From the IMG/VR virus record IMGVR_UViG_2698536618_000020: DNA of 52,086 bases; one strand, 5' to 3'. This DNA is from a virus (Duplodnaviria; Heunggongvirae; Uroviricota; Caudoviricetes). The notes beneath the pieces are model-generated. The model was not told the DNA's origin and did not search any database. It saw only the letters and a program-made list of their open reading frames with translations. Below are positions 1 through 52,086 of the stretch, piece after piece. The translations under genes and the position numbers were made by a program. The number at the start of each line of letters is the position of its first letter. Positions within the stretch are counted from its first letter, which is position 1.

Positions 1-243
1 TTATCTTGAAGGGTTAGTTGATGCGCCATTAACCTGAGCATTATTTCTTTCCCACTCCAGAATATCAGAAAGCCACCAACGATTGGGGTTTCCCTTTATT
101 GTTGGTTTAGGAAATGGTTTGCTGAGGGACTTTGGCTTTCTGTCTGGAGTACTCCAGAAATACAGAGTGCTTCGTGAAATTTTATATCGTTCCAGAATAT
201 CTTTGGTTAACAAGATTTCATTTGTTTTTGTAATGTCGTTCAT
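1..243 (-). CDS. xis: AlpA/Xis-family excisionase-like DNA-binding protein
   Basis: 80-aa ORF with stop at window edge; motif 'ISRSTLYFW...NRWWLSDILEW' typical of AlpA/excisionase HTH family; located at distal end of leftward early operon next to recombination genes. Confidence 0.6.
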   Translation of the reverse strand: MNDITKTNEILLTKDILERYKISRSTLYFWSTPDRKPKSLSKPFPKPTIKGNPNRWWLSDILEWERNNAQVNGASTNPSR

Positions 244-296
244 TTTATTCTCCAGTTGAATTGTTTAATCATCGAAAAACCGCCCGAAGGCGGTTG

Positions 297-548
297 TCAG
301 TTGATTGATGTGCGGCGCATTTTGCGAAGGCTGGCAATATGCTTTTCCTTCTCAATTTCTGCTTTAATCATGTGTAGTTCGTTGTGATCGATTCGCTCAA
401 ATTCTGCATTAAATGCGCTAATTGAAGCGGCTCTGGTTCTCCCATCCAGCCTTCGGAAGATTACCTGCGTCAGAGTGATTTTGCAGACTTCAACCGGATA
501 GTTGTTGGCATCGACGAAAGACTGCCCGCGCTGGATTAGAACGAACAC
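297..548 (-). CDS. hypothetical early protein
   Basis: 83-aa ORF (GTG start) with AAGGAA Shine-Dalgarno 9 nt upstream; between xis and exo; no recognisable motif. Confidence 0.4.
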   Translation of the reverse strand: MFVLIQRGQSFVDANNYPVEVCKITLTQVIFRRLDGRTRAASISAFNAEFERIDHNELHMIKAEIEKEKHIASLRKMRRTSIN

Positions 549-596
549 CGGTAGTATTCCTTAATTGTCATATCATTTGCACCTCGTTGCTACTGG

Positions 597-1277
597 CTAT
601 CGCCATTGCTCCCCAAATACAAAACCAATTTCAGCCAGTGCCTCGTCCATTTTTTCGATGAACTCCGGTACCATTTCGTCAAAAACCTCCATGTATTTTT
701 CATCCCGTTCGACCACGACATAATGCAGGCCTTCACGCTTCATACGCGGGTCATAGTTGGCAAAGTACCAGGCATCTTTTCGCGTCACCCACATGCTGTA
801 CTGCACCTGGGCCATGTAAGCCGACTTTATGGCCTCGAAACCACCGAGCCGGAATTTCATGAAATCCCGGGAGGTAAACGGGCATTTCAGTTCAAGGCCG
901 TTGCCGTCACTGCATAAACCATCGGGAGAGCAGGCGGTGCGCATACTTTCGTCGCGATAGATGATCGGGGATTCAGTAACATTCACGCCGGAAGTGAACT
1001 CAAAGAGGGCTCTGGCGTCGTTCTCGTACTGTTTTCCCCAGGCCAGCGCTTTAGCGTTAACTTCCGGAGCCACACCGGTGCAAACCTCAGCCAGCAGGGT
1101 GTGGAAGTAGGACATTTTCATGTCAGGCCATTTCTTTCCTGAGCGGGGTTTTGCTATCACGTTGTGAACTTCTGAAGCGGTGATGACGCCGAGCCGTAAT
1201 TTGTGCCACGCATCATCCCCCTGTTCGACAGCTCTCACGTCGATCCCTGTACGTTGCAGGATAATGTCCGGTGTCAT
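597..1277 (-). CDS. exo: lambda-type exonuclease (Red-alpha)
   Basis: 226-aa protein, nearly identical over full length to lambda Exo as I recall it ([36 protein letters not shown]...); stop overlaps bet. Confidence 0.95.
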
Positions 1278-2059
1278 GCTGCTACCTTCTGCTCTGTGAC
1301 TTTCTGTTTCAGGAATCCAAGAACCTTCACAGCTTCAGCCTGTGTTAGTTCTGAAGATGTGTAAATGTTGCGGCGAAAAATCTGGGAACAGAGCGGCAAC
1401 AGGTCGTCATCCCACGTTTTTTCTATGGAAGTAAGAAGGGCGTTAATTTCCGACATGGTTTCTTCGTTAACCGGGGTGATGTCGCGTTCCGGCTGACGTT
1501 CTGTAGTATATGCAGTATTTTCGACAATACGCTCGGCTTCATCCTTGTCATAGATGCCAGCAAATCCGAAGGCCAGGCGAGCACACTGAATCATGGCTTT
1601 GTGCCGTAACATCCGTTTGGGATGCGACTGCCACGGTCCGGTGATTTCTCTGCCTTCGCGGGTTTTGAATGGTGCGCGGCGACATTCATCCATCCACTCG
1701 GTAACGCAGATCGGGTGATTGCGATCTTTGCGGTAAATCCGGCATGTACAGGACTCATTGTCCTGCTCAAAGTCCATGCCATCAAACTGCTGGTTTTCAT
1801 TGATAATGCGGGACCAGCCATCAACGCCAACCACCGGAACGATGCCGTTCTGCTTGTCAGGGAAGGCGTAAATTTCTTTCGTCCAGGGATTAAGGCCGTA
1901 CTGGTTGGCGACGATCAACAATGCGATAAATTGCGCATCGCTGGCATCACCTTTAAATGCCGTCTGGCGAAGAGTGGTGATTAGTTCCTGTGGGTCGACA
2001 GAATCCATGCCGACACGTTCAGCCAGCTTCCCTGCCAGCGTTGCGAGTGCTGTACTCAT
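1274..2059 (-). CDS. bet: Red-beta single-strand annealing protein
   Basis: 261 aa, matches lambda Beta along whole length ([48 protein letters not shown]...); 4-bp overlap with exo start. Confidence 0.95.
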
Positions 2060-2064
2060 CCGTT

Positions 2065-2361
2065 TTATACCTCTGAATCAATATTAATTTGGTGACGGGC
2101 GATGGTTTCAGCCATGTAGCGGATGTGTTCTGCCATGCGTTCCTGAAAATCGACATCGTCATCAAATGCACGGGAAATAGCTTTTTTGCTGGCCCCGTGA
2201 CGTTGCAGATTATCGATGCATAGCGATTCAAACAGGTGTTGGGGCAGACCTTTTTCCAGGTCGTCTGCCAGCTCAGCTTCAGTTTCTTCACGGGCAATTT
2301 GCTGGTAGTGTCGTGCCCATGACTGCTCTTCAATGCGATCGGGGATAAGCCAGGCATTCAT
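2065..2361 (-). CDS. gam: Gam host-nuclease (RecBCD) inhibitor, short GamS-like form
   Basis: 98 aa; '...[14 protein letters not shown]...[12 protein letters not shown]...RHGASKK...[12 protein letters not shown]...IDSEV' matches lambda GamS. Confidence 0.9.
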
Positions 2362-4430
2362 GATTTATCACCTTCGAAATTTTCAAGCCTGTTGGCAATC
2401 ATGATGGCGATATCAGGGATTGCTGGCGCTGTGGCTATACATGCGGGGTTGGCGCACAAACCATAGACGGCGGCAATCACGAGCTGTCTTTTCCAGTCGA
2501 GAGTTACTGGCTCAGAATTGGCGTCATCGCCGGACGTATCACTGCCTGGCTCGTTCTGAACAACGGTTTCGCCCTCCTGAGCGGCATCAACAGAGTTTTC
2601 CTGAATGATCTTCTCCTCAGTTTGTGCTGAGTCTTCTCCATCAGCGGCGTCATTTTCTCCAAAAGTTTCAGCGTAAGTTTCATCTCCCATTACTGGACCA
2701 CAGTCAGGGCAATGGCCGCCACCGTTCTGACTGCATGTGGTGCTAACCTTTTCCACTTCCTGTTGCATTACTGGCCCTGGCTGTTGCTCTTCTGGCCCGT
2801 TTTGTTGCGTATCCGGGCTGTTTTGTCCCGCTTCTGGGGCAATTTGTTCCACTTTGGGCTGATTCTGGTCCTCAGTGTCGCGAGTCTGGATCCCCTTCAC
2901 CCACTTCGGATCAGCAGGGTTACTGATGCCTTCAACGAATTCTCCACGCGAGGCAGCCAGTAATTTGTCGGCATCGACTGGATTTTTTGGGGGGATGTTT
3001 TCCCTGGCTTTATTGAGTTCCTCCCTCAGTTCCTGGTATTTCGTTTCTACAGATGAGACATTTTCCAGTGATTGCGTGTCCTCATTATGTTTAACTGGAA
3101 TTTCTTCCACTGATTCAGGCGCTGCCTGTTCATTAGCCATTGTGTCCGATGCTTGTTGCTTTTCTTCATCGCCATGTTTTCCTTCTGCTGTTCCGCGCTG
3201 CGGCATCGGTGCTGATGAGCGACCGCAGGCAATTTCCACGATTTCCGGATCCGGGTTAGCGTGATCGGTTTCGGTCAACACTTTGTTGAGATATTCAGTC
3301 ACGCGTGCCGGGATGGCCTCAATGCCGATTGGTGCTTCTTTCACGGAAGCCACCACAATGGCGCGGGAATAATCCAGCCCACCGGGCATGGCGATAAATT
3401 TGTCGCGAAAAACAGAAAAGGGCGGCTTATTCTCTGACACGATTTCTTCAACGCGTTTTGCGTGTGCTGGGTGCAGGTTATAAATATCCACATCCATTGA
3501 ACGGGCCAGAACGCCGGTGGCTACATCTCGTGCGAGTGATGTCTTATCATGTTTGAATCCTTCACCACGATCGGTAATATTTCCGCCGCCAGCGTTAGCA
3601 CCGGAAGGCGTACGGGTAATGCCTGAAACATAATTTCCGTTCTGCCATTCTTTTGTCAGCAGGCCCTGATCAAGGTAGTCAGTTTTCATCCAGGTGGAAA
3701 TGAACTTGTCGAATTCAGCCGGGCTGATGCGATGATTTGCAGAGTGGGGGAATGCTTTCCCTACAGATTCAGCCAGGCGACTAAGGTGATAGTTCGTCAG
3801 TTTATCCAGTTCATGATGCGCGGCGCGCACAGCAGTAAGCAGGCTCTGAAGGTAACTGTCCTCTGTGTCCATCTCCATACGGATCACGTTATTGCGTTGT
3901 TCTGGTGTGGCATGATGCCGGTATTTTCCATCTTCATCTTTGCTGAATAAGAAGAGGTGAAGGAAGCGATGAGTAAGGCTCAGAGTGGCGACGGGAATTT
4001 CACACTCAGAACAGTCATCGTCGCTGTCCGGGGATTCGCTTTTCTCCACATCATCCGGAATAGTTCCGTCCAGGTTATCGTTGTCATCGCCAGCAGTTGT
4101 GGCATCTTCACCGTTGATGTTGTCATCGAAGGGGATAGCCATCATGGTGATGCCATCGTTACCGCCTTTTTCATAGCGGTTGCAGAATTCAGTATCAAAC
4201 ACGCCTTCCGGTGGAAGGTCATTCACGACGGGGAAATTTACGCGAACGGGTTTTTTGAAATCATCCTCGTCGTAGCCTGCATCGTCCATGGCTGCAATGC
4301 AGCGGGAAACTGCGACAGAAAGTTTTCTGGCCTCGGTCCAGAAAAAACCGCCTTTGATGCCAAGGCGTTTTCTGACTTTATCGTTTTTTGCTTCGCAGTG
4401 TAGTGCAAAAGTCTGTTTATCAGCGCTCAT
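2358..4430 (-). CDS. large acidic hypothetical early protein (690 aa), function unknown
   Basis: 2073-nt uninterrupted ORF, ATGA-coupled to gam; long D/E/Q-rich low-complexity segments, two CxxC pairs ([16 protein letters not shown]), hydrophobic C-terminal segment; occupies the kil/cIII/ea10 slot of lambda. Confidence 0.7.
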
Positions 4431-4537
4431 TGTATTTAAATCTCTGGCTGGATTAGAATTAGCGGCCCTTTGTCTGATTTCTCCGAATACGGTGACGCAG
4501 GGAGAAATCCGGTAGCCTGCGCTGCCGGATTTTTATT

Positions 4538-4924
4538 TCAGTGGAAGGTTGCCTGGTTTGCTGTTTTGTGAGTTGTTTTTCCCTTTTCGTGCTGGCATTC
4601 AGGGCAGTCGCACTCAGAATTTTCTCTTGCAAACTCAAGAGCCTGTGCAAGTGTATGGATTTGTTGTACTCCAATGTTGCTTCTGACAACTTCACGTGCA
4701 GCATGAATATATGGGCTTGGTGTTTTGCCATTTAACCCACATAAAACAAAACGACTGTCCTTATATTCGTTATTTCCAACTTCTGTAAGCACTGAAAAAG
4801 AAAATACAAAGTCGATTTTGTATTCTTTGCATATTTTACTGATGCGTTCTGCAATTTCTTTGAGTTCATTTATTGCATCAGGACTGGTTTTGGAAAATAT
4901 TTCATTTTGCGCAAGTTCTTTCAT
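4538..4924 (-). CDS. hypothetical protein, AT-rich moron, C-terminal Cys cluster (CDCPECQHE)
   Basis: 128-aa ORF in visibly AT-rich DNA; same strand as PL operon. Confidence 0.5.
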   Translation of the reverse strand: MKELAQNEIFSKTSPDAINELKEIAERISKICKEYKIDFVFSFSVLTEVGNNEYKDSRFVLCGLNGKTPSPYIHAAREVVRSNIGVQQIHTLAQALEFARENSECDCPECQHEKGKTTHKTANQATFH

Positions 4925-5007
4925 TTTGATTTTTCCGTGATTGATAATTAATGCGGTTTTATTTCGGCTTGTCTGTTACAGATATGGAAGGTGTATTTTA
5001 TTACTCG

Positions 5008-5229
5008 TCACAACGACGCTGCTTTTACGGGTAAGCCATCGCGCCCGATGAAAACTTTAATCATGCAGTCGGTAATGCATGTTTTTGTTGTGAAGTTACG
5101 AATATAGAGTTTTCTCTTTTCAATATTGTTTGCTGAAGCGATATATGTCCGACCTTCATGAAGAACATAATCGCCAGGCGTCACGCACTGACGTGGTATT
5201 TCATCAGTTCCGAAGTGATGAGCAATCAT
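5008..5229 (-). CDS. hypothetical small protein
   Basis: 73-aa ORF from ATG with GGAG 6 nt upstream (longer GTG-start version ends 5247); AT-rich. Confidence 0.4.
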
Positions 5230-5402
5230 AATTATCTCCATTTTCACAAATGAACTTTGTTGATGCGGTGCCTGGTGCCTCCAGGTGACGTTAACCAGTT
5301 AACAACTAACGCCGGGTCAGGGGACGATGACTTTCCGTGACATCCTGTCGGTTTAACTGTTCCGCGTGCGCATAGCCGCATTCACCGCATCACAAAATTC
5401 AC

Positions 5403-5446
5403 TTTAAAAAGGGCGGACATCAGCAATCGGCAAACCGATGTCCGCC
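5403..5446 (-). terminator. intrinsic terminator within leftward early operon (tL-like)
   Basis: 10-bp perfect stem GGCGGACATC/GATGTCCGCC (5412-5421/5437-5446), followed on minus strand by TTTTTAAAG. Confidence 0.55.
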
Positions 5447-5685
5447 AAGGGCTACACACAGCAATGTTGTTATTCACAACCGGAAGCGCACGGTCGAAGA
5501 AATCTAACGACAAGCCTTCAATGGGTAAGAGTCTTCGCCGTGCACTTTCGTGTTGTACCCTGGCTTTCAGGGTAATGTCTGTTCAGTAAACTGAGAGTGC
5601 CGGAACTCACCCGTGTCCGGCGCACGATCTCCACCTCACCCGTGGAGAACTCCTCAACTACAAACCCCGTAAGGAGAGTGAATTT

Positions 5686-5895
5686 ATGACACAAGAAGAA
5701 AAAGTGATGTTTCTGATGCGGCTGGCTGTCGATACCTACAACACACAATTCAGGGAGAAAGATATACCTCAAAAGGCAGTTCCTGCCGCGGTAGATAAGG
5801 GCGGTGCTATTGCCGTATTTTACGATGCATTTGAATCATTTTTTGATGAAAAACTCGACGCTGTTAGCGACTTCGGAACATCGAGTAATAAATAA
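5686..5895 (+). CDS. hypothetical small protein encoded opposite to the PL operon
   Basis: 69-aa ORF, strong SD AAGGAGAG 7 nt upstream of ATG; 3' end overlaps 3' end of convergent minus-strand gene. Confidence 0.45.
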   Translation: MTQEEKVMFLMRLAVDTYNTQFREKDIPQKAVPAAVDKGGAIAVFYDAFESFFDEKLDAVSDFGTSSNK

Positions 5896-6223
5896 CGTTC
5901 ATTACGGTTCTTAAACAACAATCAGTGGGTTTGATGTTGTTCTTTTCAAGCTCACTTGCCATCACTTCCATTATTCTTGCACTTACACGAATTATTTGGT
6001 GGCTGTAAGCGACGCAACTGTCGCTGATATTGCTGTTTATTTCTATTACTTCATTTTCACTGGCGGCGCTAAATTTGGATATGCCGTTTCCATTGTCCTG
6101 TTTCAGTGCTTTTTCTGCCATCTGGATGCGTGTCAGCGTTGCGGAATTTGGGCTAAGTCGATAAACCTGTCTGGCATCTTCCAGAAGCAGGGCGATAATG
6201 TGCTTCAGTTCTGTTTCATTCAT
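5864..6223 (-). CDS. hypothetical early protein
   Basis: 119-aa ORF from ATG (MNETELKH...) with GGAG 6 nt upstream; longer frame extends to 6244. Confidence 0.45.
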   Translation of the reverse strand: MNETELKHIIALLLEDARQVYRLSPNSATLTRIQMAEKALKQDNGNGISKFSAASENEVIEINSNISDSCVAYSHQIIRVSARIMEVMASELEKNNIKPTDCCLRTVMNVIYYSMFRSR

Positions 6224-6254
6224 AGTTAACTCCGGTAGTTGCAATTTATTAATA

Positions 6255-6440
6255 TCAGGCGGTCAGCTCTTTAAGCTTCTGAACTGCTTTATTCATTTCA
6301 TCCATACAGTCGATGAATTCGTCCAGTTTAAGCTGCATTTTTCCGGCGGCCTGAAGAATTTCAAGTTTTAAGGGCGCAAGTTTTTTGTTGTAATCGACGC
6401 AGGTTATTAACTCGCGGCCAGTAATATTTTGGCTTGGCAC
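6255..6440 (-). CDS. hypothetical small protein (GTG start), amphipathic helical
   Basis: 61-aa ORF; overlaps next upstream ORF by about 80 bp, so one of the two may be shorter or spurious. Confidence 0.3.
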   Translation of the reverse strand: MPSQNITGRELITCVDYNKKLAPLKLEILQAAGKMQLKLDEFIDCMDEMNKAVQKLKELTA

Positions 6441-6645
6441 GAGATCCGGGTCTTGAACCTACACAAACTATATAGCTCTCTTCTTTCCTCGGAAGGCCAG
6501 GTGCATCTAGCAGACGGCCTAGTTCGAATTTTTTTACGTTGACACCAGGAGGAATCACCTCGACGATAAACCCGATTTTTACCTTCGTTACACCGTTTGA
6601 TGAGCTTGACCATTTAACTTCATCGTTCAATTTGAACTTCATCAT
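6361..6645 (-). CDS. hypothetical protein immediately downstream of N
   Basis: 94-aa ORF from Met (MMKFKLNDEVKW...) starting 5 nt after N stop; position of ral/sieB in lambda. Confidence 0.35.
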   Translation of the reverse strand: MMKFKLNDEVKWSSSSNGVTKVKIGFIVEVIPPGVNVKKFELGRLLDAPGLPRKEESYIVCVGSRPGSRAKPKYYWPRVNNLRRLQQKTCALKT

Positions 6646-6650
6646 TAACC

Positions 6651-6956
6651 TCAATCGTAATAAGCCGGAATTGATTTTCCGCGTTGTTTCTGGCGGCCTG
6701 AGCAAGTCACACCCATTTCACTGCGTGGTTTGCGGTAGTAAATACGGTTCTGTTTACTCTCGACTTCTTCTGCCTTCTTGCAGCGAAGGCTTCCGAGTGA
6801 TACTGCTTTGTCTGCTCCGACGCAACCAGAGATCTTTAGCGCAATCTTCCGTGTCAGTCTTTCACTACTGCGCCGCTCTGCAATAAGTTCTTCCCTGCGA
6901 GCTTTATAGCGGCTTTTTGCCGTACCTTTGGATTCTTTCCAGATTATGGTTACCAT
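6651..6956 (-). CDS. N: N-like transcription antitermination protein
   Basis: 101 aa from ATG with AAGGAGA SD; N-terminal arginine-rich motif (GTAKSRYKARREELIAERR); C-terminus 'RIYYRKPRSEMGVTCSGRQKQRGKSIP' matches lambda N 'RTWYSKPGERGITCSGRQKIKGKSIP'. Confidence 0.85.
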   Translation of the reverse strand: MVTIIWKESKGTAKSRYKARREELIAERRSSERLTRKIALKISGCVGADKAVSLGSLRCKKAEEVESKQNRIYYRKPRSEMGVTCSGRQKQRGKSIPAYYD

Positions 6957-7066
6957 GATGGTCTCCTTTAAGTGGCTTTGGTGTATGACGCGTCGAGGTG
7001 TTTTTCTTCTCGATCGCGGCCTTGCAACTGAAATTCGCGTCATCCCCAAAACCACTTAGATTTTGG

Positions 7067-7108
7067 TCTCAACGGTTAGGTTGAGAGTCCATCAATGTTA
7101 AAGAGCCG
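7067..7108 (-). promoter_or_regulatory. nutL candidate (boxA + boxB hairpin)
   Basis: minus-strand boxA-like GGCTCTTTAAC (7098-7108) then boxB hairpin TCTCAACCTAACCGTTGAGA (7067-7086) in the N leader. Confidence 0.6.
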
Positions 7109-7154
7109 GCCAATCTGTTCCGTTTGGCTTCCAGCGTCCTGCTGTTGAATTGAA

Positions 7155-7229
7155 GATAACCTAAGTTATCTGGTTGCGCAATAACTATATTTATCATTTT
7201 ATGAAAAACGTTATAAATGACTGATAACA
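7155..7229. promoter_or_regulatory. OL operator cluster / PL promoter region
   Basis: GATAAC-CTAA-GTTATC (7155-7170), ATAACTATATTTATCA (7181-7196), GTTATAAATGACTGATAAC (7211-7229); same half-sites as between cI and cro; about 200 bp upstream of N. Confidence 0.55.
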
Positions 7230-7289
7230 AAAATATTTTATTTTTTGTGGTATCCGCGTGATATTTTCAAGGGGGAAAGGCTGATTGTT

Positions 7290-7511
7290 ATGGGTGATTG
7301 CATGTTAATCGAAGGGGAATTTGGTGTGTTGCACCAGCGGGTAGTCGAAATTCTAGGGGTGTCGTTGCTTGAGGTTATTGCTACTGGGGAAGCTATTTCA
7401 GCAGATGCTATTGCGGGAATGATCCGAGTGCTTCACCATGATGAATTGGATGATCTCGCTGTGAAGTTAGCTATAGATGTGTTACTTCAGGATATGCGAC
7501 TGTGTAATTAA
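7290..7511 (+). CDS. hypothetical acidic 73-aa protein between OL and cI (rexAB-equivalent position)
   Basis: ATG at 7290 with GGGGGAAAGG 9 nt upstream; longer frame from 7245; no motif recognised. Confidence 0.35.
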   Translation: MGDCMLIEGEFGVLHQRVVEILGVSLLEVIATGEAISADAIAGMIRVLHHDELDDLAVKLAIDVLLQDMRLCN

Positions 7512-7512
7512 G

Positions 7513-7540
7513 TAAATAAAACCCGGCACTGGAGCCGGGG
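7513..7540 (-). terminator. intrinsic terminator downstream of cI (minus strand)
   Basis: hairpin CCCGGC-actgga-GCCGGG (7522-7539) followed on minus strand by TTTTATTTACTT. Confidence 0.5.
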
Positions 7541-7663
7541 GATTTAGAAATGGCATTTTATGAATTGGCTACTTGGCGAATGGTTTACCATCGGTGGTAT
7601 TGAGCACAATAAAAGGCCGTTCTTCGTGAGTGTTCTTATAGCAAAAGTTCAGTTGGAGTCTGA

Positions 7664-8371
7664 TTACCAGCTATGTGATGACCAGAACACTCGCCCTATG
7701 ATTCTTACGTTTTTGTAGAATTCTTCTCTGTTCATTACTTCATCAGGATACTCTTCGCGGTTTATCGATCTGATAATTACCGATGTTGGCGTGGCTATGA
7801 GCGTTTTTACCCTTAACAAATCAGCTTGGCAAATTGCATATGTTTTACCATCCCTGATGCTCGTATCTTGCGTGTTTACCCCCACCACATCACCATCATG
7901 GAGTGTTGGCTCCATGCTTTGCCCAACAACCCTGACCAACTTTGCCGCTTTTTCTGGAACTCCCATTTTTTTCAGGTAATAGCGCCTAAAAACTAGAGAG
8001 AATTCTGCGGACTCCTCCAATGCACAACTTCCTCCGCCAGCTGAAAGTGAAATATTTAGAAGGGGGAGCGCAACAAATTCGTCATTATCATTTTGATGAT
8101 CATCCCAGGCGATAGCTTTTAAAGATGATTCCCGAGCATTAGATGGCTCTTCTGCGCTCTGTGGTCTCATTGACCCTATACCAGAGCTTAGCCATTCAGG
8201 GCGAACTCTTAACGCGTTGGCTAATTCGACCATTTTACGTGATCCGGTTGTTTTACCAGATGACATCTTTTGTATGGCTGGTTGTGATACCCCCACCATG
8301 TCTGCAAGTTGTGCTTGTGACAACCCGGCTGAACTCATGGCGGCATTTAGTCTTTCTGCGAATGTTTTCAT
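7664..8371 (-). CDS. cI: CI-type prophage repressor (HTH_XRE N-domain + LexA/S24 peptidase C-domain)
   Basis: 235 aa; N-terminal HTH (LSQAQLADMVGVSQPAIQKM), Ala-Gly cleavage region (LSAGGG), S24 motifs GQSMEPTL and K in '...LLRVKTLI...'; divergent from cro. Confidence 0.92.
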   Translation of the reverse strand: MKTFAERLNAAMSSAGLSQAQLADMVGVSQPAIQKMSSGKTTGSRKMVELANALRVRPEWLSSGIGSMRPQSAEEPSNARESSLKAIAWDDHQNDNDEFVALPLLNISLSAGGGSCALEESAEFSLVFRRYYLKKMGVPEKAAKLVRVVGQSMEPTLHDGDVVGVNTQDTSIRDGKTYAICQADLLRVKTLIATPTSVIIRSINREEYPDEVMNREEFYKNVRIIGRVFWSSHSW

Positions 8372-8383
8372 ACCTGTAATCTA

Positions 8384-8445
8384 TAACCACGGTTATCAAA
8401 AGTAAAACAACAATTGTTATTGCTCTGGTGTATAACTCATGTTAT
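8384..8445. promoter_or_regulatory. OR operator cluster with PRM/PR
   Basis: ATAACCACGGTTAT (8384-8397), AACAATTGTT (8408-8417), ATAACTCATGTTAT (8432-8445) in the cI-cro intergenic region. Confidence 0.6.
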
Positions 8446-8481
8446 TTTTGGTTATGCTTTATTTGCTGTAGAGGTATGCTC

Positions 8482-8706
8482 ATGAATTTAGTGATTCAGC
8501 GAGCCTTGAATATTGTTGGCAGTCAAAAACGACTTGCAGCTGATTGCGGCGTATCACAGCCCGCTGTTCATAAATGGTTGCGAGGCGGAAAAGTTTCTCC
8601 TGAAAAAGTTTTCGCTATCGTTAATGCCACCAATGGTCAGGTTAAGGCTTACGAAATTCGCCCGGACTTACCGCACCTGTTTCCTCATCCGAACCAGGCT
8701 GAATAA
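8482..8706 (+). CDS. cro: Cro-like HTH regulator
   Basis: 74 aa from ATG 7 nt after GAGG; HTH 'RLAADCGVSQPAVHKWLRGGK'; divergent from cI (alternative start 8476). Confidence 0.8.
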   Translation: MNLVIQRALNIVGSQKRLAADCGVSQPAVHKWLRGGKVSPEKVFAIVNATNGQVKAYEIRPDLPHLFPHPNQAE

Positions 8707-8713
8707 GTAACAC

Positions 8714-8754
8714 CGCTCTTTAACATTGCTGGTCGTTCACCTCTAACAGGGTGA
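8714..8754 (+). promoter_or_regulatory. nutR candidate (boxA CGCTCTTTA + boxB hairpin)
   Basis: boxA-like CGCTCTTTA (8714-8722) followed by hairpin TCACC-tctaacag-GGTGA (8737-8754) between cro and cII. Confidence 0.55.
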
Positions 8755-8822
8755 GCAAACATCAGTGGCAAACCCATTGGGGATTGCCGCTTAACCCCAT
8801 ATCAATATAGGAAAATTAACAA

Positions 8823-9119
8823 ATGTCACAAACAAGTTACAGCAAACTGTCACAGCGCGATATCGATCGCGCTGAAACGGATTTACTTATCAACCTGTCA
8901 GCTCTGACGCAAAGGGGACTGGCGAAGATGATTGGCTGCCATGAATCGAAGGTCAGTCGTACCGACTGGCGATACATCGCGGCGATTTTATGCGCGTTCC
9001 AGATGGCATCTGATATCAGTCCGATCAGCCGGGCTTTCCAGCATGCCATTAACGTTCATGCAAATAAAAAACGTCCGGTTGGGGCCGGACGTTCTGAGCA
9101 AATCCTGATGAACATCTGA
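8823..9119 (+). CDS. cII: CII-like transcriptional activator
   Basis: 98 aa; C-terminus 'NKKRPVGAGRSEQILMNI' matches lambda CII 'NKKRPAATERSEQIQMEF'; AGGAAA SD. Confidence 0.85.
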   Translation: MSQTSYSKLSQRDIDRAETDLLINLSALTQRGLAKMIGCHESKVSRTDWRYIAAILCAFQMASDISPISRAFQHAINVHANKKRPVGAGRSEQILMNI

Positions 9120-9190
9120 TATTCAGGCAGGGCATGGAGCAATACACGGGAATAATTCTGCCACATCTGGAAGAATTTCGCCAGCAACAA

Positions 9191-9339
9191 CACCAACCGC
9201 AGCAGCCTGAAGCCGATTGGGTTAACCCGGAGATACCGGGACCGTCTGTGAAGATGTGCAGTCACACCAATGTGCAGTCACACCAACCGCAGCAGCCTGA
9301 AGCCGATTGGGTTAACCCGGGAGATACCGGGACCGTCTG
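9191..9339. repeat. two ~58-bp direct repeats (90-bp period) plus 16-bp tandem duplication; iteron-like
   Basis: CACCAACCGCAGCAGCCTGAAGCCGATTGGGTTAACCCGG(G)AGATACCGGGACCGTCTG at 9191-9248 and 9281-9339; TGTGCAGTCACACCAA x2 at 9255-9286; a third diverged copy lies inside the replication gene at 10031-10114. Confidence 0.8.
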
Positions 9340-9372
9340 CGGTATGGAGTAAATCTTGTATGCGAGGGGACT

Positions 9373-10455
9373 ATGCGTAATTACGCAACAATTTCACCTC
9401 AGTTCTGGTTAGGCGATACAGGGCGAAAACTCAGGAAGTCTGGTCCGGAATGTATGGTAGTGGCGTTGTATATGATGACCTCGCCTCATTCCAATATGCT
9501 GGGCCTTTATTACCTGCCTGTTTTGTACATTGCTCACGAAACCGGACTTGATCCTGAAGGGGCTTCTAAGGGGCTTCAAATGGCTTGCGAGGCTGGTTTT
9601 TGCAGCTATGACCATGATTCTGAGGTTGTATGGGTGCATGAAATGGCAGCATGGCAGGTTGGTGAAGCGCTGAAACCTGGCGATAACCGTTGTGCTGGGG
9701 TAAGAAATGAATATTCCGCGTTGCTGGAAAATCCTTTTTTATCATCCTTTTATGATAGATATAAGGATGATTTCCACCTGGATGTCAGACGTGAATCATG
9801 TCGGAAAATTGAAGCCCCTTCAGAGCCCCTTTCAAGCCAAGAACAGGAACAGGAACAAGAACAGGAAAGGGATAAAACCCTTTTGGTCCATGGCGAAAAA
9901 ATCGCCACGGACCCACAGGGGGATTTTTGTCCTGTTCTGACTGAACGTCCAGGACCAGCTGGCACGACACCGGAAGCAGATTCCGGGCGTTGTGTGCAGC
10001 AGGTGCTGATCGTCGAACCGGAGCAACAACGCCAACCGCAGCAGCCTGAAGCCGATTCCGCGATGAGCGGGAAGCCGATTGGGTTAACCCGGGCGATGCC
10101 GGGACCGTCTGCGGGACGAGTTGATTATCCTGACGTGTTCGAACGGGTCTGGCGTGAATATCCGCATCGGGCAGGGTCAAACCCGAAGAAATCCGCGTTC
10201 AATGCCTGGAGGGCCAGATTACGCGAAGGGGTGTCACCGGATGTCGTGCTGGATGGCGTGAGGCGTTACGCAAGATACCTGGAGGCTACCGGGAAAGCGG
10301 GAACTGAATTTGTTCAGCAGGCATCGACGTTTTTTGGCCCGAACAGGAATTTCGAAAATCCGTGGTCGCTGCCGAAGGCTGGCGCAGTCAGCCTGCGTTG
10401 CGTGAATCACATTTCTGAACCGGACACCGAAATTCCGCCGGGTTTCAGGGGGTAA
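9373..10455 (+). CDS. replication initiation / replisome organizer protein (YdaU/DUF1376-like)
   Basis: 360 aa; sits in lambda O position directly upstream of DnaC-like gene; N-terminal region resembles DUF1376 proteins as I recall them; contains (EQ)n linker and the third repeat copy. Confidence 0.7.
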   Translation: MRNYATISPQFWLGDTGRKLRKSGPECMVVALYMMTSPHSNMLGLYYLPVLYIAHETGLDPEGASKGLQMACEAGFCSYDHDSEVVWVHEMAAWQVGEALKPGDNRCAGVRNEYSALLENPFLSSFYDRYKDDFHLDVRRESCRKIEAPSEPLSSQEQEQEQEQERDKTLLVHGEKIATDPQGDFCPVLTERPGPAGTTPEADSGRCVQQVLIVEPEQQRQPQQPEADSAMSGKPIGLTRAMPGPSAGRVDYPDVFERVWREYPHRAGSNPKKSAFNAWRARLREGVSPDVVLDGVRRYARYLEATGKAGTEFVQQASTFFGPNRNFENPWSLPKAGAVSLRCVNHISEPDTEIPPGFRG

Positions 10456-10461
10456 TCAGCC

Positions 10462-11202
10462 ATGAAAAACATTTCGACTGGAGGGATTCTTGAACGGGTG
10501 CGCCGTCTGGCACCACCGCACGTGGCAGCACCGTTCCGGACGACCGACGAATGGCGGGAATGGCAACTGGCTGAGGGCCGTAAGCGCAGCGAGGAAATTA
10601 ACCGCCTGAATCATCAGGCGCGGGTTGAAAAAATCCTGAACCGTGCGGGCATCCAGCCGCTTCACAGGAAGTGCTCATTCGGGAACTACCGGGTGCAGAA
10701 CGACGGTCAGCGCCATGCTCTGAGCCAGGCGAAATCCATTGTCGATGAATTGATGACCAGTTATACAAACTTCGTGTTCAGCGGGAATCCGGGAACCGGA
10801 AAAAATCATCTGGCGGCGGCTGTGGGTAATCGTCTGCTGAAGGCCGGTAAATCCGTGATAGTGGTCACCGTGGCGGATGTGATGAGCGCGTTACATGCCA
10901 GCTATGACGACGGACTGTCAGGGGAAAAATTTTTGCGTGAACTGTGCGAAGTGGACCTCCTGGTTCTTGACGAAATTGGCATCCAGCGTGAGACGAAAAA
11001 CGAGCAGGTGGTACTGCACCAGATTGTTGACCGCCGGACGGCATCACTGCGCAGTGTCGGGATGCTGACAAACCTGAATCATGCCGCAATGAGCACGCTT
11101 CTTGGTGAGAGGATTATGGACCGGATGACCATGAACGGTGGTCGTTGGGTGAATTTTAACTGGGAGAGCTGGCGGTCAAACGTTGGACGTCAGGGTATGT
11201 GA
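10462..11202 (+). CDS. DnaC/IstB-like AAA+ helicase loader
   Basis: 246 aa; Walker A GNPGTGKNHLAAAVG, Walker B LLVLDEIG; lambda P position. Confidence 0.9.
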   Translation: MKNISTGGILERVRRLAPPHVAAPFRTTDEWREWQLAEGRKRSEEINRLNHQARVEKILNRAGIQPLHRKCSFGNYRVQNDGQRHALSQAKSIVDELMTSYTNFVFSGNPGTGKNHLAAAVGNRLLKAGKSVIVVTVADVMSALHASYDDGLSGEKFLRELCEVDLLVLDEIGIQRETKNEQVVLHQIVDRRTASLRSVGMLTNLNHAAMSTLLGERIMDRMTMNGGRWVNFNWESWRSNVGRQGM

Positions 11203-11227
11203 GAATTTTTGACGAGGTAAATTTTCG

Positions 11228-11998
11228 ATGGAAACCGTATTGCATGCACTGAAAGCGATGGGAAAAGCCAATTCTGTTGAACTGGCGGCGCGGCTTGATA
11301 TCAGCCGTGAAGAAGTTCTCAACGAACTGTGGGAGCTCAAAAAAAATGGCGTTGTTGATAAAACGGGTCACACCTGGTTTCTGGCTGTCGAAGGTGAAGC
11401 CGGGGTAACCGAAGAGCGGCCAGTAAAATCTGAAACACAGGATATGCTGACCGAAGAGGTCGCTCCAAAAGTTAGCGCTGACATGATGATTGAGTTTATC
11501 TCTCAGGAGGGGGCTAAAACCTGTGAGGAACTGGCGGGGAAGTTCGGTGTCAGCACTCGTGAGGTTGCTTCCACGTTGGCGGTGGTAACAGCAACGAGAC
11601 GCCTGGTACGCGAGATCAGCAACGGAAAATTCCGTTACAAAATGCCTGATGTCGAAAACGGCGATTTGAGCGCCTTATCATCGCAGAATAAGCAATCACA
11701 CCATGACGCAGAAAACAGCGCGGCAGGCGATGAAATGAATCGTTTTCCGTTGGCATCAGAGAGCACGGCAAAGGCCAGTACAGATGAGTTTATCCGAGAA
11801 GTTCCATCATTCACCGAAAAATCTGCCAGTTCGGTGATGCTTCCATCGCTGCATGCTGCCAGTCGAGAACTTCGTCGCGCCAAAAAACAGGTCCAGAAGT
11901 GGGAGCGAGTCTGCGCCGCGCTGCGGGAGCTGAACAAGCACCGGGATATTGTTCGACAGATTGTCGATTCATCCGGTCGTATTGTGTCGGAAAAGTGA
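11228..11998 (+). CDS. hypothetical protein with two winged-helix-like segments
   Basis: 256-aa ORF; HTH-like stretches (NSVELAARLDISREEVLNEL; KTCEELAGKFGVSTREVAST). Confidence 0.6.
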   Translation: METVLHALKAMGKANSVELAARLDISREEVLNELWELKKNGVVDKTGHTWFLAVEGEAGVTEERPVKSETQDMLTEEVAPKVSADMMIEFISQEGAKTCEELAGKFGVSTREVASTLAVVTATRRLVREISNGKFRYKMPDVENGDLSALSSQNKQSHHDAENSAAGDEMNRFPLASESTAKASTDEFIREVPSFTEKSASSVMLPSLHAASRELRRAKKQVQKWERVCAALRELNKHRDIVRQIVDSSGRIVSEK

Positions 11999-12409
11999 TT
12001 GCCGGAGGCGCTTATGGCGAAACCTTTTACACACGAACAGCGGGAAGAACTGAAGGCACGAATTATCGGATTGGTACGCAAAAATGAACGCATGACGATA
12101 TCGCAACTGGAGAGAGCGACGGGAGCAGGCTGGCATTCAGTCAGACGTTGCCTTGTGGATGTACTGGCTTGTGGCGATTTATACATGTCCGGTAAATACG
12201 GTGTTTTTGCATCAGAACAGGTGTATCGCGTATGGCGTAAGACACCGGAGAAAACAACTGACCAGACATTGATTCGAAAGTTACCAGACGGAGAAATTCG
12301 CCGCTACGATAGACGCCTGAACATAATCTGTCGCGAGTGCCGGAATAGTGAAGTTATGCAGCGCGTGCTGGCTTTCTATCAGGGGAATTTTCAGGAGGCG
12401 GTACTGTGA
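11999..12409 (+). CDS. hypothetical protein with HTH-like segment
   Basis: 136-aa ORF (alternative Met at 12014); directly follows previous gene. Confidence 0.5.
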   Translation: MPEALMAKPFTHEQREELKARIIGLVRKNERMTISQLERATGAGWHSVRRCLVDVLACGDLYMSGKYGVFASEQVYRVWRKTPEKTTDQTLIRKLPDGEIRRYDRRLNIICRECRNSEVMQRVLAFYQGNFQEAVL

Positions 12410-12465
12410 GTAAATTAGCTATCAGGCTTCAATTGTCGCTGGCATTCGCATCAAAGGAGAATGAG

Positions 12466-13050
12466 ATGACCACTTTTACAAAAGAGCAGTTAATCAGTCA
12501 TGTTAGTGAAAATGTAAAGGCGATGAAATTTGCAGTAAAACAGACAGCATTCAAAAATTCTCTCGAGGCAATTGAGTTGGATTTAGCACTGGCCCTTGTT
12601 GCTCAGGCTTCGCTGGAAGCAGAGCCCGTGCTTTATATGAATCGATTTACCGGAAAGACATTCTCACTGGAAGAGCAACCCGGTGCTGATAAGGAACCGG
12701 AAATATACGTGCCGCTATATGCTGCCCCGCCAGACAGCGCCGCCATGCTTCAGGCTGGAAACTTTCGGGAAAAGAAGGGTTCGTCAACCAATAATTTTCG
12801 GGAAATCTCGGAAACGTCAACCAACCATCCGGTAACTCTGGATGGTTGGATAAGCTGTAGTGAGCGAATGCCGGATGACGGTCAGCACGTAATTATTTTA
12901 TGTGATGGCGCATTCGTTCTTTATGCGCAATATCGAGACGGTGAGTTTTTTGATGTAGTCCGTGATGGTGATGAATTTTTCGAAACACAGAGCCGCAATG
13001 TAACCGACTGGATGCCGCTACCAGAACCGCCGCAGGAGGTGCGCCAATGA
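12466..13050 (+). CDS. DUF551-like phage protein
   Basis: 194 aa from ATG with AAAGGAGA SD (longer GTG frame from 12406); C-terminal 'WISCSERMPDDGQHVIILCDGAFVLYAQYRDGEFFD...VTDWMPLPEPP' resembles DUF551. Confidence 0.6.
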   Translation: MTTFTKEQLISHVSENVKAMKFAVKQTAFKNSLEAIELDLALALVAQASLEAEPVLYMNRFTGKTFSLEEQPGADKEPEIYVPLYAAPPDSAAMLQAGNFREKKGSSTNNFREISETSTNHPVTLDGWISCSERMPDDGQHVIILCDGAFVLYAQYRDGEFFDVVRDGDEFFETQSRNVTDWMPLPEPPQEVRQ

Positions 13051-13130
13051 ACTGGCCTGAAGCATTTGCAATTACAGGCGTTGCTATGGCTATCACTTTT
13101 TTAGTATATGTTATTTGTCGGTGGGGGTAA
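13047..13130 (+). CDS. small hydrophobic peptide (27 aa) MNWPEAFAITGVAMAITFLVYVICRWG
   Basis: ATG overlaps upstream stop (ATGA); GGAGG SD 8 nt upstream; single predicted TM helix; not in supplied ORF track because under 60 aa. Confidence 0.4.
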   Translation: MNWPEAFAITGVAMAITFLVYVICRWG

Positions 13131-13165
13131 AAACGTTCGCCGGGATTAACACCAAAGGAGGGAAT

Positions 13166-13270
13166 ATGTCGGATGATATATCACTGGCAATGGAAGGTGC
13201 GCTGGCTGTTGTTGCTGTTGTGGGCGTTTACTGCCTGGTTGTGTTTTTGATGGATCGACTAGGGAACTGA
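13166..13270 (+). CDS. small hydrophobic peptide (34 aa) MSDDISLAMEGALAVVAVVGVYCLVVFLMDRLGN
   Basis: AAAGGAGGG SD 5 nt upstream of ATG; single predicted TM helix. Confidence 0.4.
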   Translation: MSDDISLAMEGALAVVAVVGVYCLVVFLMDRLGN

Positions 13271-13515
13271 ATTCATTACGATATGGGAATTCCCATATCG
13301 GGTAAAAACGGTTTGCGGTAAAGCGAGAGTTAAGTAGAATTGCTGCGGGTGCTTGAGGCTGTCTGCCTCGGGCATGCCACCGTAAGGCAGACAGAGAAAA
13401 GCCCCAGTTAACATTACGCGTCCTGCAAGACGCCTAACATTAATCTGAGGCCAATTTCATGCTAGACACATGTAGGTTAGCCTCTTACGCGCCGAAAGGC
13501 AAGGAGAAGCAGGCT

Positions 13516-13671
13516 ATGAAGCAGCAAAAGGCGATGTTAGTCGCCCTGATCGTCATCTGTATTACCGTCATTGTGACGGCACTGGTAACGAGGAAAGACC
13601 TCTGCGAGGTACGAATCCGAACCGGCCAGACGGAGGTCACTGTCTTCACAGCTTACGAACCTGAGGAGTAA
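13516..13671 (+). CDS. hok: Hok/Gef-family type I toxin
   Basis: 51 aa 'MKQQKAMLVALIVICITVIVTALVTRKDLCEVRIRTGQTEVTVFTAYEPEE', matches E. coli HokD/RelF as I recall it; AAGGAGAAG SD; longer in-frame upstream ORF (13459) is Mok-like. Confidence 0.85.
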   Translation: MKQQKAMLVALIVICITVIVTALVTRKDLCEVRIRTGQTEVTVFTAYEPEE

Positions 13672-13740
13672 GAGACCAGGCGAGGGAGAAATCCCTCGCC
13701 ACCTCTGATGTGTCAGGCATCCTCAACGCACCCGCACTTA

Positions 13741-13762
13741 ACCCGCTTCGGCGGGTTTTTTC
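13741..13762 (+). terminator. intrinsic terminator after hok
   Basis: ACCCGC-ttcg-GCGGGT hairpin followed by TTTTTTC. Confidence 0.7.
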
Positions 13763-13880
13763 ACGTACTGTGGTTGTGAATACGATCGGTATTAGGCTAT
13801 GCTAACAACATTAGCCTGACTAATTTTGTATTGACTTGATTTTTGTTAAAGAACAGGACGGAGAAGTAAGGGTACACCCA

Positions 13881-14060
13881 ATGAGCTACGCACTAAAAAA
13901 ACACCCGCGATTGACTATTCCCCCTCGCGATAAAAGCGTTGTGGCAGCTCCGCGCCCGGCTATCGATGAAAATTGCACTCATCGTGAGCAGGTGAAAAAT
14001 GCTTTCGATTTCGGTTTTTCTCGTTACGAGAAGGCAATGGAAGAACTTTCAAAAGTGTAA
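13881..14060 (+). CDS. putative antitoxin partner of Doc-family toxin (unassigned fold)
   Basis: 59-aa ORF from ATG (longer TTG frame from 13836), ends 18 bp before toxin start; no similarity to Phd recognised. Confidence 0.4.
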   Translation: MSYALKKHPRLTIPPRDKSVVAAPRPAIDENCTHREQVKNAFDFGFSRYEKAMEELSKV

Positions 14061-14078
14061 TGATGGGTATTGTGCTCT

Positions 14079-14564
14079 ATGGCTGAGATTGTTGAAGGAG
14101 TGCACTACCTTTCGTTTGATGATCTTACCGAAATTAATCGCCTTTTAATTGAGCTTCAAACACCAGATGAACCTGTTAGTGTGCTGAGTGTTGATAATTT
14201 AAGTTCTTCTCAGTCTCGTCCCAGCATGGTTCGATGGTATGAACAGACTAATGACATGTTTGTACTGGCATCAGTATTGATTGAAAGTCTGATTCAGAAT
14301 CATCCATTTGCTAATGCAAACAAACGAACAGCTATGATGGCTGGTTATGTCTTCTTGTTGTTGAATGGCTATGAGTTAACAGCACCAGGCGATGAAATCG
14401 TGGAAATGGCAGAGGGACTGGCCTGCAAAACCTATACTCGAGAAGATCTCGAGAACTGGTTGTGTTATTGGTCTCGTGCGTATGACAGCCGGGAATTATG
14501 TAAAACAGGCGCAACTATTGTTTTGTATGAAACTATCAAGCTTAAAATAGAACAGCAAAACTAA
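14079..14564 (+). CDS. doc: Doc-family (Fic fold) toxin
   Basis: 161 aa; Doc-type motif HPFANANKRTAMMAGYVFLLLNGY (HxFx[ND][AG]NKR). Confidence 0.8.
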   Translation: MAEIVEGVHYLSFDDLTEINRLLIELQTPDEPVSVLSVDNLSSSQSRPSMVRWYEQTNDMFVLASVLIESLIQNHPFANANKRTAMMAGYVFLLLNGYELTAPGDEIVEMAEGLACKTYTREDLENWLCYWSRAYDSRELCKTGATIVLYETIKLKIEQQN

Positions 14565-14577
14565 AGGTGCTTCTAAT

Positions 14578-14605
14578 GAAAACCCGCTTCGGCGGGTTTT
14601 GTTGT
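14578..14605. terminator. bidirectional intrinsic terminator between convergent doc and higA-like genes
   Basis: AAAACCCGCTTCGGCGGGTTTTGTTG; A-run and T-run flank hairpin. Confidence 0.7.
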
Positions 14606-14614
14606 ATTGGAGTA

Positions 14615-14932
14615 TCATGATATTACCTGGATTCCGTTTTTCTCTACGACTGAAAGAAGGCGAAGAGCGGCACCTCCCGGCCGTTTTACACCACGTTCCC
14701 AGTCTGATATCAGGTTTTTACTGACGTTGAGGTATCTGGCAAAAACAGGTTGAGACAGATGCTCTCGTTCGCGCAGTGCACGGATCCTTTCCGGAGACAT
14801 TACCGGCGCTGGCTGGAGACAAGTTTCATCGAATTCTCGCATAGTCTGTTTCGTTACTGCGCCGATATCATGAAGCGATTCCATCATTTCATGTACGGAT
14901 GCAAGCGCATCACTGCGGTAATTTTTACTCAT
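14615..14932 (-). CDS. XRE-family HTH antitoxin (HigA-like)
   Basis: 105 aa; C-terminal HTH 'LSQPVFARYLNVSKNLISDWERGVKRPGGAALRLL'; GGAGG SD; immediately downstream of RelE-like toxin gene. Confidence 0.75.
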   Translation of the reverse strand: MSKNYRSDALASVHEMMESLHDIGAVTKQTMREFDETCLQPAPVMSPERIRALREREHLSQPVFARYLNVSKNLISDWERGVKRPGGAALRLLSVVEKNGIQVIS

Positions 14933-14979
14933 TGGGTACCTCCGTAAACTGACCCTGTAGAATCAGTTGTGCCAGTTGT

Positions 14980-15294
14980 TCATCTGTTAGATTGAGTACG
15001 TGAGGAGCCCCTTCCGAAATGCACTTCCTCAGTAGCGGTTATATTTTCACGTTCATTTTTTGCGTATGCATATACGAAAAAGGCCCTTGTGCCGACGCGA
15101 TAGAAAATGATTGTGCGATAACCGCCAGATTTGCCGCCACCGACTCGTGGCAGACGTTGCTTGATAACGCCGTTACCCAGGTTTGCTGAGATAAGCCCGT
15201 TATCAGCCTGTTTAACAATTTCGCGCAGTGACTGGTCGGATATTTTGTTTTTGCGTGCAAATCGCTCAAACCAGGCGTTTTTAAAAATGCGCAT
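14980..15294 (-). CDS. RelE/ParE-superfamily toxin (HigB-like / DUF1044-like)
   Basis: 104 aa from ATG (longer frame to 15357); motif 'RLPRVGGGKSGGYRTIIFYRVGTRAFFVYAYAKNERENI'; toxin-then-antitoxin order; palindrome TAACAC-ATA-GTGTTA just upstream (15315-15329). Confidence 0.7.
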   Translation of the reverse strand: MRIFKNAWFERFARKNKISDQSLREIVKQADNGLISANLGNGVIKQRLPRVGGGKSGGYRTIIFYRVGTRAFFVYAYAKNERENITATEEVHFGRGSSRTQSNR

Positions 15295-15638
15295 TTTTTG
15301 TTCCGTTATTAATGTATAACACATAGTGTTACATTGCGTAGGGATCTGCAATGCCATCAGTTTGACAACGTCGCGTATCCGGGATTATATTCATCGCACG
15401 CCAGCAAAATCTGGCGTCGGGATTAGGAACCCCGGATAGAAACCGCGACAGAGACACGCCGCGAGCGTGTTTTTTATTGTCGTATGCACACGCACATCTG
15501 AATTATGGTGGGGCGTATAGGGGAGCTGAAAAGCTCGCCGGTTGGTTTCCCGGTAGTTCCTAACCCTGTACGTCTCGCCACCCGATGATTAGGAACCTGA
15601 CGGTGGTGATAGTTTAGAAACCACTCGAGGGCGTCATT

Positions 15639-16310
15639 ATGACAACTCAAGTTTCTGTTGAAACACTCTCCACGATTACTTACAAGCAGATCCCCGTTAT
15701 CACTACCGAACTTTTGGCGCACCTTTACGGCACAGAAGCTATTCGTATTCGCCAGAATCACCACGAAAACAAAGGTCGTTTCATTGAGGAAAAACACTTC
15801 TTCAAACTTGAAGGTGAAACTTTACGTGAGTTCAAGCACAGAGTAGCTTTTAACTACTCTGTGAAAATTGCCCGTAACGTTCGCTCCCTCATCCTATGGA
15901 CAGAACGCGGCGCAGCCCGTCACGCAAAAATGCTCGAAACTGATCAGGCGTGGGAGGTATTCGAAAAACTGGAAGACTGCTATTTCAGCCAGGGAAAAAC
16001 AGCACCAACCGAACAGCAGCCGCAGATTCAGCCACAATTCACAGCCGAAGAAATCATCCTCCTTTGCTACATGCAGCTCTGGATGGAAAAAGCCCAGGAC
16101 CTCAGCAAACACCTGTATCCCATTATGAAAGAGCTGAACTCCTCATACACGAACAAGCTGTATGACATTGCGTTTGAGACCATCTACATGGTGACGAAGA
16201 ACAGAGACGCGCTACTAAGGGAGGTAACACGTCTCGACATGTCAAGTTCCATTATCCAGCGGGCCATGCCAATGCTGAAAAGCCTGCGGGCAAGACAATT
16301 TGAATTCTGA
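15639..16310 (+). CDS. ORF6N/KilA-N-like domain protein (putative antirepressor-type regulator)
   Basis: 223 aa; N-terminal 'ITYKQIPVITTELLAHLYGTEAIRIRQNHHENKGRFIEEKHFFKLEGETLREF' resembles ORF6N domain. Confidence 0.6.
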   Translation: MTTQVSVETLSTITYKQIPVITTELLAHLYGTEAIRIRQNHHENKGRFIEEKHFFKLEGETLREFKHRVAFNYSVKIARNVRSLILWTERGAARHAKMLETDQAWEVFEKLEDCYFSQGKTAPTEQQPQIQPQFTAEEIILLCYMQLWMEKAQDLSKHLYPIMKELNSSYTNKLYDIAFETIYMVTKNRDALLREVTRLDMSSSIIQRAMPMLKSLRARQFEF

Positions 16311-16315
16311 AACTA

Positions 16316-16340
16316 AAGGAGCTTCGGCTCCTTTTTTGTT
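16316..16340 (+). terminator. intrinsic terminator
   Basis: GGAGCTTCGGCTCC hairpin + TTTTTTGTT. Confidence 0.7.
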
Positions 16341-16364
16341 GGGAAAATCCAGTGAGAGGGAATA

Positions 16365-16775
16365 ATGAACCAGACTATCTTCCTCCGAAGTAAGCAGCAG
16401 CAACAATTCGCCATTAACGCCATCCTTGCAACAACTCTCGATAAAGACAAACCCGTTACGATCCGCATCACCGATTACAAGCGGAATCTCGATCAAAATG
16501 CCAAATTTCACGCGATGGTCGCTGATATCTCCCGACAGGTTCAGTGGTGCGGCAGATGGCTAAAACCAGAACAGTGGAAAGTTTTGTTAATCAGCGGTCA
16601 TGCCGTGGCTACAAAACAGGAAGCTGATGTTTTGCCAGGTCTTGAAGGTGAATACGTCAATATCCGCGAAAGCAGTGCGCAGATGAGCGTGAAGCGTATG
16701 GCAAGCCTGATTGAGTACACAACTTCCTGGGCTGTGGAGCAGGGTGTCAGATTTACCGACAGGATGTATGAATGA
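16365..16775 (+). CDS. ninB: NinB (Orf family recombination protein)
   Basis: 136 aa; '[24 protein letters not shown]' matches lambda NinB 'DQNRKLWACLGDVSRQVEWHGRWL'. Confidence 0.85.
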
Positions 16776-16963
16776 GACGACAGCGACGAAGCATTACCGA
16801 TATAGTCTGTGAAAACTGCAATTACCTTCCAACGAAACGCTCCCGAAATAAACCCAGGCCAATCCCCAACGAATCTGATGTAAAAACCTTCAATTATACG
16901 TCTCACCTGTGGGATGTCCGGTGGCTCAGACGTCGTGCAAGATTTAATAGTCACTCCGGATAG
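16772..16963 (+). CDS. ninE: NinE
   Basis: 63 aa; '[52 protein letters not shown]' nearly identical to lambda NinE as recalled. Confidence 0.85.
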
Positions 16964-16983
16964 TTCAATGTACGAGGAATAAG

Positions 16984-17277
16984 ATGATGGCAAACCTACG
17001 CAAAGAAGCGCGCGGCAGAGAATGCCAGGTACGGATTTACGGCGTATGCAATGGCAATCCTGAAACGACAGTTCTGGCACATTACCGGATGGCTGGAATT
17101 TGCGGAACGGGAATGAAGCCTGACGACCTGATCGGTGCATGGGCTTGTAGTGACTGCCACGCGGAGATCGACCGACGCACCCGAATTCTCGACAACAACG
17201 ACGCCAGACTTTACCACCTGGAAGGCGTGATCAGGACGCAGGCGATATTGCTGAAGGAGGGGAAGATTAAGTCATGA
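16984..17277 (+). CDS. nin-region protein (DUF1364-like, Cys-rich)
   Basis: 97 aa; CxxxC...CSDCH pattern; GAGG SD. Confidence 0.6.
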   Translation: MMANLRKEARGRECQVRIYGVCNGNPETTVLAHYRMAGICGTGMKPDDLIGAWACSDCHAEIDRRTRILDNNDARLYHLEGVIRTQAILLKEGKIKS

Positions 17278-17636
17278 ATGAATATGAGTTTGTGCTTCCC
17301 TGGCCGCCGACGGTGAATACCTACTGGCGAAGACGGGGAAGCCAGTACTACATCAGCGATAAAGGCCAGAAATACCGAAAAGACGTACAGCAAATCATCC
17401 GGCAACTCAGATTAGACATTTTCACTAAATCACGACTTCGCATCACAATTATTGCTGAACCACCAGATTCCCGCCGTCGCGACCTCGATAACATCCTGAA
17501 AGGTTTACTCGACTCTCTTATCCACGCCGGATTTGCGGACGACGACGAGCAATTCGATGACATTCGCGTAATTCGCGGCGTGAAAGTGCCTGGCGGTAGA
17601 GTGGGGATAAAAATCACCGAACTGGAGAACATTTGA
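17274..17636 (+). CDS. rusA: RusA Holliday junction resolvase
   Basis: 120 aa; 'LPWPP..N.YWR....' and 'DSRRRDLDNILKGLLDSLIHAGF..DD.Q' match RusA. Confidence 0.9.
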   Translation: MNEYEFVLPWPPTVNTYWRRRGSQYYISDKGQKYRKDVQQIIRQLRLDIFTKSRLRITIIAEPPDSRRRDLDNILKGLLDSLIHAGFADDDEQFDDIRVIRGVKVPGGRVGIKITELENI

Positions 17637-17830
17637 TGAATGCTAAAATTCAAACGATACCTGAATTACTGATCTGCACCAGGGGAAATCAGACAGAAGT
17701 CGCCAGAATACTGAACTGCAATCGTGCTACAGTCAGAAAATACATTGATGATAAAGATGCGAAAAAGCACGCCGTCGTCAATGGCGTCCTTATGGTTCAT
17801 CGCGGATGGGGTAAAGATACTGATGCGTGA
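17633..17830 (+). CDS. ninH: NinH
   Basis: 65 aa; '[42 protein letters not shown]' matches lambda NinH. Confidence 0.8.
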
Positions 17831-18257
17831 TATCCGGCAGGTTCTTGAGCGCTGGGGGGCATGGGCGGTAAATAACTATGAGGATGTTACATGGTCGCCC
17901 ATTGCTGCCGGATTTAAGGGACTGATCCCCGAAAAAGTAAAATCACGTCCACAGTGCTGTGACGATGATGCGATGGTGATATGCGGGTGCATAGCCCGCC
18001 TTTACCGGAACAATCGCGATCTGCATGACTTGCTGGTTGATTACTACGTGTTGGGGGAGACGTTCATGGCGCTGGCACGGAAACATGGGTGCTCTGACAC
18101 CTGTATAGGTAAACGCCTTCACAAAGCGGAGGGGATTGTTGAAGGCATGCTGATGATGCTGGGAGTGAGGCTTGAGATGGATCGGTATGTTGAGCGTGAA
18201 TTGCCGGGAGGGAGAAGCTCTGTATTTTATCAGCGAAAAAATAGTTTACGATCGTAA
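17823..18257 (+). CDS. Q: late antiterminator Q (933W/Q21-like type, not lambda Q type)
   Basis: 144 aa from ATG overlapping ninH stop; '[24 protein letters not shown]...[16 protein letters not shown]' as recalled for Q of Stx-phage type; last gene before late leader. Confidence 0.75.
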
Positions 18258-18304
18258 AAATCTGCATATCATGATAAGAGTGGTTACATTGCCACGCAGC
18301 CGAA

Positions 18305-18327
18305 CCCGCCGATGCGCGGGTTTTTTT
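18305..18327 (+). terminator. tR'-like terminator of short late leader transcript
   Basis: CCCGC-cgat-GCGGG hairpin followed by TTTTTTT, about 50 bp after Q stop. Confidence 0.65.
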
Positions 18328-18506
18328 GTACCCAGAATCCTGTGAGCTATACGGAAAGTACACAGAAAGGAAGGTACGACCGCAATTAATAACAAAATCT
18401 TAAAAATCTCATATGGCACTATTAGTTTTCTAAATATTGTATATTTTAAGTATTGCAGGATAACCCTGTAACGAAGTTTGCGTAACAGCATTTTGCTCTA
18501 CGAGTT

Positions 18507-18537
18507 TGCCAGCCTCCCCTGGTGGCTGGCTTTTTTT
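18507..18537 (+). terminator. second intrinsic terminator in late leader
   Basis: GCCAGCC-tcccctggt-GGCTGGC + TTTTTTTGT. Confidence 0.65.
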
Positions 18538-19022
18538 GTATCCGTTCAACGGGAATGTTACATACCTCACAATTAAGTCAGTTGAATGTTGTCTGCCCGG
18601 ATGAGAATTTGTTAGAAAAAACTGCATGGTGAATCCCCCTGAGCGGAGGGGCGACTGGTGACGGTATAATCTCTGATTATCAAAACGAGAATGACGCGGG
18701 TTTAGTGGCACCGGGCTGAACTCACCGGGAGGCACCCGGCACCATGCAATGGCACATAGCGCCACTCTCCAGCCCCTCTCCGGAGGGGCTTTCTTATGGA
18801 CAAAAAAGCCCGCGCTGGGAGACGCGGGCGGCAAGGAATGAACAATGAAACGTGAAGTAATATTTCAGCTGGCGAATAATACCCCATAGTAATCACTCTG
18901 CGCAACTGCGCGACCTTTTTCGAATTGCGGGCTGTAGTCTCCCTTCTGCCATTGTCCTGTAACTTCCGGACTTCAGCCCGCTCCTTATTTTACTCACAAT
19001 ATTATCCCGGCCGGGAGGATTC

Positions 19023-20933
19023 ATGACATTTAAACACTATGATGTTGTCAGGGCGGCGTCGCCGTCAGACCTTGCGAAACGAATAACTCAAAAACTGAAG
19101 GAAGGGTGGCAGCCTTATGGTAGTGCGCTGATTTCGACAGCTGGTTATGGTGCGGAGTTCATCCAGCCAGTTGTGAGTGAGGGGAGCATCTCATCACCAG
19201 AGGAGCCAGGCAACCGTCCGACGACCTCAGCGCCTTCTGTTGCGCCAGAATATTACTATGTGATCGCGCTTGCTGGTCAGTCCAATGGTATGTCATACGG
19301 TGAGGGACTGCCATTACCGGATACATTCGACAGCCCTGATCCACGTATTAAACAGTTAGCGCGTCGCAGTACGGTGACACCGGGCGGTGCAGCATGCAAA
19401 TATAACGACATCATTCCGGCGGACCATTGTCTGCATGATGTGCAGGACATGAGCCGTCTTAACCATCCGAAAGCGGACCTGTCAAAGGGGCAGTACGGAA
19501 CCGTGGGGCAGGGGCTGCATATCGCCAAAAAACTGCTGCCGTTTATACCGGCGAATGCGGGCATTCTGCTGGTTCCGTGCTGTCGTGGTGGTTCAGCGTT
19601 CACCACCGGAGCTGATGGCACATACAGTGACGCGAGTGGCGCCTCGGAGAATTCAACCCGCTGGGGTGTGGACAAGCCGCTGTATAAGGACCTTATCGGT
19701 CGAACAAAAGCGGCACTGGAGAAGAACCCGAAAAATGTGCTGTTTGCCGTGGTGTGGATGCAGGGGGAATTTGATTTTGGCGGTACGCCGGCAAATCATG
19801 CCGCACAGTTTGGTGCGCTGGTTGATAAATTCCGTGCAGACCTGGCGGATATGGCAGGCCAGTGCGTCGGTGGCTCTGCTGGCGGTGTTCCCTGGATATG
19901 CGGGGACACGACGTATTTCTGGAAGCAGAAGAACGAATCCACGTACCAGACGGTGTACGGCAGCTATAAAAATAAAACGGAAAAGAATATCCATTTCGTA
20001 CCGTTCATGACCGATGAGAACGGGGTGAATGTGCCGACGAACAAACCGGAAGAAGACCCGGACATTCCAGGTATCGGTTATTACGGTTCGAAATGGCGTG
20101 ACAGCTCAGCCACCTGGACGTCACAGGACAGGGCGAGCCATTTCAGTTCATGGGCTCGCCGTGGGATTATTTCCGACCGTCTGGCAACGGCGATTCTGAG
20201 CTGCGCGGGTAAGTCTTCTGCGTTTGTTAATGGTACTGCCGGGGTGGTTGTTCCAGACAGACCGGTTACCACCTCAGAGTCTGTAATTTTTTACGATGCC
20301 AAAAAAGCTACAGACAATCAGCTGAAACCCTATGGCTGGGACGGCATGTATGGCAGACGCACACTGGTTGATGACAGCGGCAATAAAGCTCTGCGAATTG
20401 AGAAAAATAACAGCGCGAAATCCTGGTCAATGTACTGTGATATTGCTGCAGACAAGGCAAAACTTTTACTGGAAAAAGGCGGAGAAATTGCTGTCCGGTT
20501 TAAAATCCCCGAAAACGTCAATCTTGAGACAACCAGAAACAAGTATGCCTTTGGTTTGTACTGGCGAATAGCGGAATGGCCGGGTGAGGGTGGTGAAGGC
20601 CATCTGAGTTCTTTCTTTGTCCAGACAGATAAAGCCAGTATTAATGTTGCATACCATCATACAGTTAATCAACAAAAAGAACTTGGCACGTTTGGCGCAT
20701 TCGACCATGACTGGCATACGCTTGCATTTAAATTTAAGGGCAGTAACAGCATTAATGTTACTCCGGTGCTTGATGGTGTGGATGGACAGGCGTTTGACCT
20801 GGTGAAATGGGCCAATACTGCTAATGGACTCAACAGGTTTGTCATTACGGATATTACAGGTAGTGCAGAAACCTACCCTGTACTTATTGATACGGTGGAA
20901 GTTAAAGCAAACAAAGCTGGAGCAGCCGCATAA
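19023..20933 (+). CDS. nanS-p: NanS-p-like sialate O-acetylesterase (prophage-encoded)
   Basis: 636 aa; N-terminus MTFKHYDVVRAASPSDLAKRITQKLKEGWQPYGS as recalled for Stx-prophage NanS-p/DUF1737; central SGNH/SASA-like region; position between Q and lysis genes. Confidence 0.75.
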   Translation: MTFKHYDVVRAASPSDLAKRITQKLKEGWQPYGSALISTAGYGAEFIQPVVSEGSISSPEEPGNRPTTSAPSVAPEYYYVIALAGQSNGMSYGEGLPLPDTFDSPDPRIKQLARRSTVTPGGAACKYNDIIPADHCLHDVQDMSRLNHPKADLSKGQYGTVGQGLHIAKKLLPFIPANAGILLVPCCRGGSAFTTGADGTYSDASGASENSTRWGVDKPLYKDLIGRTKAALEKNPKNVLFAVVWMQGEFDFGGTPANHAAQFGALVDKFRADLADMAGQCVGGSAGGVPWICGDTTYFWKQKNESTYQTVYGSYKNKTEKNIHFVPFMTDENGVNVPTNKPEEDPDIPGIGYYGSKWRDSSATWTSQDRASHFSSWARRGIISDRLATAILSCAGKSSAFVNGTAGVVVPDRPVTTSESVIFYDAKKATDNQLKPYGWDGMYGRRTLVDDSGNKALRIEKNNSAKSWSMYCDIAADKAKLLLEKGGEIAVRFKIPENVNLETTRNKYAFGLYWRIAEWPGEGGEGHLSSFFVQTDKASINVAYHHTVNQQKELGTFGAFDHDWHTLAFKFKGSNSINVTPVLDGVDGQAFDLVKWANTANGLNRFVITDITGSAETYPVLIDTVEVKANKAGAAA

Positions 20934-21072
20934 TTGCTAAAAAAAGCCGCCAGCGGCAGGAATGGAAGCTGGCGGAGGTAATCCCAATGGAGAATGTAAA
21001 GAAAAGATGCTTTCGTACATTGGTTTTTTAAATGAAAACAATTCTCATTGTCAACCATAACGGTAAGAAATT

Positions 21073-21255
21073 ATGACATTTATTCATCAGGTGATGCTGT
21101 ACTTCTGTACGGCGGTCTGTGTGCTGTATCTTCTTTCGGGTGGGTACAGGGCTGTGCGCGATTTCTGGTGCAGGCAGATTGATAAAAGGGCCGCTGAGAA
21201 AATCAGCGCCAGTCAGTCAGCCGGAAGCAAACCCGAAGAACCCGTTACTCCTTAA
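21073..21255 (+). CDS. small membrane protein (one TM helix)
   Basis: 60-aa ORF; hydrophobic N-terminus then charged tail. Confidence 0.35.
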   Translation: MTFIHQVMLYFCTAVCVLYLLSGGYRAVRDFWCRQIDKRAAEKISASQSAGSKPEEPVTP

Positions 21256-21280
21256 CAACCCCTTTCAGCGAGAAAATCCC

Positions 21281-21526
21281 ATGTCAGAAATCACATCCCT
21301 GGTCACTGCAGAGGCAGTGAAGGAAGTCCTGCGCTCTGAAGAAGTCCGGAGCGCACTGAAACAGAAACTTCGCCAGAATCTTGAGTCGCGTCTTGATGCA
21401 GAAGTGGATGCCATTCTGGATGAGCTGCTGGGCGTACCAGCGGTTCCTGAGCCGGAAGGTATCGCGGGTGACGGGAGTGCTTCAGATGGCGGTGAACCTA
21501 CACCTGACAGCGACATGATGATGTAA
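21281..21526 (+). CDS. small acidic hypothetical protein
   Basis: 81 aa from internal ATG of ORF 21119; weak SD. Confidence 0.4.
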
Positions 21527-21602
21527 GCATGCGCAAGGGACCATCGGTGTGTGCCGGTGGTCTTTATATTGTTGTGAGCTTCCGGATTGCGGGAGACGGG
21601 GT

Positions 21603-21818
21603 ATGTACCAGATGGAAAAAATCACAACAGGTGTGTCATACACCACGTCAGCGGTGGGAACGGGCTACTGGTTCCTGCAGTTGCTGGACAGGGTTTCCCC
21701 GTCTCAGTGGGCGGCAATAGGCGTGCTGGGGAGTCTGCTGTTTGGGCTGCTGACGTACCTGACTAACCTGTATTTCAAAATCAAAGAGGACCGGCGTAAG
21801 GCGGCGCGGGGAGAGTAA
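21603..21818 (+). CDS. S: class II holin (pinholin S21-like) with dual start
   Basis: 71 aa; '[41 protein letters not shown]' matches S21 pinholin; Met1 and Met4 dual-start motif (MYQMEK). Confidence 0.9.
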
Positions 21819-21822
21819 GCTG

Positions 21823-22356
21823 ATGAGCAGGAAATTCCGCTATGGTTTATCAGCGGTCGTTCTGGCGCTGATTGCTGCGGGTGCTTCTGCGCCTGAAATC
21901 CTCGACCAGTTTCTTGACGAAAAAGAAGGTAACCACACCACGGCATACCGTGATGGTGCGGGTATCTGGACTATCTGCCGCGGTGCCATCCTGGTGGATG
22001 GCAAACCTGTCGTTCCGGGCATGAAGTTGTCGAAGGAAAAATGCGACCGGGTTAACGCCATTGAGCGTGATAAGGCGCTGGCATGGGTGGAGAAAAACAT
22101 CAGAGTGCCACTGACCGAACCGCAGAAAGCGGGCATCGCGTCATTCTGTCCGTACAACATCGGGCCTTCGAAATGCTTCACCTCAACGTTTTACCGGAAA
22201 CTGAACGCAGGAGACCGGAAAGGTGCATGTGCTGAAATCCGCCGATGGATATATGACGGCGGCAGGGACTGTCGGAACCGCTCAAATAACTGTTACGGGC
22301 AGGTATCGCGGCGTGACCAGGAGAGCGCGCTGGCGTGCTGGAGTATCGACAGATAA
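21823..22356 (+). CDS. R: SAR endolysin (T4-lysozyme-like muramidase)
   Basis: 177 aa; hydrophobic N-terminal SAR segment (YGLSAVVLALIAAGASA), catalytic 'EGNHTTAYRDGAGIWTICRG'. Confidence 0.9.
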   Translation: MSRKFRYGLSAVVLALIAAGASAPEILDQFLDEKEGNHTTAYRDGAGIWTICRGAILVDGKPVVPGMKLSKEKCDRVNAIERDKALAWVEKNIRVPLTEPQKAGIASFCPYNIGPSKCFTSTFYRKLNAGDRKGACAEIRRWIYDGGRDCRNRSNNCYGQVSRRDQESALACWSIDR

Positions 22357-22448
22357 GCAGAATATTCTGCTGAAAAATGCCGTTGACCAACGCGAACGGA
22401 TAACACGAAATCCTGCGAACTGGCAAAATTTAAGTGAGTAAAAGTAAA

Positions 22449-22484
22449 AACCCCGTTTGTTGGCAGCAAGCGGGGTTTTGTGTT
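22449..22484 (+). terminator. intrinsic terminator between endolysin and spanin genes
   Basis: CCCCG...CGGGG stem followed by TTTTGTGTTT. Confidence 0.6.
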
Positions 22485-22576
22485 TCTGACCTTGAATAAG
22501 GCAAGGGAGAAATTATGGGTAGGGAGGTTCTTTCCCTGTGAGGAAGTATAAAAGATTCTTTCTGAGGTTGTCCATT

Positions 22577-22690
22577 ATGAAAGGCATTGAGGTGGAGACG
22601 CCAGCAAGTCTGGATTTAACAAGAGCGGCAGCTTTTGCCATTCGTATTGTGGCAATTGCTGTTCTGGTCTGGGCAATCCGTTGGTGGTGA
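22577..22690 (+). CDS. small hydrophobic peptide (37 aa) [37 protein letters not shown]
   Basis: ORF ends 1 nt before Rz ATG; predicted single TM; below ORF-track length cut-off. Confidence 0.35.
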
Positions 22691-22691
22691 T

Positions 22692-23159
22692 ATGAACCGT
22701 GTTCTGTGTGTGGTGATTATTGTCCTGCTGGTAGCCTGTGGTGTGCTTAGTCTGGGGCTGAATCATTACCGCGATAACGCCATCACCTACAAAGCGCAGC
22801 GCGATAAAAAAGTCAGTGAGCTGAAACTGGCGAACGCGACAATTACTGATATGCAGATACGCCAGCGTGATGTCGCTGAACTTGATGCCAGATACTCGAG
22901 GGAATTAGCCGATGCGAGAGCTGAAAATGAAACTCTGCGTGCTGATGTTGCCGCTGGTCGTAAGCGCCTGCGGATCAACGCCACCTGCTCCGGTACCGTG
23001 CGTGAAGCCACCGGCACCTCCGGCGTGGATAATGCAACCGGCCCCCGACTGGCAGACACCGCTGAACGGGATTATTTCATCCTCAGAGAACGGTTGATGA
23101 CAATGCAGAAGCAGCTGGAAGGGGCACAGGAATATATCCGCACTCAGTGCCTGAAATAA
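22692..23159 (+). CDS. Rz: Rz i-spanin
   Basis: 155 aa; N-terminal TM then coiled-coil; Rz1 embedded in +1 frame. Confidence 0.85.
22927..23097 (+). CDS. Rz1: Rz1 o-spanin lipoprotein (embedded)
   Basis: lipobox LVVSAC, proline-rich mature part; fully inside Rz in another frame. Confidence 0.7.
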
Positions 23160-23453
23160 GTTTTGCTGATGCGCCGTATCGTCGCCGTATTCCCGCATTA
23201 ACAGAGACCGCAGCCACCTTATCTGCGTGAGTGTGCGGGGATAATCAAAAACGATGCACACCGGGTTTTCTCATTTTTCACGAGATGGGAGCGATTTCCC
23301 GCGAAGCCGCCTGTCCGGTGCGGTGGTGGAAGAAACCGGATAAAACAACCGCATTGTGCAAATATCGTTCAAATATGGTGCTGCTGTGTGAAATCTGAAA
23401 AATCACAGCGGTCATTATGCATCAGTTTTTAACACAGGACGTCAGAACGTGAC

Positions 23454-24260
23454 ATGGCAAAGCTGGACTGGAAAAAGCTGGAGCAGGCATTCCGACGCGA
23501 ACATGCCGAAACGGGAATAACATTACTGGACTGGTGCCGGAAGAAAAAGATTAATTACAACACCGCCAGAACCCGTATAAAAATGGGCAAAATCGATCAT
23601 GAAATTGATCATAAAACCGATCATGAAATCGATCATGACATCTCAGATGAAGAACCCTGCAATGACGCGGGTTCCGGCGATGAAAAATGCGCAAAAAACT
23701 CTGAAAAAAACTGCGCAAATTTGGCAGAAACGAAACGGACTCGTGGTTCCAGACTTTTGCCACCTTCAAATGCTTTTTCTCAGCGTAACACCCACGCCGT
23801 CAGACACCGTGGATACGCGAAGTATCTCGAGGCAGATAACCTCATAGATGATGCAGTCGGAATGGAACTTGCCGATGAACTGGTGTTTACCCGGGCCCGC
23901 GCACTTTCAGTAACAGGAACACTGAAAAAAATGTTCGCCGACCTGAAAGAGGCGGCTGACGTGGAAACCCGCGTTGCTCTGTACGACAAAATACTCAAAG
24001 CTGAACAGGCTCTTGACCGGAATATTGCCCGTATCGAGTCAATTGAACGCTCATTGCTGACGCTGGACGTTCTGGCTGAAACAGCACCAAAACTTCGTGC
24101 TGACCGGGAAAGAACCAACGCTGCCAGAGATAAACTCAGAGCGGAAACCGATATTCTGACCAGCCAGCGTCGGGGCGTTGTTACGCCTGTCAGTGACATC
24201 GTGTCATCGCTGCATGAAATGAGTAATTCGGGGAGACTGGATGACATTCCGGAAGAATGA
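23454..24260 (+). CDS. terminase small subunit (putative)
   Basis: 268 aa; N-terminal HTH-like region; first gene of packaging block, overlaps large terminase start; internal 4x12-bp tandem repeat. Confidence 0.65.
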   Translation: MAKLDWKKLEQAFRREHAETGITLLDWCRKKKINYNTARTRIKMGKIDHEIDHKTDHEIDHDISDEEPCNDAGSGDEKCAKNSEKNCANLAETKRTRGSRLLPPSNAFSQRNTHAVRHRGYAKYLEADNLIDDAVGMELADELVFTRARALSVTGTLKKMFADLKEAADVETRVALYDKILKAEQALDRNIARIESIERSLLTLDVLAETAPKLRADRERTNAARDKLRAETDILTSQRRGVVTPVSDIVSSLHEMSNSGRLDDIPEE

Positions 24261-25947
24261 ACCGCGATGTGATGAACCGTCAGAAATGACAGAGGCCGAA
24301 CAACGTCTGTTCATCATGACTAAACTGAGCAATCCCTGGTGGCGGCTCAATCATCTCTACAAGATACAGAACGAAAAAGGTGAGCTGGTCACCTTCAGAA
24401 TGCGACCGGCGCAGCGCCAGTTGTTCCGGAGCATGCACAATAAAAATATTATCCTGAAAGCACGCCAGCTGGGGTTTTCCACGGCCATTGATATTTATCT
24501 TCTCGACCAGGCATTATTCATACCGCATCTCAAATGCGGGATTGTCGCTCAGGATAAACAGGCTGCCAGTGAAATTTTCCGCACCAAAATTGCTGTACCG
24601 TTCGATCATCTTCCTGACTGGCTGAGAGCCTCATTCACCATCGTTGAACGTCGTAGCGGAGCCAGCGGTGGCTATATCCTGTTTGGGCACGGCTCGAGTA
24701 TCCAGGTGGCAACCTCATTCCGTTCAGGTACGGTGCAGCGCCTGCATATCTCAGAGCACGGCAAAATTTGCGCAAAATATCCGGCTAAGGCGAAAGAGCT
24801 GCGAACCGGTACACTTAATGCCGTCTCTGATGAGTGCATTATTTTTGATGAATCCACTGCTGAAGGTGTGGGTGGCGATTTTTACGAGATGAGTAACCGG
24901 GCACAGGAAATCACTGCATCAGGGCTGGCGCTGACGCCACAGGATTATAAATTCCATTTTTACGCCTGGTGGCAGGATCTCAAATACAGCGCCAGAGTGC
25001 CGGAAAGCGGACTTAAGCTGTCACGGGAAAAAACAGCGTATTTTTCTGCGGTTGAAAAAGCAATGAACATCACGCTTACCGATGAGCAGAAACACTGGTA
25101 CATCTGCAAGGAAACTGAACAGCGTGAGGAAATGAAGCAGGAGTTTCCCTCAACACCACAGGAGGCGTTTCTGACGTCCGGACGACGGGTGTTCAGTGCG
25201 GAAAGCACGCTGCAGGCAGAGTCATTCTGTTCGCCACCGCTGATTGTTTATGACATTGAACCGGTTACAGGAACGAAGACCAAAGCGCAGTCTCTGCGTG
25301 ACGGGAATAAAGCCGAACAGCACCGGACGCTGATGAATTATCTGCTGGTCTGGGAGCTACCGGATCCGGATGAAGAGTATGTATGCGGAGCGGATACCGC
25401 TGAGGGGCTGGAGCACGGAGACCGCTCATCGCTGGATATCATCAGATGTAGTAATGGTGAGCAGGTAGCCCACTGGTTTGGTCATCTCGATGCGGAGCTT
25501 TTCGCTCATCTCATTGCGCAGGTCTGCCGTATGTACAACAACGCGTTTGTGGGGCCGGAGCGTAACAATCACGGACATGCCGTTATCCTGAAACTCCGGG
25601 AACTCTATCCGACGCGTTATATCTACAACGAACAGCACCTTGACCAGGCATATGACGACGATACGCCCCGTCTTGGCTGGCTGACAACCCGCCAGAGTAA
25701 ACCGGTCCTGACTGAGGGAATGAAAACGCTGCTGAATAACGGCCTGTCGGGGATCCGCTGGACGGGCACATTATCAGAAATGAACACCTACGTTTATGAC
25801 GCGAAAGGCTCCATGAATGCACAGGAAGGCTGTTTTGATGATCAGCTTATGAGCTACATGATTGCCCAGGAGATGCGCGCCAGAATGCCGGTGAGGGTAA
25901 GACAGAAAACGGATAAACGCAGAACCACACACTGGATGGCTCACTGA
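24241..25947 (+). CDS. terminase large subunit
   Basis: 568 aa; Walker A-like GFSTAIDI region and nuclease C-domain acidic residues; position upstream of portal, ATGA overlap with portal. Confidence 0.8.
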   Translation: MTFRKNEPRCDEPSEMTEAEQRLFIMTKLSNPWWRLNHLYKIQNEKGELVTFRMRPAQRQLFRSMHNKNIILKARQLGFSTAIDIYLLDQALFIPHLKCGIVAQDKQAASEIFRTKIAVPFDHLPDWLRASFTIVERRSGASGGYILFGHGSSIQVATSFRSGTVQRLHISEHGKICAKYPAKAKELRTGTLNAVSDECIIFDESTAEGVGGDFYEMSNRAQEITASGLALTPQDYKFHFYAWWQDLKYSARVPESGLKLSREKTAYFSAVEKAMNITLTDEQKHWYICKETEQREEMKQEFPSTPQEAFLTSGRRVFSAESTLQAESFCSPPLIVYDIEPVTGTKTKAQSLRDGNKAEQHRTLMNYLLVWELPDPDEEYVCGADTAEGLEHGDRSSLDIIRCSNGEQVAHWFGHLDAELFAHLIAQVCRMYNNAFVGPERNNHGHAVILKLRELYPTRYIYNEQHLDQAYDDDTPRLGWLTTRQSKPVLTEGMKTLLNNGLSGIRWTGTLSEMNTYVYDAKGSMNAQEGCFDDQLMSYMIAQEMRARMPVRVRQKTDKRRTTHWMAH

Positions 25948-28091
25948 TGAAAAATGAAACTAATACCATGGCGACGAAAAACGACAACGGAGCCACGCCG
26001 CGTTTTTCTCAGCGCCAGTTACAGGCGCTTTGTTCTGATATTGACAGTCAGCCTAAATGGCGCGATGCCGCAAACAAGGCCTGTGCGTATTACGATGGTG
26101 ACCAGTTGCCACCAGAAGTTCTTCAGGTACTGAAAGATCGCGGTCAGCCGATGACCATCCATAACCTCATCGCGCCTACCGTTGATGGTGTTCTGGGTAT
26201 GGAGGCCAAAACGCGGACTGATCTGGTGGTGATGTCAGACGAGCCAGATGATGAAACTGAAAAACTGGCTGAAGCTATTAATGCTGAATTTGCCGATGCA
26301 TGCCGCCTTGGCAATATGAATAAAGCCCGCTCTGATGCCTATGCGGAACAAATCAAGGCGGGGCTCAGCTGGGTGGAGGTCAGACGGAACAGCGATCCGT
26401 TCGGGCCTGAGTTTAAGGTGTCTACTGTCAGCCGGAATGAAGTGTTCTGGGACTGGCTCAGCCGGGAAGCTGATTTAAGTGACTGCCGCTGGCTGATGCG
26501 CCGCCGCTGGATGGATACCGATGAGGCAAAAGCCACATTCCCGGGAATGGCTCAGGTTATCGATTATGCCATTGATGACTGGCGTGGTTTTGTCGATACC
26601 ACGGTTACTGAAGGCCAGCCCAGTCCGTTGATGAGTGCATGGGAAGAGTATCAGTCATGGGATCGTAAGGAGAACGAATGGCTTCAGCGTGAACGCCGTC
26701 GTGTGCTGCTTCAGGTGGTTTATTACCGTACATTCGAGCGTCTTCCGGTGATTGAACTCAGTAATGGACGGGTGGTGGCCTTTGATAAAAATAATCTGAT
26801 GCATGCGGTGGCTGTGGCATCCGGGCGGGTGCAGGTGAGAGTCGGGCGGGTAAGTCGTATTCGTGAAGCCTGGTTTGTGGGACCGCACTTTATTGTGGAT
26901 CGCCCCTGCAGTGCGCCGCAGGGGATGTTCCCGCTGGTTCCCTTCTGGGGATACCGGAAGGATAAAACCGGGGAGCCTTACGGGCTGATTTCCCGGGCCA
27001 TTCCGGCACAGGATGAGGTGAATTTTCGTCGTATAAAACTGACGTGGTTGCTTCAGGCCAAACGCGTGATTATGGACGAGGATGCCACCCAGTTGTCAGA
27101 CAACGAGCTGATGGAGCAGATCGAGCGTCCGGATGGCATTATTAAACTGAATCCGGCCCGAAAAAATCAGAAAAGCGTTGCTGATGTTTTCCGGGTTGAA
27201 CAGGATTTTCAGGTTGCCAGCCAGCAGTTTCAGGTCATGCAGGAGTCGGAAAAACTTATCCAGGACACGATGGGGGTTTATTCCGCATTTCTCGGGCAGG
27301 ATTCAAATGCATCGTCCGGCGTGGCGATCAGCAACCTGGTGGAGCAGGGAGCCACAACCCTTGCCGAAATCAACGATAACTACCAGTTTGCCTGCCAGCA
27401 GGTGGGAAGGCTGTTGCTCGCTTATCTTCTCGATGGCCTGAAAAAGCGGCGTAATCATGCGGTGGTGATTAATCGTGATGATCGCCAGCGTCGCCAGACC
27501 ATTGTTCTCAATGCTGAAGGTGATAATGGTGAACTGACCAATGATATTTCAAGGTTAAATACACATATTGCGCTGGCTCCTGTTCAGCAGACACCGGCGT
27601 TTAAGGCACAGCTTGCACAGCGAATGTCAGAGGTTATTCAGGGGCTGCCACCTCAGGTGCAGGCCGTCGTGCTCGACCTGTGGGTTAACCTTCTGGATGT
27701 GCCGCAGAAACAGGAATTTGTCGAACGTATTCGTGCGGCGCTGGGGACACCAAAATCACCGGATGAGATGACCCCGGAAGAGCAGCAGGCCGCTCAGCAG
27801 CAACAGGCCCAGGAGCAGCAACAACAGGAACTGCAGATGCGCGAAATGGCAGGCCGGGTGGCTAAACTGGAAGCAGAAGCTGCCAGGGCACAGGCAGCTG
27901 CGCAACGGGATAATGCTGGCGCACAACGGGATGTCGCCGCGGCACAGGGACAGCGTTATGTGGATGCGCTCAACCAGGCGCATACGGCAGAAATCATTAC
28001 CGGCATACAGAATATGGAACAGGAGCAGGAAGCTCTTCAGCAACAGATGCTACATACACTACAACAGCGGATGCATGAATTGCCGCTATGA
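25947..28091 (+). CDS. portal protein
   Basis: 714 aa, follows large terminase; C-terminal Q/A-rich coiled coil. Confidence 0.8.
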   Translation: MKNETNTMATKNDNGATPRFSQRQLQALCSDIDSQPKWRDAANKACAYYDGDQLPPEVLQVLKDRGQPMTIHNLIAPTVDGVLGMEAKTRTDLVVMSDEPDDETEKLAEAINAEFADACRLGNMNKARSDAYAEQIKAGLSWVEVRRNSDPFGPEFKVSTVSRNEVFWDWLSREADLSDCRWLMRRRWMDTDEAKATFPGMAQVIDYAIDDWRGFVDTTVTEGQPSPLMSAWEEYQSWDRKENEWLQRERRRVLLQVVYYRTFERLPVIELSNGRVVAFDKNNLMHAVAVASGRVQVRVGRVSRIREAWFVGPHFIVDRPCSAPQGMFPLVPFWGYRKDKTGEPYGLISRAIPAQDEVNFRRIKLTWLLQAKRVIMDEDATQLSDNELMEQIERPDGIIKLNPARKNQKSVADVFRVEQDFQVASQQFQVMQESEKLIQDTMGVYSAFLGQDSNASSGVAISNLVEQGATTLAEINDNYQFACQQVGRLLLAYLLDGLKKRRNHAVVINRDDRQRRQTIVLNAEGDNGELTNDISRLNTHIALAPVQQTPAFKAQLAQRMSEVIQGLPPQVQAVVLDLWVNLLDVPQKQEFVERIRAALGTPKSPDEMTPEEQQAAQQQQAQEQQQQELQMREMAGRVAKLEAEAARAQAAAQRDNAGAQRDVAAAQGQRYVDALNQAHTAEIITGIQNMEQEQEALQQQMLHTLQQRMHELPL

Positions 28092-28110
28092 ATATCCTGA
28101 ACTTAACGGA

Positions 28111-28137
28111 ACCCCGTCATCGTACGGGGTTTTTTGT
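28111..28137 (+). terminator. intrinsic terminator after portal
   Basis: ACCCCGT-catcgt-ACGGGGT + TTTTTTG. Confidence 0.7.
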
Positions 28138-28248
28138 CTCCGGAGATAAGCGTTCCGGGAGCGGTGCGCTTATTCGCGGGGGCAGCGATAAGCCTTATTT
28201 ACTCAACCATTCGGATCTGTCCGATAAACAGACCATGCGGAGTTATTT

Positions 28249-29256
28249 ATGGATTTTGAATTTACGGGTGAAGAAACCCCGGAACAACTGGAAAAAATGC
28301 TGGAAGGGCTTGGAGATGTGGATATTGACGGTCACGAACAGGACGGCGTGACAGAGGCCGCCACAGAAAATCATGCGGATGAGGCAGCACAGACACAGAC
28401 GGGCGATAACACTGCGGCACCGACGCCGGATGCCAGTGCTGAGCAGACGCAGGACGTGAAGGAGCCGGAGGCGAAGGGTGTGCTCACCCGCGATGGTAAA
28501 CACGTCATTCCCTATGAAGTCCTTGAGGCTGAACGTTCCGGTAAGCAGCGGGCCGAACAGGAAGCCGCACTTCTTCGGGGACAGATAGCCGAAGAAAAAC
28601 GCCTGGTTGAACTGCTGACGTCTCAGATCCACCAGGCCGGTATGAAACCCGCACCGTTACCGGAAAACGAAAAAATCTCTGATGAGAAGATTGCCCGTAT
28701 CAGGGAGATGTATCCGGAAATTGGCGACGCGGTGGCTTCGCTTATCCGTAAAAATAACTATCTCCAGTCCCGTGTTCAGCAATCAGCACAGCAGGCAGAA
28801 GGTCATGGTGGTGAGGATTTATCACCGGTTCTTGATGCAATGAATGACGTGCCGGTGCTGAAAACGTGGCAGAACTCCGATCCGGATCGCTTCTCGGTTG
28901 CCGTATCCATCGACGGGAAGCTCCAGAATGACCCCGCATGGAAAGACAAACCGCTCACTGAACGTTTCGCCGAAGTGGCCCGCCGTACGCAGCTCGCTTT
29001 CGGTGAAGCCAGTGAGCCGCCTTCTGATGACAAGGCAGACAACACGGATATCCGGAAAACGGCGGAAGAAAAAGTGAAAGCCGCTGAACGGGAGATGGCA
29101 GTGCCTGCTTCCCCGTCAGAGCTTGGCAACACGGCTTCCGTCGGAACCGGTGATAATTTTGAACGGTTACTTGGTGCTTCTCATTCAGAGGCAGAGGCGA
29201 TTATGCGCGGTATGACGAATGCTGAAATAGACGCGCTTCTGGAGAAGCTCGGGTAA
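28249..29256 (+). CDS. scaffolding protein (putative)
   Basis: 335 aa, acidic and helical, between portal and capsid gene. Confidence 0.6.
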   Translation: MDFEFTGEETPEQLEKMLEGLGDVDIDGHEQDGVTEAATENHADEAAQTQTGDNTAAPTPDASAEQTQDVKEPEAKGVLTRDGKHVIPYEVLEAERSGKQRAEQEAALLRGQIAEEKRLVELLTSQIHQAGMKPAPLPENEKISDEKIARIREMYPEIGDAVASLIRKNNYLQSRVQQSAQQAEGHGGEDLSPVLDAMNDVPVLKTWQNSDPDRFSVAVSIDGKLQNDPAWKDKPLTERFAEVARRTQLAFGEASEPPSDDKADNTDIRKTAEEKVKAAEREMAVPASPSELGNTASVGTGDNFERLLGASHSEAEAIMRGMTNAEIDALLEKLG

Positions 29257-29279
29257 CTTACTGAAGGAGAACTGAAGTA

Positions 29280-30494
29280 ATGACGACTGTAACATCAGCC
29301 CAGGCGAATAAGCTGTATCAGGTGGCGCTTTTTACCGCTGCCAACCGCAACCGCTCGATGGTCAATATCCTCACTGAACAGCAGGAAGCGCCAAAAGCGG
29401 TTTCGCCGGACAAGCAAAGCACGAAGCAGACCAGCGCGGGTGCGCCGGTTGTACGGATCACTGACCTCAACAAACAGGCCGGTGATGAAGTGACGTTCAG
29501 CATCATGCACAAACTCTCTAAACGTCCGACGATGGGGGATGAGCGCGTTGAAGGCCGTGGTGAAGACCTCAGCCATGCTGATTTTTCCCTGAAAATTAAT
29601 CAGGGCCGTCACCTGGTGGATGCGGGCGGACGTATGAGCCAGCAGCGTACGAAGTTCAACCTGGCATCCTCTGCCAGAACGCTGCTGGGTACGTACTTTA
29701 ACGACCTGCAGGACCAGTGTGCGATAGTGCATCTTGCCGGTGCCCGCGGTGATTTTGTTGCTGACGACACCATTCTGCCAACGGCAGATCACCCTGAATT
29801 CAAAAAAATCATGATCAACGACGTACTGCCGCCGACGTATGACCGTCATTTTTTTGGTGGTGATGCGACGAGTTTTGACGGTATTGATCAGTCAGACCTG
29901 TTCACCCTTGGGCTGGTCGATAATCTCTCGCTGTTTATTGACGAGATGGCCCATCCGTTACAGCCGGTGCGTCTGTCCGGAGATGAACTGCATGGCGAAG
30001 ATCCGTATTACGTCCTGTACGTTACGCCGCGTCAGTGGAATGACTGGTACACCTCAACTTCCGGCAAGGACTGGAACCAGATGATGACGCGTGCCGTGAA
30101 CCGTTCAAAAGGGTTTAATCATCCGTTGTTCAAAGGCGAATGTGCGATGTGGCGCAATATCCTGGTCCGCAAGTATGCGGGGATGCCGATCCGTTTCTAT
30201 CAGGGGTCAAAGGTTCTGGTATCGAAAAACGACCTGACGGCAACCACAGAAGAGAAGCAGGCCGCAACCAACATTGACCGCGCCATGCTGCTGGGTGCTC
30301 AGGCACTGGCGAATGCGTACGGTCAGAAGGGCGGCGGTCACTTCAACATGGTTGAGAAGAAAACGGATATGGATAACCGTACTGAGATAGCAATCAGCTG
30401 GATCAACGGTCTGAAAAAAATCCGTTTCCCGGAGAAGAGCGGCAGGATGCAGGATCACGGTGTGATTGCTGTTGATACCGCAGTGAAGCTCTGA
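29280..30494 (+). CDS. major capsid protein (putative, by position)
   Basis: 404 aa following scaffold-like gene, strong AAGGAGA SD; followed by terminator. Confidence 0.6.
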   Translation: MTTVTSAQANKLYQVALFTAANRNRSMVNILTEQQEAPKAVSPDKQSTKQTSAGAPVVRITDLNKQAGDEVTFSIMHKLSKRPTMGDERVEGRGEDLSHADFSLKINQGRHLVDAGGRMSQQRTKFNLASSARTLLGTYFNDLQDQCAIVHLAGARGDFVADDTILPTADHPEFKKIMINDVLPPTYDRHFFGGDATSFDGIDQSDLFTLGLVDNLSLFIDEMAHPLQPVRLSGDELHGEDPYYVLYVTPRQWNDWYTSTSGKDWNQMMTRAVNRSKGFNHPLFKGECAMWRNILVRKYAGMPIRFYQGSKVLVSKNDLTATTEEKQAATNIDRAMLLGAQALANAYGQKGGGHFNMVEKKTDMDNRTEIAISWINGLKKIRFPEKSGRMQDHGVIAVDTAVKL

Positions 30495-30510
30495 TTTTTC
30501 CTTTCCTCAT

Positions 30511-30534
30511 GCCGGGTTATCGCCCGGCTTTTTC
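30511..30534 (+). terminator. intrinsic terminator
   Basis: GCCGGG-ttatc-GCCCGGC + TTTTTC. Confidence 0.7.
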
Positions 30535-30548
30535 AGGAGTCATTAATT

Positions 30549-30941
30549 ATGGCAAAGACCATCCTTGCCCCGTCACTGAGTGAACGGGTCTATACGGGTA
30601 CGCACGGTAATGAGTCGGTGGCAGAAGGTGTGTTTACTGTGAATGCTGCGGAAGCGGACAGTGTTATTCATCTTCTTTCGTTGCCGATCGGTGTTCGTAT
30701 TAATGCGTTACAGCTGGTTTCTACCAAGGGACTTGGCGGCACAGCAACTGTCAGCGTTAAATCTGGCGAACATGAACTCATTGGTGACAGTGGTGCAGTA
30801 ACTGCCAGCTTTACCAAGTATGTGCCAGTGGAGCCGTACACCACACAGCGTGACGGAGAGCTGGTTACGGTCACCATTAAGACAGCAGCTGCAACCGGCA
30901 CCCTGAATGTTCTGCTGCGTTATACCGTGGTGGGTTACTGA
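30549..30941 (+). CDS. hypothetical virion protein (possible head decoration protein)
   Basis: 130 aa, Thr/Val-rich beta-like sequence, between two terminators after capsid gene. Confidence 0.5.
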   Translation: MAKTILAPSLSERVYTGTHGNESVAEGVFTVNAAEADSVIHLLSLPIGVRINALQLVSTKGLGGTATVSVKSGEHELIGDSGAVTASFTKYVPVEPYTTQRDGELVTVTIKTAAATGTLNVLLRYTVVGY

Positions 30942-30954
30942 TATAAACCTTCCG

Positions 30955-30979
30955 GCCCGCGTCATGCGGGCTTTTTTAT
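30955..30979 (+). terminator. intrinsic terminator
   Basis: GCCCGC-gtcat-GCGGGC + TTTTTTAT. Confidence 0.7.
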
Positions 30980-30991
30980 CCGGGGAATTAT

Positions 30992-31453
30992 ATGAGCGAA
31001 AAAATTGCCGTTGTCTATATCGGCCCCAAACCCGTGAAAAAGGATACCCTTACCGGGAGTCGTACACTGTTCCCGCGCCTTGAACCGGTGCATGTTGACA
31101 GTGCGCTCGCCTGGCAGTTGCTGGCCTTTCCTGAAGTCTGGATTCGTCATGAAGAGCTTGATGGTGTGCTCAAAAAGCAACAACAGGATGGGCAGTTGCG
31201 GCAGGCACAGCAGGAACAGGAAAGAGCGCTTGCCGCGCGGGAAGAAGCGGAGAGCAGTTTTGTTGTTCCCGTCAATGGAGAGAATGTGGATTTAAGTAAG
31301 CTCACCTCAGCACGGCTGGCAACGTTGTGTGAGGCAGAAGAGCTGAATATTCACAAAGACCCGAAAGAAACGGCTGATGCATTCCGTATCCGTGTGCGTG
31401 AGGCATTTCGCCGTCGTGTTGCGGAGACTGAACAACATGGCGGAACTGACTGA
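30992..31453 (+). CDS. hypothetical virion protein
   Basis: 153-aa ORF. Confidence 0.55.
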   Translation: MSEKIAVVYIGPKPVKKDTLTGSRTLFPRLEPVHVDSALAWQLLAFPEVWIRHEELDGVLKKQQQDGQLRQAQQEQERALAAREEAESSFVVPVNGENVDLSKLTSARLATLCEAEELNIHKDPKETADAFRIRVREAFRRRVAETEQHGGTD

Positions 31454-32000
31454 TTTTTTGCCTTATGTCCGTCGTCATATCAGCGGTCCACTGAGCATTA
31501 TGATGACGGATGCGTTATCCATGTCGGCAGTGGCATTCTGCCGTCAGTCCCTGTTGTGCCGCCGTGAGGCTACGTTGTCACCGTCAGCCGGAGAGGACTG
31601 TGTGCTGCCATATGACGCGGAGAATGAAGAGTGCGTACATATTATTCGTCTCCTCGCTGACGGGCGTGAGCTTTTTGCCGGTCATGATGTGGAAATCCGC
31701 CCGGGGCGGGTAATGCATTTTGCCTGTTCGCCCGGAGAAGTGAGTGTGCTTTATGCCATTGCTCCGAAAGCAGGGAGCCGTCAGGTGCCGGATGAACTGC
31801 GGGCATGGCCTGAAGAGGTGGCAGCAGGGGCGCTTGAACGGTTGTTTATGCAGACCGGGGTTTCATGGTCAGACCCGTCGCGTGCACAGTATTTCTCTGT
31901 GCAGTTTTCTGAGGGTATCCGTCGAGCATATCGCGATACACTGGCGACAAGTCCGTACTCCTCATACCGCAATCCTGTACGCAGGCAGAGGTTTTTCTGA
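31437..32000 (+). CDS. hypothetical virion protein
   Basis: 187 aa from ATG overlapping previous gene end (frame continues from 31377). Confidence 0.5.
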   Translation: MAELTDFLPYVRRHISGPLSIMMTDALSMSAVAFCRQSLLCRREATLSPSAGEDCVLPYDAENEECVHIIRLLADGRELFAGHDVEIRPGRVMHFACSPGEVSVLYAIAPKAGSRQVPDELRAWPEEVAAGALERLFMQTGVSWSDPSRAQYFSVQFSEGIRRAYRDTLATSPYSSYRNPVRRQRFF

Positions 32001-32650
32001 TGACGACGATTACAGAAATCATCGGACGTGTGAATACACAACTGGTTGACCCGATGATGGTTCGCTGGCCCCTGCAGGAATTGTGCGATTATTACAATGA
32101 TGCTGTGAGGGCAGTGATTCTGGCGAGACCGGATGCTGGCGCAAGCCTGGAAACAATCAGTTGTGTTCCTGGCGCCCGTCAGGTTTTGCCCGATGGTGTA
32201 ATACAACTTCTTGACGTGATATGCCTCAGTGACGGTAGTGCAGTCAGACCATTATCCCGGGAGGTGCTGGATGCGCAGTATCCTGAGTGGCCCACAATGA
32301 AGGGTATTCCTGAATGTTTTATCAGCAACGACCTGTCCCCGCGCGTATTCTGGCTGTTTCCTGCTCCTGACAAAGAGATAAGTATTGATGCAGTGGTAAG
32401 CCGGATACCGGAGGCAGAGTATGTTCTGACGCAGGACGATGATACGCCAGTTCCACTGGAAGAGGCTTATGTTAACCCACTGGTGGAGTGGATGTTGTTT
32501 CGCGCTTTCAGTAAGGATGCTGCCGGTGGCGCAGAATCGGGGCTGGCTGCGCAGCATTATCAGAGTTTTGTTGAGCAACTTGGGATCAAACAGGGGGCAG
32601 ACAGTGCATTGTCTGCCCGTAAAAAAGTGTTTAACGGAGGTGGAGTGTGA
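32000..32650 (+). CDS. hypothetical virion protein
   Basis: 216-aa ORF, ATGA-coupled. Confidence 0.55.
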   Translation: MTTITEIIGRVNTQLVDPMMVRWPLQELCDYYNDAVRAVILARPDAGASLETISCVPGARQVLPDGVIQLLDVICLSDGSAVRPLSREVLDAQYPEWPTMKGIPECFISNDLSPRVFWLFPAPDKEISIDAVVSRIPEAEYVLTQDDDTPVPLEEAYVNPLVEWMLFRAFSKDAAGGAESGLAAQHYQSFVEQLGIKQGADSALSARKKVFNGGGV

Positions 32651-34584
32651 GTGTTGTTGTTTCGGGGACGCTGAAATCTCCTGATGGTGAGGCGATATCA
32701 GGAGCAAATATTACCCTGACGGCGCTGACAGTTTCACCGGATGCGCTCAGCGGCACCAGTGCGTCGGCAGTGACCCGTGAAGGTGGATATTACGGAATGA
32801 CGATGGATCCGGGGGAGTATGCGGTTTCGGTGACGGTGAAAGGGAAGACTGCTGTCTACGGACGTGTGCGTATTGAGGGGACCGAAAGTACGGTGACGCT
32901 CAATATGCTGTTACGCCGCAGTCTTGTTGAGGTTAGCATACCCGGAGAACTGCTGACAGATTTCCGGCAGATACAGAATAATGTGGCTGATGACCTTGCC
33001 ACTATTCGTCGCCTGAATGAAGACACGGCGACAAAAAACGCTCAGGCCACACAGTCAAAAGAAAGTGCAGCAGCCAGTGCGAAGAGCGCATCTGACAGTG
33101 CAAAGACGGCAACCAGCAGGGCGGCTGAAGCCGGACAAAAAGCGACTGATGCCACTGAGGCTGCGACCCGTGCAGTCACAGCAGCGGGGAATGCAGAGGA
33201 AAGCTCGACCCGTGCCGGAGAGTCTGAAAAAGCCGCCGGAGCTGATGCAGAAAAAGCCAGACAGCATGCTGAAAAGGCCAGGCTGACGCAGGAGAGCGCC
33301 GGAGAGATCCTTAAGCGGGCAGAGGCTGCCACTGTCAGTGCTGAAGAGGCCAGACGTATGGCTGAGAATGCACGGGGGCCCCGGGGGCCTCAGGGAGAAA
33401 CTGGTCCGAAGGGGGATGTCGGTCCTAAAGGCGAAACAGGTCCAGTGGGCCCTCAAGGGCCCGCAGGGCCGAAAGGTGAGCGTGGTGACGTTGGTGCTCA
33501 GGGGGCTGTAGGGCCCGCTGGTCCGCGTGGTGAGAAGGGCGAACAGGGGGAGCGAGGACCGCAGGGAATACCAGGCCTGAAGGGGGATACCGGAGAGCGG
33601 GGGCCTAAAGGGGACCAGGGGGATATGGGGCCAAAAGGCGAGAAAGGTGATCCGGGAGGTCCTGCAGGCCCGCAAGGTCCTAAAGGCGAACGAGGAGAAG
33701 CCGGACCACAGGGACCGATGGGAGCACGAGGTGAGCGTGGGGAGACTGGCCCCCGAGGTGAACCTGGTCCTGCAGGTCCGAGAGGCGAACGAGGAGAGAC
33801 CGGACCTCAGGGACCTCGTGGAGAGCCAGGCCCGGCAGGCAGCGCTGCAAATGTGGCTGATGCAACGACGGCACAGAAGGGAATTGTGCAGTTAAGCAGC
33901 GCAACGGACAGTGATGATGAAACGAAGGCTGCCACCCCGAAAGCGGTGAAAGCGGCAATGGATGTGGCAAATGAAGCGAAAACAAAGGCAGAAGAGGCTG
34001 CAGCAGGAGGTGGTGTTCCCGGTCCGAAAGGAGATAAAGGGGACACGGGGCCAGCAGGTCCGGCTGGGCCGAAGGGTGATAAGGGAGAGCGCGGTGACAC
34101 CGGCCCTGTCGGGGCAACCGGCGAACGGGGACCGGCAGGTGATGCTGGTCCGGCAGGCCCGCAGGGGCCGAAAGGTGACATGGGAGAGCGGGGAGAGACC
34201 GGTCTGACGGGAAATGCAGGTCCACAGGGTCCAAAGGGAGATACCGGTGCGGCAGGCCCGGCAGGCCCACAGGGACCGAAAGGAGAAACAGGTGCGGCTG
34301 GCCCGGTAGGGGCAACCGGACCTCAGGGGCCGAAGGGCGACCCGGGGGAGACGCAAATACGGTTCCGTATGGGGCCGGGAAACATTATTGAGACAAACAG
34401 CAATGGCTGGTTCCCGGATACAGATGGCGCACTCATCACCGGACTGACCTTTCTTGACCCCAAAGATGCCACACGGGTTCAGGGTTTTTTTCAGCATTTG
34501 CAGGTCAGGTTTGGTGACGGGCCGTGGCAGGATGTCAAGGGGCTGGATGAAGTGGGCAGTGATACAGGCAGAACAGGAGAATGA
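32647..34584 (+). CDS. collagen-like triple-helix repeat tail fibre protein
   Basis: 645 aa; two long blocks of Gly-X-Y repeats ([38 protein letters not shown]...). Confidence 0.85.
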
Positions 34585-34585
34585 C

Positions 34586-34855
34586 ATGAACATACTAAAA
34601 AAACTTATGCAGCGTCTGTGTGGTTGCGGAAAGCATGATGACCGTGAACACGGGGAGTTACTTACAGCACAGCTGCGACTGGGGCCGGCAGACATCCTGG
34701 AGTCAGATGAGAATGGCATTATCCCGGAGCAGGACAGGGTAATCACGCAGGTGGTGATACTGGATGCGGATAAAAAGCAGATACAGTGCGTGGTAAGACC
34801 GCTGCAAATCCTGCGTGCTGACGGGACGTGGGAAAATATTGGCGGGATGAAATAG
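34586..34855 (+). CDS. small hypothetical protein (possible fibre-associated)
   Basis: 89 aa from ATG 2 nt after fibre stop; CGCG motif. Confidence 0.45.
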   Translation: MNILKKLMQRLCGCGKHDDREHGELLTAQLRLGPADILESDENGIIPEQDRVITQVVILDADKKQIQCVVRPLQILRADGTWENIGGMK

Positions 34856-34873
34856 CCGACAGCTTCACAAAAA

Positions 34874-34899
34874 CCGGAGCCGGGCTCCGGTTTTTGTTG
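34874..34899 (+). terminator. intrinsic terminator
   Basis: CCGGAGCC-g-GGCTCCGG + TTTTTGTTG. Confidence 0.75.
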
Positions 34900-35477
34900 T
34901 CATGTATAGGGGGGGGTATTAGAGAGTGAAGTAATAAACATGTTAATACGATGGAGTGAAGGATGCCGTGTAATTCTGGTTCAAGAGTTTTTTATGCCGG
35001 AAAATCGCAGGATTATTCTGGATAGTAAAGAATCCTGGTTAATAATCTGTGATAGTCAGTTGGGCCATTTAATGCGCAGTATGTATCAGGGACGCCGTTT
35101 TATTCAGCTGAATCTGGAAAAAATTGAAAGGGGTACATGATGTCGCCTTGCCAGTGAAATGGGAATTCACACGAAGACAGTGAATAGCTTTCTGTATACG
35201 GGAATGGCGAAAAATGGACTGTATGGTGTGAGTGTGAAACATCTTGCGTGTGCGGAGTGATGCTTCTCGTTGCTACAGCGGCAATGATAATGCAGTGAAA
35301 AAAGGGGAGCAATATGCTCCCCCAAACCGAAAGAAAATTGCAATAATCAATGAAGTTATTTAGTCATCATCAGAATGTCATGCAAGGCATTTTGTTTCAG
35401 TGATGCCGATCGCGATTTTAGCGAATTCCATCATAAATCCCCTGATTTTTAAGCCTGAAGCAGTCAAAGGAATTTCT

Positions 35478-37103
35478 ATGCCCTATATCGATATCACCAC
35501 GATGCGTGGGATGATGCCGCGCGTTGTGACATCCATGCTGCCCGAGCATTCCGCTGTACTGGCGGAGGACTGCCATTTCCGGTTTGGTGTTATTACACCA
35601 GAACGTCAGATATCCGGGTTAGAGAAAACATTCACAATTAAGCCAAAAACAATTTTTCATTACCGTGACGATTTCTGGTTTGCATGGCCGGATGTGGTGG
35701 ATGTGATCCGCAGTCCGATCGCTCAGGACCCCCACGGGCGTATTTACTACACTGACGGGCGTTTTCCTAAAGTGACGGATGCGACTATTGCCACAAAAGG
35801 GGACGGGAATCACCCGACATCATCGTATCGTCTGGGGATCCCCGCGCCGACGACAGCTCCTGTCTGTACTGTTCAGCAGGGCGGTGATGTTTCTGACGAT
35901 AACCCGAATGATGATGAAACCCGGTTTTATACGGAAACCTTTGTCTCAGATTATGGTGAAGAAGGTCCGCCAGGTCCGGCGTCTCTGGAGGTAACACTCC
36001 GTACTCCGGGAACTGCGGTACAACTGACGCTGGCTCCGGTGCCATTGCAGAATGCCAGTATTAAACGTCGCCGGATTTATCGCTCTGCATCAGGTGGAGG
36101 GGAGGCGGATTTTTTACTTGTGGCTGAACTGGATGCATCCGTGCTCAATTACACGGACAAAATACCGGCGAAAAACCTTGGGCCTTCCCTGGCGACATGG
36201 GATTACCTGCCGCCGCCAGAGAATATGACAGGCCTTTGCCTGATGGCTAACGGTATTGCCGCCGGGTTTGCCGGTAATGAAGTGATGTTTTCGGAAGCGT
36301 ATCTGCCGTATGCATGGCCGGAAGTGAATCGTCACACGACGGCAGAAGATATTGTAGCTATCTGTCCGCTGGGAACGTCACTGGTGGTGGCGACAAAGGG
36401 GGAGCCTTATTTGTTCAGTGGGGTATCACCGTCCACAATTTCTGGTTCCAAAATCCCTTCAATGCAGGCGTGTCTGAGCAGGCGGAGTATGGTTGCGATG
36501 GAGGGCTTTGTGCTGTATGCAGGAACAAATGGCCTGGTGTCTGTTGATGCAAACGGTAATGTCGCGCTGGCGACGGAACAGATTGTTTCACCGGAACAGT
36601 GGCAGAGTCAGTTTAATCCGGCCTCCATTGTGGCTTATTCCTGGCGTGGTGAGTACATTGCCTGTTACACGAAACCGGATGGTAAGCAGGATGTGTTTGT
36701 ATTCAGTCCGGTGAACATGGATATCCGTTATCTCAGTACACCGTTTGACTGCGCATGGGTTGATCTCGCGAAAGATATGATGCGCGTGGTGACAGGAGAC
36801 AAAATGTCAGTGCTTGCCGGGGGCTCTCTGCCCTCCACGATAAGGTGGCATTCAAAAATTTTTTCATTACCTGAAAGAACCTCTTTTTCCTGTATCAGGG
36901 TGAAATCTCCGGCGCCTGAGCGGGTGGGGATCACCATTATGGCTGATGATGTTCCTGTGATTCATTTTGCGCCGGGTACGTTTAAGGGAAGTGTGGTGAG
37001 ACTTCCGGCAGCAACCGGGCAAAACTGGCAGGTGATGGTATCCGGATTCGGGCAGGTGGAACGAATAACCCTGAGTACATCGATGTCGGAGATGCCGGTA
37101 TGA
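35478..37103 (+). CDS. hypothetical tail-associated structural protein
   Basis: 541 aa from ATG with AAAGGAA SD (GTG frame from 35400). Confidence 0.6.
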   Translation: MPYIDITTMRGMMPRVVTSMLPEHSAVLAEDCHFRFGVITPERQISGLEKTFTIKPKTIFHYRDDFWFAWPDVVDVIRSPIAQDPHGRIYYTDGRFPKVTDATIATKGDGNHPTSSYRLGIPAPTTAPVCTVQQGGDVSDDNPNDDETRFYTETFVSDYGEEGPPGPASLEVTLRTPGTAVQLTLAPVPLQNASIKRRRIYRSASGGGEADFLLVAELDASVLNYTDKIPAKNLGPSLATWDYLPPPENMTGLCLMANGIAAGFAGNEVMFSEAYLPYAWPEVNRHTTAEDIVAICPLGTSLVVATKGEPYLFSGVSPSTISGSKIPSMQACLSRRSMVAMEGFVLYAGTNGLVSVDANGNVALATEQIVSPEQWQSQFNPASIVAYSWRGEYIACYTKPDGKQDVFVFSPVNMDIRYLSTPFDCAWVDLAKDMMRVVTGDKMSVLAGGSLPSTIRWHSKIFSLPERTSFSCIRVKSPAPERVGITIMADDVPVIHFAPGTFKGSVVRLPAATGQNWQVMVSGFGQVERITLSTSMSEMPV

Positions 37104-38368
37104 CCAGAAAACCGTGGCGTGCGGGGAAGGATTTATCCACAGTTGTGGAGAACATGGAAATTGGCACCGGGCAGCGTGGTGACGGACGCCACGCATTTGT
37201 GACCCGTGAGGAACTGGTTGGTCTTAAACTCGCCCGGCGTCGAACATCGGGTGGTGCCTCATATGCACTGAATCCGGGTATTGAGATTGACAGTACTTTA
37301 ATGACTGTTGATTTTCCCACAAAACCGCTGAATTTTAAGGCGGCCGGTGGATTTGGCTCGGTTCTTCTTGAATGGGATATGCCTAATTATCGCGGACATT
37401 CACTGACTGAAATCTGGCGGGGTACGGAGGATGACCTTGCTGATGCAGTGCTTGTTGCCACGACGCCGGGGCAGGTTTACGGCGATCCGGTTGACCCTGG
37501 CTGGTCGGGATTTTACTGGATACGTTTTGTTAACGCGGCAGGAGTGAAAGGTCCATGGAATGCTGAAAAAGGCACTCAGGCACAAACACAGATCGGCGTG
37601 AAGGCCATCATTGACCAGATCCGCGATGAGGCTGCAAAGTCGCCGGTTGTGTCCGAGCTGCGTAAAGAAATAAAAAACGCGCAGGGGCAGGCTGTAAAGG
37701 ATGCTGCAATTAAGACAACCGAAGTTGTGGGGACTCTCAGGGAAGAAACGACAAGAACGATTGGTGGTATTGAAACCCGCATTAGCACACTGGATTCGTC
37801 AACCAGTGAATCGCTTAATGAGGTCGACAAGCGCATCACTAAACTGGATAAAGAAGGCGGTGAGGCGTTTCTGGCAATGTGGTCAAAAAAAGCGGGAGTT
37901 GATGGTATCACTGCGGGGATCGGGATTGTCGCCGGAAAAGACAGTGAAGGCAGGCCTGTAAGTCAGGTTGCAATTTCTGCGTCGCAGTTGTTTGTCTTTG
38001 ACCCGAACAACCCGGATAACACCGCCTATCCGTTTGCGGTATCAGGTGGCAAGGTTGTGATCCCGAAAGCGATGATTTATGACGCGGTGATTGAAACACT
38101 GGTGTCGCGGAAGGTTGTGGCGGATGAGGTAAAAGCCGGGGTAAGTATCACTTCGCCAGTTATCCGGAGTGCCGTTATTCAGAACGGAAACTTTCAGGTT
38201 GATTCTCAGGGTAACCTGAATATTGGAGGCCTTTTCAGTGTTACGTCACAAGGGCAACTGACAATTCGTTACTCTAATCAGAATGTAGGACTGGTGATCC
38301 GCAATGATAAAATTGAGGTTTATGATCAGAATGGACGACTGGCTGTTCGCATAGGCAGATTACGCTGA
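37100..38368 (+). CDS. tail fibre / host-specificity-like protein
   Basis: 422 aa; ATGA-coupled; Gly/Val/Ser-rich C-terminal beta-rich region typical of fibre proteins. Confidence 0.6.
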   Translation: MTRKPWRAGKDLSTVVENMEIGTGQRGDGRHAFVTREELVGLKLARRRTSGGASYALNPGIEIDSTLMTVDFPTKPLNFKAAGGFGSVLLEWDMPNYRGHSLTEIWRGTEDDLADAVLVATTPGQVYGDPVDPGWSGFYWIRFVNAAGVKGPWNAEKGTQAQTQIGVKAIIDQIRDEAAKSPVVSELRKEIKNAQGQAVKDAAIKTTEVVGTLREETTRTIGGIETRISTLDSSTSESLNEVDKRITKLDKEGGEAFLAMWSKKAGVDGITAGIGIVAGKDSEGRPVSQVAISASQLFVFDPNNPDNTAYPFAVSGGKVVIPKAMIYDAVIETLVSRKVVADEVKAGVSITSPVIRSAVIQNGNFQVDSQGNLNIGGLFSVTSQGQLTIRYSNQNVGLVIRNDKIEVYDQNGRLAVRIGRLR

Positions 38369-38382
38369 TCAGGAGGTGAGTA

Positions 38383-38661
38383 TTGGAATACGGTTTTGCC
38401 ATTTATAACAGAAATAACGTTAATGTTACGGGCGTGCTTACTCCCATATTTTTCCTGGACAGGTTTACGGCGGAGTCGGGATCAAAAACGTATACGAATA
38501 AACCAGAAGGGAAAACATTGCAGGCAGTCTGTTCATTATTTCCGTGGAATAATGTATTTAAGGACCGGAAAGTACCGAAGATAACCATTAATGGCAATAC
38601 GGTGACGTGGTCAAATCTTGAGCAGGGGATGGGGTCATATATTTATACATTCTGGGGGTGA
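38383..38661 (+). CDS. hypothetical protein, AT-rich
   Basis: 92-aa ORF directly after fibre gene. Confidence 0.45.
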   Translation: MEYGFAIYNRNNVNVTGVLTPIFFLDRFTAESGSKTYTNKPEGKTLQAVCSLFPWNNVFKDRKVPKITINGNTVTWSNLEQGMGSYIYTFWG

Positions 38662-39284
38662 GTTGTATGTATGGTTTAAGCATTACGAAACCAGATGGCA
38701 GCTTGTGGATAAGCCCGGGGTTTACGCCTCAGTGTCTGATCAATAAGGGAACTATTCCGGCGACTGAGAAGGCTTTTTTTAAAACGTCAATTCCGTCAGG
38801 AAAAAGTTGTTTTTTCTTTATCAGAACAGAGAATAAGGCCGATGTCATGTACACGCATGAACAGATTGATGGATATCATGCCTTAAGGCTTCATCAAATT
38901 GTCAGGGGAACGAATCCTGGTGTTACGACTGTTTATGCTTTTGCGAATATGGTTACTCAACCTTCTGAGTATGGTATCGCCATGTATAACCCGTCGGGTG
39001 AGATGATTTACCATGGCGAAATGATGCTGCTTGACGCGAAGTTAATACCAGTTGATATCAAGTTTGAGAAGGACCTTGGATATCCATGCGCAATTATGCC
39101 TGCACTGGTTGGATATTATAACTGGAAACGAACACCTTATGACCGACCGATTTACACCACATCCACTGGTGCTACAGGAAATAAAATATATTCCTGTGAG
39201 CATTATTCCGGTGGTGCAACATGGGATATCCGAAAGCCGTATATAGATAAAGTTCTGGTTATTAATTCCTCAATATATGATTAG
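38658..39284 (+). CDS. hypothetical protein, AT-rich (possible tail tip / receptor-binding accessory)
   Basis: 208-aa ORF, ATGA-coupled to previous. Confidence 0.5.
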   Translation: MSCMYGLSITKPDGSLWISPGFTPQCLINKGTIPATEKAFFKTSIPSGKSCFFFIRTENKADVMYTHEQIDGYHALRLHQIVRGTNPGVTTVYAFANMVTQPSEYGIAMYNPSGEMIYHGEMMLLDAKLIPVDIKFEKDLGYPCAIMPALVGYYNWKRTPYDRPIYTTSTGATGNKIYSCEHYSGGATWDIRKPYIDKVLVINSSIYD

Positions 39285-39363
39285 CGTAAGAAAAACTTTA
39301 ATAGTGTAAAACGAAAGCGTTCCTTTCAGACATCGCATCCTTTAATTCAGAGAAATACTTAAA

Positions 39364-40101
39364 ATGAAAAGTATCATGAAATTTTTTGCGTGTGCAGTTC
39401 TGGTGATGAGTTGCTTAACTGCACAGGTAAATGCAGCATCAGGCGATAGTACGGTATCTCTCGGGTTTGCACACATACGCTTCCCCGGGCTGAAGGATTT
39501 TGTTAGAGACGCGGGTGTTTATAACCGGGATACGTTCAGGAATGTTGTAAACGTAAACCATTTTAATTCATCAGGTGAATACGAAAATGCTATTGCCCGG
39601 GGGCATGACGGCACAGCCAAAAGCCCCCTGGGGATGAGCATCAGGTATCGTTACGAGATAACTGATGAACTGGGTGTTATAGCCTCTTTTACATGGGCGC
39701 GCTCCATGACTAATGCGCAGGCATTTATTGATGTTAAGCCTTCCGATCCATCACGAGAGGTAAAAAAACCGGCAGCTTCAGCGAGAACTGATATCAGGGC
39801 TAATTACTGGAGTCTACTATCCGGTCCTTCGTGGCGGTTTAACGAATACCTCAGTGTGTATGCAATGGCTGGTATGGGGGTTGCAAAAGTCACCACTGAC
39901 TTGAAAATTAACGACAATCTTAATCATGGTGCCGGTAGTTTTTCTGAAAGTAACAGCACCAAAAAAACGTCTATTGCATGGTCTGTCGGCGCGCAATTTA
40001 ACTTCAATGAAAGTGTTACTATGGACGTCACTTATGAAAGCTCAGGCTCTGGCGACTGGAAAACTGATGGTTTATTTGCAGGCATTGGCCTGAAATTCTG
40101 A
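39364..40101 (+). CDS. lom: Lom/Ail/PagC-family outer membrane beta-barrel protein
   Basis: 245 aa; signal peptide (MKSIMKFFACAVLVMSCLTAQVNA); C-terminus 'YESSGSGDWKTDGLFAGIGLKF' matches lambda Lom '...GSGSGDWRTDGFIVGVGYKF'. Confidence 0.85.
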   Translation: MKSIMKFFACAVLVMSCLTAQVNAASGDSTVSLGFAHIRFPGLKDFVRDAGVYNRDTFRNVVNVNHFNSSGEYENAIARGHDGTAKSPLGMSIRYRYEITDELGVIASFTWARSMTNAQAFIDVKPSDPSREVKKPAASARTDIRANYWSLLSGPSWRFNEYLSVYAMAGMGVAKVTTDLKINDNLNHGAGSFSESNSTKKTSIAWSVGAQFNFNESVTMDVTYESSGSGDWKTDGLFAGIGLKF

Positions 40102-40124
40102 GTAATACCCGACAACATGTCATA

Positions 40125-40150
40125 ACCCGCTGTGATGGCGGGTTTTTTGT
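40125..40150 (+). terminator. intrinsic terminator after lom
   Basis: ACCCGC-tgtgatg-GCGGGT + TTTTTGTTG. Confidence 0.7.
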
Positions 40151-40333
40151 TGCCCGTGCAGGGCAAAAATCGTAGATTATGCGCGGGTGCCTTTCGGCTG
40201 ATGGCTGGAGGGAGAACCTGAAGGCCTGATGTGGAAAGGCCCCGAGTCAAACATTTTGTTTAACCCGAGGCCCTAACCATCATACCTTAAGCAAGTAGAA
40301 GGTTAGCGCCTCTCCACTCAGGAGGCAAGCGCT

Positions 40334-40474
40334 ATGTCGCAAAAATCGCTCATCACCGTCACAATTTGTATGACGGTAATCTTCACCATCTGGATGTTAC
40401 ACGGCTCGTTGTGTGAGTTCCGGCTGAATTTGTGGGGAGCGGAGTTTGCGGCGTTCTTACAGTGTAAGCAGTAG
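40334..40474 (+). CDS. Hok-family type I toxin (HokA-like)
   Basis: 46 aa 'MSQKSLITVTICMTVIFTIWMLHGSLCEFRLNLWGAEFAAFLQCKQ', resembles HokA (FTWMIRDSLCEL...AAFLACK) as recalled; AGGAGG SD; stable stem-loop GACGGGGAC-gaaa-GTCCCCGTC at 40488-40509. Confidence 0.6.
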   Translation: MSQKSLITVTICMTVIFTIWMLHGSLCEFRLNLWGAEFAAFLQCKQ

Positions 40475-40530
40475 GAAAACCGCGACGGGGACGAAAGTCC
40501 CCGTCAACTGGTTGCTGAGGTTCAGCCGAT

Positions 40531-40932
40531 ATGGCACCCGTTTCTGGTGAGAGAATGGACGACACAATTTTCCGGTATATGCAGCGTGTTGTGAGAAATT
40601 CCCGCAACCCTGAATTTATGAATGAAGTTAAAGACGCCTGCCTTAAAAAGCAGGCGTTTTGCTTTGAGGCACCGGATGGTTTTCTGGTGCTGCGTTCTGT
40701 GCTCAGTGACGACGGTATCCCTTATGTTCTGGTGTTGCTGGGTGTGTGTACGGGGAGTGCCGGTGTTGAGCGTTATCTGCCGGAGGTGAAGACATTAACC
40801 CGTCTGGCTGGCGGACGCTGGGCTGAATTCCACACGGCAAGGCGGGGATTTATCCGGCTGGGAAAACGTCTGGGCTTTGAGCGAATGCCGGATGATGAGG
40901 ATGGCTTCATGGTGTTCAGGATAGCGGTCTGA
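40531..40932 (+). CDS. hypothetical protein
   Basis: 133-aa ORF (alternative Met at 40555) followed by terminator. Confidence 0.45.
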   Translation: MAPVSGERMDDTIFRYMQRVVRNSRNPEFMNEVKDACLKKQAFCFEAPDGFLVLRSVLSDDGIPYVLVLLGVCTGSAGVERYLPEVKTLTRLAGGRWAEFHTARRGFIRLGKRLGFERMPDDEDGFMVFRIAV

Positions 40933-40982
40933 CTGCCACTGTATTCATTATCGTGTGTAAACCAATTGCAATTCACATTCTG

Positions 40983-41008
40983 ACCCTGCCCCGGCAGGGT
41001 TTTTTGTT
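40983..41008 (+). terminator. intrinsic terminator
   Basis: CCCTGCC-ccgg-CAGGG + TTTTTTGTT. Confidence 0.7.
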
Positions 41009-41023
41009 ATCCAGGGGGCCATA

Positions 41024-41680
41024 ATGGGCGGAAAAAAAGGCGGTGGTGATACCAAAGTAAAACCAACAGCAGCGCAAATAGCACAGGAAGAAGTGGCCTG
41101 GAAAGGGTGGCAGGATTATCAAAAAATCCTCCGCCCGGCTGAAGATAACTTCATGGAAAAGGTCGATGACCTGAACAGTGAGCAGCAGTACGACAATATT
41201 GCTGGCACCACAAATCTGGGGTATCAGAAACAGTTTGGCGAAGCACGGAAGGAGCTGGCGGGTAATCTTGCTCAGTCCGGTGTTGACCCGTCCAGTGGTC
41301 GCTTTAACGCGGTAATGAATGCGAACCAGAGTGATCAGGTAACCGGGCAGATTGACACAACCACACGGGGGCAGGTATCGCAGGCAGATAAGTATGTTGC
41401 CGGGCTACAGGATGTTGCTGCTCTCGGTTCTGGTCAAAAGGCGGATGCGTTACAGAGTTTTAACTCGCTGGCAGACAGCAGTCTGGTAAAAGCTAAATCG
41501 GACGCACAGGCTGCGTTTACGAAACAGCAGGGGCGAGCCTCTCTTGTTGGCGCTGGTTTGGGTGCGGTAGGTGCATATGCGATGTATAAGGCTGGCGGTA
41601 GCGGAGGAAGTGGCGGTGCTAAAACACCTGGCACCGGCGCTAATGCCATTCAGCATCAGGCTCAGAACTGGAGACTGTGA
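41024..41680 (+). CDS. hypothetical virion-internal protein
   Basis: 218 aa; Gly-rich C-terminus. Confidence 0.55.
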   Translation: MGGKKGGGDTKVKPTAAQIAQEEVAWKGWQDYQKILRPAEDNFMEKVDDLNSEQQYDNIAGTTNLGYQKQFGEARKELAGNLAQSGVDPSSGRFNAVMNANQSDQVTGQIDTTTRGQVSQADKYVAGLQDVAALGSGQKADALQSFNSLADSSLVKAKSDAQAAFTKQQGRASLVGAGLGAVGAYAMYKAGGSGGSGGAKTPGTGANAIQHQAQNWRL

Positions 41681-42129
41681 TTATGGAGTACGGTAAATAC
41701 GAAACACTTGCGAGATACGGTTATACCGGAGCTGCCCGTCCACAGGGTGACTGGCAGACGTCAGCAGCGCTGACACGCCAACAATACGACGACTGGCGAA
41801 CCAGATATTTGCCCCGCGTGGCAAGGCTGGCTGACCTTGGCGAGAACAACAGCCTGATGAGTGCCCAGCTTGCCCGGGTGGGCGGCCTTGCCACTTCCAG
41901 TCTCCGTACAGCGCAGATGGCGCAGGATAACCAGATGGCGAGATACGGGGTAAGCCGCCCGGATAATCCCAACAGTAACACACTGGGTTTGCGTAATGCT
42001 CTGGCAATTGCTGGCGCGAAAAATGGTATCCGTGAAGCAGAGCAGGATCGCCAGATGAACATACTGACGGGGGCTTCTGCACCTGCAAGACAACAACTGA
42101 GTGTTGGCGGAAAACTGGTGTCAGCGTAA
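41677..42129 (+). CDS. hypothetical virion-internal protein
   Basis: 150-aa ORF, ATGA-coupled. Confidence 0.55.
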   Translation: MIMEYGKYETLARYGYTGAARPQGDWQTSAALTRQQYDDWRTRYLPRVARLADLGENNSLMSAQLARVGGLATSSLRTAQMAQDNQMARYGVSRPDNPNSNTLGLRNALAIAGAKNGIREAEQDRQMNILTGASAPARQQLSVGGKLVSA

Positions 42130-42138
42130 GGGGGCAAT

Positions 42139-42390
42139 ATGGGATACGGTTTACTGGATATTGCGAATCAGTCGAGGCGTGAGGTATTACAGGGAATAAG
42201 TGATGCCGACAGACGACGTGAAGAAATTGAGGCCGCGAACAAACAGATGGCGGCGCAACAGAAAGCGCAGAACAAACAGAATATCGGCACGGGAATTGGT
42301 ACGGGTGCAGCTATGGGCGCTGCTGTTGGTGGTCTCCCCGGTGCGGCTATTGGTGCTGTCATAGGTGGTATTGCTGGTTCTTTGTTTTAA
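42139..42390 (+). CDS. small glycine-zipper membrane protein
   Basis: 83 aa; C-terminal 'GIGTGAAMGAAVGGLPGAAIGAVIGGIAGSLF'. Confidence 0.5.
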   Translation: MGYGLLDIANQSRREVLQGISDADRRREEIEAANKQMAAQQKAQNKQNIGTGIGTGAAMGAAVGGLPGAAIGAVIGGIAGSLF

Positions 42391-42400
42391 GGAGTGGTGA

Positions 42401-43666
42401 ATGAGCGGATTTGCACAGGGTTTACTTGCCGGATTCAGCACGGTTGACCAGGCAATGACCCGTCGTAAGGAACTTGGTTTGCGAGAAGCACAGCTTGCTC
42501 AACAACAGAAAAATAACGAGCGCGATTTTGAATTTGCACAGTCGCAGTTTGAACATAATAAAGACGTTGATCAGCGGAACTTTGATTACAGAGCCAAAGT
42601 CGACGACCGTAATTATGCACTGCAGGAAAGGGAGTTTAACGCCAACCAGAATTACCGGAATGCGTCGCTGGGTATGGAGCAGCAGCGACTCCGGATGCAG
42701 AAATACAACCAGCGACGGCTTGAGTATAACGATATGCTGGCGCGCGATCAGCCTGTGATGGCGGCGCTTGGAAAGGCTGTGGATGCTGGCGATCGGGATG
42801 CAGCAATGCGTCTTTACGGCCAGTTGTCAGAGGGTAATCCGCTGAGGCTGATGGCGAATGATGGCTATGTAGCGAAAGCGGGTCAGGCCGTGAACAACCT
42901 GCAAAAAATCTTTGATGACAAGCCAGACAGGGCTATCGCTTCACTTAATACGCCGGAGAATCTTGATGTCCTTTCCGGGGTGTTTGGCCCGGAACTGCAA
43001 CAGCGTATTGGCATGCCCGATTCAACCGGGAAAAAGACGATAAAAGAGGCCAGGATTGGCAGTATAGTACCGGCACAGCAGGAAGGGTACATACTTATCG
43101 GCCTTGATCTCACATACAGTGATGGCTCTACAGCACATAAACCCGTTACGGAATACGGCAGTGCACATCCTGATGATCAAACCGTGCTGGCGGTGCCTGT
43201 TGATAAGGCTGTTGAGCTTGTCAGGGATCGCAGTAAATTCGCGGAAATTTCGAAAAATTTCGGCTATTTCACGCCGAAGCAGCAGGGACTTTCTGCGGAT
43301 CAACTTCAGAAAGGAGCCAGCCAGGTAGCGATAAAGGTTGCACAGGACGGCGGTGATGCGCAGGGAGCAGTGACGCAATATTATGCTTCGATGGGACTGC
43401 CGCAGTATCAGCAGCAAATTCAGCAGCAAAAAATTCAACAAGGGATTACCAGTTGGGCGGGTGATGATCCGGATAAGCAGGCATTTGCCAGAGAAGTGGC
43501 CTCCCGTCAGCCAGAAATGCTGGAGCCTCAGAATCAGAAATTGCTGGAACACGGGTATGCGAATTTTCTCCGTATTCAAAAGGCCAGGGGGGAACAGGCC
43601 AGGGATGATAGCGCGGCCTCTGCATCTGAGTTTATCCGTGGTCTGAAACAGAATTACGCGCAGTAA
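42401..43666 (+). CDS. hypothetical virion-internal protein
   Basis: 421 aa, coiled-coil rich, AAGGAG SD. Confidence 0.6.
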   Translation: MSGFAQGLLAGFSTVDQAMTRRKELGLREAQLAQQQKNNERDFEFAQSQFEHNKDVDQRNFDYRAKVDDRNYALQEREFNANQNYRNASLGMEQQRLRMQKYNQRRLEYNDMLARDQPVMAALGKAVDAGDRDAAMRLYGQLSEGNPLRLMANDGYVAKAGQAVNNLQKIFDDKPDRAIASLNTPENLDVLSGVFGPELQQRIGMPDSTGKKTIKEARIGSIVPAQQEGYILIGLDLTYSDGSTAHKPVTEYGSAHPDDQTVLAVPVDKAVELVRDRSKFAEISKNFGYFTPKQQGLSADQLQKGASQVAIKVAQDGGDAQGAVTQYYASMGLPQYQQQIQQQKIQQGITSWAGDDPDKQAFAREVASRQPEMLEPQNQKLLEHGYANFLRIQKARGEQARDDSAASASEFIRGLKQNYAQ

Positions 43667-43699
43667 TTCACCATTCCCGTTAATACTATTTCCTGATAC

Positions 43700-43726
43700 C
43701 CGGTCATTGTGCCGGGTTTTTTTATG
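43700..43726 (+). terminator. intrinsic terminator
   Basis: CCCGG-tcattgtg-CCGGG + TTTTTTTAT. Confidence 0.7.
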
Positions 43727-43734
43727 GAGTCTGT

Positions 43735-46700
43735 ATGGCTTATTCCGATGAACAGCGCCCTGAAGCGCAATTTGGCAACCAGAGCCGCAACAGCCTGAAC
43801 ATTCAGCAGCCGGGAGAGACTGACAGCTATGATGTGTTTTTCTCCGATCCCAATCGCTGGAAGGACAACAGCACGTCGTTCAGCCTGGGCGATGTATTGC
43901 CAACTATGGGGAAAGGTGTCGCCCAGTCCGTCCGGGGGACAGGGGAAATGGCCCGTGGACTCGGTGATGCGATGATTCAGAGCCCGGTAAAAACAGGGGC
44001 ACGTATTTTAAATGAGTTCAGCCGTATGGGGCTGCCGGGAGTAGCAACTGTTCAGGATATTTTTGTCGGTGGCAGCAAGGGGGCGGATGAGGTCATCGAC
44101 ACTCTGCCTGATGGAAAAAATGCGGTTACTGATACTGTCGGTAAAGGTCTGAAGGTCACAGGCAAGGCAGTCAGTGGCGGCGCTAAAGCCTCGGATGAAT
44201 GGCTGACTGGCAAGATGTCGCCGGGGGCGCAGCGGGCGCTGAATACACCGATGACTGAAGGATATGATGATTCAGCGGTCTGGGTAGCGAAAGGGGTTAA
44301 CCTGATTGGTGCGCTTGTACCGGATATGGTTGCAGGCGGTGTGACTAAAAAGCTGGGTGATGTCACTCTGCGAAAAGTGCTGACCGCCGGGCTGGAGAAA
44401 AAATACATCGCGGCAGGGATGCAGCCGGAAAGAGCCACAGCACTGGCAGCCGAAGCTGTCGATAAAAAAATGCCGGATTTTTTCCAGGCAGGCCTGATCA
44501 CCCATTCCACTGTCAGTGCGCAAGGGCGGAGTGCAATGGCAGCGGCAGATGCTGTTCTTAACGCGGATTATTCTGAGCTGGCGAAGTCACCGAAATTTCA
44601 GCAGACCTTTTTGTCAATTGATGCAGATCCGCAGCACGCGCAGCTTACTGACCGCCAGAAAATGGACCTGGCAAAAGAGCGTGTTGCCGATGAGGTGCGT
44701 GCGCAACTGGCAACCGATCCTGAATTGCTGGCTGTGAATGCCATGGCGGCAAAACTGGGCGATGCTCAGTTGCTTAATCTGGCGATGCGGGGCACGGCGA
44801 AGACCGTTAAAAGCGGCATTGTCAGAAATGCCACGGAACAGGGGACGATTAATGCGGCGCAGGGTGGCTATTCACGCTATCAGGAAAACACGGCATTGCG
44901 TGAGACCGCCGGAATGGATGTGTCACCGTGGGAGGGCGTGGCTGACGCAACGATCGAAGGTGCAGCCCTTGGTGCTGCAATGGGGGCACCATTCGGTGCG
45001 GCTGCCGGATATCGTGGAAAACGTCAGGCGGCAGATGAAGCAGCCATGCGTGAGGCTGAAAGCGTTCCTCAGGACGAATCGGCTCCGCAACCCGAACCGG
45101 TTGATCCGGTGGCACAGCATCGTGAATCTATGCAGGGGATGAATCGCGAGCAGCTTCTGGAACAGTATGCTGATGCGGATATGGCACATGAGGGAGACAC
45201 GTCTGCCGTTCATCGCCGGGAAGCCGCCAGCCAGCTGTTGAATGAACTGGATGAACAGGCGAAGCGACAGGCGGTGATGGATGAGCTGAAGGCGAAGCCG
45301 CGCCCTGAACTGCTTGAGGAATACCGAAAACTCAGCCAGAAGGAAGGGCGTACTGATACTGAAGAGCAGCAGTTACAGGCAATACGTGATGTGCTTCGCC
45401 CTCAGCGGGAGGCCAGACCGGAGGCACAGCCACAGCCGGAAAATGCGGATGATGGCGACGGGAGTATTTACCCGACGGTGCGGTTCCGCGATCCGGATGA
45501 AGTTCGTATTGAAATTAACGAGAGTGGTGCGTCCAGACCAGCAGAACGCATTGAAAAGGTGCGTCCGGACAACCGTTATTTCACGGATGAAAAAAGTGCT
45601 CTGGGGAGCGACGTTTTCCGCAATGCCAGCGCCACCGGCCTGAAACCGTCCGTAGTGAAGAAAGGCGAGAATCAGTATGCCGTTGAAATGGATAATCCTG
45701 CGTTCTCTGAAGATGTGGCAACGGAGACCATTAACACTCTGGCTGACGGAGAGCGTATTACTGATGCTGATCCGATGGAACAGCCCGCGTTCATGCGTGA
45801 CCCGCGATTCCGTGGTTTTACGGGGGATGATACAGAAGTGCAGGCCCGTCTTGCCCGTGGCAACGCGCCGACGGCGGAAGAACTGGTGCGTTCCCAGATG
45901 GCTGAAGGTGATGCCGGTCCGACAGCACAGGAGTTAACTGAGCGTCCACGCCTTCCCGCTCCCGGCGATATTCATCCCGGACAGGGATATCCGTTACCAG
46001 GAGAAGTGGCGCGTACGCCGGATGAAAATCAGGCCGGACGTGGTGGTCGTTTTACCACAACCGGTGAGGTGAAGGGCCAGAGTTTCCAGAAAGGACGTGC
46101 GCAGGCACCGGAAAATGCCGCTGGTCGCCAGGGGGAAATACTGGAGGGCGAAACAGTTCGTCGTGGTCTGCCGTCACCGGATGAGCAGAACGCCACAGCA
46201 CCAGTGCGTGAAGGACTTCCTGCACCTGAAAGTCAGCGTGGGGTTGATATGCCACAGCCTGAATCACTCCCTCGTATGGTTCGTGACTCCCTTCCGGAAC
46301 TGGCACAGCAGGCAGAAGCACGCAGACAGACCGGGGATAATCGCCAGACCATAACCGATGTTCCGGATACTGAGGTGCCGGTGCCGGTAGATAAACCGAG
46401 CACTCACCAGCAGGTGCGTGGTGCGAAAATTGAAGACTTTGGCGAGGAGATTAAGGGCGCGGCAAAACACCGTTATGCGCAGCTTGCTGAAGCTATGGGT
46501 AAAACGCTGGAGGATGGGGAGTACGCGACACAACCACTGAGCAAACTGTTTCCAAAGCCGGATTATGCCCGTCTGGAAAAAGAAGGTGTGGATAGTGACA
46601 CGCTGGCAATGATGGCGTTGTATCGCAGTGAAATTCCCACCAGAACAAGCCGTAACATGCAGAAATGGATCAGCATTGTTAAAAGCGGTCGCGAAGCTAC

Positions 46701-49700
46701 TGCCGGTATGCTGGAGGGGAAAATTCCGGCAGCGAAACTGGCTGATATGATGGACAGTAAGCCGGGGTTACGGAGCATGTCGGATACCTGGAAACTGCTC
46801 CGTACGCTTTCTGCATTGCAGATTGATAAAGCATCCGGCTATCGTGTCAGGTCCGGTGTTTATTCGTTTGTCGGGGGAAAACGTTACGATCCGCCGCAAA
46901 TGATGTATTCGCTTCGTGATAGCAAGGGGCGCGACCTCTTTTTCTCGGAAAGCCGGGATGAGTTACTGAAAAAGGCGAAAGCATATTTCGATGAACAAGG
47001 CTCCAGAGAAAGGGAAACGCCAGCAACCTCTGCTGATGACAGAATAACCTTTGACGTGTACCGGCATAAGGCCAGTGGCGACATTTTTATCGGTTATGGC
47101 AAAAACAGGCAGAAACTGAAGGGCGGTTTTGAGTCTGCCCGTGATGCACATGATTATGTGCGCACACATCGTGATGAGCTGGTTAATCAGGTGAAGGCGC
47201 TGCGTGAAGTCTCGCGTGAGGAGCAGCGTAACGCCACCAACCGCGATCGTACCGGACCAGAACGCCGCAAGGGGGATGTTTCGCCGGAGCAGTTCAGTGA
47301 TGCGTTTGGTTTTCGTGGTGTGCAGTTTGGTAATTATGTGGAAAGTCCGCGTCGTCAGGCTGATTTGAACCGGGCTTATGACTCGCTGCATGACCTGGCT
47401 GACGTGCTGAACGTGCCGACAAAAGCGCTTTCTCTGAACGGTCGTCTTGGGCTTGCTTTTGGTGCCCGTGGTAAGGGTAAGGCGGCGGCACACTATGAGC
47501 CGGGTGAGGTGGCAATCAACCTGACAAAAGGTAACGGACCGGGGGCGCTGGCCCACGAATGGTTCCATTCACTGGATAATTATTTTGGTCGTTATGATGT
47601 TTCCACTGACGGGAAGATCACGTCAGGTGGCGACTATATGACGGAAGCACAGCGTGCCGGGCGCGTATTTAAAGACGGCAGGTATGTTGATGCGGAATAT
47701 CCGGTACGTCAGGAGGTTTACGACGCGTTTAAAGGCGTGATGAAAGCCATTAACAGCAGTGACATGTTGCGTCGTTCTGAACGCCTGGATGGCGTTCGTT
47801 CAAAACCGTACTGGTCAACGGATGTTGAAATGGCGGCGCGAGCCTTTGAGCGTTATGTTCAGGATAAAGCGCGTATGGCTGGCGTGGAGAATGATTATCT
47901 GGTCAATATCCGTAAGGCACCTGAGCACAACACAGATAACACCTGGGCTTATCCGACGAATGCGGAACTGGATGGCGGTATTCGTGATGCATTCGATCAC
48001 CTGTTCAGTACGCTGAAAACCCGTGAGACGGACAAGGGCGTTGCGTTTTATTCCCGTAAGGGCGTGACCCGCACACCTGAAGGCAATCTCATTTCGGATG
48101 TTAACCGCAGTGCGGAAGCCAAAGGCAGCCCGGTCCCGCAGGTTGAAGCGGTTGCCCGTGGCGTGATGAGTGGCATTAAGGACAGTGACCTGAAGGTCCG
48201 CGTGGTGAAGTCACAGAAAGAGGCTGAAGCGCTGGCGGGTGAATCGTTCGACGGTTACGGCAGGGTGCATGCGTTCTATCGTCCGGATAAACGTGAAATT
48301 GTCCTGGTGGCGGATAACATCCCTGACGGGCGGACCGTTCGCGAGAAGCTGCGTCACGAGATTATCCACCATGCAATGGAGCATGTAGTCACGCCAGCGG
48401 AATATCAGACGATTATTAAGACCGTGCTGAAAACCCGTGACAGTGATAACGCCACCATCCGTGAAGCCTGGCGTAAGGTTGATGCGTCTTATGGTAAGGA
48501 ATCACCGGAAGTGCAGGCGGGTGAATTTCTGGCACATATGGCGGAGAAACAGCCGAATAAATTTGTGGCGGCGTGGGAGCGTGTTGTTGCCCTGGTCAAA
48601 GGGGTACTGCGTCGCACGGGGTTACTGAAGCCGACAGAGCTGAACGATATCAGACTTGTTCGCGAAACTATTCGCACGTTAGGCCAGCGTGTGCGGGAAG
48701 GTTACACGCCGCGTGAGGATGGCGCTGGCGCATCGTCTCAGTACTCCCGTAGCGGTAAGCCTGATCCGTTCAAAGTGCCGGAAGGTGAGGGCGAGCGTTA
48801 TCGTGATGACCTTGCCAGAATGATGAAGTCTCTGCGCTCAACGGATTTAACGGTAAACATCGGGCGTACGCCGCCGGTATTGCGTCACCTTGGCGCACCA
48901 GATTTGCCGCTGGTTATCTCCCGCGACACTGTGCGTAAGGCCACCAATGGTGTGAAACATGTGGTGCCGATGGATGTTATCGAGAGACTACCGGAACTGA
49001 TGCACGATCCGGATGCAATTTACCGCTCAGCGACAGAAAGAAATGCGGTTGTGATGCTGCTTGATGCCGTGGATAAAAATGGTGATCCGGTGGTGTCAGC
49101 GGTACACATGAAGGCTGTCCGGTCGCGTCTGGAAATCAACAAGGTAGCTTCTGTTTACGGTACAGAAAATGGAAAAAAACTGAAGAGTATGGAAATGACC
49201 GGGTTAACGTTGTACCGGAGAGAAAAATTAAGCCGCGATAACCTTCTGCACAGAGGGCTCCAATTGCCCAAAGGGGAACATTCTTATCGCGGCTCTGCGG
49301 ATAAAATACTCTATCCTGAAGATATTCGCAAGGGGCCGCATTACTCCCGTACCAGCAGTCTGACACCGGAAGAGACAATTGCATCGCGTTTTGTGCGCCA
49401 GATGCAGGATAAATTCCAGGTGCTGAAAGCTGTTCAGGAGAATATCCGTAAAACTGGCGGAAAAATAGACGACAGTAACAACGCTTATATGGCGGAAGAA
49501 CTCTTCCACGGGAAGGCGGAAAACGACCTGAACGTGATGAAGGAGCGCTACGTTCAGCCACTGGCTAAATTACTGGCGGACTACAAAATTGCGCAGGCCG
49601 ATCTGGATGAGTACCTCTACGCCCGTCACGCGCCGGAACGTAACGCGCATATCGCGAAAATCAACCCGAAAATGCCGGACGGCGGTTCGGGGATGACCAA

Positions 49701-52086
49701 CGCGGAAGCGGCGGAAATCATGCAGCGTGTGCGTAACAGTGGCAAACAGGCACAGTATGACCGTCTGGCAGGGATTGTTGACGATATGCTGGCTCGTCGC
49801 CGTGAGCTTATCCGTGAGGCCGGACTGGAAGAGAGCGGTGTGGTGGATGCCTGGCAGAACGCCTACCGTTACTACGTTCCTCTGAAAGGCCAGGATGTTG
49901 ACGGTGTGGTGTCACTGCCCCGTACAGGTAAAGGCTTCACTATCGGCGGACGTGAAAGCAGGCAGGCCATGGGGCGTGCATCCCGCGCACAGTCTCCGTC
50001 CACTCAGGCGATACAGGACTTGAGCGAATCGCTGATCCGCAATCGCAAAAATGAAGTAGGTAACGCCTTCCTGAAACTGGTACAGGATAATCCAGACAAG
50101 GATTACTGGCAGGTATTCACCAATGAGCGACCGGACACCATGCGTGCGATTGCAGAGCGTGTTGATCCGGAAACCGGTGAAACCCGTCACGAAGTTGTCG
50201 AACGTCCTGTACCGATGGCAATGATGGCAGACCGGTACTTCACCACCAAAAAGAACGGCAAAACGTACTACATCAAACTCCATGATCCGCGCCTGATGCG
50301 TGCGATGAAGAATATGGGACCGGAAACCAGTAACGCCGTAATCCGCACGCTGGGGAAAGTTAACCGCTTCCTGGCAACGGTGAACACGTCGTATAACCCG
50401 GAATTCCTGGTCAGTAACTTCATCCGTGACGTGCAGACGGCGGTGATGAACCTGAAGGCGGAGCAGGGAAGGAGCGACGGTAAACTGAAAGGGCTCGATA
50501 ACTTATCCGCCCTGGCTGTGGTGAAAGACAGCCGGTCTGCCATGTCTGCCGTATACGCCCGTCTGCGTGGTAAAACCCTCACGGGCAACGGTGCGCAGTG
50601 GCAGAAGGTGTGGAAAGAGTTTGTTGAGGACGGAGGTAAAACCGGCTGGTTTAACATGGGTGACCTTGAAGGCCAGCAGAAGGAAATGGATCGCCTTGTA
50701 TCGCTGGCGAAGGGAGGATGGAAAGGCCAGAGTATCGGTGCATGGAATTCGTTCCTTAACCTTGTCGAGGATGCCAACGGGGCGGTTGAAAACGCTCTGC
50801 GTCTTTCTGCCTATAAACACGCCCGTGATGCTGGTTTGTCACGCCAGCAGGCGGCGTCTCTTGCCAAAAACATGACGGTGAACTTTAACCGTCGTGGTGA
50901 GCAGGGAGCGCTGATGAACTCGCTGTATATGTTTGCCAACGCCAGCATTCAGGGGACCGCAAACCTGGTGAGAACGCTCGGACATCTTAATGGCGACGGG
51001 CCGTTACCGGAGCGCCTTCGCTGGAAGAATCTCAATGTACCGCAGAAAATCGCGCTTGCAGCTGTGGGAGCGGGTTATCTGCTTGGCTCGCTTAACCGCA
51101 GTGTTGCGGGGGAGGATGATGACGGGGTTAACTGGTATGACAAGGTGCCGTCTCATGTGAAAGAGCGTAACCTCGTCATTATGAAATCGGTGTTCGGGGG
51201 CAAGGCCGGAGAGTACTGGAGTATTCCTCTGCCTTACGGGTACAACGTTTTCTTCCTGCTCGGGCATACTGCTGAAGGTGTGGCAGCGGGCGACCTGACT
51301 GCTTCACGTGCTGCCGGTAATGTTGTCGGTGGTATCCTGGGGGCATTCAGTCCTGTGGGCAGTGAAACGTCGGAAACACTGTCCGGGGCATTGCTGAAAA
51401 ATGCAGCGCCGACCATTCTGCGTCCGTTTGCGAACCTTGCCATGAATGAAAACTTCATGGGGGCGCAGATTTACCAGGAGAACATGCCATTTGGCACACC
51501 GAAACCGGACAGCCAGCTGGGCAGACGTTCAACGCCTGAGGCGTACAAGGCGTTTGCATCCTGGCTGAATGCGTTCTCAGGTGGCAGCCAGTATCGTCCC
51601 GGCGCGGTGGATATTACACCGGAATCGCTGAAATTCTGGATTGACTATATCTCCGGAGGGACAGGGCGCTTCATTTCCAAAACCACAGATGCGGCGGTGA
51701 AATCGCTGAACGGTATTGATATACCGGAACAGCAGGTGCCCTTCCTGGGGAAAATTTCGGGTGAGGTGATGCCGTATGCTGACCAGCAGAAGATGTATGA
51801 CCGGATGACGGAGGTTGCGCAGTACCACGCAGAGCTGAAGAGTCTGACCGGTGCAGAAAGAACGGCATTCATTGACGAGAACAACGGAAAATTGTCGATG
51901 AACGGGCTTATGCAGGATACCCGGAAGAGACTGAAGGATTTGCGTAAACAGCGTGATGCCATTTATGCCGACAGTTCTCTCAGTCTGGCGCAGCAGGCGG
52001 CGATAGTGAAATCGGTAGAGCGGGATATGAAGGTTGCCGTGGATCGCTTTAACCGCGAGTACAACAAAAAAGTGGGAGTGGAGTAA
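43735..52086 (+). CDS. giant 2783-aa protein, candidate polyvalent virion/ejected protein with two HExxH motifs
   Basis: 8352-nt uninterrupted ORF (cannot be chance); HEWFH at 47554-47568 and HEIIH(H) at 48355-48369; follows internal-virion-protein-like genes; stop TAA at window end. Confidence 0.85.
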   Translation: MAYSDEQRPEAQFGNQSRNSLNIQQPGETDSYDVFFSDPNRWKDNSTSFSLGDVLPTMGKGVAQSVRGTGEMARGLGDAMIQSPVKTGARILNEFSRMGLPGVATVQDIFVGGSKGADEVIDTLPDGKNAVTDTVGKGLKVTGKAVSGGAKASDEWLTGKMSPGAQRALNTPMTEGYDDSAVWVAKGVNLIGALVPDMVAGGVTKKLGDVTLRKVLTAGLEKKYIAAGMQPERATALAAEAVDKKMPDFFQAGLITHSTVSAQGRSAMAAADAVLNADYSELAKSPKFQQTFLSIDADPQHAQLTDRQKMDLAKERVADEVRAQLATDPELLAVNAMAAKLGDAQLLNLAMRGTAKTVKSGIVRNATEQGTINAAQGGYSRYQENTALRETAGMDVSPWEGVADATIEGAALGAAMGAPFGAAAGYRGKRQAADEAAMREAESVPQDESAPQPEPVDPVAQHRESMQGMNREQLLEQYADADMAHEGDTSAVHRREAASQLLNELDEQAKRQAVMDELKAKPRPELLEEYRKLSQKEGRTDTEEQQLQAIRDVLRPQREARPEAQPQPENADDGDGSIYPTVRFRDPDEVRIEINESGASRPAERIEKVRPDNRYFTDEKSALGSDVFRNASATGLKPSVVKKGENQYAVEMDNPAFSEDVATETINTLADGERITDADPMEQPAFMRDPRFRGFTGDDTEVQARLARGNAPTAEELVRSQMAEGDAGPTAQELTERPRLPAPGDIHPGQGYPLPGEVARTPDENQAGRGGRFTTTGEVKGQSFQKGRAQAPENAAGRQGEILEGETVRRGLPSPDEQNATAPVREGLPAPESQRGVDMPQPESLPRMVRDSLPELAQQAEARRQTGDNRQTITDVPDTEVPVPVDKPSTHQQVRGAKIEDFGEEIKGAAKHRYAQLAEAMGKTLEDGEYATQPLSKLFPKPDYARLEKEGVDSDTLAMMALYRSEIPTRTSRNMQKWISIVKSGREATAGMLEGKIPAAKLADMMDSKPGLRSMSDTWKLLRTLSALQIDKASGYRVRSGVYSFVGGKRYDPPQMMYSLRDSKGRDLFFSESRDELLKKAKAYFDEQGSRERETPATSADDRITFDVYRHKASGDIFIGYGKNRQKLKGGFESARDAHDYVRTHRDELVNQVKALREVSREEQRNATNRDRTGPERRKGDVSPEQFSDAFGFRGVQFGNYVESPRRQADLNRAYDSLHDLADVLNVPTKALSLNGRLGLAFGARGKGKAAAHYEPGEVAINLTKGNGPGALAHEWFHSLDNYFGRYDVSTDGKITSGGDYMTEAQRAGRVFKDGRYVDAEYPVRQEVYDAFKGVMKAINSSDMLRRSERLDGVRSKPYWSTDVEMAARAFERYVQDKARMAGVENDYLVNIRKAPEHNTDNTWAYPTNAELDGGIRDAFDHLFSTLKTRETDKGVAFYSRKGVTRTPEGNLISDVNRSAEAKGSPVPQVEAVARGVMSGIKDSDLKVRVVKSQKEAEALAGESFDGYGRVHAFYRPDKREIVLVADNIPDGRTVREKLRHEIIHHAMEHVVTPAEYQTIIKTVLKTRDSDNATIREAWRKVDASYGKESPEVQAGEFLAHMAEKQPNKFVAAWERVVALVKGVLRRTGLLKPTELNDIRLVRETIRTLGQRVREGYTPREDGAGASSQYSRSGKPDPFKVPEGEGERYRDDLARMMKSLRSTDLTVNIGRTPPVLRHLGAPDLPLVISRDTVRKATNGVKHVVPMDVIERLPELMHDPDAIYRSATERNAVVMLLDAVDKNGDPVVSAVHMKAVRSRLEINKVASVYGTENGKKLKSMEMTGLTLYRREKLSRDNLLHRGLQLPKGEHSYRGSADKILYPEDIRKGPHYSRTSSLTPEETIASRFVRQMQDKFQVLKAVQENIRKTGGKIDDSNNAYMAEELFHGKAENDLNVMKERYVQPLAKLLADYKIAQADLDEYLYARHAPERNAHIAKINPKMPDGGSGMTNAEAAEIMQRVRNSGKQAQYDRLAGIVDDMLARRRELIREAGLEESGVVDAWQNAYRYYVPLKGQDVDGVVSLPRTGKGFTIGGRESRQAMGRASRAQSPSTQAIQDLSESLIRNRKNEVGNAFLKLVQDNPDKDYWQVFTNERPDTMRAIAERVDPETGETRHEVVERPVPMAMMADRYFTTKKNGKTYYIKLHDPRLMRAMKNMGPETSNAVIRTLGKVNRFLATVNTSYNPEFLVSNFIRDVQTAVMNLKAEQGRSDGKLKGLDNLSALAVVKDSRSAMSAVYARLRGKTLTGNGAQWQKVWKEFVEDGGKTGWFNMGDLEGQQKEMDRLVSLAKGGWKGQSIGAWNSFLNLVEDANGAVENALRLSAYKHARDAGLSRQQAASLAKNMTVNFNRRGEQGALMNSLYMFANASIQGTANLVRTLGHLNGDGPLPERLRWKNLNVPQKIALAAVGAGYLLGSLNRSVAGEDDDGVNWYDKVPSHVKERNLVIMKSVFGGKAGEYWSIPLPYGYNVFFLLGHTAEGVAAGDLTASRAAGNVVGGILGAFSPVGSETSETLSGALLKNAAPTILRPFANLAMNENFMGAQIYQENMPFGTPKPDSQLGRRSTPEAYKAFASWLNAFSGGSQYRPGAVDITPESLKFWIDYISGGTGRFISKTTDAAVKSLNGIDIPEQQVPFLGKISGEVMPYADQQKMYDRMTEVAQYHAELKSLTGAERTAFIDENNGKLSMNGLMQDTRKRLKDLRKQRDAIYADSSLSLAQQAAIVKSVERDMKVAVDRFNREYNKKVGVE

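Follow-up and report, generated by a model that had tools for sequence, protein, structure and literature searches.

A stand-alone, nuclease-less homologue of the RecE N-terminal region is encoded directly upstream of gam, bet and exo in an early-left phage operon

Introduction

RecE (exonuclease VIII) of the Rac prophage of E. coli K-12 is an 866-aa protein whose C-terminal part (about 600-866; PF12684/DUF3799; PDB 3H4R) is a PD-(D/E)XK 5'-3' dsDNA exonuclease. The N-terminal region is not needed for nuclease activity, and reviews of 2023 and 2026 give no known function for it. The literature correlates the first ~600 residues with efficient linear-linear recombination and with the Gam independence of RecET. 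Linear assembly by RecET does not require Gam, and large RecE has been suggested to possess a “Gam-like activity” (PMC13048471). Rec modules also contain proteins that aid recombination while being neither nuclease nor annealase, as described for Abc1 and Arf of phage P22 (PMC12315714). The same paper (Genome Res 2025) mentions in passing nuclease-less “RecE-2” proteins of lambdoid Rec modules.

Here, we analyze a gene for a 690-aa protein located in a viral DNA of 52,086 nucleotides (IMG/VR record IMGVR_UViG_2698536618_000020), the whole of which is referred to below as the window.

Results

The gene and its neighbourhood

The 690-aa ORF starts with ATG and runs as a single uninterrupted frame of 2 kb (Table 1). 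Its TGA stop codon overlaps the ATG of gam by 4 nt in an ATGA junction (..AAATCATGAATG..), and a Shine-Dalgarno-like AAGGTGA of gam sits within the last codons of the ORF. The translational coupling to gam that a preliminary description had read from this junction is kept in related phages: the same 4-nt overlap was found in PhiR5_2, 75/02 Stx, phiSTEC1589-Stx1c and further contigs. PhiR5_2, a culturable phage, plates on K-12. The gene had also been thought to stand in place of the small genes of the kil slot; kil, however, is retained at 5008..5247, and a 128-aa ORF (4538..4924) separates it from the 690-aa gene. The exo gene encodes the only recombination exonuclease of the window. A search for a promoter of the 690-aa gene's own gave no convincing candidate. 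The exact protein was found on 23 contigs, and the gene is present in 79-105 of 5426 complete E. coli genomes. The gene is a maintained and circulating member of the early-left (pL) operon and is co-expressed with Gam-Bet-Exo.

Table 1. Coordinates of the 690-aa gene, of the Red genes next to it and of the parts of the encoded protein in the window
Feature	Position	Strand	Remarks
Stand-alone, nuclease-less RecE N-terminal region with C-terminal hairpin	2358..4430	-	690 aa plus stop
gam	2065..2361	-	98 aa, GamS-type; Pfam Gam 4.8e-65; translationally coupled via ATGA
bet	1274..2059	-	261 aa; annealase of the Red module
exo	597..1277	-	226 aa, lambda-type YqaJ exonuclease
D1, residues 1-100	4131..4430	-	Small alpha/beta domain, basic N-terminus; overlaps start of Exonuc_VIII
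Acidic disordered linker 1, residues 101-144	3999..4130	-	Net charge about -10 per 30 residues
C140-x2-C143-x10-H154-x3-H158, C2H2-like spacing at the D2 boundary	3957..4013	-	
D2, residues 145-410	3201..3998	-	All-helical; AF2 pLDDT 83-97, alignment, dN/dS 0.14
Acidic disordered linker 2, residues 411-457	3060..3200	-	dN/dS 0.9
Conserved helix pair, residues 458-513	2892..3059	-	dN/dS 0.12-0.13
Long acidic disordered tether, residues 514-642	2505..2891	-	
Zinc-knuckle remnant, residues 563-577	2700..2744	-	Ser563 replaces first Cys
C-terminal helical hairpin, residues 643-690	2361..2504	-	~45 residues; dN/dS 0.145

Similarity to RecE and absence of a nuclease domain

The protein had been described as one that could be assigned to no family; Pfam PF06630 (Exonuc_VIII), the NCBIfam exodeoxyribonuclease VIII model and phrog_607 all match it. 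PF06630 covers residues 55-197 (E = 1.4e-12), phrog_607 matches with E = 1.8e-259, and residues 1-637 align with positions 1-598 of the 877 positions of the NCBIfam model NF007259, with a score of 736.8 bits that is below the curated equivalog cut-off of 1269. In BLASTP against K-12 RecE, residues 51-635 of the query align with RecE residues 43-578 (E = 1e-176, 51% identity), and identity rises to ~85-90% in the central block. Residues 1-611 are 87% identical to a 1049-aa full-length RecE whose gene is followed by that of RecT. As judged from these alignments, the homology of residues 1 to ~611 to the N-terminal region of Rac RecE is secure. Homology to a characterised family, which over the full length would by the preliminary description have refuted its reading, thus extends over ~89% of the protein; the matched part is the uncharacterised part of RecE, and the catalytic domain is absent. 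The newer Pfam families YdfE_N and YdfE_C were set aside since the L152 protein, in which they occur, shows no more than marginal similarity to the query (E = 0.01); the YdfE literature contains no functional data.

Pfam, phmmer against all PDB sequences and BLASTP gave no match of the 690-aa protein to RecE 600-866, PDB 3H4R or PF12684, i.e., to the PD-(D/E)XK nuclease domain. A tblastn search of the whole window with the RecE nuclease domain produced no match either, and DEDDh and RecT sequences were found nowhere in the window. All PDB chains were searched with the protein, a core profile and a tail profile, and the single match, of the tail to a spidroin helix (E = 0.023), is weak and probably compositional. 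The 690-aa protein is no exonuclease, despite its database name. The view that a function cannot be read from the sequence has held up, as neither fold nor profile searches assign one.

Domain architecture

With a pI of 4.56, 126 D+E against 67 K+R and a net charge of -59, the protein is indeed as large and acidic as had been stated. Acidity is kept in all family classes (median pI 4.7-4.9, net charge -5.5 to -7 per 100 residues) at ~30% identity. Low complexity, also ascribed to the protein, applies to about a third of it, namely 229 residues with pLDDT <50 that form three acidic linkers; the rest is folded confidently. As can be seen in Table 1, the AF2 model is made up of two domains (D1 and D2), a helix pair and a hairpin, joined by disordered linkers; a nuclease fold is absent from it. 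A separate AF2 model of a family member that is 32% identical (P0150) likewise contains D1, D2 (pLDDT 88-98), a disordered tether and a terminal hairpin.

Judged by occupancy, D2 is the module retained most widely in the family, and the alignment reveals invariant motifs in it (RTPSGAxAGGGNxTDR, DIYN, DYSRA, TETDHAxPD and ACG). Among its invariant residues are T274, G281, G282, D287, R288, Y317, S355, R356, E387 and H390. The helix pair is common to the 690-aa protein, RecE and genes of a class that encodes a DnaQ-like (DEDDh) exonuclease. The tether is acidic and varies in length from 79 to 318 residues.

Two CxxC pairs had been noted, and they are present at residues 140-143 and 574-577; as one zinc site they fail, since the pairs are unrelated. 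The first belongs to a C2H2-like motif that is specific to the E. coli clade, being found in 115 of 120 close homologues and in 3 of 87 distant representatives. The second is half of a clade-specific C4 knuckle, C-x2-C-x9-C-x2-C, which is present in 115/120 close homologues and absent from 80/87 distant representatives. With Ser563 in place of the first Cys, the four-Cys set of metal ligands is incomplete in the 690-aa protein; this allele occurs on 23 contigs.

The C-terminal hairpin

The hydrophobic C-terminal segment is real (Kyte-Doolittle maximum of 1.75 over 19 residues), and it is a family-wide helical hairpin rather than a membrane anchor. Its consensus, LTYxQQLTIAALQGLCANPA-x6-(D/E)(D/E)(I/L)PxMAxxLA, derives from an alignment that takes in at least 23 family members; the corresponding HMM scores 81 bits at residues 621-688 of the 690-aa protein, and phrog_26058 matches the tail. 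The tail is found at the extreme C-terminus of 23 of the 87 diverged representatives, including ones from other genera; in other family members the segment is polar or amphipathic (QQLTIAALQGLCANPA). We searched for the tail in other protein contexts; Pfam gave nothing, and a profile search of big databases returned only nine short proteins, which are fragments or separate small ORFs of the same genomic slot and reveal no new fusions. No tail-like element was found in RecE or DEDDh proteins when looked for. The hairpin defines the nuclease-less lineage, in which it replaces the nuclease after the acidic tether.

One N-terminal region with three alternative C-termini

Family-wide, one N-terminal region is joined to three alternative C-termini: the RecE nuclease, a DnaQ-like 3'-5' exonuclease (DEDDh) or the hairpin. 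The loci were searched with the core alignment; the full-family alignment was too gappy. In the RecE-nuclease class, RecT follows the gene in 64 of 65 typed loci (20/21 genome and 44/44 viral loci). The DEDDh class (19 loci) has no annealase. Lambda-type Gam is missing from all 44 viral loci of the RecE/RecT class and from all 19 of the DEDDh class. For the hairpin class, Gam follows the gene on each of 24 E. coli-clade phage contigs, and the order Gam>Bet>Exo was found on all 20 contigs of sufficient length from this clade. Hairpin-class genes of other genera have no Rec partner. A small DUF7740 gene that follows tail-class genes in other genera was considered as a Gam analogue and rejected, having no sequence similarity to Gam; the PHROG families of these DUF7740 neighbour genes have no function on record.

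Selection and exchange of modules

Compared with diverged copies, the ORF has a dN/dS of 0.23 overall and of 0.12-0.15 in the folded parts and the tail. The 690-aa ORF is under purifying selection, and an uninterrupted 2-kb frame together with a dN/dS of 0.23 puts it far beyond chance. A frameshift or a fusion of small genes, another outcome that the preliminary description had named as refuting its reading, is excluded: the same single ORF is intact in hundreds of homologues, in one frame across hundreds of clusters. At codons 145-513 the gene hardly differs from a full-length recE (dS about 0.02), in contrast to its flanks, which are diverged or unrelated, and the DNA similarity to full-length recE genes stops abruptly inside the tether, at about window position 2651. 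The near-identical centre between differing flanks indicates that modules have been exchanged between nuclease-bearing and nuclease-less genes.

Discussion

We infer that the 690-aa protein is a non-catalytic accessory of end-processing recombination that is supplied in trans to the Red system, and we give this reading a probability of about one half. The fusion of the same N-terminal region to the RecE nuclease or to a DnaQ-like exonuclease links it, by domain-fusion logic, to the processing of DNA ends. The protein would give Red in trans what the first ~600 residues give RecE in cis. Its folded modules may bind a common target, which could be the end of a linear DNA or a host protein that processes ends. 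The acidic linkers would hold the protein extended, and the terminal hairpin would self-associate or dock where RecE has its oligomeric nuclease domain. Overall, DNA ends would be shielded or kept together during resection and annealing by Exo and Bet. A bolder version, which we put forward tentatively and consider rather doubtful, is that the RecE N-terminal region is a portable, autonomous protector or bridger of DNA ends. It would cooperate with nucleases that are unrelated to each other, acting in cis on the RecE and DnaQ-like enzymes and in trans with lambda Exo, and the hairpin would be an oligomerisation or docking module. If this is true, the gene together with Gam-Bet-Exo should endow Red with RecET-like joining of linear molecules at short homologies, and the purpose of the “dispensable” 600 residues of RecE would be explained.

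The protein might instead be purely an inhibitor, a Gam-like decoy that combines charge mimicry with folded modules and blocks a nuclease or a defence enzyme of the host, be it instead of RecBCD or in addition to it, with no positive role in annealing. The conserved acidity and the coupling to gam are consistent with such a role, as is the lack of Gam at RecE/RecT and DEDDh loci, which is expected if the N-terminal region meets a Gam-like need; the Gam independence of linear assembly by RecET and the proposal of a Gam-like activity for large RecE point the same way. Yet Gam absence from RecE loci is explicable by module linkage, as Gam travels with Bet and Exo, and the presence of Gam beside the gene in every E. 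coli-clade phage examined argues against simple redundancy. In addition, a simple mimic would need less than two domains that fold confidently and contain invariant polar motifs, and neither Pfam nor PHROG searches nor fold comparison matched the protein to Gam (PF06064). PADLOC models gave no match at E up to 1, which carries little weight since PADLOC contains no anti-defence inhibitor families. On balance, we regard pure inhibition as unlikely.

Another possibility is a split RecE, in which the hairpin is a docking peptide for the lambda Exo trimer (or for Bet or Gam) that rebuilds the combination of the N-terminal region with a 5'-3' exonuclease. The hairpin does occupy the position of the RecE nuclease domain on a flexible tether, it is under purifying selection, and the linkage to Gam-Bet-Exo is invariable in E. 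coli-clade phages. However, the hairpin is kept in prophages of Lelliottia, Enterobacter and another Enterobacteriaceae genus with no Exo, Bet or Gam nearby, and it occurs as a small ORF of its own at loci of Serratia and Enterobacter that lack Red. A partner specific to Red is thereby excluded, which makes this arrangement distinctly unlikely.

We consider it very improbable that the protein is a membrane-anchored toxin or superinfection-exclusion protein with the hydrophobic C-terminus as a tail anchor. The early-left region does house exclusion and host-killing genes such as kil, and the hydropathy of the segment, like that of close relatives (1.62-1.72), is above the classical threshold of 1.6. 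Nevertheless, values of 0.5-1.3 in other members reveal that the anchor property is not conserved; in the AF2 model, two helices form a hairpin with a break at N-P instead of a single long helix; PADLOC offers no match; and elsewhere in the family the fusion partners are soluble DNA exonucleases. Even less plausible is a functionless remnant, i.e., a recE truncated by an incoming lambda-type Red module and kept by linkage alone: the break in similarity to full-length recE and the loss of one zinc-knuckle cysteine would suit it, but it is already contradicted by the data on selection (in the folded parts and the tail) and conservation (of the tail motif in diverged representatives and of the intact ORF). 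Finally, the annotation in GenBank and RefSeq (“exodeoxyribonuclease VIII”, “RecE family exodeoxyribonuclease”), by which the protein would be an active exodeoxyribonuclease VIII, is scarcely credible, as the name is carried over from the non-catalytic N-terminal Pfam domain, PD-(D/E)XK and DEDDh domains are both lacking, and the NCBIfam match is far below its cut-off (737 against 1269 bits) and ends well before the end of the model.

The phage amounts to a natural experiment: the RecE N-terminal region stands here apart from both its nuclease and RecT, and it lies ahead of Gam-Bet-Exo in translational coupling. This shows the region to be a module that is separable and under selection. The region correlates with what makes RecET most useful, namely efficient linear-linear assembly and direct cloning. 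Its function can be tested directly through the addition or removal of a single gene, be it in a Red background or in a phage that can be cultured. The annotation “exodeoxyribonuclease VIII” is widespread and wrong on activity, and surveys of phage recombination modules in which these proteins are counted as nucleases will miscount.

How does the protein compare with known systems? Like lambda Gam, the acidic, DNA-mimicking RecBCD inhibitor that aids survival of linear DNA, it is an acidic product of the early-left operon; the two differ in having no sequence or fold relationship, and Gam is encoded directly downstream. In role, the 690-aa protein probably resembles Abc1 and Arf of P22, to which it has no homology and which are far smaller. 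It is a nuclease-less RecE-like protein by its homology to the RecE N-terminal region, the lack of a nuclease in its AF2 model and its terminal hairpin, and the description of “RecE-2” fits it, the families being matched by description only. The authors call “RecE-2” “distantly related”, whereas the 690-aa protein is very close to RecE in the centre; the text on “RecE-2” in that paper contains no analysis, and it makes no mention of the hairpin, the three-way C-termini or the strict partner associations.

The DnaQ-like (Rv2179c/DEDDh) “exonuclease” genes of Qin-type/O157 lambdoid prophages (813-847 aa, YdfE-related) share the acidic multi-domain N-terminal region and the operon region with the 690-aa gene, with 81% DNA identity in D1 (first 289 nt) and 76-83% in the block of the helix pair and knuckle (nt 1456-1769). 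Unlike the 690-aa gene, they carry a 3'-5' exonuclease domain (PF16473) at their end, and neither an annealase nor Gam adjoins them. RecE itself shares the N-terminal and central regions with the 690-aa protein; where RecE carries its nuclease, the 690-aa protein has a 45-residue hairpin, and where RecE has RecT as a neighbour, the 690-aa protein has Gam, Bet and Exo.

The Gene and Its Operon

The 690-codon ORF directly precedes the Red genes, and its stop codon overlaps the start of gam (ATGA), an arrangement that three diverged phages and additional contigs also keep; its last codons contain a Shine-Dalgarno-like AAGGTGA. The product has a pI of 4.56 and a net charge of −59; CxxC pairs start at residues 140 and 574, and its C-terminus contains a hydrophobic stretch, so the preliminary description of an acidic, gam-coupled ORF was accurate. 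The gene had also been placed in the kil slot; kil is not replaced, being present farther upstream. All related phages and contigs inspected have a phrog_2016 ORF between kil and the 690-codon gene.

Coordinates of the genes under study (window) and of genes at surveyed loci (L-numbers)
Feature	Coordinates	Strand	Remarks
690-codon ORF	2358..4430	-	ATG start
gam	2065..2361	-	Pfam Gam, E = 4.8e-65; downstream of the 690-codon ORF
bet	1274..2059	-	downstream of gam
exo	597..1277	-	downstream of bet
128-aa ORF	4538..4924	-	phrog_2016; upstream of the 690-codon ORF; C-terminal CDCPECQHE motif
kil	5008..5247		phrog_294; upstream of the 128-aa ORF
DUF7740 genes	L017:8097-8309, L050:8417-8737, L055:2651-2950, L152:5155-5457
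DnaQ-class 'exonuclease' genes	L006:5001-7442, L007:3589-6060, L008:4001-6544

Between positions 1900 and 5400, 15 terminator-like hairpins were found versus 4.1 ± 1.8 expected from shuffles. They lie mostly opposite the genes, on the + strand, and fall together with a markedly negative AT skew (−0.33 to −0.44 at 2500-3250) that stems from the A-richness of the acidic linker's coding strand. Elsewhere, positions 20000-44000 are 94-95% identical to Stx2a-converting phages; since neither stx nor tRNA genes were found between a Q-like ORF (17724-18257) and a 636-aa ORF (19023-20933), the element resembles a 933W-type phage without stx. A very long ORF (43735-52086, +; at least 2783 aa) extends past the window end.

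Relationship to RecE

The protein had been considered unassignable to a family from sequence alone. It is in fact a RecE relative. In Pfam, residues 55-197 are matched by Exonuc_VIII (PF06630); the equivalog model for exodeoxyribonuclease VIII in NCBIfam aligns residues 1-637 with model positions 1-598 of 877 only, scoring 737 bits, below its cut-off of 1269; and phrog_607 matches over profile positions 1-617 of 883 (E = 1.8e-259). In BLASTP, residues 51-635 align with residues 43-578 of K-12 RecE (51% identity, rising to about 85-90% in the central part; E = 1e-176), and nothing aligns past RecE residue 578. A search of PDB chains, the solved RecE nuclease domain included, gave no match, and tblastn across the whole window detected neither a RecE-type nuclease nor a DnaQ-like domain nor RecT. 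From these results, the protein is almost certainly the RecE N-terminal region without the enzyme. P0114, a 1049-aa relative 87% identical over residues 1-611, carries the RecE nuclease domain (PF12684), with RecT next downstream. In GenBank and RefSeq the 690-aa protein goes by 'exodeoxyribonuclease VIII', a label carried over from a domain that is non-catalytic.

The pair at 574 forms the latter half of a C-x2-C-x9-C-x2-C knuckle (2700-2744, -) found in 115/120 close homologs and 7/87 distant representatives. Its first ligand is replaced by Ser563 in the window allele (VSTTC vs VCTTC); this variant occurs on 23 contigs and is therefore not a sequencing error. The CxxC at 140 reads C140-x2-C143-x10-H154-x3-H158 (3957-4013, -), giving C2H2-like spacing where D2 (residues 145-410) begins; a helix is predicted to hold both histidines. 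This motif is found in 115/120 close and 3/87 distant homologs. Being separate and clade-specific motifs, the two pairs are not one site and neither is family-defining.

Selection and Mosaicism

Compared with the copy in Shigella phage 75/02 Stx, the gene has an overall dN/dS of 0.23, with 0.19 in D1 (residues 1-100), 0.14 in D2, 0.12 in the helix pair (458-513), 0.145 in the tail (643-690) and 0.5-0.9 in the linkers. The exact protein is present on 23 contigs, and among 5426 complete E. coli genomes, 79 to 105 carry the gene together with gam. Codons 145-513 are nearly identical to a full-length recE at locus L003 (dS about 0.02), D1 has diverged from it (dS 0.97), and DNA similarity to full-length recE stops at ORF nucleotide 1779 (window 2652). 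D1 and the helix-pair/knuckle block also recur in DnaQ-class prophage 'exonuclease' genes (76-83% DNA identity). From these patterns together, modules are being exchanged among nuclease-bearing and nuclease-less genes.

C-Termini and Genomic Context

The last ~50 residues have no RecE counterpart. Only 205 relatives emerged when 1.84 billion representative proteins were searched exhaustively, and the 87 of at least 400 aa were typed by C-terminus: 23 share the motif of the 690-aa protein, a hairpin, always at the extreme C-terminus; a RecE-type nuclease ends 21 and an Rv2179c/DnaQ-like 3'-5' exonuclease 14, and 29 are unclassified. The hairpin consensus, LTYxQQLTIAALQGLCANPA-x6-(D/E)(D/E)(I/L)PxMAxxLA, is absent from Pfam and is matched in PHROGs only as the end of phrog_26058 (unknown function). 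Two independent AF2 models predict two helices; the tether that carries the hairpin is acidic and disordered, 79-318 residues long.

Context was surveyed at 59 genome loci (one genome per species; all Enterobacteriaceae or Erwinia except two MAG bins, 'Veillonella parvula' and 'Proteobacteria bacterium') and at 80 IMG/VR loci of the E. coli clade. RecT follows the gene of the RecE-nuclease class in 64/65 typed loci (21 genome, 44 viral), and no annealase accompanies the DnaQ-like class (0/19). DnaQ-class genes of 813-847 aa join a RecE-type N-terminal region to the exonuclease; at three loci (L006-L008) the order is dicB, DUF1482, 'exonuclease' gene, xis/int. A DnaQ-class member of Enterobacteriaceae type in the Veillonella parvula MAG (L021, JAGZPX010000007.1) probably reflects binning contamination.

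The N-terminal regions are acidic in all classes (median pI 4.7-4.9), and lambda-type Gam never occurs in the RecE/RecT-class or DnaQ-class loci surveyed. On E. coli-clade phage contigs, Gam follows the hairpin-class gene in 24/24, and Gam>Bet>Exo in all 20 that are long enough; in other genera no Rec gene lies nearby (4/4 loci). At these four loci a small DUF7740 gene lies downstream in three; excisionase-like genes follow too, and an integrase in three, one contig ending first.

In 4/5 non-E. coli loci the tail-class gene is succeeded, directly or after one small ORF, by the gene for the DUF7740 protein (phrog_11217, unknown function), at roughly the place gam occupies in the window. In sequence this protein does not resemble Gam. 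The tail motif also occurs as a separate 79-aa ORF in Serratia (L150/L151:5001-5240), between DUF1482 and DUF4224/integrase, and in Enterobacter asburiae (L152:5001-5165) as a 54-aa ORF in a different frame, starting 28 nt after a 638-aa YdfE_N/YdfE_C protein. These ORFs may be mini-genes in their own right or the products of gene splitting.

Only in the E. coli clade does the hydropathy of the hairpin pass the threshold for a membrane helix (1.62-1.75, against 0.5-1.3 elsewhere), so the hairpin is not a conserved membrane anchor, and a membrane-anchored toxin or exclusion protein is improbable.

Interpretation

The gene encodes a selected, multi-domain, non-catalytic protein joining the RecE N-terminal region to a conserved terminal hairpin. 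That this protein is purely a Gam-like decoy is rather unlikely, and that its hairpin is a Red-specific docking peptide is less likely still; it can hardly be a dead remnant, and least of all, despite its name, a real exonuclease. In nature the same N-terminal region stands without a DNA exonuclease or is joined to either of two unrelated ones. These fusions tie it, we infer, to DNA-end processing, and the only phenotypes with which it appears to be linked are improved end-to-end recombination and independence of Gam. A non-catalytic accessory is therefore the most economical reading, and for the 690-aa protein such a role has about even odds. How it would act is more tentative: it may shield or hold linear DNA ends or bind a host end-processing enzyme, would in the window phage be supplied in trans to Gam-Bet-Exo, and the hairpin could take over self-association or docking from the oligomeric nuclease domain. 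To identity, role and mechanism together we assign a probability of roughly 0.5.

The family is known; this architecture has barely been noticed and is uncharacterised, such genes being labelled simply 'Exo VIII-type' in an O157 prophage paper (PMC2669165). A systematic misannotation is exposed, and the old question of the RecE N-terminus becomes experimentally approachable with one gene. Its function is given as unknown in a 2023 review and again in a 2026 paper, where linear assembly with 50-bp homologies is up to 1000-fold better by RecET than by Red. Compared with RecE, whose nuclease domain is missing from it, the 690-aa protein has the N-terminal region in common.

What the first reader, a model, noticed from the sequence alone, without database searches (positions are those of the whole stretch)
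4538..5247. AT-rich two-gene moron cassette inside the PL operon
Two small co-directional ORFs (128 aa with a CDCPECQ cluster, and 73-79 aa) lie in DNA that is visibly more AT-rich than the flanking Red genes, suggesting recent horizontal acquisition. The N-to-gam interval is where lambdoid phages carry anti-restriction (ral) and exclusion (sieB) functions, so an unassigned cassette here is a plausible anti-defence or exclusion candidate.
Basis: inference. Interest (0 to 1): 0.5.

Follow-up and report, generated by a model that had tools for sequence, protein, structure and literature searches.

The report
kilR plus an uncharacterised prophage gene
The AT-rich stretch holds the well-known prophage gene kilR, which blocks host cell division, and next to it a small, real but uncharacterised gene found only in E. 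coli/Shigella lambda-like prophages; this is ordinary phage mosaicism, not a newly acquired two-gene unit.

Summary
Both ORFs exist at the stated coordinates, and the interval has 38.6% GC against 50.8% for the window, which puts it in the lowest 0.1% of windows of that size.

- The 73-aa ORF (5008-5229, minus strand) is kilR. It is 93% identical to Rac KilR, the studied FtsZ/MreB inhibitor, so it is neither unassigned nor an anti-defence candidate.
- The 128-aa ORF (4538-4924) belongs to PHROG 2016, function unknown. It is a real gene: 20 distinct alleles carry no stop codons, and dN/dS is about 0.3-0.4.
- I found this family only in E. coli/Shigella lambdoid prophages. It has no detectable relative among 1.84 billion representative proteins, and two AlphaFold runs gave no usable fold.
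- The two genes are not one cassette. Similarity to Rac-type prophages ends 14 nt after the kilR stop codon. The 83-nt spacer is a decayed ydaE gene.
- orf128 fills a variable slot just upstream of a recE-family gene. Rac carries racC there, and other prophages carry a third unrelated gene.
- No promoter or terminator brackets the pair. A DicF-like terminator hairpin and a conserved leader lie upstream of kilR.

The function of orf128 is unknown. My best guess, by inference only, is a small delayed-early protein that binds and modulates a host protein.

The parts
5008..5229 (-). kilR: 73-aa Rac-type Kil protein, an inhibitor of FtsZ-dependent division and MreB-dependent elongation. The true start is the ATG at 5229, preceded by GGAG. 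The 79-aa GTG form that extends to 5247 is an ORF-finder artefact.
   Evidence: Family and identity: NCBIfam NF008465, 154.9 bits against a cut-off of 92, covering 1-72 of 73. PHROG 294, E 1e-37. 68 of 73 residues identical to Rac-SA53 KilR.

Selection: dN/dS 0.05 over 38 unique alleles.

Distribution: present in 1873 of 5426 E. coli genomes. Annotated Kil in PhiR5_2, Shigella phage 75/02 Stx and POCJ13.
4538..4924 (-). orf128: 128-aa, 14.5-kDa protein with pI 6.2, a member of PHROG 2016 (function unknown). No signal peptide or membrane segment is evident from the sequence. Invariant residues include C32, H74, C107, C110 and H128, with the CxxC at 107-110.
   Evidence: Family: PHROG 2016, E 1.9e-78, full length.

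Relatives: 26 protein clusters, all E. coli/Shigella, 58-100% identical. A profile search of 1.84 billion representatives found only the family itself. No GTDB species representative carries it. No plasmid hit.

Distribution: 81 of 5426 E. coli genomes.

Coding status: 20 unique alleles without stop codons; dN/dS 0.34-0.43.

Fold: AlphaFold pLDDT 59.9 and 52.3, and no fold match.
4925..5007 (-). 83-nt, 32.5% GC spacer between kilR and orf128. It is a decayed 5' remnant of ydaE, a small Rtr1-like zinc-finger gene that is intact in some relatives.
   Evidence: Alignment with the kilR-ydaE-orf128 loci L082 and phiSTEC1589-Stx1c shows the first roughly 70 nt of ydaE still recognisable, with a 5-nt deletion, followed by about 165 nt missing. 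The spacer has no significant RNA structure (z +0.88).
5215..5409 (-). Conserved non-coding leader upstream of kilR. It resembles STnc100 but scores below the Rfam threshold. The 45-aa ORF at 5244-5381 inside it is not a gene.
   Evidence: Rfam RF02076: 31 bits against a gathering score of 47, E 4.5e-4. 'orf45' has dN/dS of about 0.8-1.05, and one allele carries a stop codon. The DNA is conserved at 84-87% in Rac-type and dicB-bearing phages.
5411..5460 (-). DicF-like hairpin followed by CTTTTT. It is probably an intrinsic terminator or the 3' end of an sRNA, placed ahead of the kilR leader.
   Evidence: Rfam RF00039 DicF: 29.5 bits against a gathering score of 48, E 1.5e-3, covering model positions 1-52 of 52. 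The hairpin and T-run can be read directly in the sequence.
4431..4537 (-). 107-nt spacer between orf128 and the 690-aa gene. It contains a hairpin at 4505-4532 without a U-tail. It shows no sign of being a terminator.
   Evidence: Fold z-score -1.06; 29 of 200 shuffles fold at least as well. The terminator scan reports no minus-strand site here.
2358..4430 (-). Flanking context: a 690-aa RecE-family protein that lacks the nuclease domain (the 'RecE-2' type). It is followed by gam, bet and exo.
   Evidence: NCBIfam NF007259 matches positions 1-598 of 877, at 736.8 bits, below the 1269-bit equivalog cut-off. Pfam Exonuc_VIII matches the N-terminal part only. Nuclease-less RecE-2 proteins of unknown role are described in PMC12315714, section 12.

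Best explanation
The interval contains two separate accessory genes of a 933W/Phi24B-like lambdoid prophage. Both are transcribed leftward from PL as delayed-early genes.

(1) kilR. By homology to an experimentally studied protein, KilR binds or perturbs FtsZ, and at higher dose MreB. This stops division and elongation while the phage develops. In a lysogen the same effect follows transcriptional read-through under stress. A DicF-like terminator hairpin and a conserved leader lie just upstream. I infer from this that kilR and orf128 are reached mainly by N-antiterminated or termination-relieved transcripts.

(2) orf128. This is a real protein-coding gene of unknown function. It occupies a variable slot directly upstream of a recE-family gene. 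Other prophages carry the unrelated genes racC or a PHROG-2434 gene in that slot.

My committed guess for orf128 is inference, not a shown result. I think it is a small cytoplasmic protein, possibly zinc-stabilised through C32/H74/C107/C110. I think it acts the way most small lambdoid PL proteins act (Kil, cIII, Gam, Ral, Abc2), by binding and modulating one host protein. I put that general mechanism at about 0.4. The target is most plausibly a DNA-processing or defence factor, which I put at about 0.25.

The low GC reflects the usual composition of lambdoid accessory genes plus a decayed ydaE spacer. It does not indicate a recently inserted cassette.
For: kilR identity. KilR mechanism: PMC12482147 and PMC5793797.

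orf128 is coding. Twenty unique alleles have no stop codons, the only indel is in frame (2 codons), and dN/dS is 0.34-0.43.

orf128 is an orphan family.

The context is fixed. In 39 IMG/VR loci and 5 further assemblies the order is kilR(-ydaE)-orf128-recE family-gam-bet-exo. This holds even for alleles that are only 58-65% identical and that sit next to different immunity regions.

The slot has alternatives: racC in about 43 loci, orf128 in 33, and a PHROG-2434 gene in 2.

The homology break with Rac-type loci is at 4994. The spacer is a ydaE remnant.

No promoter or terminator brackets the pair. A DicF-like element and a leader lie upstream.

orf128 is the most diverged gene of the block. Against L123/L126, its dN is 0.21-0.24 and dS 0.80-0.85, while kilR, gam, bet and exo have dN 0.015-0.033 and dS 0.29-0.38. 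Nucleotide diversity peaks at 0.14 in its 5' end, against 0.01-0.03 in the flanks.
Against: - Nothing bears directly on what orf128 does. There is no family hit above threshold. The best are DUF1281_C (14.8 bits against 22.8) and the YnfU zinc family (13.3 against 36).
- PADLOC gave no hit.
- Two AlphaFold runs were unreliable, and fold searches returned only generic helical matches.
- The zinc site is inferred from five invariant Cys/His residues only. C105 and H112 of the 'CDCPECQH' cluster are not conserved.
- No region of orf128 has dN/dS above 1, so an arms-race signature is not demonstrated. The raised dS suggests old alleles moved by recombination rather than rapid adaptation.
- The promoter and terminator scans are simple consensus scans and could miss weak signals.
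- The DicF-like and STnc100-like matches are below Rfam gathering scores.
Confidence: 0.7

Rival explanations
1. One reading: kilR and orf128 form one horizontally acquired, AT-rich two-gene moron whose job is anti-restriction, anti-defence or superinfection exclusion.
For: The low GC is real. The N-to-gam interval is where lambda and P22 carry ral and sieB (textbook knowledge). orf128 is unassigned, has a patchy distribution and is the fastest-diverging gene of its block.
Against: - One of the two genes is kilR, a division inhibitor.
- The two genes have different homology boundaries and very different prevalence.
- ydaE separates them in some relatives.
- No promoter or terminator of their own was found.
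- Neither gene hits a PADLOC or anti-restriction family.
Confidence: 0.1
2. orf128 is an accessory factor of the recombination module. It would work with the nuclease-less RecE-2 protein and/or Gam-Bet-Exo, as the positional counterpart of Rac racC and P22 arf, which also lie between kil and the recombinase gene.
For: In every locus seen, orf128 lies immediately upstream of a recE-family gene whose N-terminus is of the 'MSADKQ...' type. racC and the PHROG-2434 gene sit in the same place next to RecE or RecE-2. orf128 lies on the recE side of the mosaic break at 4994. P22 Arf and Abc1 are small recombination helpers of unknown mechanism that are encoded in that phage's Rec module (PMC12315714, section 12).
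Against: - RecE-2-gam-bet modules exist without orf128, for example with racC (L083, L089, L111) or with the PHROG-2434 gene (L070).
- The association could simply reflect the 107-nt physical linkage.
- orf128 shows no similarity to RacC (probability 0.1%) and has no DNA-binding or nuclease motif.
- The gene order of P22 is recalled from memory and was not tested here.
Confidence: 0.25
3. orf128 modulates KilR, as an antidote, chaperone or timing factor that limits or directs the toxicity of the gene just upstream.
For: orf128 is always directly downstream of kilR, or of kilR-ydaE, and on the same transcript. KilR is highly toxic (PMC12482147).
Against: kilR occurs in 1873 genomes and orf128 in 81. 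Most kilR genes therefore function without it, next to the unrelated racC. kilR is nearly invariant while orf128 varies by up to 42%, which is not what tightly co-adapted partners would show.
Confidence: 0.08
4. orf128 is not a functional gene. It would be a chance ORF or a decaying remnant in AT-rich spacer DNA.
For: It has no homologues outside E. coli/Shigella prophages, no confident fold and weaker constraint than its neighbours.
Against: - The reading frame is intact in 20 unique alleles that differ by up to 42% in protein sequence, and the only indel is in frame.
- dN/dS is 0.25-0.43, clearly below 1, whereas the neighbouring non-coding 'orf45' sits at about 1.
- Fifty-two invariant residues are concentrated in a core at positions 38-84.
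- The exact window protein is recorded on at least 1000 contigs.
Confidence: 0.03

Closest known systems
KilR of the E. coli K-12 Rac prophage (FtsZ/MreB inhibitor; NCBIfam NF008465, PHROG 294, Pfam PF27398)
   Same: The 73-aa ORF has the same length and is 93% identical. It has the same upstream leader and the same place in the early-left operon ahead of a recE-family gene.
   Different: There are five substitutions: E37K, F46L, I60L, A71E and L73W (window residue first). Two fall in the C-terminal tail, which the 2025 KilR study found important for toxicity. Here the gene sits in a prophage whose close relative PhiR5_2 is a complete phage genome, rather than in a defective prophage. The downstream neighbours also differ: a ydaE remnant and orf128, rather than ydaE and racC.
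racC (Rac prophage; NCBIfam NF007306, PHROG 4778) and the PHROG-2434 gene: the alternative occupants of the slot between kilR/ydaE and recE
   Same: They have the same position, orientation and size class (91-128 aa). All are of unknown function, and each excludes the others at the slot.
   Different: orf128 has no detectable sequence similarity to RacC (hhalign probability 0.1%). With the PHROG-2434 protein it shares only a weak 24-residue helix match (probability 15%). Equivalent function is not shown.
Morons of lambdoid phages (for example lom and bor in lambda): independently transcribed, compositionally atypical insertions
   Same: The composition is atypical and AT-rich, the content is non-essential accessory genes, and the distribution is patchy.
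   Different: No promoter or terminator of its own was found. The genes lie in line within the PL operon. kilR is a conserved part of the block, and orf128 is an allelic alternative rather than an insertion between genes that are otherwise adjacent. A better moron candidate in this window is the Lom-like gene at 39364-40101, in the second low-GC trough.
Small host-protein inhibitors of the lambdoid early-left operon (lambda Kil, cIII, Gam, Ral; P22 Abc2)
   Same: orf128 is in the same operon and timing class, is similarly small and is dispensable by distribution. This is the basis of the mechanistic guess, and it rests on established knowledge of those proteins.
   Different: orf128 matched no characterised family in Pfam, PHROGs, NCBIfam or PADLOC. 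No target is known for it.

Membership tests
KilR / FtsZ inhibitor protein (NCBIfam NF008465; PHROG 294) | Full-length sequence match above the curated cut-off | tested here: met
   154.9 bits against a cut-off of 92, residues 1-72 on model positions 1-72 of 73. PHROG 294, E 1e-37. 68 of 73 residues identical to Rac-SA53 KilR.
KilR / FtsZ inhibitor protein (NCBIfam NF008465; PHROG 294) | Location in a lambdoid early-left operon upstream of the recombination genes, with the conserved upstream leader | tested here: met
   The order N ... leader-kilR-(ydaE)-X-recE family is seen in the window, in Rac-SA53 and in 80 IMG/VR loci. The leader and kilR align at 84-87% with Rac-type loci.
KilR / FtsZ inhibitor protein (NCBIfam NF008465; PHROG 294) | Expression causes filamentation or lethality that FtsZ overproduction relieves | not testable with these tools
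   This was shown experimentally for K-12 KilR (PMC12482147, PMC5793797). Here it is inferred from 93% identity.
PHROG 2016 (unknown function) | Full-length profile match | tested here: met
   E 1.9e-78, residues 1-128 on profile positions 1-128 of 128.
Moron (independent transcription unit inserted into a phage operon) | Own promoter upstream | tested here: not met
   No sigma-70-like site in 4200-6000 on either strand; shuffled sequences give 2.9 +/- 1.6. This is a simple consensus scan, so weak promoters are not excluded.
Moron (independent transcription unit inserted into a phage operon) | Own terminator downstream | tested here: not met
   No minus-strand terminator-like site lies between 4431 and 4537. 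The hairpin at 4505-4532 has no U-tail, and its fold z-score is -1.06.
Moron (independent transcription unit inserted into a phage operon) | Inserted between genes that are adjacent in related phages | tested here: not met
   No locus with kilR or ydaE directly abutting the recE-family gene was seen. The slot always holds racC, orf128 or a PHROG-2434 gene. kilR itself is part of the conserved block.
Moron (independent transcription unit inserted into a phage operon) | Base composition unlike the flanking genes | tested here: met
   38.6% GC against 50-52% in the Red genes. GC3 is 0.295 for orf128.
Known anti-phage defence or exclusion proteins (PADLOC-DB 2.0) | Match to any defence-protein profile | tested here: not met
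   No family at E <= 0.1 for orf128, kilR, the 690-aa protein or orf126.
YdaE / YnfU small zinc-binding prophage proteins | Profile match above cut-off | tested here: not met
   orf128 residues 98-123 score 13.3 bits against NF038384, cut-off 36. hhalign against Rac YdaE gives probability 0.5%.
DUF1281_C (ferredoxin-like domain of Api92-like proteins, PF18406) | Profile match above the gathering score | tested here: not met
   14.8 bits against 22.8. Eight of 14 family members give sub-threshold hits, the best at E 0.0042. This is a lead only.
DicF RNA (Rfam RF00039) | Covariance-model score at or above the gathering score | tested here: not met
   29.5 bits against 48 at 5411-5460 on the minus strand. 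It is best called DicF-like.

The most novel reading that the evidence does not exclude
The site directly upstream of recE-family genes in kilR-bearing lambdoid prophages may be a small hot spot that swaps unrelated genes: orf128/PHROG 2016, racC/PHROG 4778 and PHROG 2434. In that case orf128 would be the founding member of a new, possibly zinc-dependent, family. It would either inhibit a host defence or DNA-processing enzyme, or tune phage recombination. That would explain why it is the fastest-diverging gene in an otherwise conserved block.
Probability: 0.25. Interest if true: 0.5.

Novelty: already known. Interest (0 to 1): 0.2.

Why it matters
This has little consequence as it stands.
- kilR is a textbook prophage toxin. 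The same kilR-orf128-recE-like arrangement is already in deposited phage genomes: PhiR5_2, Shigella phages 75/02 Stx and POCJ13, and phiSTEC1589-Stx1c.
- The useful outcome is a corrected annotation. The interval holds kilR, a ydaE remnant and one orphan gene, with a non-coding leader and a DicF-like hairpin upstream.
- It also defines a three-way variable slot of unknown function next to the recombination module.
- If orf128, racC or the PHROG-2434 gene proved to be anti-defence or recombination modulators, that would assign a role to genes, racC among them, that still have no assigned function in the family libraries and papers searched here. These genes occur in many pathogenic E. coli and Shigella prophages.

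Tried and rejected
**Homology searches for orf128, all without an informative hit**
- Pfam, NCBIfam and PADLOC gave only sub-threshold hits or none; PHROGs placed it in family 2016, which has no assigned function.
- PDB sequence profile search: best hit is a repeat protein, Ika8, at E 0.0023 with no significant single stretch, so I treat it as spurious.
- Word-indexed search of 5.8 billion proteins found only E. coli relatives.
- Exhaustive HMMER profile search of 1.84 billion representatives found the family itself plus one repetitive 412-aa protein at E 5.8e-4, judged spurious.
- GTDB species representatives: none. Plasmids: none.

**Structure**
- Two AlphaFold2 runs with different query alleles gave pLDDT 59.9 and 52.3.
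- Foldseek against BFVD gave no hit at E <= 0.001.
- The afdb50 library was unavailable.
- I draw no fold conclusion from any of this.

**Other tests**
- Homology between the slot occupants was rejected or left inconclusive.
- Structured RNA or a terminator in the two spacers was rejected.
- The 45-aa ORF upstream of kilR was rejected as a gene (dN/dS about 1).
- Positive selection in orf128 was not found in any segment (pN/pS 0.32-0.69).
- A literature search for peptide strings of orf128 found nothing. A search for functional studies of racC or ydaE found only papers that mention them in passing.

Full report
**Setting**

The window is a lambdoid prophage. It is near-identical in this region to prophages of E. 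coli O104:H4 strains (99.8% over 577 nt) and to Escherichia phage PhiR5_2 (98.7% over 970 nt). PhiR5_2 has a 933W-like gene layout.

The leftward early operon runs on the minus strand in this order:
- cI (7664-8371)
- N (6651-7055)
- several small ORFs
- the finding itself
- a 690-aa RecE-family protein without a nuclease domain (2358-4430)
- gam, bet and exo

**Observation**

The interval 4538-5247 has 38.6% GC against 50.8% for the window and 50-52% for bet and exo. Only 0.12% of 710-nt windows are as AT-rich. GC3 is 0.295 for the 128-aa ORF and 0.39 for the 73-aa ORF, against 0.55-0.61 for bet and exo.

**The 73-aa ORF is kilR**
- It scores 154.9 bits on NCBIfam NF008465 'FtsZ inhibitor protein' (cut-off 92) and matches PHROG 294 'Kil protein for bacterial septation inhibition'.
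- It differs from Rac-SA53 KilR at 5 of 73 residues.
- The start is the ATG at 5229, 6 nt after a GGAG. The 79-aa form from a GTG start is an artefact of ORF listing.
- It is under strong purifying selection (dN/dS 0.05 over 38 alleles).
- It is common, being present in 1873 of 5426 complete E. coli genomes.
- KilR has been shown to inhibit FtsZ-dependent division and MreB-dependent elongation (PMC12482147).
- In K-12 it is expressed when NusG/Rho-dependent termination is relieved (PMC5793797).

**What lies upstream of kilR**
- Rfam in E-value mode finds a DicF-like hairpin at 5411-5460 (29.5 bits, gathering score 48). It also finds an STnc100-like element at 5215-5409 (31 bits, gathering score 47). 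Both are on the minus strand.
- The hairpin is followed by CTTTTT.
- The 45-aa ORF inside the leader has dN/dS near 1 and a stop codon in one allele, so it is not a gene.
- This leader-plus-kilR module aligns with Rac-type loci over 5491..4994 at 83-86% identity, and the similarity stops 14 nt after the kilR stop codon.
- I infer that kilR and everything downstream are expressed mainly from antiterminated PL transcripts. This was not tested.

**The 128-aa ORF (orf128)**

*Family and distribution*
- It matches PHROG 2016, function unknown, over its full length (E 1.9e-78).
- All relatives come from E. coli, Escherichia or Shigella and are annotated 'hypothetical protein'.
- A profile search that read all 1.84 billion representative proteins found only the family itself and one spurious repeat protein.
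- No GTDB species representative, no plasmid and only six phage records carry it.
- It is in 81 of 5426 complete E. coli genomes.

*It is a real gene*
- Twenty unique nucleotide alleles keep the frame without stop codons.
- The only indel is two codons long.
- dN/dS is 0.34-0.43 overall and below 1 in every segment.
- Invariant residues cluster in a core at 38-84 and include C32, H74, C107, C110 and H128.
- C105 and H112 of the 'CDCPECQH' cluster are not conserved. A zinc site is therefore possible, but only inferred.
- The protein is 14.5 kDa with pI 6.2.

*No fold could be assigned*
- Two AlphaFold2 runs gave pLDDT 59.9 and 52.3.
- Fold searches returned nothing meaningful.
- Sub-threshold hints to DUF1281_C and to the YnfU zinc family are leads only.

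**The two genes are not one cassette**
- Among 80 kilR loci from IMG/VR, the gene after kilR(/ydaE) and before the recE-family gene is one of three: racC (about 43 loci), orf128 (33 loci, 6 of them with ydaE in between) or a 98-114-aa PHROG-2434 gene (2 loci).
- orf128 shows no convincing similarity to either alternative. RacC and the PHROG-2434 protein show none to each other.
- The window's 83-nt spacer between kilR and orf128 is a decayed ydaE. Its first roughly 70 nt are still alignable but carry a 5-nt deletion, and about 165 nt are missing.
- Every orf128 allele, including those only 58-65% identical and those next to different N and immunity genes, sits between kilR and a recE-family gene of the same N-terminal type.
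- One locus has orf128 cut by an IS1 element.

**Evolutionary rate**

Against loci L123 and L126, the flanking kilR, gam, bet and exo show dN 0.015-0.033 and dS 0.29-0.38. The 690-aa gene shows dN about 0.09. orf128 shows dN 0.21-0.24 and dS 0.80-0.85. Nucleotide diversity peaks at 0.14 in the 5' end of orf128, against 0.01-0.03 in kilR and the downstream spacer.

orf128 is therefore the most diverged gene of a conserved block. Because dS is also raised and dN/dS stays at 0.25-0.30, this looks like old alleles exchanged by recombination under relaxed constraint. It is not demonstrated positive selection.

**Moron test**

The consensus scan found no sigma-70-like promoter in 4200-6000 (2.9 expected in shuffles) and no minus-strand terminator after orf128. 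Neither spacer folds better than shuffled sequence. The composition criterion is met. The promoter, terminator and insertion criteria are not.

**Interpretation**

The finding is kilR, which is known, plus one orphan accessory gene in a variable slot, with a dead ydaE between them. For orf128 I commit to a small host-protein-binding modulator as the most likely mechanism (about 0.4). The reason is that this is how the characterised small proteins of this operon act: Kil, cIII, Gam, Ral and Abc2. I give about 0.25 to a defence or DNA-processing target.

The main rival (0.25) is an accessory role with the adjacent RecE-2/Gam/Bet/Exo module. RecE-2 proteins and the P22 helpers Arf and Abc1 are themselves of unknown mechanism (PMC12315714, section 12). 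A KilR-modulator role is unlikely because most kilR genes lack orf128. A non-gene is essentially excluded.

**Novelty**

The arrangement is already present in published phage genomes, and the gene family is catalogued as a PHROG. No paper in the library mentions its sequence. Interest is low. The slot and orf128 would only become interesting after an experiment assigns a function.

Noticed in passing
window 5411-5460 (-) and 5215-5409 (-): A DicF-like hairpin with a T-run and an STnc100-like conserved leader sit directly upstream of kilR. Both score below Rfam gathering thresholds (29.5 against 48, and 31 against 47 bits). The same DNA lies upstream of kil or dicB genes in many lambdoid phages at about 84% identity.
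   Followed up: partly
window 4925-5007: The AT-rich spacer between kilR and orf128 is a decayed remnant of ydaE, a small Rtr1-like zinc-finger gene. ydaE is intact in phiSTEC1589-Stx1c and in six IMG/VR loci.
   Followed up: yes
window 5244-5381 (-): A 45-aa ORF that matches PHROG 24763 has dN/dS of about 1 and a stop codon in one allele. It lies inside the conserved kilR leader and is probably not a gene.
   Followed up: partly
window 2358-4430 (-): A 690-aa RecE-family protein covers only positions 1-598 of the 877-position RecE model and has no nuclease domain. It has a long acidic, Q/E-rich middle region and precedes gam-bet-exo. A 2025 survey of lambdoid recombination modules (PMC12315714) calls such proteins 'RecE-2' and says their role is unknown.
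   Followed up: partly
L070 3966-4262 and L112 3919-4263: A third, unrelated small gene (98-114 aa, PHROG 2434, function unknown) occupies the same slot between ydaE and the recE-family gene as racC and orf128 do.
   Followed up: partly
L042 3307-4004: An IS1 element (InsA/InsB-like ORFs) has truncated orf128 at residue 49 in one IMG/VR prophage.
   Followed up: partly
window 5686-5895 (+): A 69-aa ORF (PHROG 2605, function unknown) lies on the opposite strand inside the leftward operon and overlaps the 3' end of the 126-aa ORF (5864-6244, PHROG 2982). Gene callers call it in related loci. Being antisense to PL, it is a better candidate for an independently transcribed accessory gene than the finding is.
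   Followed up: no
window 38658-40101 (+): The only other comparable low-GC trough in the window (about 37.5-39.5% GC near 39000-39400) covers a 208-aa ORF and the start of a 245-aa Lom/Ail-like outer-membrane protein gene. That is a classic moron position in the tail region.
   Followed up: no
window 13347-13521, 15398-15475, 15501-15585, 18596-18801 (+): There are Rfam matches above gathering score to sok antitoxin RNA, isrK, C4 antisense RNA and a full STnc100 copy (165 bits) in the early-right and late-regulatory region.
   Followed up: no
window 4349-4367 (-): A terminator-like hairpin followed by GTTTTTT lies about 60 nt inside the 5' end of the 690-aa gene. It may be chance: the scan found 7 sites against 2.0 +/- 1.7 expected.
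   Followed up: no
window 6255-6440 (-): A 61-aa ORF matches only the C-terminal end of the 229-aa PHROG 2539 and 204-aa PHROG 2565 profiles. PhiR5_2 has a 237-aa gene at this position, so the window seems to carry a truncated or rearranged version.
   Followed up: no

Follow-up and report, generated by a model that had tools for sequence, protein, structure and literature searches.

A predicted three-hairpin leader common to unrelated small prophage genes, opposite a KilS-like small RNA in a lambdoid early-left operon

Positions 5403-5895 of the window, by which we mean the whole stretch of 52,086 nucleotides that was analysed (IMG/VR record IMGVR_UViG_2698536618_000020), appear to be occupied by two elements on opposite strands, a small RNA (sRNA) on the minus strand and an accessory-gene cassette on the plus strand. 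Taken together as one explanation, in which a plus-strand promoter, a three-hairpin leader and masking of the Shine-Dalgarno (SD) sequence would serve a swappable cargo gene, this is the account we hold to be somewhat better than an even bet. The window is a lambdoid prophage with 99.9% identity to E. coli O104:H4 in this region. A first-pass annotation made from the letters alone had suggested an antisense-oriented moron or an RNA element, and both halves of that suggestion gained support, from a KilS-type terminator, a conserved open reading frame (ORF) and a conserved structured leader. The features are collected in Table 1.

Table 1 Features of the region and its neighbours in the window
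Feature	Position	Strand	Remarks
kil (KilR-type FtsZ inhibitor)	5008..5229	-	PHROG 294, E 8e-36; RefSeq annotation kil
Structured kil leader, STnc100-like	5215..5409	-	Sub-threshold Rfam match; adjoins the plus-strand cassette and is not part of it
KilS-like sRNA	5406..5497	-	Aligns with MG1655 kilS; terminator stem 5412-5446, U-run 5406-5410
Predicted weak sigma-70 promoter	5564..5592	+	CTTTCA 5564-5569, 17-nt spacer, TAAACT 5587-5592
Hairpin 1	5599..5621	+	Folds; loop with anti-SD hexamer UCACCC 5607-5612
Hairpin 2	5628..5648	+	Folds; UCUCCAC / CUCACCC / GUGGAGA
Hairpin 3	5650..5676	+	Anti-SD CUCCU 5650-5654 with SD core AGGAG 5672-5676
SD 3' half and start of spacer (GAGUGA)	5676..5681	+	Partner of the hairpin-1 loop
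69-aa cargo ORF	5686..5895	+	PHROG 2605, RefSeq WP_000189936.1
Convergent early-left gene, 119 aa	5864..6223	-	PHROG 2982

A KilS-like small RNA on the minus strand

The minus-strand terminator that had been proposed was found as a perfect 10-bp inverted repeat (GGCGGACATC, 5412-5421, and GATGTCCGCC, 5437-5446) with a strong fold, in which a 13-bp stem is followed by C and UUUUU (dG -25.7 kcal/mol, z -5.3 against shuffles). The sequence that it closes aligned end to end with kilS of MG1655 (b4833), which lies in the same position upstream of kilR, and it shares with KilS of the Rac prophage the full length, the position and an end point about 175 nt upstream of kil or kilR. KilS has been verified by northern blotting (Bar et al. 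2021, PMC8175672), and in K-12 it is expressed as an Hfq-associated transcript of about 98 nt (PMC8175672). The terminator GGCGG...CCGCCC-UUUUU of KilS and DicF also ends the window sRNA. Judged by this homology, a KilS/DicF-type small RNA has its 3' end at the minus-strand terminator; the likeness to KilS covers the minus-strand element only and does not extend to the hairpins.

The Rfam model of DicF (RF00039) matched 5411-5460 (-) with 29.5 bits (E 4.7e-4), below its gathering score of 48. The context is DicF-like too, with a Rho-independent terminator in the early-left operon upstream of a conserved kil/dicB leader, and the position of DicF in the Qin prophage is that of the KilS-like sRNA here. 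However, the 5' target-pairing sequence of DicF, UUUCUGGUGACGUUUGG, is absent from the window sRNA, whose 5' part reads CAUUGCUGUGUGUAGCCCUUGG, so that ftsZ and other DicF targets cannot be taken for granted. A resemblance to RprA was also seen (Rfam E 0.46): the window sRNA shares ATTGCTGTGTGTAG with it and the copies in Rac and at locus L005 share 16-17 nt, while the characterised seed of RprA lies elsewhere than the shared stretch (PMC5861431).

The leader of kil matched Rfam STnc100 (RF02076) with 31 bits, below the gathering score of 47, and folded with a z of -4.25; a true STnc100 copy stands at 18596-18801 of the window (165 bits). In 4616 of 5426 E. coli genomes this leader element is conserved ahead of kilR or dicB. 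The sole minus-strand ORF in the gap (84 aa, TTG start, 5518-5772) is unannotated in a near-identical RefSeq genome, in agreement with the earlier view that the gap contains no convincing ORF.

A three-hairpin leader and its predicted promoter

The twin hairpins in the gap are most likely hairpins 1 and 2 of a three-hairpin leader, ~88 nt long (5599-5685), on the mRNA of the 69-aa ORF, and would act on the plus strand. Hairpin 1 (GCCGGA/TCCGGC) lies where it had been placed, and hairpin 2 is present but one pair longer than the 5629-5647 first given for it; both occurred in the minimum-energy and the centroid fold, as did hairpin 3. Neither this third hairpin nor the sharing of the leader by many unrelated cargo genes had been mentioned in the first-pass annotation. 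In four representatives the three-hairpin fold gave z values of -2.25 to -3.4. Across 37 distinct leaders, 89% of cells were paired, rising to 97% in the near-invariant stem of hairpin 1 and reaching 90% in the helix of hairpin 3. The three hairpins are kept, with covariation, throughout these 37 leaders, which contradicts the proposition that the region holds no conserved structure.

The repeated 10-mer CTCACCCGTG does have exactly two copies in the 52-kb window (5606-5615 and 5635-5644). A second exact copy so near, 29 nt away, lies far outside what chance would give; when one mismatch is allowed, the window has four occurrences, equal to expectation (3.3). As a conserved feature, the pair of 10-mers did not survive comparison, since its exact identity is particular to the window copy. 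Hairpin-2 loops in relatives read CUGACCC, CUAACCC, CUUACCC or otherwise, and C-G pairs of the stem have turned into U-A or U-G with the pairing intact; elsewhere hairpin 2 is wholly replaced by an unrelated hairpin, sometimes by its exact inverse; its loop sequence is not conserved.

A search of the whole window at the Rfam 15 gathering thresholds gave no plus-strand match to the leader. A permissive search of 4900-6300 (E <= 10) returned nothing on the plus strand within 5599-5685, thermometers and Lambda_thermo included, and solely sub-threshold matches to DicF, STnc100 and RprA, all on the minus strand. A covariance model of the leader recognised one copy in the window (86.8 bits; next best 13 bits), and the hairpin-1 sequence is printed in no paper of the literature searched. 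Apparently, then, the leader is undescribed in Rfam 15 and in that literature.

In seven of eight sampled upstream contexts a -10-like hexamer stands 5-7 nt before (G)CCGG (background 0.017 per position), which would make hairpin 1 the 5' terminus of the mRNA; examples are TTGAGA-17-GATAAT (L019), TGGTATTAT (L200) and TGTTAACAT (L090). Of the 37 aligned leaders, 32 have G and 5 have A directly before CCGG, in keeping with a purine at +1. The -35 of the window is poor (3/6), and its 5564-5592 site was not called by a built-in consensus promoter scan. The predicted start at about 5599 has its equivalent in MG1655 (NC_000913.3) on the minus strand at ~1,649,130-1,649,133, a position for which the list of Shinhara et al. 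contains no small RNA. Downstream of the 69-aa ORF, no plus-strand terminator was detected by terminator scan or folding.

Probable masking of the ribosome-binding site

Besides the local pairing within hairpin 3, complementarity was seen between the hairpin-1 loop and a stretch made up of the SD 3' half and the start of the spacer. All six positions form Watson-Crick pairs in 30 of 38 unique leaders, and three loop/SD states were found: UCACCC/GGGUGA, UUACCC/GGGUAA and UUAUCC/GGAUAA. The group to which the window belongs has five of six, with A5677 opposite C5611. Predicted duplex energies were -11.1 kcal/mol for type A, -8.8 for type C, -6.8 for type B and -6.6 for the window. In the commonest fold of type A the hairpin-1 loop has 6 nt, so that all six bases could pair with a distant strand only if the upper part of the stem opened.

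Over the 37 leaders and all their helices together the covariation score was 0.208; shuffles gave 0.083, with 0 of 500 reaching that score, and slid partners no more than 0.109, although the covarying states stand for only about three leader lineages and the shuffle statistics therefore overstate independence. Two-sided changes were seen at loop-SD pairs 11-89 (UA 19, CG 18) and 13-87 (CG 21, UA 15), as well as at pair 58-81 of hairpin 3 (AU 18, UA 18). As far as complementarity and covariation can tell, the leader probably masks the ribosome-binding site.

One leader in front of many small genes

The gene behind the leader in the window has the strong SD that had been described (AAGGAG, 5671-5676), with an ATG 9 nt on, and the overlap with the 3' end of the convergent minus-strand gene, also first reported, measures 32 nt. 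It matched PHROG 2605 over residues 1-69 of 69 (E 1.5e-45) and is annotated in the near-identical RefSeq genome. Homologues with 46-60% identity have the same length and sit in the same slot, contrary to the proposition that the ORF is not conserved. With a dN/dS of 0.35-0.44, and with 2-5 synonymous but zero non-synonymous differences in codons 1-15, the 69-aa ORF is, on comparative evidence, a real conserved gene under purifying selection. Its AlphaFold2 model has helices at residues 3-22 and 40-65 and a pLDDT of 62.7, too low for a fold search. The idea that the protein is SieB was ruled out: it matches no Pfam family at E <= 0.1 and has 69 aa, against 162 aa in SieB of Rac. PADLOC likewise gave no hit for it.

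A scan of viral contigs for hairpin 1 yielded at least 120 loci. An SD and an ORF followed hairpin 1 in 71 of 137 copies, counting the matches listed together with other loci, and the start codon lay 81-92 nt past CCGG. These ORFs (57-101 aa) belong to at least 15 unrelated families; that so many share the ~88-nt leader suggests that the locus is a slot for swappable cargo. The 69-aa cargo is absent from Qin of K-12; Rac has sieB in the slot, and further ORFs occupy it in other prophages. The module also occurs with unrelated flanks in phage phi367, at locus L019, in Edwardsiella and in other species, and it is present in E. albertii. In a pattern scan of genomes across species, GC-rich chance matches dominated, and about 8 relevant loci were among the matches listed.

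Of 5426 complete E. coli genomes, 4109 (about three quarters) have sequence homologous to the leader, often in several copies. In thousands of genomes, including Qin of K-12, the leader is kept while the SD and the cargo are deleted, so the sequence may also matter in another way, for example through antisense transcription into the toxic dicBF/kil operon or through a role of the minus-strand RNA.

Searches of the cargo proteins against Pfam, PHROGs and PADLOC assigned no function, and ten of them compared with PADLOC-DB 2.0 gave 0 matches at E <= 0.01. The sole hint was a borderline match of a 94-aa cargo to GhoS (21.2 bits, cut-off 21).

A mosaic neighbour

The C-terminal 36 aa of the convergent 119-aa protein share 53% identity (E 7e-11) with the C-terminus of an otherwise unrelated 201-aa protein, which is found in Qin-like prophages carrying the cargo family of the 69-aa ORF; there is a one-to-one match between the cargo family and the C-terminus of the neighbour. 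Going by this alignment, the 119-aa protein is a mosaic whose C-terminal module travels with the cargo family. Leader, cargo and C-terminal module might even form a polymorphic two-protein system, in which the small protein, made from a translationally gated mRNA, would be matched to the C-terminal module of the prophage's own early protein and could neutralise its leaky expression or the same protein brought in by a superinfecting relative (an immunity- or exclusion-like pair), with the leader, whose hairpin 2 is like the phage's own boxB, as a switch that frees translation on infection; we consider this improbable.

Alternative readings of the hairpins

The hairpins might instead act in the minus-strand early-left transcript, as part of the long untranslated spacer upstream of KilS/DicF, for example as a processing platform for RNase E or RNase III or as a folding insulator, with plus-strand ORFs merely inserted alongside. 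The block 5475-5666 corresponds to the ydfC-dicF spacer of Qin and recurs at about 80% identity in the 4109 E. coli genomes mentioned above, and DicF is excised by RNase E and RNase III from a long untranslated region (PMC5069750, PMC9438474). K-12-type copies, moreover, retain hairpins 1 and 2 without the plus-strand ORF. Folding says little about the strand: the plus strand is more stable by a mean of 1.1 kcal/mol, the minus strand folds about equally well, the leader alignment, imperfect in places, has 8 G-U against 18 A-C cells, and Watson-Crick covariation is symmetric, so that the helices could equally form in a minus-strand transcript. What makes this reading unlikely in our judgement is the company that the module keeps. 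In unrelated upstream flanks without the Qin spacer it always has the plus-strand SD and ORF at a fixed distance, and the hairpin-1 loop covaries with the ribosome-binding region of that ORF. The Edwardsiella cassette is divergent from its neighbours rather than antisense within an operon, and Rac has KilS without the hairpins, which are thus unnecessary for such an sRNA.

A role mainly as DNA, in which the module would be a homology anchor or a palindromic protein-binding site for cargo recombination and its RNA folding incidental, seems improbable to us, though it is compatible with the plus-strand leader and does not exclude it. The variable block has conserved sequence on both sides, the leader on one and the N-terminal modules of the convergent gene on the other; at locus L091 another cargo has taken the place between the leader and the remaining 3' end of the old cargo; and the type-B versions of hairpin 2, being exact inverse complements, record an event at the DNA level. 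An anchor, however, needs neither hairpins, nor a fixed distance to the start codon, nor compensatory change between loop and SD, and the half-sites of the two palindromes differ, unlike those of repeated operators.

Hairpin 2 also recalls a boxB site for N, through which N supplied by induction or superinfection would alter the translation or stability of the cargo mRNA. The phage has a phi21-type N (PHROG 271), hairpin 2 is identical at 17 of 20 positions to the nutL boxB (UCUCAAC-CUAACC-GUUGAGA) with a single, compensatory difference in the stem, and the loop-SD helix UCACC/GGUGA matches the stem of the nutR boxB. Yet no boxA precedes hairpin 2, the sole boxA-like match in the window being at nutR, and its loop is one base longer than that of the nutL boxB. 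Among relatives, any of the four bases can stand at the third loop position and further loop positions differ as well, type-B leaders have an unrelated hairpin 2 in both orientations, and no N was seen among the genes called at the loci of Qin-like prophages that share hairpin 2 of the window. The likeness was noticed after the fact, with an estimated chance probability of ~1e-3, and we give this reading very little weight. The related idea that the twin hairpins are boxB sites for N on the minus strand was rejected: the real nutL and nutR were located, and the GGGUGAG loops do not match boxB loops.

That hairpins and repeat are functionless and hitch-hike by recent common descent among E. coli prophages is the least credible reading, for although most copies are 80-100% identical and most stems invariant, the module persists over unrelated flanks, unrelated cargo and other genera and species (E. 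albertii, Edwardsiella), and its paired positions change in a compensatory manner while hairpin-2 loops and spacer vary freely.

Discussion

The plus-strand leader model, which we consider on the whole probable rather than secure, would work as follows. The early-left transcript from pL would end or pause at the Rho-independent terminator that forms the 3' end of the KilS homologue. The cassette, embedded antisense in the early-left operon, would be self-contained: its weak sigma-70 promoter would direct a start at about G5599, and the mRNA would thus begin with hairpin 1. A 5'-terminal stem-loop reportedly shields an mRNA from 5'-end-dependent decay (Emory, Bouvet & Belasco 1992). The 87-nt leader of the window would then fold into its three hairpins, with the anti-SD of hairpin 3 pairing the SD core and the hairpin-1 loop pairing the 3' half of the SD and the spacer (GGGUGA in most relatives). 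In a pseudoknot-like fold, both pairings would mask the entire ribosome-binding site and keep translation of the 69-aa protein low, or conditional on a factor that opens the fold. The one loop-SD mismatch weakens the helix in the window copy, so masking there is probably leakier.

Translational control by an anti-SD has well-known precedents. In SD-sequestering leaders an upstream anti-SD pairs with the SD, and translation depends on opening of the structure. The present leader would follow the same anti-SD logic as the RNA thermometers ROSE and fourU, the switch in the lambda cIII mRNA and the 5' UTRs of the type I toxin mRNAs tisB and zorO, but it has no sequence or Rfam match to them and would mask in two ways, by an anti-SD hairpin close at hand and by the loop of the distant 5'-terminal hairpin. 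In the leaders of repZ (IncI-alpha), repA (IncB) and T4 gene 32, a loop pairs with a distant stretch beside the ribosome-binding site; the pseudoknot of the plasmid genes repZ and repA activates translation, and an antisense RNA blocks it. Our leader would share with these systems the pairing of a hairpin loop with a distant stretch at the ribosome-binding site. Unlike that of the plasmid genes, its pairing would cover the SD and the spacer and so should inhibit.

As a small opposite-strand gene in the early-left operon, lying between kil and the genes on the N side, the cargo gene resembles morons (Juhala et al. 2000) and sieB of Rac, lambda and P22. As expected of a moron, some related prophages carry the 69-aa cargo, and others lack it or have another gene in its place; a terminator of its own, another moron trait, was not found on the plus strand, and for a promoter of its own there is the recurrent -10-like hexamer with its weak -35, at a site that the built-in scan left uncalled. 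A structured leader common to unrelated cargo was not found described for morons in the literature searched. The slot is also reminiscent of the hotspots of variable accessory genes in P2 and P4 prophages (Rousset et al. 2022, PMC9122126), where conserved flanks likewise surround alternating unrelated genes. It differs from those hotspots in its contents, single small ORFs of 57-101 aa without a match to a known defence family, and in its conserved flank, which would be a regulatory RNA leader where theirs is a core phage gene.

If this explanation is right, the leader would be a widespread family of cis-regulatory RNA, new to Rfam 15 and to the searched literature and present in most complete E. 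coli genomes. It would flag an unmarked hotspot in which at least 15 families of small proteins alternate, and offer a search handle for more; lying in the slot of Rac sieB, its cargo proteins would be candidates for exclusion, defence or host modulation expressed in the lysogen. In K-12, the 'long untranslated region' of dicBF would then hold the remnant of an opposite-strand cassette, which may supply antisense transcription into the toxic operon.

Prophage setting of the structured region

The window is a lambdoid prophage. Over 5200-5900 its sequence shares 99.9% identity with a prophage in E. coli O104:H4 strain FDAARGOS_349, and 99.4% with phage PhiR5_2. The early-left operon occupies the minus strand, with the region described here between its small genes and kil. 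Elsewhere in the prophage, matches to sok, isrK and C4 above the Rfam thresholds suggest a hok/sok-like module and a control region of isrK/C4 type (anti-Q or ant-like). The first-pass annotation had proposed a minus-strand terminator followed by an antisense-oriented moron or an RNA element, which proved essentially right: we found a KilS-type terminator, a conserved ORF and a conserved leader.

Features of the prophage discussed in the text
Feature	Position	Strand	Remark
128-aa gene, RecE, Gam, Bet		-	early-left operon, after kil
kil	5008-5229	-	early-left operon
kil leader	5215-5409	-	STnc100-like
KilS-type small RNA	5406-5497	-	
Rfam DicF match	5411-5460	-	sub-threshold
Terminator inverted repeat	5412-5421 / 5437-5446	-	perfect 10 bp
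Block homologous to Qin spacer	5475-5666		
Long hairpin	5481-5550		
Hairpin 1	5599-5621	+	predicted start ~G5599
Hairpin 2	5628-5648	+	
Ribosome-binding region predicted to be covered	5672-5681	+	plus shared G
69-aa ORF	5686-5895	+	WP_000189936.1
119-aa gene	5864-6223	-	one of several small genes after N
phi21-type N protein	6651-7055	-	early-left operon
nutL boxB	7067-7086	-	
LexA-type repressor	7664-8371	-	early-left operon
nutR boxB	8736-8757		
sok antitoxin RNA	13347-13521	+	117 bits
isrK	15398-15475	+	69 bits
C4 antisense RNA	15501-15585	+	66 bits
Q-like antiterminator gene	17724-18257		
STnc100	18596-18801	+	165 bits

A conserved leader predicted to pair with the Shine-Dalgarno sequence

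The two hairpins noted earlier were confirmed and are predicted on either strand, and their repeated 10-mer, CTCACCCGTG, has exactly two copies in the 52 kb, spaced 29 nt apart. The leader is predicted to fold into three hairpins. In hairpin 3 an anti-SD (CUCCU in the window, CUCCAUU in other leader types) pairs with the SD core, and the hairpin-1 loop is complementary to the SD 3' half and spacer in three states, namely UCACCC/GGGUGA (11 unique leaders), UUACCC/GGGUAA (4) and UUAUCC/GGAUAA (15). Eight leaders have one loop-SD mismatch, the window (GAGUGA) among them, and the duplex energy of the loop-SD contact ranges between -11.1 kcal/mol for type A and -6.6 kcal/mol for the window. Since this helix and that of hairpin 3 meet at the SD, they would jointly cover some 11 nt of ribosome-binding sequence.

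In an alignment of 37 leaders, 89% of cells are paired. Covariation scores 0.208 there, whereas shuffles give 0.083 (0 of 500 as high) and slid partners 0.109 at most; the covarying states derive from about three lineages. Loop-SD pairs split UA 19 / CG 18 and CG 21 / UA 15, and one hairpin-3 pair AU 18 / UA 18. Hairpin 2 is kept as a hairpin with free sequence and a variable loop, changing from C-G to U-A in one lineage and to U-G in others, and type-B leaders carry an unrelated hairpin 2 found in both orientations. Since its loop and sequence vary freely among relatives, or the hairpin is replaced, the 10-mer pair noted at first is not the conserved feature. The type-B versions of L017 and L047 are exact reverse complements of those of L056, L079 and L086 (CACACGTGACAGCGTGTTG and CAACACGCTGTCACGTGTG), and this hairpin has been inverted in place.

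Watson-Crick covariation cannot say which strand folds, and comparisons of G-U with A-C and of plus- with minus-strand stability did not tell the strands apart. The plus strand was chosen because start codons on that strand follow at a fixed distance, because hexamers resembling promoters precede the module, and because some copies do not lie antisense within an operon. By analogy, the leader would work like known SD-sequestering leaders and loop-to-RBS pseudoknots; it matched no Rfam family, and its sequence was not found printed in the literature searched. The nutL boxB (UCUCAAC-CUAACC-GUUGAGA) agrees with plus-strand hairpin 2 at 17 of 20 positions, the stem change being compensatory, and the nutR boxB stem UCACC/GGUGA is the same helix as the hairpin-1 loop with the SD. 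Chance, common origin or N binding could account for this likeness.

Predicted promoter and distribution of the leader

A -10-like hexamer stands 5-7 nt ahead of (G)CCGG in 7 of 8 upstream contexts, against a background rate of 0.017 per position: TAAACT (window, Qin-type L010, K-12 Qin and L036), TAAGCT (phage phi367 and L072), TTGAGA-17-GATAAT (L019), TGTTAACAT (L090), TATTTT (L172) and TGGTATTAT (L200). This spacing places the predicted start such that hairpin 1 would be 5'-terminal. The window -35 is weak (CTTTCA), and a generic promoter scan did not call the predicted site ahead of hairpin 1.

The block around hairpins 1 and 2 is about 80% identical to the Qin ydfC-dicF spacer, and 4109 of the 5426 complete E. 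coli genomes have a homologue. Its hairpin part is also carried in unrelated flanks; in phi367, homology runs from about 12 nt before hairpin 1 to the SD of another plus-strand ORF. A hairpin-1 pattern scan of viral contigs gave at least 120 loci, and an SD with an ORF of at least 30 aa follows the module in at least 71 copies (71 of 137 among the matches listed and loci already collected). Among these copies, the start codon lies 81-92 nt past CCGG, and the other copies, K-12 Qin included, end just before the SD. These cargo ORFs of 57-101 aa belong to 15 or more unrelated families, including PHROGs 2605, 4987, 10348, 18692, 4274, 8894, 7249 and 20080, all labelled unknown function. A few more leaders occur in E. 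albertii, Edwardsiella ictaluri and other assemblies, and a covariance model found a single copy in the window. In L172 (Edwardsiella ictaluri), L200 and L247, a leader of type C, with the pairing UUACCC/GGGUAA, heads a two-gene unit. A proline-rich ORF of 30-36 aa comes first, then a conserved protein of 156 aa whose centre is hydrophobic; Pfam and PADLOC gave no match to either.

At K-12 Qin (L003 2063-2257; MG1655 1,649,062-1,649,256), the predicted promoter and hairpins 1 and 2 lie opposite the ydfC-dicF "long untranslated region". This is an orphan cassette, from which antisense transcription could run into ydfC. Thousands of genomes keep orphan leaders, which suggests a further role; antisense transcripts reaching into the toxic dicBF/kil operon are one candidate.

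A KilS-type small RNA on the minus strand

The inverted repeat already proposed as a minus-strand terminator was borne out, forming 13 bp in RNA followed by a U-run (dG -25.7 kcal/mol, z -5.3). On this strand Rfam gave sub-threshold matches only: DicF reached 29.5 bits against a gathering score of 48, and STnc100 reached 31 bits against one of 47. K-12 Qin has the order ydfABC, long untranslated spacer, dicF, conserved leader and dicB, and DicF is freed from the spacer via termination, RNase E and RNase III (PMC5069750, PMC9438474). At the equivalent position upstream of kilR, Rac has a terminator small RNA annotated KilS (b4833), verified by northern blot (PMC8175672). The window element aligns to KilS end to end, which together with the Qin and Rac comparison shows that a KilS-type small RNA ends in this terminator. 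That RNA has the terminator in common with DicF but not the DicF 5' pairing region; by sequence, it is a KilS-lineage member and a DicF relative.

The small RNA and E. coli RprA (L259) have ATTGCUGUGUGUAG in common, directly 5' of the terminator in both, and RprA has 16-17 nt in common with the Rac and L005 copies. The Rfam RprA score of 29.7 bits (E 0.46) is not significant alone, and the characterised RprA seed lies elsewhere (PMC5861431). The structured kil leader measures about 190 nt (z -4.25), and 4616 of the 5426 E. coli genomes keep this element ahead of kilR or dicB. Directly after the Q-like gene lies a full copy of STnc100, which has the motif GGUGAAU...CACCNGGAGGCACCNGGCACC in common with the kil leader. 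Between the small RNA and the predicted plus-strand promoter, and overlapping the 5' end of the KilS homologue, lies a long hairpin with conserved arms (CGGAAGCGCACGG / CCGTGCRCTTTCG) and a central 35-45 nt that differs entirely among prophages.

The 69-aa ORF and exchange of cargo

The strong SD and 69-aa ORF are present as first described, the ORF overlapping the 119-aa gene by 32 nt, and RefSeq likewise annotates no minus-strand gene in the gap. A PHROG 2605 profile covers the ORF end to end. Its few homologues are all enterobacterial, among them versions of 68 aa (60% identity) and 63 aa (46% identity). These occupy the same slot in both related kilR-type and Qin-like dicB-type prophages, where they converge on and overlap the next early-left gene. 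The dN/dS is 0.35-0.44 (Nei-Gojobori), and the invariant N-terminus MTQEEKVMFLMRLAV has 2-5 synonymous and 0 non-synonymous differences, so conservation acts on the protein and not on the DNA alone. These comparisons indicate that the ORF is a real gene, conserved in related prophages. Pfam and PADLOC searches with the protein gave no match, and its structure model has two helices at low confidence. With its leader it resembles a moron occupying the sieB slot, although the ORF has no detected terminator and its product is not SieB.

The variable block exceeds the ORF. The convergent gene is a mosaic, as in L011 (4170-4775) and many other loci, with conserved N-terminal modules (MEFKDLP... and/or ...ELKHIIALLLEDA...) fused to prophage-specific C-termini, each matching one cargo family. 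The 119-aa protein matches a 201-aa Qin-like prophage protein over its last 36 residues only (53% identity, E 7e-11), and Qin-like prophages with the latter carry the window's cargo family. This matching could reflect a cognate protein pair, or equally simple linkage, since the cargo and neighbour reading frames overlap; linkage is favoured by L091, where the cargo was replaced alone. There, a 57-aa cargo stands in place of most of a 92-aa one, whose last ~55 nt persist, overlapping the neighbour's C-terminus; the new cargo has its own terminator-like hairpin (GGGCC...GGCCC) and a short T-run. L091 is a snapshot of cargo exchange.

Overall, we rate the element as a putative cis-acting translational leader on a prophage accessory gene. 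More than the single 69-aa gene, the main point is the structured leader that many cargo genes share, and the slot for exchangeable cargo that it marks.

Follow-up and report, generated by a model that had tools for sequence, protein, structure and literature searches.

A conserved small gene of undescribed function beside the OL operators of lambda- and P22-like Enterobacterales prophages

A short open reading frame runs on the plus strand between the OL operators and the cI repressor gene of a tailed-phage genome (IMG/VR record IMGVR_UViG_2698536618_000020; the whole stretch of 52,086 nucleotides is called the window here), raising the questions of whether it is a gene, whether it takes the part that rexA and rexB take in lambda and what its product might do. 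An earlier note, made from the sequence, had described it as a small acidic ORF of 73-88 amino acids with its own Shine-Dalgarno (SD) sequence that faces cI across a hairpin serving as the cI-side terminator, had placed it in the rexAB-equivalent position as a candidate lysogen-expressed gene, perhaps for exclusion, and had allowed that it could be spurious. Its strand, its place between OL and cI, its small size and its composition were confirmed from the ORF list and by counting residues (about 12 D/E versus 4 K/R, a strongly acidic protein).

The window carries a lambdoid immunity region that contains N, nutL, three OL operators, cI, cro and cII (Table 1), and the part from 7060 to 7663 is 99.3-99.5% identical to the Stx phages PA28 and 06-3462 and to a set of Stx1a-converting phages. 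The N gene, labelled 'antitermination protein N' in phage 06-3462, is the first gene of the leftward (PL) operon, and the stretch 7061-7144 shares 95% identity with the annotated nutL/boxA of phage 21, mEp235 and HK629. A pattern search for ATAAC-N4-GTTAT with no or one mismatch gave six copies in the 52-kb window, all six of them in OL or OR, and PL must fire leftward from OL at 7156-7214. Between the cI stop codon and the cI terminator there are about 125 nt (7540-7663) free of genes; a 52-aa plus-strand ORF (7560-7718) that overlaps cI looks spurious. In prophages with a 79%-identical cI (locus L094) this same slot is occupied by a 98-aa gene co-oriented with cI and the small plus-strand gene is absent, and thus the rex slot of the window phage is taken to be empty.

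Table 1. Positions, in the window, of the small gene, its signals and the surrounding features
Feature	Positions	Strand	Remarks
Antiterminator N gene, phage-21 type	6651-6956	-	ORF list; weak Pfam N_peptide match, E 8e-4
nutL	7067-7107	-	boxB hairpin ~7067-7086, boxA ~7096-7107; boxes read from sequence
OL operators, ATAAC-N4-GTTAT	7156-7169, 7181-7194, 7201-7214		0, 1 and 2 mismatches, the third tentative; pattern search
A/T-rich tract ATATTTTATTTTTT	7233-7246	+	left edge of conserved module; -35/UP position of the small gene's promoter
Extended -10 element TGaTATTTT	7259-7267	+	read from sequence; predicted transcription start ~7273-7275
Alternative purine-rich SD	7271-7280	+	would serve ATG 7290; read from sequence
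SD GGTGA for ATG 7302	7293-7297	+	read from sequence
CDS of PHROG 3946, small acidic protein, predicted helical	7302-7511	+	69 aa; alternative start 7290 gives 73 aa
G+C hairpin, 6-bp stem, common to the convergent transcripts	7522-7539		intrinsic terminator of the cI transcript
cI-type repressor, HTH_3 + Peptidase_S24	7664-8371	-	convergent with the small gene
OR operators	8383-8396, 8407-8420, 8432-8445		pattern search
cro	8482-8706		rightward of cI
cII	8823-9119		rightward of cI
sok antitoxin RNA, isrK, C4 antisense RNA, STnc100	13347-13521, 15398-15475, 15501-15585, 18596-18801	+	Rfam matches above gathering score

No Rfam family scored above threshold in 6500-9200. Within that range, a sub-threshold resemblance to AgvB (20.5 bits, E 0.88) was found at 9066-9127 on the minus strand, antisense to the 3' end of cII; at its end is a G+C hairpin whose T-run is on this strand, and it is probably the OOP equivalent because it takes the position of lambda's OOP antisense RNA. 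Four plus-strand RNAs score above the Rfam gathering score further to the right (Table 1), with C4 directly after isrK. Two families of direct repeats, one of 36 nt and one of 49 nt, are interleaved at 9183-9342 and 10022-10114, just upstream of and inside a 360-aa gene (9373-10455) in the replication-gene position. Each has three copies, with identities of 63-97%, and a 72-aa ORF (9134-9352) is built from the first two repeat copies; the repeats may represent iterons of an origin or else a partly duplicated middle of the 360-aa gene.

By its sequence, the ORF is a protein-coding gene and not a chance frame, and it is a member of PHROG 3946, a phage family without described function. The profile match (E 3.2e-30) pairs residues 6-70 of the 73-aa form with positions 2-67 of 67, so that the profile is covered over its full length, and all members examined agree in length and in genomic slot. 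The branch found in E. coli and Stx phages is a divergent one, with about 30-45% identity to those of Salmonella and Klebsiella. When 1.84 billion representative proteins were searched exhaustively with the profile, only 26 clusters at 50% identity came up, all of about 65-70 aa, and the median pairwise dN/dS among homologues is 0.13 (551 pairs with 0.1 < pS < 0.6, drawn from 55 distinct coding sequences from related loci). The immunity region is present in 50 of 5,426 complete E. coli genomes, each of which has the ORF region, and a RefSeq 69-aa hypothetical protein starting at the ATG equivalent to 7302 is intact in 49 of them. Strain 2014C-3338 alone departs from this: its G-run (window positions 7356-7362) is longer by one G, which may be a frameshift that marks decay or a homopolymer sequencing error, and the remaining length variants among the 50 genomes are confined to the leader or the hairpin. 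An in-frame stop in place of a conserved Trp in the copy of phage g341c could also be decay or a sequencing error. A GVS/GGA difference, considered as a compensated frameshift, was resolved by alignment into two substitutions.

The idea of a chance frame in the spacer from OL to the cI terminator would be in keeping with the shortness of the ORF, with its lack of annotation in several phage records (PA28, Stx1a phages, epsilon34, ST104) and with the empty Pfam and NCBIfam searches, but it has to face the PHROG match, the low dN/dS, the RefSeq annotation in 49 of the 50 genomes and a length and position that are kept in homologues down to about 30% identity. It is hardly credible and is refuted by these conservation data, which also dispose of the corresponding reservation in the earlier note; loss or interruption of the frame in immunity regions that are otherwise identical was what that note had named as a refutation, and in such regions the frame is kept. 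The same note had called the ORF unassignable, which no longer holds as far as family membership is concerned and still holds for function: that of the family is undescribed, and a similarity to YmgB/AriR-YcgZ, discussed below, is suggestive and unproven. The ORF has no meaningful match in Pfam or NCBIfam, the PDB sequences reached by a profile search were those of unrelated proteins (best E 0.25), Foldseek against the BFVD viral structures reached at best E 1.2, and five family members run against the PADLOC defence models matched no family at E <= 1. RefSeq names PHROG 3946 members 'hypothetical protein' (for example, WP_024166114.1 and WP_024174011.1), as do other databases apart from the stray mislabels 'Fumarase D' and 'antitermination protein N'.

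The open frame can be read to the stop codon at 7509-7511 from TTG 7245 (88 aa), ATG 7290 (73 aa) or ATG 7302 (69 aa). The frames of 73-88 aa given in the earlier note do exist; however, the likely start codon is ATG 7302, which is common to the family and chosen by RefSeq, with which the initial Met of the complete members of the 26 clusters aligns, and which is preceded by the SD GGTGA, bearing out the claim that the gene has an SD of its own. ATG 7290 is possible as a start. The 88-aa form is unlikely because it would begin upstream of its own -10 element (TG at 7259-7260, TATTTT at 7262-7267), and it also extends outside the family alignment.

This -10 element was found to be a family trait. 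A TGN-NANNNT motif at -60 to -30 occurs in 49 of 63 distinct upstream regions, versus an average of 15, and never more than 28, in 200 composition-matched shuffles. Its copies lie at -36 to -47 relative to the start codon, with a cluster at -36 to -43; in the window, TGaTATTTT lies 43 nt before ATG 7302, a spacing in line with the family that supports this start. A generic promoter scan did not flag it, which is explained by the absence of a -35 match. The A/T-rich tract that takes the -35/UP position has a related counterpart, ATTTATTTTT, kept upstream of homologues that adjoin unrelated operator sets. In many family promoters (such as 'TGCCATACT' in locus L003 and 'TGCGATACT' in locus L005), positions -13 and -8 of the -10 element are both C, features that are often linked to RpoS-dependent promoters. 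At least 45 bp separate the gene's promoter from the last operator-like site, and the promoter does not overlap any operator. Activation of the PRM type by OL-bound repressor was considered and is disfavoured, both by the centres of the nearest operators, whose distances to the predicted start downstream are about 66 and 86 bp and not about 42, and by the promoter module being the same beside unrelated operators. A LexA box was searched for near the gene and was not found, so that an SOS-controlled antirepressor of the Gifsy type is unlikely.

On the other side of the gene, the terminator scan called the hairpin on the minus strand only (CCCGGCTCCAGTGCCGGG TTTTATTTAC), and since the T-run is on the cI strand alone, the hairpin is read as the terminator of the cI transcript, in agreement with the earlier note. 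The tail on the plus strand (GGAUUUAG) is weak, and judging by it the hairpin would be at best a weak terminator for the small gene, whose transcript, for want of a good U-tract, may run into the antisense of cI. The hairpin itself (AAAACCCGGC...GCCGGG) is kept downstream of most homologues.

The arrangement around the gene is the same in 88 of 88 loci (the window, five annotated phage loci, 80 IMG/VR loci and two genomes): leftward early-left genes, OL/PL, the rightward small gene, the hairpin, none to three leftward cargo genes, the leftward repressor gene and rightward cro. A one-genome-per-species scan gave only two loci, owing to its pattern method. The surroundings are highly mosaic: the repressors, some of them short HTH-only proteins, fall into at least four unrelated clusters, the early-left neighbours (N where recognisable) are of several types, and the cargo forms about 33 crude clusters, among them BstA and a ParA-like protein. 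The 307-aa cargo protein of MG40 and other Salmonella P22-like loci (cluster C10) was identified as the abortive-infection protein BstA (PADLOC E 1.7e-124), and some 30 other cargo clusters have no match to a defence model and could be mined for new systems. In locus L066 and similar Klebsiella-type loci, an inserted IS3-family element (orfA/orfB) follows directly after the hairpin of the small gene (about 280-1860 bp past its start codon), and the adjoining cargo gene, of 289 aa in intact relatives, is truncated there with the small gene untouched. Homologues are found in P22-like Salmonella phages (epsilon34, ST104, g341c, MG40, SPN9CC and others), in prophages of Klebsiella, Enterobacter, Citrobacter, Serratia, Yersinia and Trabulsiella and in phage-sized 'plasmid' records, and assemblies that carry the gene number in the thousands for Salmonella, Klebsiella and Shiga-toxin E. 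coli, with several exact sequences present on at least 1000 contigs each. On the other hand, many lambdoid phages lack it, including those with the 79%-identical cI. The conserved module extends from the A/T-rich tract, which abuts unrelated operators, to the hairpin, and on this sequence comparison the gene is a separate conserved unit that adjoins OL across lambda- and P22-like Enterobacterales prophages. Its constant place beside OL follows from geometry, since cargo that is co-transcribed with cI precedes the cI terminator and a gene on the opposite strand must lie beyond it.

The cI-N interval is known to be mosaic and a hotspot for accessory (moron) and defence genes of prophages (PMC8585504, PMC7067206), and in this respect the earlier note was right to see an accessory-gene slot here. 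rexAB of lambda and bstA of BTP1, which occupy the same genome interval as the small gene, are expressed from the prophage (PMC7067206, PMC8585504). Both have the orientation of cI and depend on the repressor promoter for their transcription, whereas the small gene is on the opposite strand to cI, beyond the cI terminator, and has its own promoter-like element. It is also conserved where such cargo is variable, coexists with cargo of this type in relatives and lacks similarity to any defence model. It is therefore not the rexAB equivalent that its position had suggested to the earlier note; a rex-like role falls to the variable cargo, which in relatives lies on the cI strand between the gene and the repressor.

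Stk of phage 933W is another cargo of the cI-N interval. Phage morons are independent units of promoter, gene and terminator, such as bor/lom of lambda and gp15 of HK97. The small gene resembles them in being a compact unit with a flanking hairpin and a promoter-like element of its own (the motif of 49 of 63 upstream regions, 15 being expected), in lying between essential regulatory blocks and in being dispensable in many relatives. It differs from typical morons, which are sporadic and variable in position, in being fixed at a single junction across mosaic backgrounds, and its terminator would really be that of the neighbour, with the T-run on the other strand.

The product is predicted to be an acidic, all-helical protein of three to four helices; the AlphaFold2 model (pLDDT 83) places helices at residues 4-32, 38-48 and 56-66 of the 73-aa form, and no DNA-binding or enzymatic signature was found. 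A lead to a function comes from YmgB/AriR, YcgZ and YmgA (PF10798; PDB 2OXL), small 'two-component-system connector' proteins of E. coli. When a comparison alignment of AriR, YcgZ and YmgA with their orthologues was set against the 51-sequence phage family with hhalign, a match over 41 columns was obtained (P 1.4e-4, probability 48-53%) that pairs the N-terminal F/Y-F, the invariant Gly (G-x-[AS]-[VL] versus G-[QE]-[AI]-V) and the S-R/K-x-x-L stretch. Its score of 26.5 compares with 12.9 for the reversed alignment, 9.0 +/- 1.7 for 149 column shuffles and 12.2 +/- 2.6 (maximum 20.1) for 150 shuffles in seven-column blocks. With a limit as lax as E <= 10, Pfam YmgB (PF10798) hits neither the window protein nor one of the 17 members scanned; AriR and YcgZ themselves score 90 and 25 bits, and tblastn of AriR and YcgZ against 50,697 phage records gave no match and no bona fide PF10798 member. 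The fold match to YmgB is model-dependent, since with a second AlphaFold model, made for a Klebsiella-type member (pLDDT 81, kinked first helix), YmgB was absent from the 60 best matches, which were generic helical-repeat proteins only, and caution is in order as small helical proteins match one another easily. The phage protein also lacks the N-terminal extension of about 20 residues of the YmgB family, and its gene is a single one in a prophage immunity region, whereas the YmgB genes lie in the BluR-controlled ycgZ-ymgABC operon. The relation to these connectors is thus given as a supported lead and not as membership; the phage family may be a distant relative. FumD/YdhZ (DUF2767, PF10965) was also considered: this enterobacterial protein is helical and 69 aa long, its 'EDE..EM..VVG..V....EP' pattern bears a superficial resemblance, and a Yersinia homologue of the small gene is labelled 'Fumarase D' in UniRef. 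Only one of 17 members (P0026) reached E 0.032 (14.7 bits, the cut-off being 20.7) and hhalign gave P 0.016 with a probability of 3%, which leaves that relation unsupported.

The connector family illustrates how helical proteins of 70-90 residues can act through a host protein. YmgB has two separate activities, binding to the TGS/helical domains of SpoT and an action on the Rcs system (PMC10704370; background also in PMC3509220), and YcgZ lowers ompF transcription and is a Lon substrate that is degraded by this protease (PMC5491885). The chromosomal ycgZ-ymgAB operon, for which a phage origin was suggested, adjoins the prophage e14, and the operon is absent from Salmonella, Yersinia and classical O157 (PMC3509220).

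Taken together, the A/T-rich tract, the extended -10 promoter, the short SD leader, the coding sequence and the hairpin shared with the convergent cI transcript would form one unit. As the promoter is set apart from the operators by at least 45 bp and remains the same from one immunity type to another, we infer that it would be free of repressor control and that the gene would be expressed in the lysogen, probably constitutively, which would make it an accessory gene of the moron type. Its product would bind and modulate another protein, most likely a conserved host regulator, as AriR/YmgB and YcgZ do. Binding to a host protein is the most economical proposal because the product lacks DNA-binding and catalytic features and coexists with unrelated phage regulators, and a phage-specific partner is argued against by the presence of the gene beside unrelated repressors (HTH-only ones included) and several types of early-left neighbour. 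This reading, of a lysogen-expressed moron-type gene whose product binds a host regulator, is preferred, although only tentatively and at somewhat less than an even chance; what the comparisons above show is a real gene with conserved synteny, a conserved promoter motif and an acidic helical product, and from there expression in the lysogen, the protein-binding action, the host target and the homology to YmgB are inferred.

An alternative reading of the fixed place beside OL/PL is that the gene serves the regulatory switch of the phage itself. Its product might modulate PL/N expression, the stability of the repressor or host proteases, for instance Lon or FtsH, by which N, cII or Xis are degraded, and the OL-side place divergent from PL would then reflect co-regulation with the early-left promoter. 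The adjacency to OL/PL is invariant in the 88 loci while the rest of the interval varies, the gene is divergent from PL and about 100 bp away from it, and its possible relative YcgZ is a Lon substrate (PMC5491885). However, geometry alone accounts for the position, the variety of repressor families (at least four, unrelated) and of early-left neighbours (several types) leaves no common phage partner, the promoter is kept independently of the operators and many lambdoid phages, even with a 79%-identical cI, do without the gene, so that a part in the switch is considered conceivable and rather unlikely. A function in defence or counter-defence, as an acidic DNA mimic or an inhibitor directed at a superinfecting phage or at a defence system of the host or of a prophage, is suggested by the location in a known prophage defence hotspot (PMC8585504, PMC7067206) and by the strong net negative charge. 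BstA is a neighbour in several loci, and the other residents of the interval, RexAB, BstA and Stk, act in phage conflict. Against this, neither the defence models nor the viral structures gave a usable match, and the gene is present with or without defence cargo, as in the empty slot of the window, and is hence not the partner of a specific system. Nothing points to the exclusion function that had been surmised for it, and a role in phage conflict is held to be improbable.

It could also be the act of transcription that matters, a constitutive rightward transcript dampening read-through of the cI operon or being antisense to the 3' end of cI or of the cargo. The convergent layout with one common hairpin, the U-tract that favours the cI strand only and the conserved promoter motif would fit, but the selection is on amino acids (dN/dS 0.13), the start codon and the SD are conserved and no Rfam family matches the region. 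With such strong purifying selection on the protein, a role at the RNA level would be only additional, and as the whole explanation it is very improbable.

The family is already known as such, catalogued in PHROG 3946 and in RefSeq as hypothetical proteins, and it is uncharacterised; a literature search found no paper that describes the ORF, and the genome paper of epsilon34 discusses the rex-like genes 44 and 45 and not the small gene. Three findings were not seen in the papers searched: the strict position at the edge of OL across mosaic backgrounds, the extended -10 promoter with its conservation and a possible relation to AriR/YcgZ. What is claimed is modest, a hypothetical prophage gene that is conserved and whose family link is plausible and unproven, in an interval that is among the best-studied phage DNA and home to lysogenic-conversion and defence genes, where it is left unannotated in epsilon34, ST104, PA28 and Stx1a phages. 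In a bolder version, to which we give a low but real chance, this fixed and overlooked gene would be an AriR/YcgZ-like connector, divergent from PL and independent of the repressor, that tunes Rcs, SpoT/ppGpp or porins or feeds the state of the host into the lysis-lysogeny decision, and would be the counterpart, perhaps even the source, of ycgZ-ymgAB. If the gene acted on the phage switch, it would be a new component in a textbook circuit. If it were a lysogen-expressed connector, it would offer a testable route by which prophages, including those of Stx phages, alter stress responses, biofilm and porin expression of the host, and it may supply the ycgZ-ymgAB function in hosts that lack this operon, such as Salmonella (PMC3509220).

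Follow-up and report, generated by a model that had tools for sequence, protein, structure and literature searches.

The window analysed here (the whole stretch of DNA, 52,086 nucleotides) carries a toxin-antitoxin cluster housed in a 933W-like, stx-negative lambdoid prophage of Escherichia coli, and the only non-routine part of this cluster is a 59-residue protein encoded upstream of doc, which probably serves as a minimal Doc antitoxin made of a single helix and unrelated to Phd. With that exception the cluster is largely ordinary, because it consists of three cassettes of known type, one of which has a broken toxin gene. What is shown here are the identities of the genes and whether they are intact, a conserved pairing of two of them, the borders of the mosaic segments and predicted folds of the RNAs.

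Organization of the toxin-antitoxin cluster

The features identified in the cluster are shown in Table 1. The original prediction had listed Hok, Doc, a RelE/HigA-like module and two small membrane peptides between the replication and nin modules, and all of them were found where it had placed them, the peptides as two small hydrophobic open reading frames (ORFs): replication-associated genes (DnaC-like ATPase, DUF1627, DUF977 and DUF551) flank the cluster on one side, and an antirepressor gene followed by ninB on the other. What did not stand were the integrity of the RelE-like toxin, the link of the small ORFs to toxin-antitoxin function and the right edge, which had been set at 15335 and in fact lies at the toxin start codon (15294) plus the promoter region. 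Three unrelated toxin families are indeed crowded into a variable (moron) site whose cargo differs among syntenic prophages, and the novelty that had been expected in an unassigned partner is represented by the 59-residue gene; the proposed role in abortive infection or superinfection exclusion fared less well (see below). A 2.8-kb query enclosing the cluster (12900-15700) matched DNA of E. coli O104:H4 at 99.5% identity, and PGAP annotation already exists for the hokD, Doc-family, RelE/ParE-family and HTH genes.

Table 1. Features of the toxin-antitoxin cluster (positions refer to the window)
Feature	Position	Strand	Remarks
27-aa hydrophobic small ORF, MNWPEAFAITGVAMAITFLVYVICRWG	13047-13130	+	Start codon overlaps (ATGA) with the TGA stop of the DUF551 gene upstream
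34-aa hydrophobic small ORF, MSDDISLAMEGALAVVAVVGVYCLVVFLMDRLGN	13166-13270	+	Strong Shine-Dalgarno AAGGAGG 4-5 nt upstream
22-bp perfect palindrome, CGATATGGGAATTCCCATATCG	13279-13300		Between 34-aa ORF and hok promoter; read from sequence
Full-length hok mRNA	13347-13765	+	Promoter TTGCGG-16-TAGAAT at 13313-13340, read by eye
tac element (5'), GGGUGCUUGAGG		+	Pairs with fbi
Predicted Sok antisense RNA	13397-13467	-	Approximate; transferred from annotated 933W sokW through an indel-free alignment
mok	13459-13671	+	In frame with hok
hok	13516-13671	+	51 aa, intact ORF
fbi element (3'), CCUCAACGCACCC	13722-13734	+	Pairs with tac
hok terminator hairpin	13740-13765		
59-aa orphan protein	13881-14060	+	Probable Doc antitoxin; upstream of doc
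doc	14079-14564	+	Fic-fold Doc-family toxin, 161 aa, motif HPFANANKR
Bidirectional terminator hairpin	14579-14603		Between doc (+) and higA2 (-)
HigA2-like antitoxin	14615-14932	-	105 aa, intact; Pfam HTH_3 E 1e-7; phrog_2104
HigB2-like toxin pseudogene	14925-15294	-	PF06296; ATG at 15294

A 59-residue partner of Doc

The toxin of this pair matched TIGR01550 (DOC_P1) at 122.2 bits, above the cut-off of 38.65 (E 1.3e-35). It also matched Pfam Fic (E 3.1e-11) and phrog_577 (Doc-like toxin), and its closest solved structures were Doc of E. faecalis (9vzc, E 1e-12) and Doc of phage P1 (E 1e-4). The exact protein occurs on at least 1000 contigs. It would be expected to act as a kinase that phosphorylates EF-Tu and thereby blocks translation. 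A consensus promoter for the cassette was sought in the window and none was found.

The partner protein has a disordered N-terminus with a conserved IPxRDK motif and a C-terminal amphipathic helix (residues 34-57, QVKNAFDFGFSRYEKAMEELSKV) that is nearly invariant in the family; the AF2 model is a single helix with pLDDT >90. The protein corresponds to phrog_2208, which is labelled as of unknown function, and no match was obtained among Pfam and NCBIfam families. Its family is tiny: a set of 5.8 billion proteins contains 17 clusters at the 90% identity level, and one of 1.84 billion contains 39 representatives. Three variants are each present on at least 1000 contigs, and the E. coli genomes examined carry the gene under the label 'hypothetical protein'. 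Wherever a confident family member came with enough flanking sequence, its gene lay 3-18 nt 5' of doc. This pairing was observed in at least eight genera or contexts with unrelated flanks, including Ewingella, Salmonella, Serratia, Providencia, Morganella, Kluyvera and two metagenomic contigs, at 45-80% identity and with flanks that differ from one to the next. In the weakest family member (P0256, E 1e-4), doc does not follow.

The protein falls outside the Phd/YefM family. Comparison with P1 Phd gave an hhalign probability of 1.4% (with a Phd sequence entered by hand), searches of the PDB by sequence and by fold returned no match, no DNA-binding fold or domain was predicted in the AF2 model, and the (S/T)xxxE(G/N) inhibitory-helix motif of Fic antitoxins was absent on reading of the sequence. 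Such a lack of similarity to Phd, PDB chains and Pfam families, together with the missing DNA-binding fold and inhibitory motif, could also fit a protein that is not an antitoxin but some other accessory factor of Doc (for instance a chaperone, a regulator or an additional effector), with Doc controlled otherwise. We regard this as quite improbable, because the gene is kept strictly 5' of doc with a gap of 3-18 nt across unrelated contexts, and because its product, in which a disordered stretch is combined with a single conserved amphipathic helix, has a type II antitoxin's size and architecture.

As a Doc antitoxin, the 59-residue protein would most likely neutralize the toxin through its invariant C-terminal helix, in a Phd-like manner and with an unrelated sequence. 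On balance we lean towards the view that phrog_2208 is the founder of an undescribed class of minimal Doc antitoxins, in which an invariant amphipathic helix and a disordered IPxRDK N-terminus operate without a DNA-binding domain, and that it forms with Doc a self-contained cassette moving among Enterobacterales phages and prophages and set here precisely into a shared bidirectional terminator. If the protein is an antitoxin, it would represent a very small, non-Phd route to neutralizing a Fic-fold kinase, and a name would become available for a gene now annotated only as hypothetical.

The hok/mok/sok module and the neighboring small ORFs

Judged by its sequence elements, the first cassette contains what appears to be a complete hok/mok/sok type I module. 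Hok matched Pfam HOK_GEF (PF01848, E 2.9e-22) and phrog_251 (E 5.4e-32), and the Rfam sok model RF01794, whose gathering score is 59, reached 116.9 bits at 13347-13521, in the sense orientation and ending at the hok AUG. In the predicted minimum-energy fold of the hok mRNA, the 5' and 3' ends are paired, nt 1-12 with CCUCAACGCACCC (z = -7.2), and the computed fold of the predicted Sok RNA is a long hairpin (z = -6.0). A putative sok promoter (TTGCCT-17-TAACCT at 13502-13474) was picked out by eye, and a consensus scan did not recover it. The module shares ~92% identity with hokW/mokW/sokW of phage 933W. The stable hok mRNA would be held closed through tac-fbi pairing of its ends, and the short-lived antisense Sok RNA would stop translation of mok and hence of hok; after loss of the element or SOS induction, Sok would decay and the Hok peptide would harm the inner membrane. 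Toxicity of Hok and its neutralization by Sok are experimental for the homologue hokW-sokW only (PMC8621323).

Two small membrane peptides had also been assigned to the cluster. Both are conserved genes, and nothing connects either of them with toxin-antitoxin function. Full-length homologues of the 27-residue ORF (52-67% amino acid identity) were found in ~90 phage records directly 3' of DUF551/Ea22/EaA genes; in 933W the homologue sits between L0139 and hokW, with a pN/pS of ~0.42 against the sequence of the window. This ORF has no annotation in RefSeq relatives, and its exact sequence was absent from the protein collection. The exact 34-residue ORF was found on about 1000 E. coli contigs, its DNA segment in 732 of 5426 complete genomes, and a one-residue variant (V16I) is recorded as WP_001278450.1 (hypothetical protein). 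Against 92%-identical copies it shows six synonymous and two to three conservative changes (pN/pS 0.11-0.17). Neither Pfam, PHROG and PADLOC nor a tblastn search of the phage collection yielded a match for it. The 16-bp core of the adjacent palindrome is conserved in the syntenic prophages L018 and L019, and the palindrome is followed by no T-run on either strand.

A HigB2-like toxin truncated by frameshifts

The pair that had been described as RelE/HigA-like does belong to such a family, specifically HigB2/HigA2-like, and its toxin gene is not intact. The toxin matched PF06296 with an E of 1.4e-37 over profile positions 1-95 of 120. Relative to an intact 123-residue allele, the gene has lost an A at 15025-15026 and a C between 15009 and 15010, so that the product is in frame only to about residue 90 and then continues with 13-14 out-of-frame residues until translation ends early at 14980-14982. 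The final 33 residues, which are conserved, are thereby removed; the lost part includes the invariant or near-invariant F93, A96, A97, H99, L101, L103, I112, G115, Q116 and E119, along with three predicted elements (H87-101, H105-113 and E117-119). The ancestral stop (14925-14927) overlaps the ATG of the antitoxin (ATGAGTAA, 14925-14932); intact alleles are 123-124 residues long, and toxin and antitoxin genes overlap by 8 nt in intact loci. An RelE-like fold was confirmed for the intact allele only (AF2 model of P0001 versus VcHigB2, TM 0.56-0.63).

The 104-residue product of the window was found on 118 contigs, and three distinct frameshift combinations were observed: that of the window, that of ML35 and phage PhiR12_3, and that of O104:H4. 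Among the 15 cluster members listed, intact 123-residue alleles account for ~900 contigs and shortened products of eight lengths for ~580. The retained part includes R60, Y75/Y77 and K79, which align with catalytic residues of VcHigB2, and the C-terminal helix of VcHigB2 is not catalytic; some residual activity of the 104-residue product is therefore possible. The antitoxin consists of an N-terminal segment of ~44 residues, presumed to be toxin-neutralizing, and a C-terminal HTH_3 domain, and its best PDB sequence match was V. cholerae HigA-2 (E 7.9e-8, residues 45-99, the HTH half). The exact protein is present on at least 1000 contigs, and two 105-residue variants each reach that number. A ribosome-dependent mRNase would have been disabled through frameshifts, and the intact HTH antitoxin probably still represses its own promoter and could neutralize related toxins elsewhere in the genome.

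Repeated and various inactivation of the HigB2-like toxin across lineages, the lack of a detected doc promoter and the mostly inactive state of the hok loci on the E. coli K-12 chromosome would all suit an interpretation in which the modules are decaying hitch-hikers without present function, the broken higB2-like gene being the first visible step and hok and doc silent or neutralized relics. This seems unlikely to us, considering that the hok and mok frames, the sok promoter, the pairing of tac with fbi, the catalytic motif of Doc and the 59-residue gene are intact and identical or nearly so on hundreds to thousands of contigs, and that synonymous changes are in excess in the small ORFs. Repeated loss of the toxin with the antitoxin kept is a tidy example of toxin-antitoxin degeneration, and the orphan HigA2-like antitoxins could be used to ask whether regulation or anti-addiction is the reason for their retention.

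Mosaic structure and role of the cluster

Comparison with other prophages by blastn placed breakpoints at 13023/13033, 13759, 14581 and 14626. The segments are segment A (~13033-13759, two small ORFs and hok/mok/sok), segment B (13760-14600, an 841-bp moron with the 59-residue gene, doc and its own terminator) and segment C (14581-15333, the HigB2/HigA2-like type II module). The terminator behind doc has a 20-nt core (14581-14600) that repeats the core of the hok terminator (13740-13759) exactly, and the doc cassette is flanked by these two copies. In prophage L026, the convergent hok and higA genes meet at one copy of the hairpin, with no doc in between. The doc cassette was inserted into a terminator common to hok and higA. 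Doc cassettes of other genera end in terminator hairpins of their own. The cargo of syntenic prophages varies: L018 and L019 carry hok alone, L026 hok and higBA, L020 and L024 an intact higBA with an extra HTH gene, and the Salmonella prophage L005 hok, the doc cassette, parDE and vapBC.

It is likely that at least three cassettes, each acquired independently, make up a mosaic at the variable replication/nin site and that they are selfish addiction or stabilization modules. This overall role, like toxicity, neutralization and regulation, is what we infer for the modules, and a stabilizing effect within an integrated prophage is an assumption carried over from plasmid systems. By analogy with hokW-sokW, which assists lysis and phage release after induction in a study of lysis rather than defence (PMC8621323), hok probably also helps to kill or lyse the cell on induction.

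A different role, that of an anti-phage island in which the arrival of another phage frees one or more toxins that abort its infection and protect the lysogen population, had been proposed for this cluster. A variable accessory site with toxin-antitoxin cargo swapped between prophages would be in keeping with it. Several toxin-antitoxin systems, including hok/sok of plasmid R1 against T4, can exclude phages. However, a check run against PADLOC-DB v2 gave only weak matches, of the Fic core to PDC-S23 (E 0.002) and of the generic HTH to RmrA or a control protein, and Hok, the 59-residue protein, the HigB2-like toxin and the small ORFs had none. Because the PADLOC defence models were unmatched, this reading finds no support here. 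Pseudogenization, which the original prediction had itself named as counting against defence, was found in one of the three modules (the frameshifted HigB2-like toxin), with the other two intact, and the nearest studied homologue of hok aids the prophage's own lysis. A defence island is thus a doubtful explanation, and addiction or stabilization remains our preferred one. The case shows accumulation and decay of toxin-antitoxin cassettes at one lambdoid variable site, with boundaries resolved to the nucleotide.

Comparison with known systems

The type I module has the same mok, hok and sok layout as hokW-sokW of the Stx2 phage 933W and the Sakai prophage Sp5, with about 92% nucleotide identity across the 27-residue ORF, hok leader, mok, hok and 3' UTR. 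The block of 933W is located towards the opposite end of its genome record, by L0139/L0140, whereas that of the window follows the replication genes and contains an extra ~175 bp (the 34-residue ORF and the palindrome) between the 27-residue ORF and the hok promoter. The HigB2/HigA2-like pair shares with higBA2 of Vibrio cholerae the toxin-first order, overlapping genes and an antitoxin of equal length with an N-terminal segment and a C-terminal HTH. The relation is distant (about 20% identity): the family of the window, PF06296, has a longer conserved C-terminus, the toxin of the window is frameshifted, and intact E. coli loci possess a third gene for a 101-residue HTH protein.

With phd-doc of phage P1 and Phd-Doc of E. 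faecalis (PDB 9vzc), the doc cassette shares a Doc-family Fic-fold toxin with the HxFx(D/N)(A/G)NKR motif and a small gene directly upstream of it. In contrast with Phd, the partner belongs neither to Phd/YefM nor to any other described family, no DNA-binding domain is predicted in it, and Doc itself has ~30 additional C-terminal residues compared with P1 Doc. The arrangement in the Salmonella lambdoid prophage L005 differs from that of the window in having hok on the opposite strand and parDE and vapBC, instead of higBA2, as third and fourth modules; in both, the cluster lies 3' of the DUF1627 gene, and hok stands beside the cassette of doc and its 59-residue partner (73% nucleotide identity).

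Organization and occurrence of the cluster

The DUF551 gene (12406-13050) on the left and a strong rightward promoter at 15362 on the right bound a region with seven coding features, one of which is a pseudogene (listed in the table below). The left flank consists of DnaC-like ATPase, DUF1627, DUF977 and DUF551 genes, and the right flank of an antirepressor gene followed by ninB, ninE, rusA, ninH and Q. These flanking gene calls match how the closest relative is annotated in RefSeq. The element, a 933W-like prophage, has neither stx nor tRNA genes: within 17724-20933, none was found ahead of the SASA-family esterase gene, and the lack of stx there makes it a Stx-phage-like prophage minus the toxin. 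Two further features were observed elsewhere in the window, namely an STnc100 sRNA match (165 bits) downstream of the Q antiterminator gene (18596-18801) and a very long open reading frame (>2783 aa; 43735-52086) that extends past the window end.

Coding features of the toxin-antitoxin cluster (window positions)
Feature	Position	Strand	Remarks
27-aa hydrophobic ORF	13047-13130	+	ATG overlaps DUF551 stop
34-aa hydrophobic ORF	13166-13270	+	Strong Shine-Dalgarno sequence
mok / hok	13459-13671 / 13516-13671	+	Pfam HOK_GEF, E 2.9e-22
59-aa ORF	13881-14060	+	No Pfam or NCBIfam family
doc	14079-14564	+	TIGR01550, 122 bits (cut-off 38.65); HPFANANKR motif
HTH antitoxin, 105 aa	14615-14932	-	Pfam HTH_3
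PF06296 'RelE' toxin	start 15294	-	E 1.4e-37

A prophage of the E. coli O104:H4 outbreak lineage matched a 2.8-kb query around the cluster (12900-15700) with 99.5% identity. Of 5426 complete E. coli genomes, 33 contained at least 80% of this query and 4776 contained parts of it; the whole cluster was found in no single phage record. PGAP names are already in place (hokD, death-on-curing family toxin, RelE/ParE family toxin and HTH protein), and the protein collection already contains all window products except the 27-aa ORF, with Doc, the 105-aa antitoxin, Hok, the 59-aa protein and the 34-aa protein on about 1000 or more contigs each. The toxin-antitoxin families and their sequences are already catalogued.

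Both small ORFs at the left end probably encode real small membrane proteins. Full-length homologs of the 27-aa ORF (52-67% identity) are present in ∼90 phage records, including 933W, directly after DUF551/Ea22/EaA genes. Comparison of the 34-aa ORF with its most diverged copies revealed six synonymous and two to three conservative changes (pN/pS 0.11-0.17), and tblastn against phage records gave no match. We rejected the idea that they are type I toxins, since neither antisense RNA nor family evidence was found for them and in many phages the 27-aa ORF occurs together with DUF551/Ea22 genes. No link of either ORF to a toxin-antitoxin or defence function was found.

Mosaic structure of a variable site

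Comparison with other prophages by blastn revealed recurrent breakpoints at 13023/13033, 13759, 14581 and 14626, and the cargo between them differed. Two prophage loci (L018 and L019) carry DUF551, a 27-aa-type ORF, the 34-aa ORF and hok without doc or higBA. Two others (L020 and L024) have both flanks in common with the window (∼89-90% identity) and replace DUF551, hok and doc with two uncharacterized genes, an extra HTH gene and an intact higBA. In L026, hok and higA converge at a single terminator hairpin without the doc cassette. On the basis of these breakpoints and cargo differences, the site is a true variable cargo site, as the original prediction of a moron hotspot implied, and the 'island' is not a unit but a build-up of separate pieces.

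The window has two copies of the terminator hairpin, identical over 20 nt and in direct orientation (13740-13759 and 14581-14600), with the 841-bp 59aa-doc cassette between them. Together with the single copy in L026, this suggests that the cassette arrived by insertion or recombination at terminator hairpins. The doc cassettes of other genera terminate in similar hairpins of their own. A comparable pile-up of hok, 59aa-doc, parDE and vapBC was observed in the same neighbourhood, downstream of a DUF1627 gene, in a Salmonella enterica prophage (L005, ∼3496-6009).

Immediately to the right of the cluster, a near-consensus promoter (TTGACA-18-TATATT), divergent from the toxin pseudogene, is followed by a1/b1 target sites, isrK (69 bits), a C4 antisense RNA (66 bits) and an ORF6N/P22_AR_C antirepressor gene. 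Together these elements (15362-16310) form a P1 immI-like/Gifsy-1 isrK-type c4-ant module. Phage PhiR12_3 and several E. coli prophages also have it together with the higBA block, at two different positions in the genome.

A HigB2/HigA2-like module with a frameshifted toxin gene

The best solved relatives of the 105-aa antitoxin and the PF06296 toxin were V. cholerae HigA-2 (E 7.9e-8) and HigB-2 (E 0.003), respectively, and an AF2 model of an intact E. coli toxin allele (pLDDT 86) superposed on HigB2 with a TM of 0.56-0.63. VcHigB2 acts as a ribosome-dependent mRNase, which HigA2 neutralizes via its disordered N-terminus (PMC5416850).

Intact members of the toxin family have 123-124 aa. In the window allele, two single bases are missing (an A at 15025-15026 and a C between 15009 and 15010), so that it is in frame for residues 1 to ∼90 only and the conserved tail (LNLTDEQLAQLILQGQFTEVPNE) is shifted into another frame. 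Among what is lost are ten positions that are invariant or nearly so, and three predicted elements of secondary structure. A caveat is that R60, Y75/Y77 and K79, which align with the VcHigB2 active site, are all within the retained part, so that residual activity of the truncated product is conceivable, though unlikely. Other lineages carry different lesions. In ML35 and phage PhiR12_3, an A is missing from the run at 15248-15252, which removes the invariant N-terminus, and the O104:H4 toxin combines this lesion with the missing C. The 112-aa annotation of ML35 hides the frameshift, and ML35 was therefore rejected as an intact reference. Of the 15 cluster members listed, the intact ones were present on ∼900 contigs and the shortened ones, of eight different lengths, on ∼580; two variants of the 105-aa antitoxin were present on at least 1000 contigs each.

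At the intact-toxin loci (L020-L025), a third operon gene after the antitoxin encodes a 101-aa HTH_3 protein (90 aa in L023). The window lacks this gene; there, the 3' end of the antitoxin gene borders directly on the doc cassette.

Doc and its 59-aa partner

Doc is intact with a Doc-type Fic motif. Among solved structures, E. faecalis Doc (9vzc, E 1e-12) and P1 Doc are closest to it. The product of the upstream gene is a 59-aa protein that belongs to phrog_2208, to which no function is assigned. Pfam and NCBIfam searches of this protein and 36 relatives, as well as a profile search of the family against PDB sequences, gave no match, and hhalign against P1 Phd indicated no relation. Foldseek also gave no match, a search ill-suited to a single helix, which carries no fold signal. 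The family is tiny: a set of 5.8 billion proteins yielded 17 clusters (90% identity), and a set of 1.84 billion yielded 39 representatives at E ≤1e-3.

In every diverged locus with enough sequence, doc lies 3-18 nt downstream of the 59-aa gene, and the Doc partners, where measured, are 66-75% identical to the window Doc. The sole exception to this pairing is P0256, the weakest family match. The surroundings of the pair vary: it lies within a tail/baseplate module in Ewingella, adjoins hok, parDE and vapBC in Salmonella, and adjoins dinI-umuDC on a metagenomic contig. Further loci were found in Serratia, Providencia (four loci), Morganella, Kluyvera and two deeper metagenomic relatives.

The last 23 residues of the 59-aa protein (QVKNAFDFGFSRYEKAMEELSKV) are nearly invariant across close family members and were modeled by AF2 as one helix (pLDDT >90), with a continuous hydrophobic face as read from the sequence. 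The deeper family set is more variable and retains the helix pattern; the N-terminus is variable except for IPxRDK. Such a pattern is as expected of a toxin-binding antitoxin, and the 59-aa protein is a candidate for binding and neutralizing Doc.

The hok/sok segment and the role of the cluster

PADLOC detected no defence system among the eight proteins scanned, namely those of the island (seven) and the neighbouring antirepressor. No positive evidence was obtained for the proposed abortive-infection or superinfection-exclusion module, and one of the three toxins is broken. The three toxin families are indeed packed between replication and nin genes, but the HigB2-like toxin is frameshifted. 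The best-supported view is that the cluster is a set of selfish addiction or stabilization cassettes. The expectation that any novelty would lie in an unassigned partner rather than in the families was borne out, the 59-aa Doc partner being the sole under-described element.

The hok/sok segment is ∼92% identical to hokW/mokW/sokW, the type I system of Stx2 phage 933W. The Rfam sok/hok-leader model was placed at 13347-13521 (116.9 bits) in sense orientation, ending at the hok AUG, and therefore describes the hok leader, not Sok itself. In the predicted full-length hok mRNA (13347-13765; z = -7.2), the first 12 nt pair with CCUCAACGCACCC near the 3' end, a modeled pairing that corresponds to the tac-fbi closure typical of hok mRNAs. 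Predicted Sok (∼13397-13467, minus strand; position transferred from 933W) folds into a long hairpin (z = -6.0). A consensus promoter scan found none for hok, sok or doc, and the hok and sok promoters are by-eye readings. Weak Rfam matches to isrK (13680-13761) and rsmX/istR (14513-14603) were attributed to the hok 3' UTR and the terminator hairpins.

In the gap separating the 34-aa ORF from the hok promoter is a perfect 22-bp palindrome (CGATATGGGAATTCCCATATCG, 13279-13300), whose 16-bp core is kept in diverged copies. As no T-run follows, it may be a protein-binding site or processing hairpin.

HokW increases upon mitomycin C treatment and aids lysis and phage release (PMC8621323). We take this role as the best guide to the function of the window hok, which, by analogy with 933W, probably also serves the prophage's own lytic exit.
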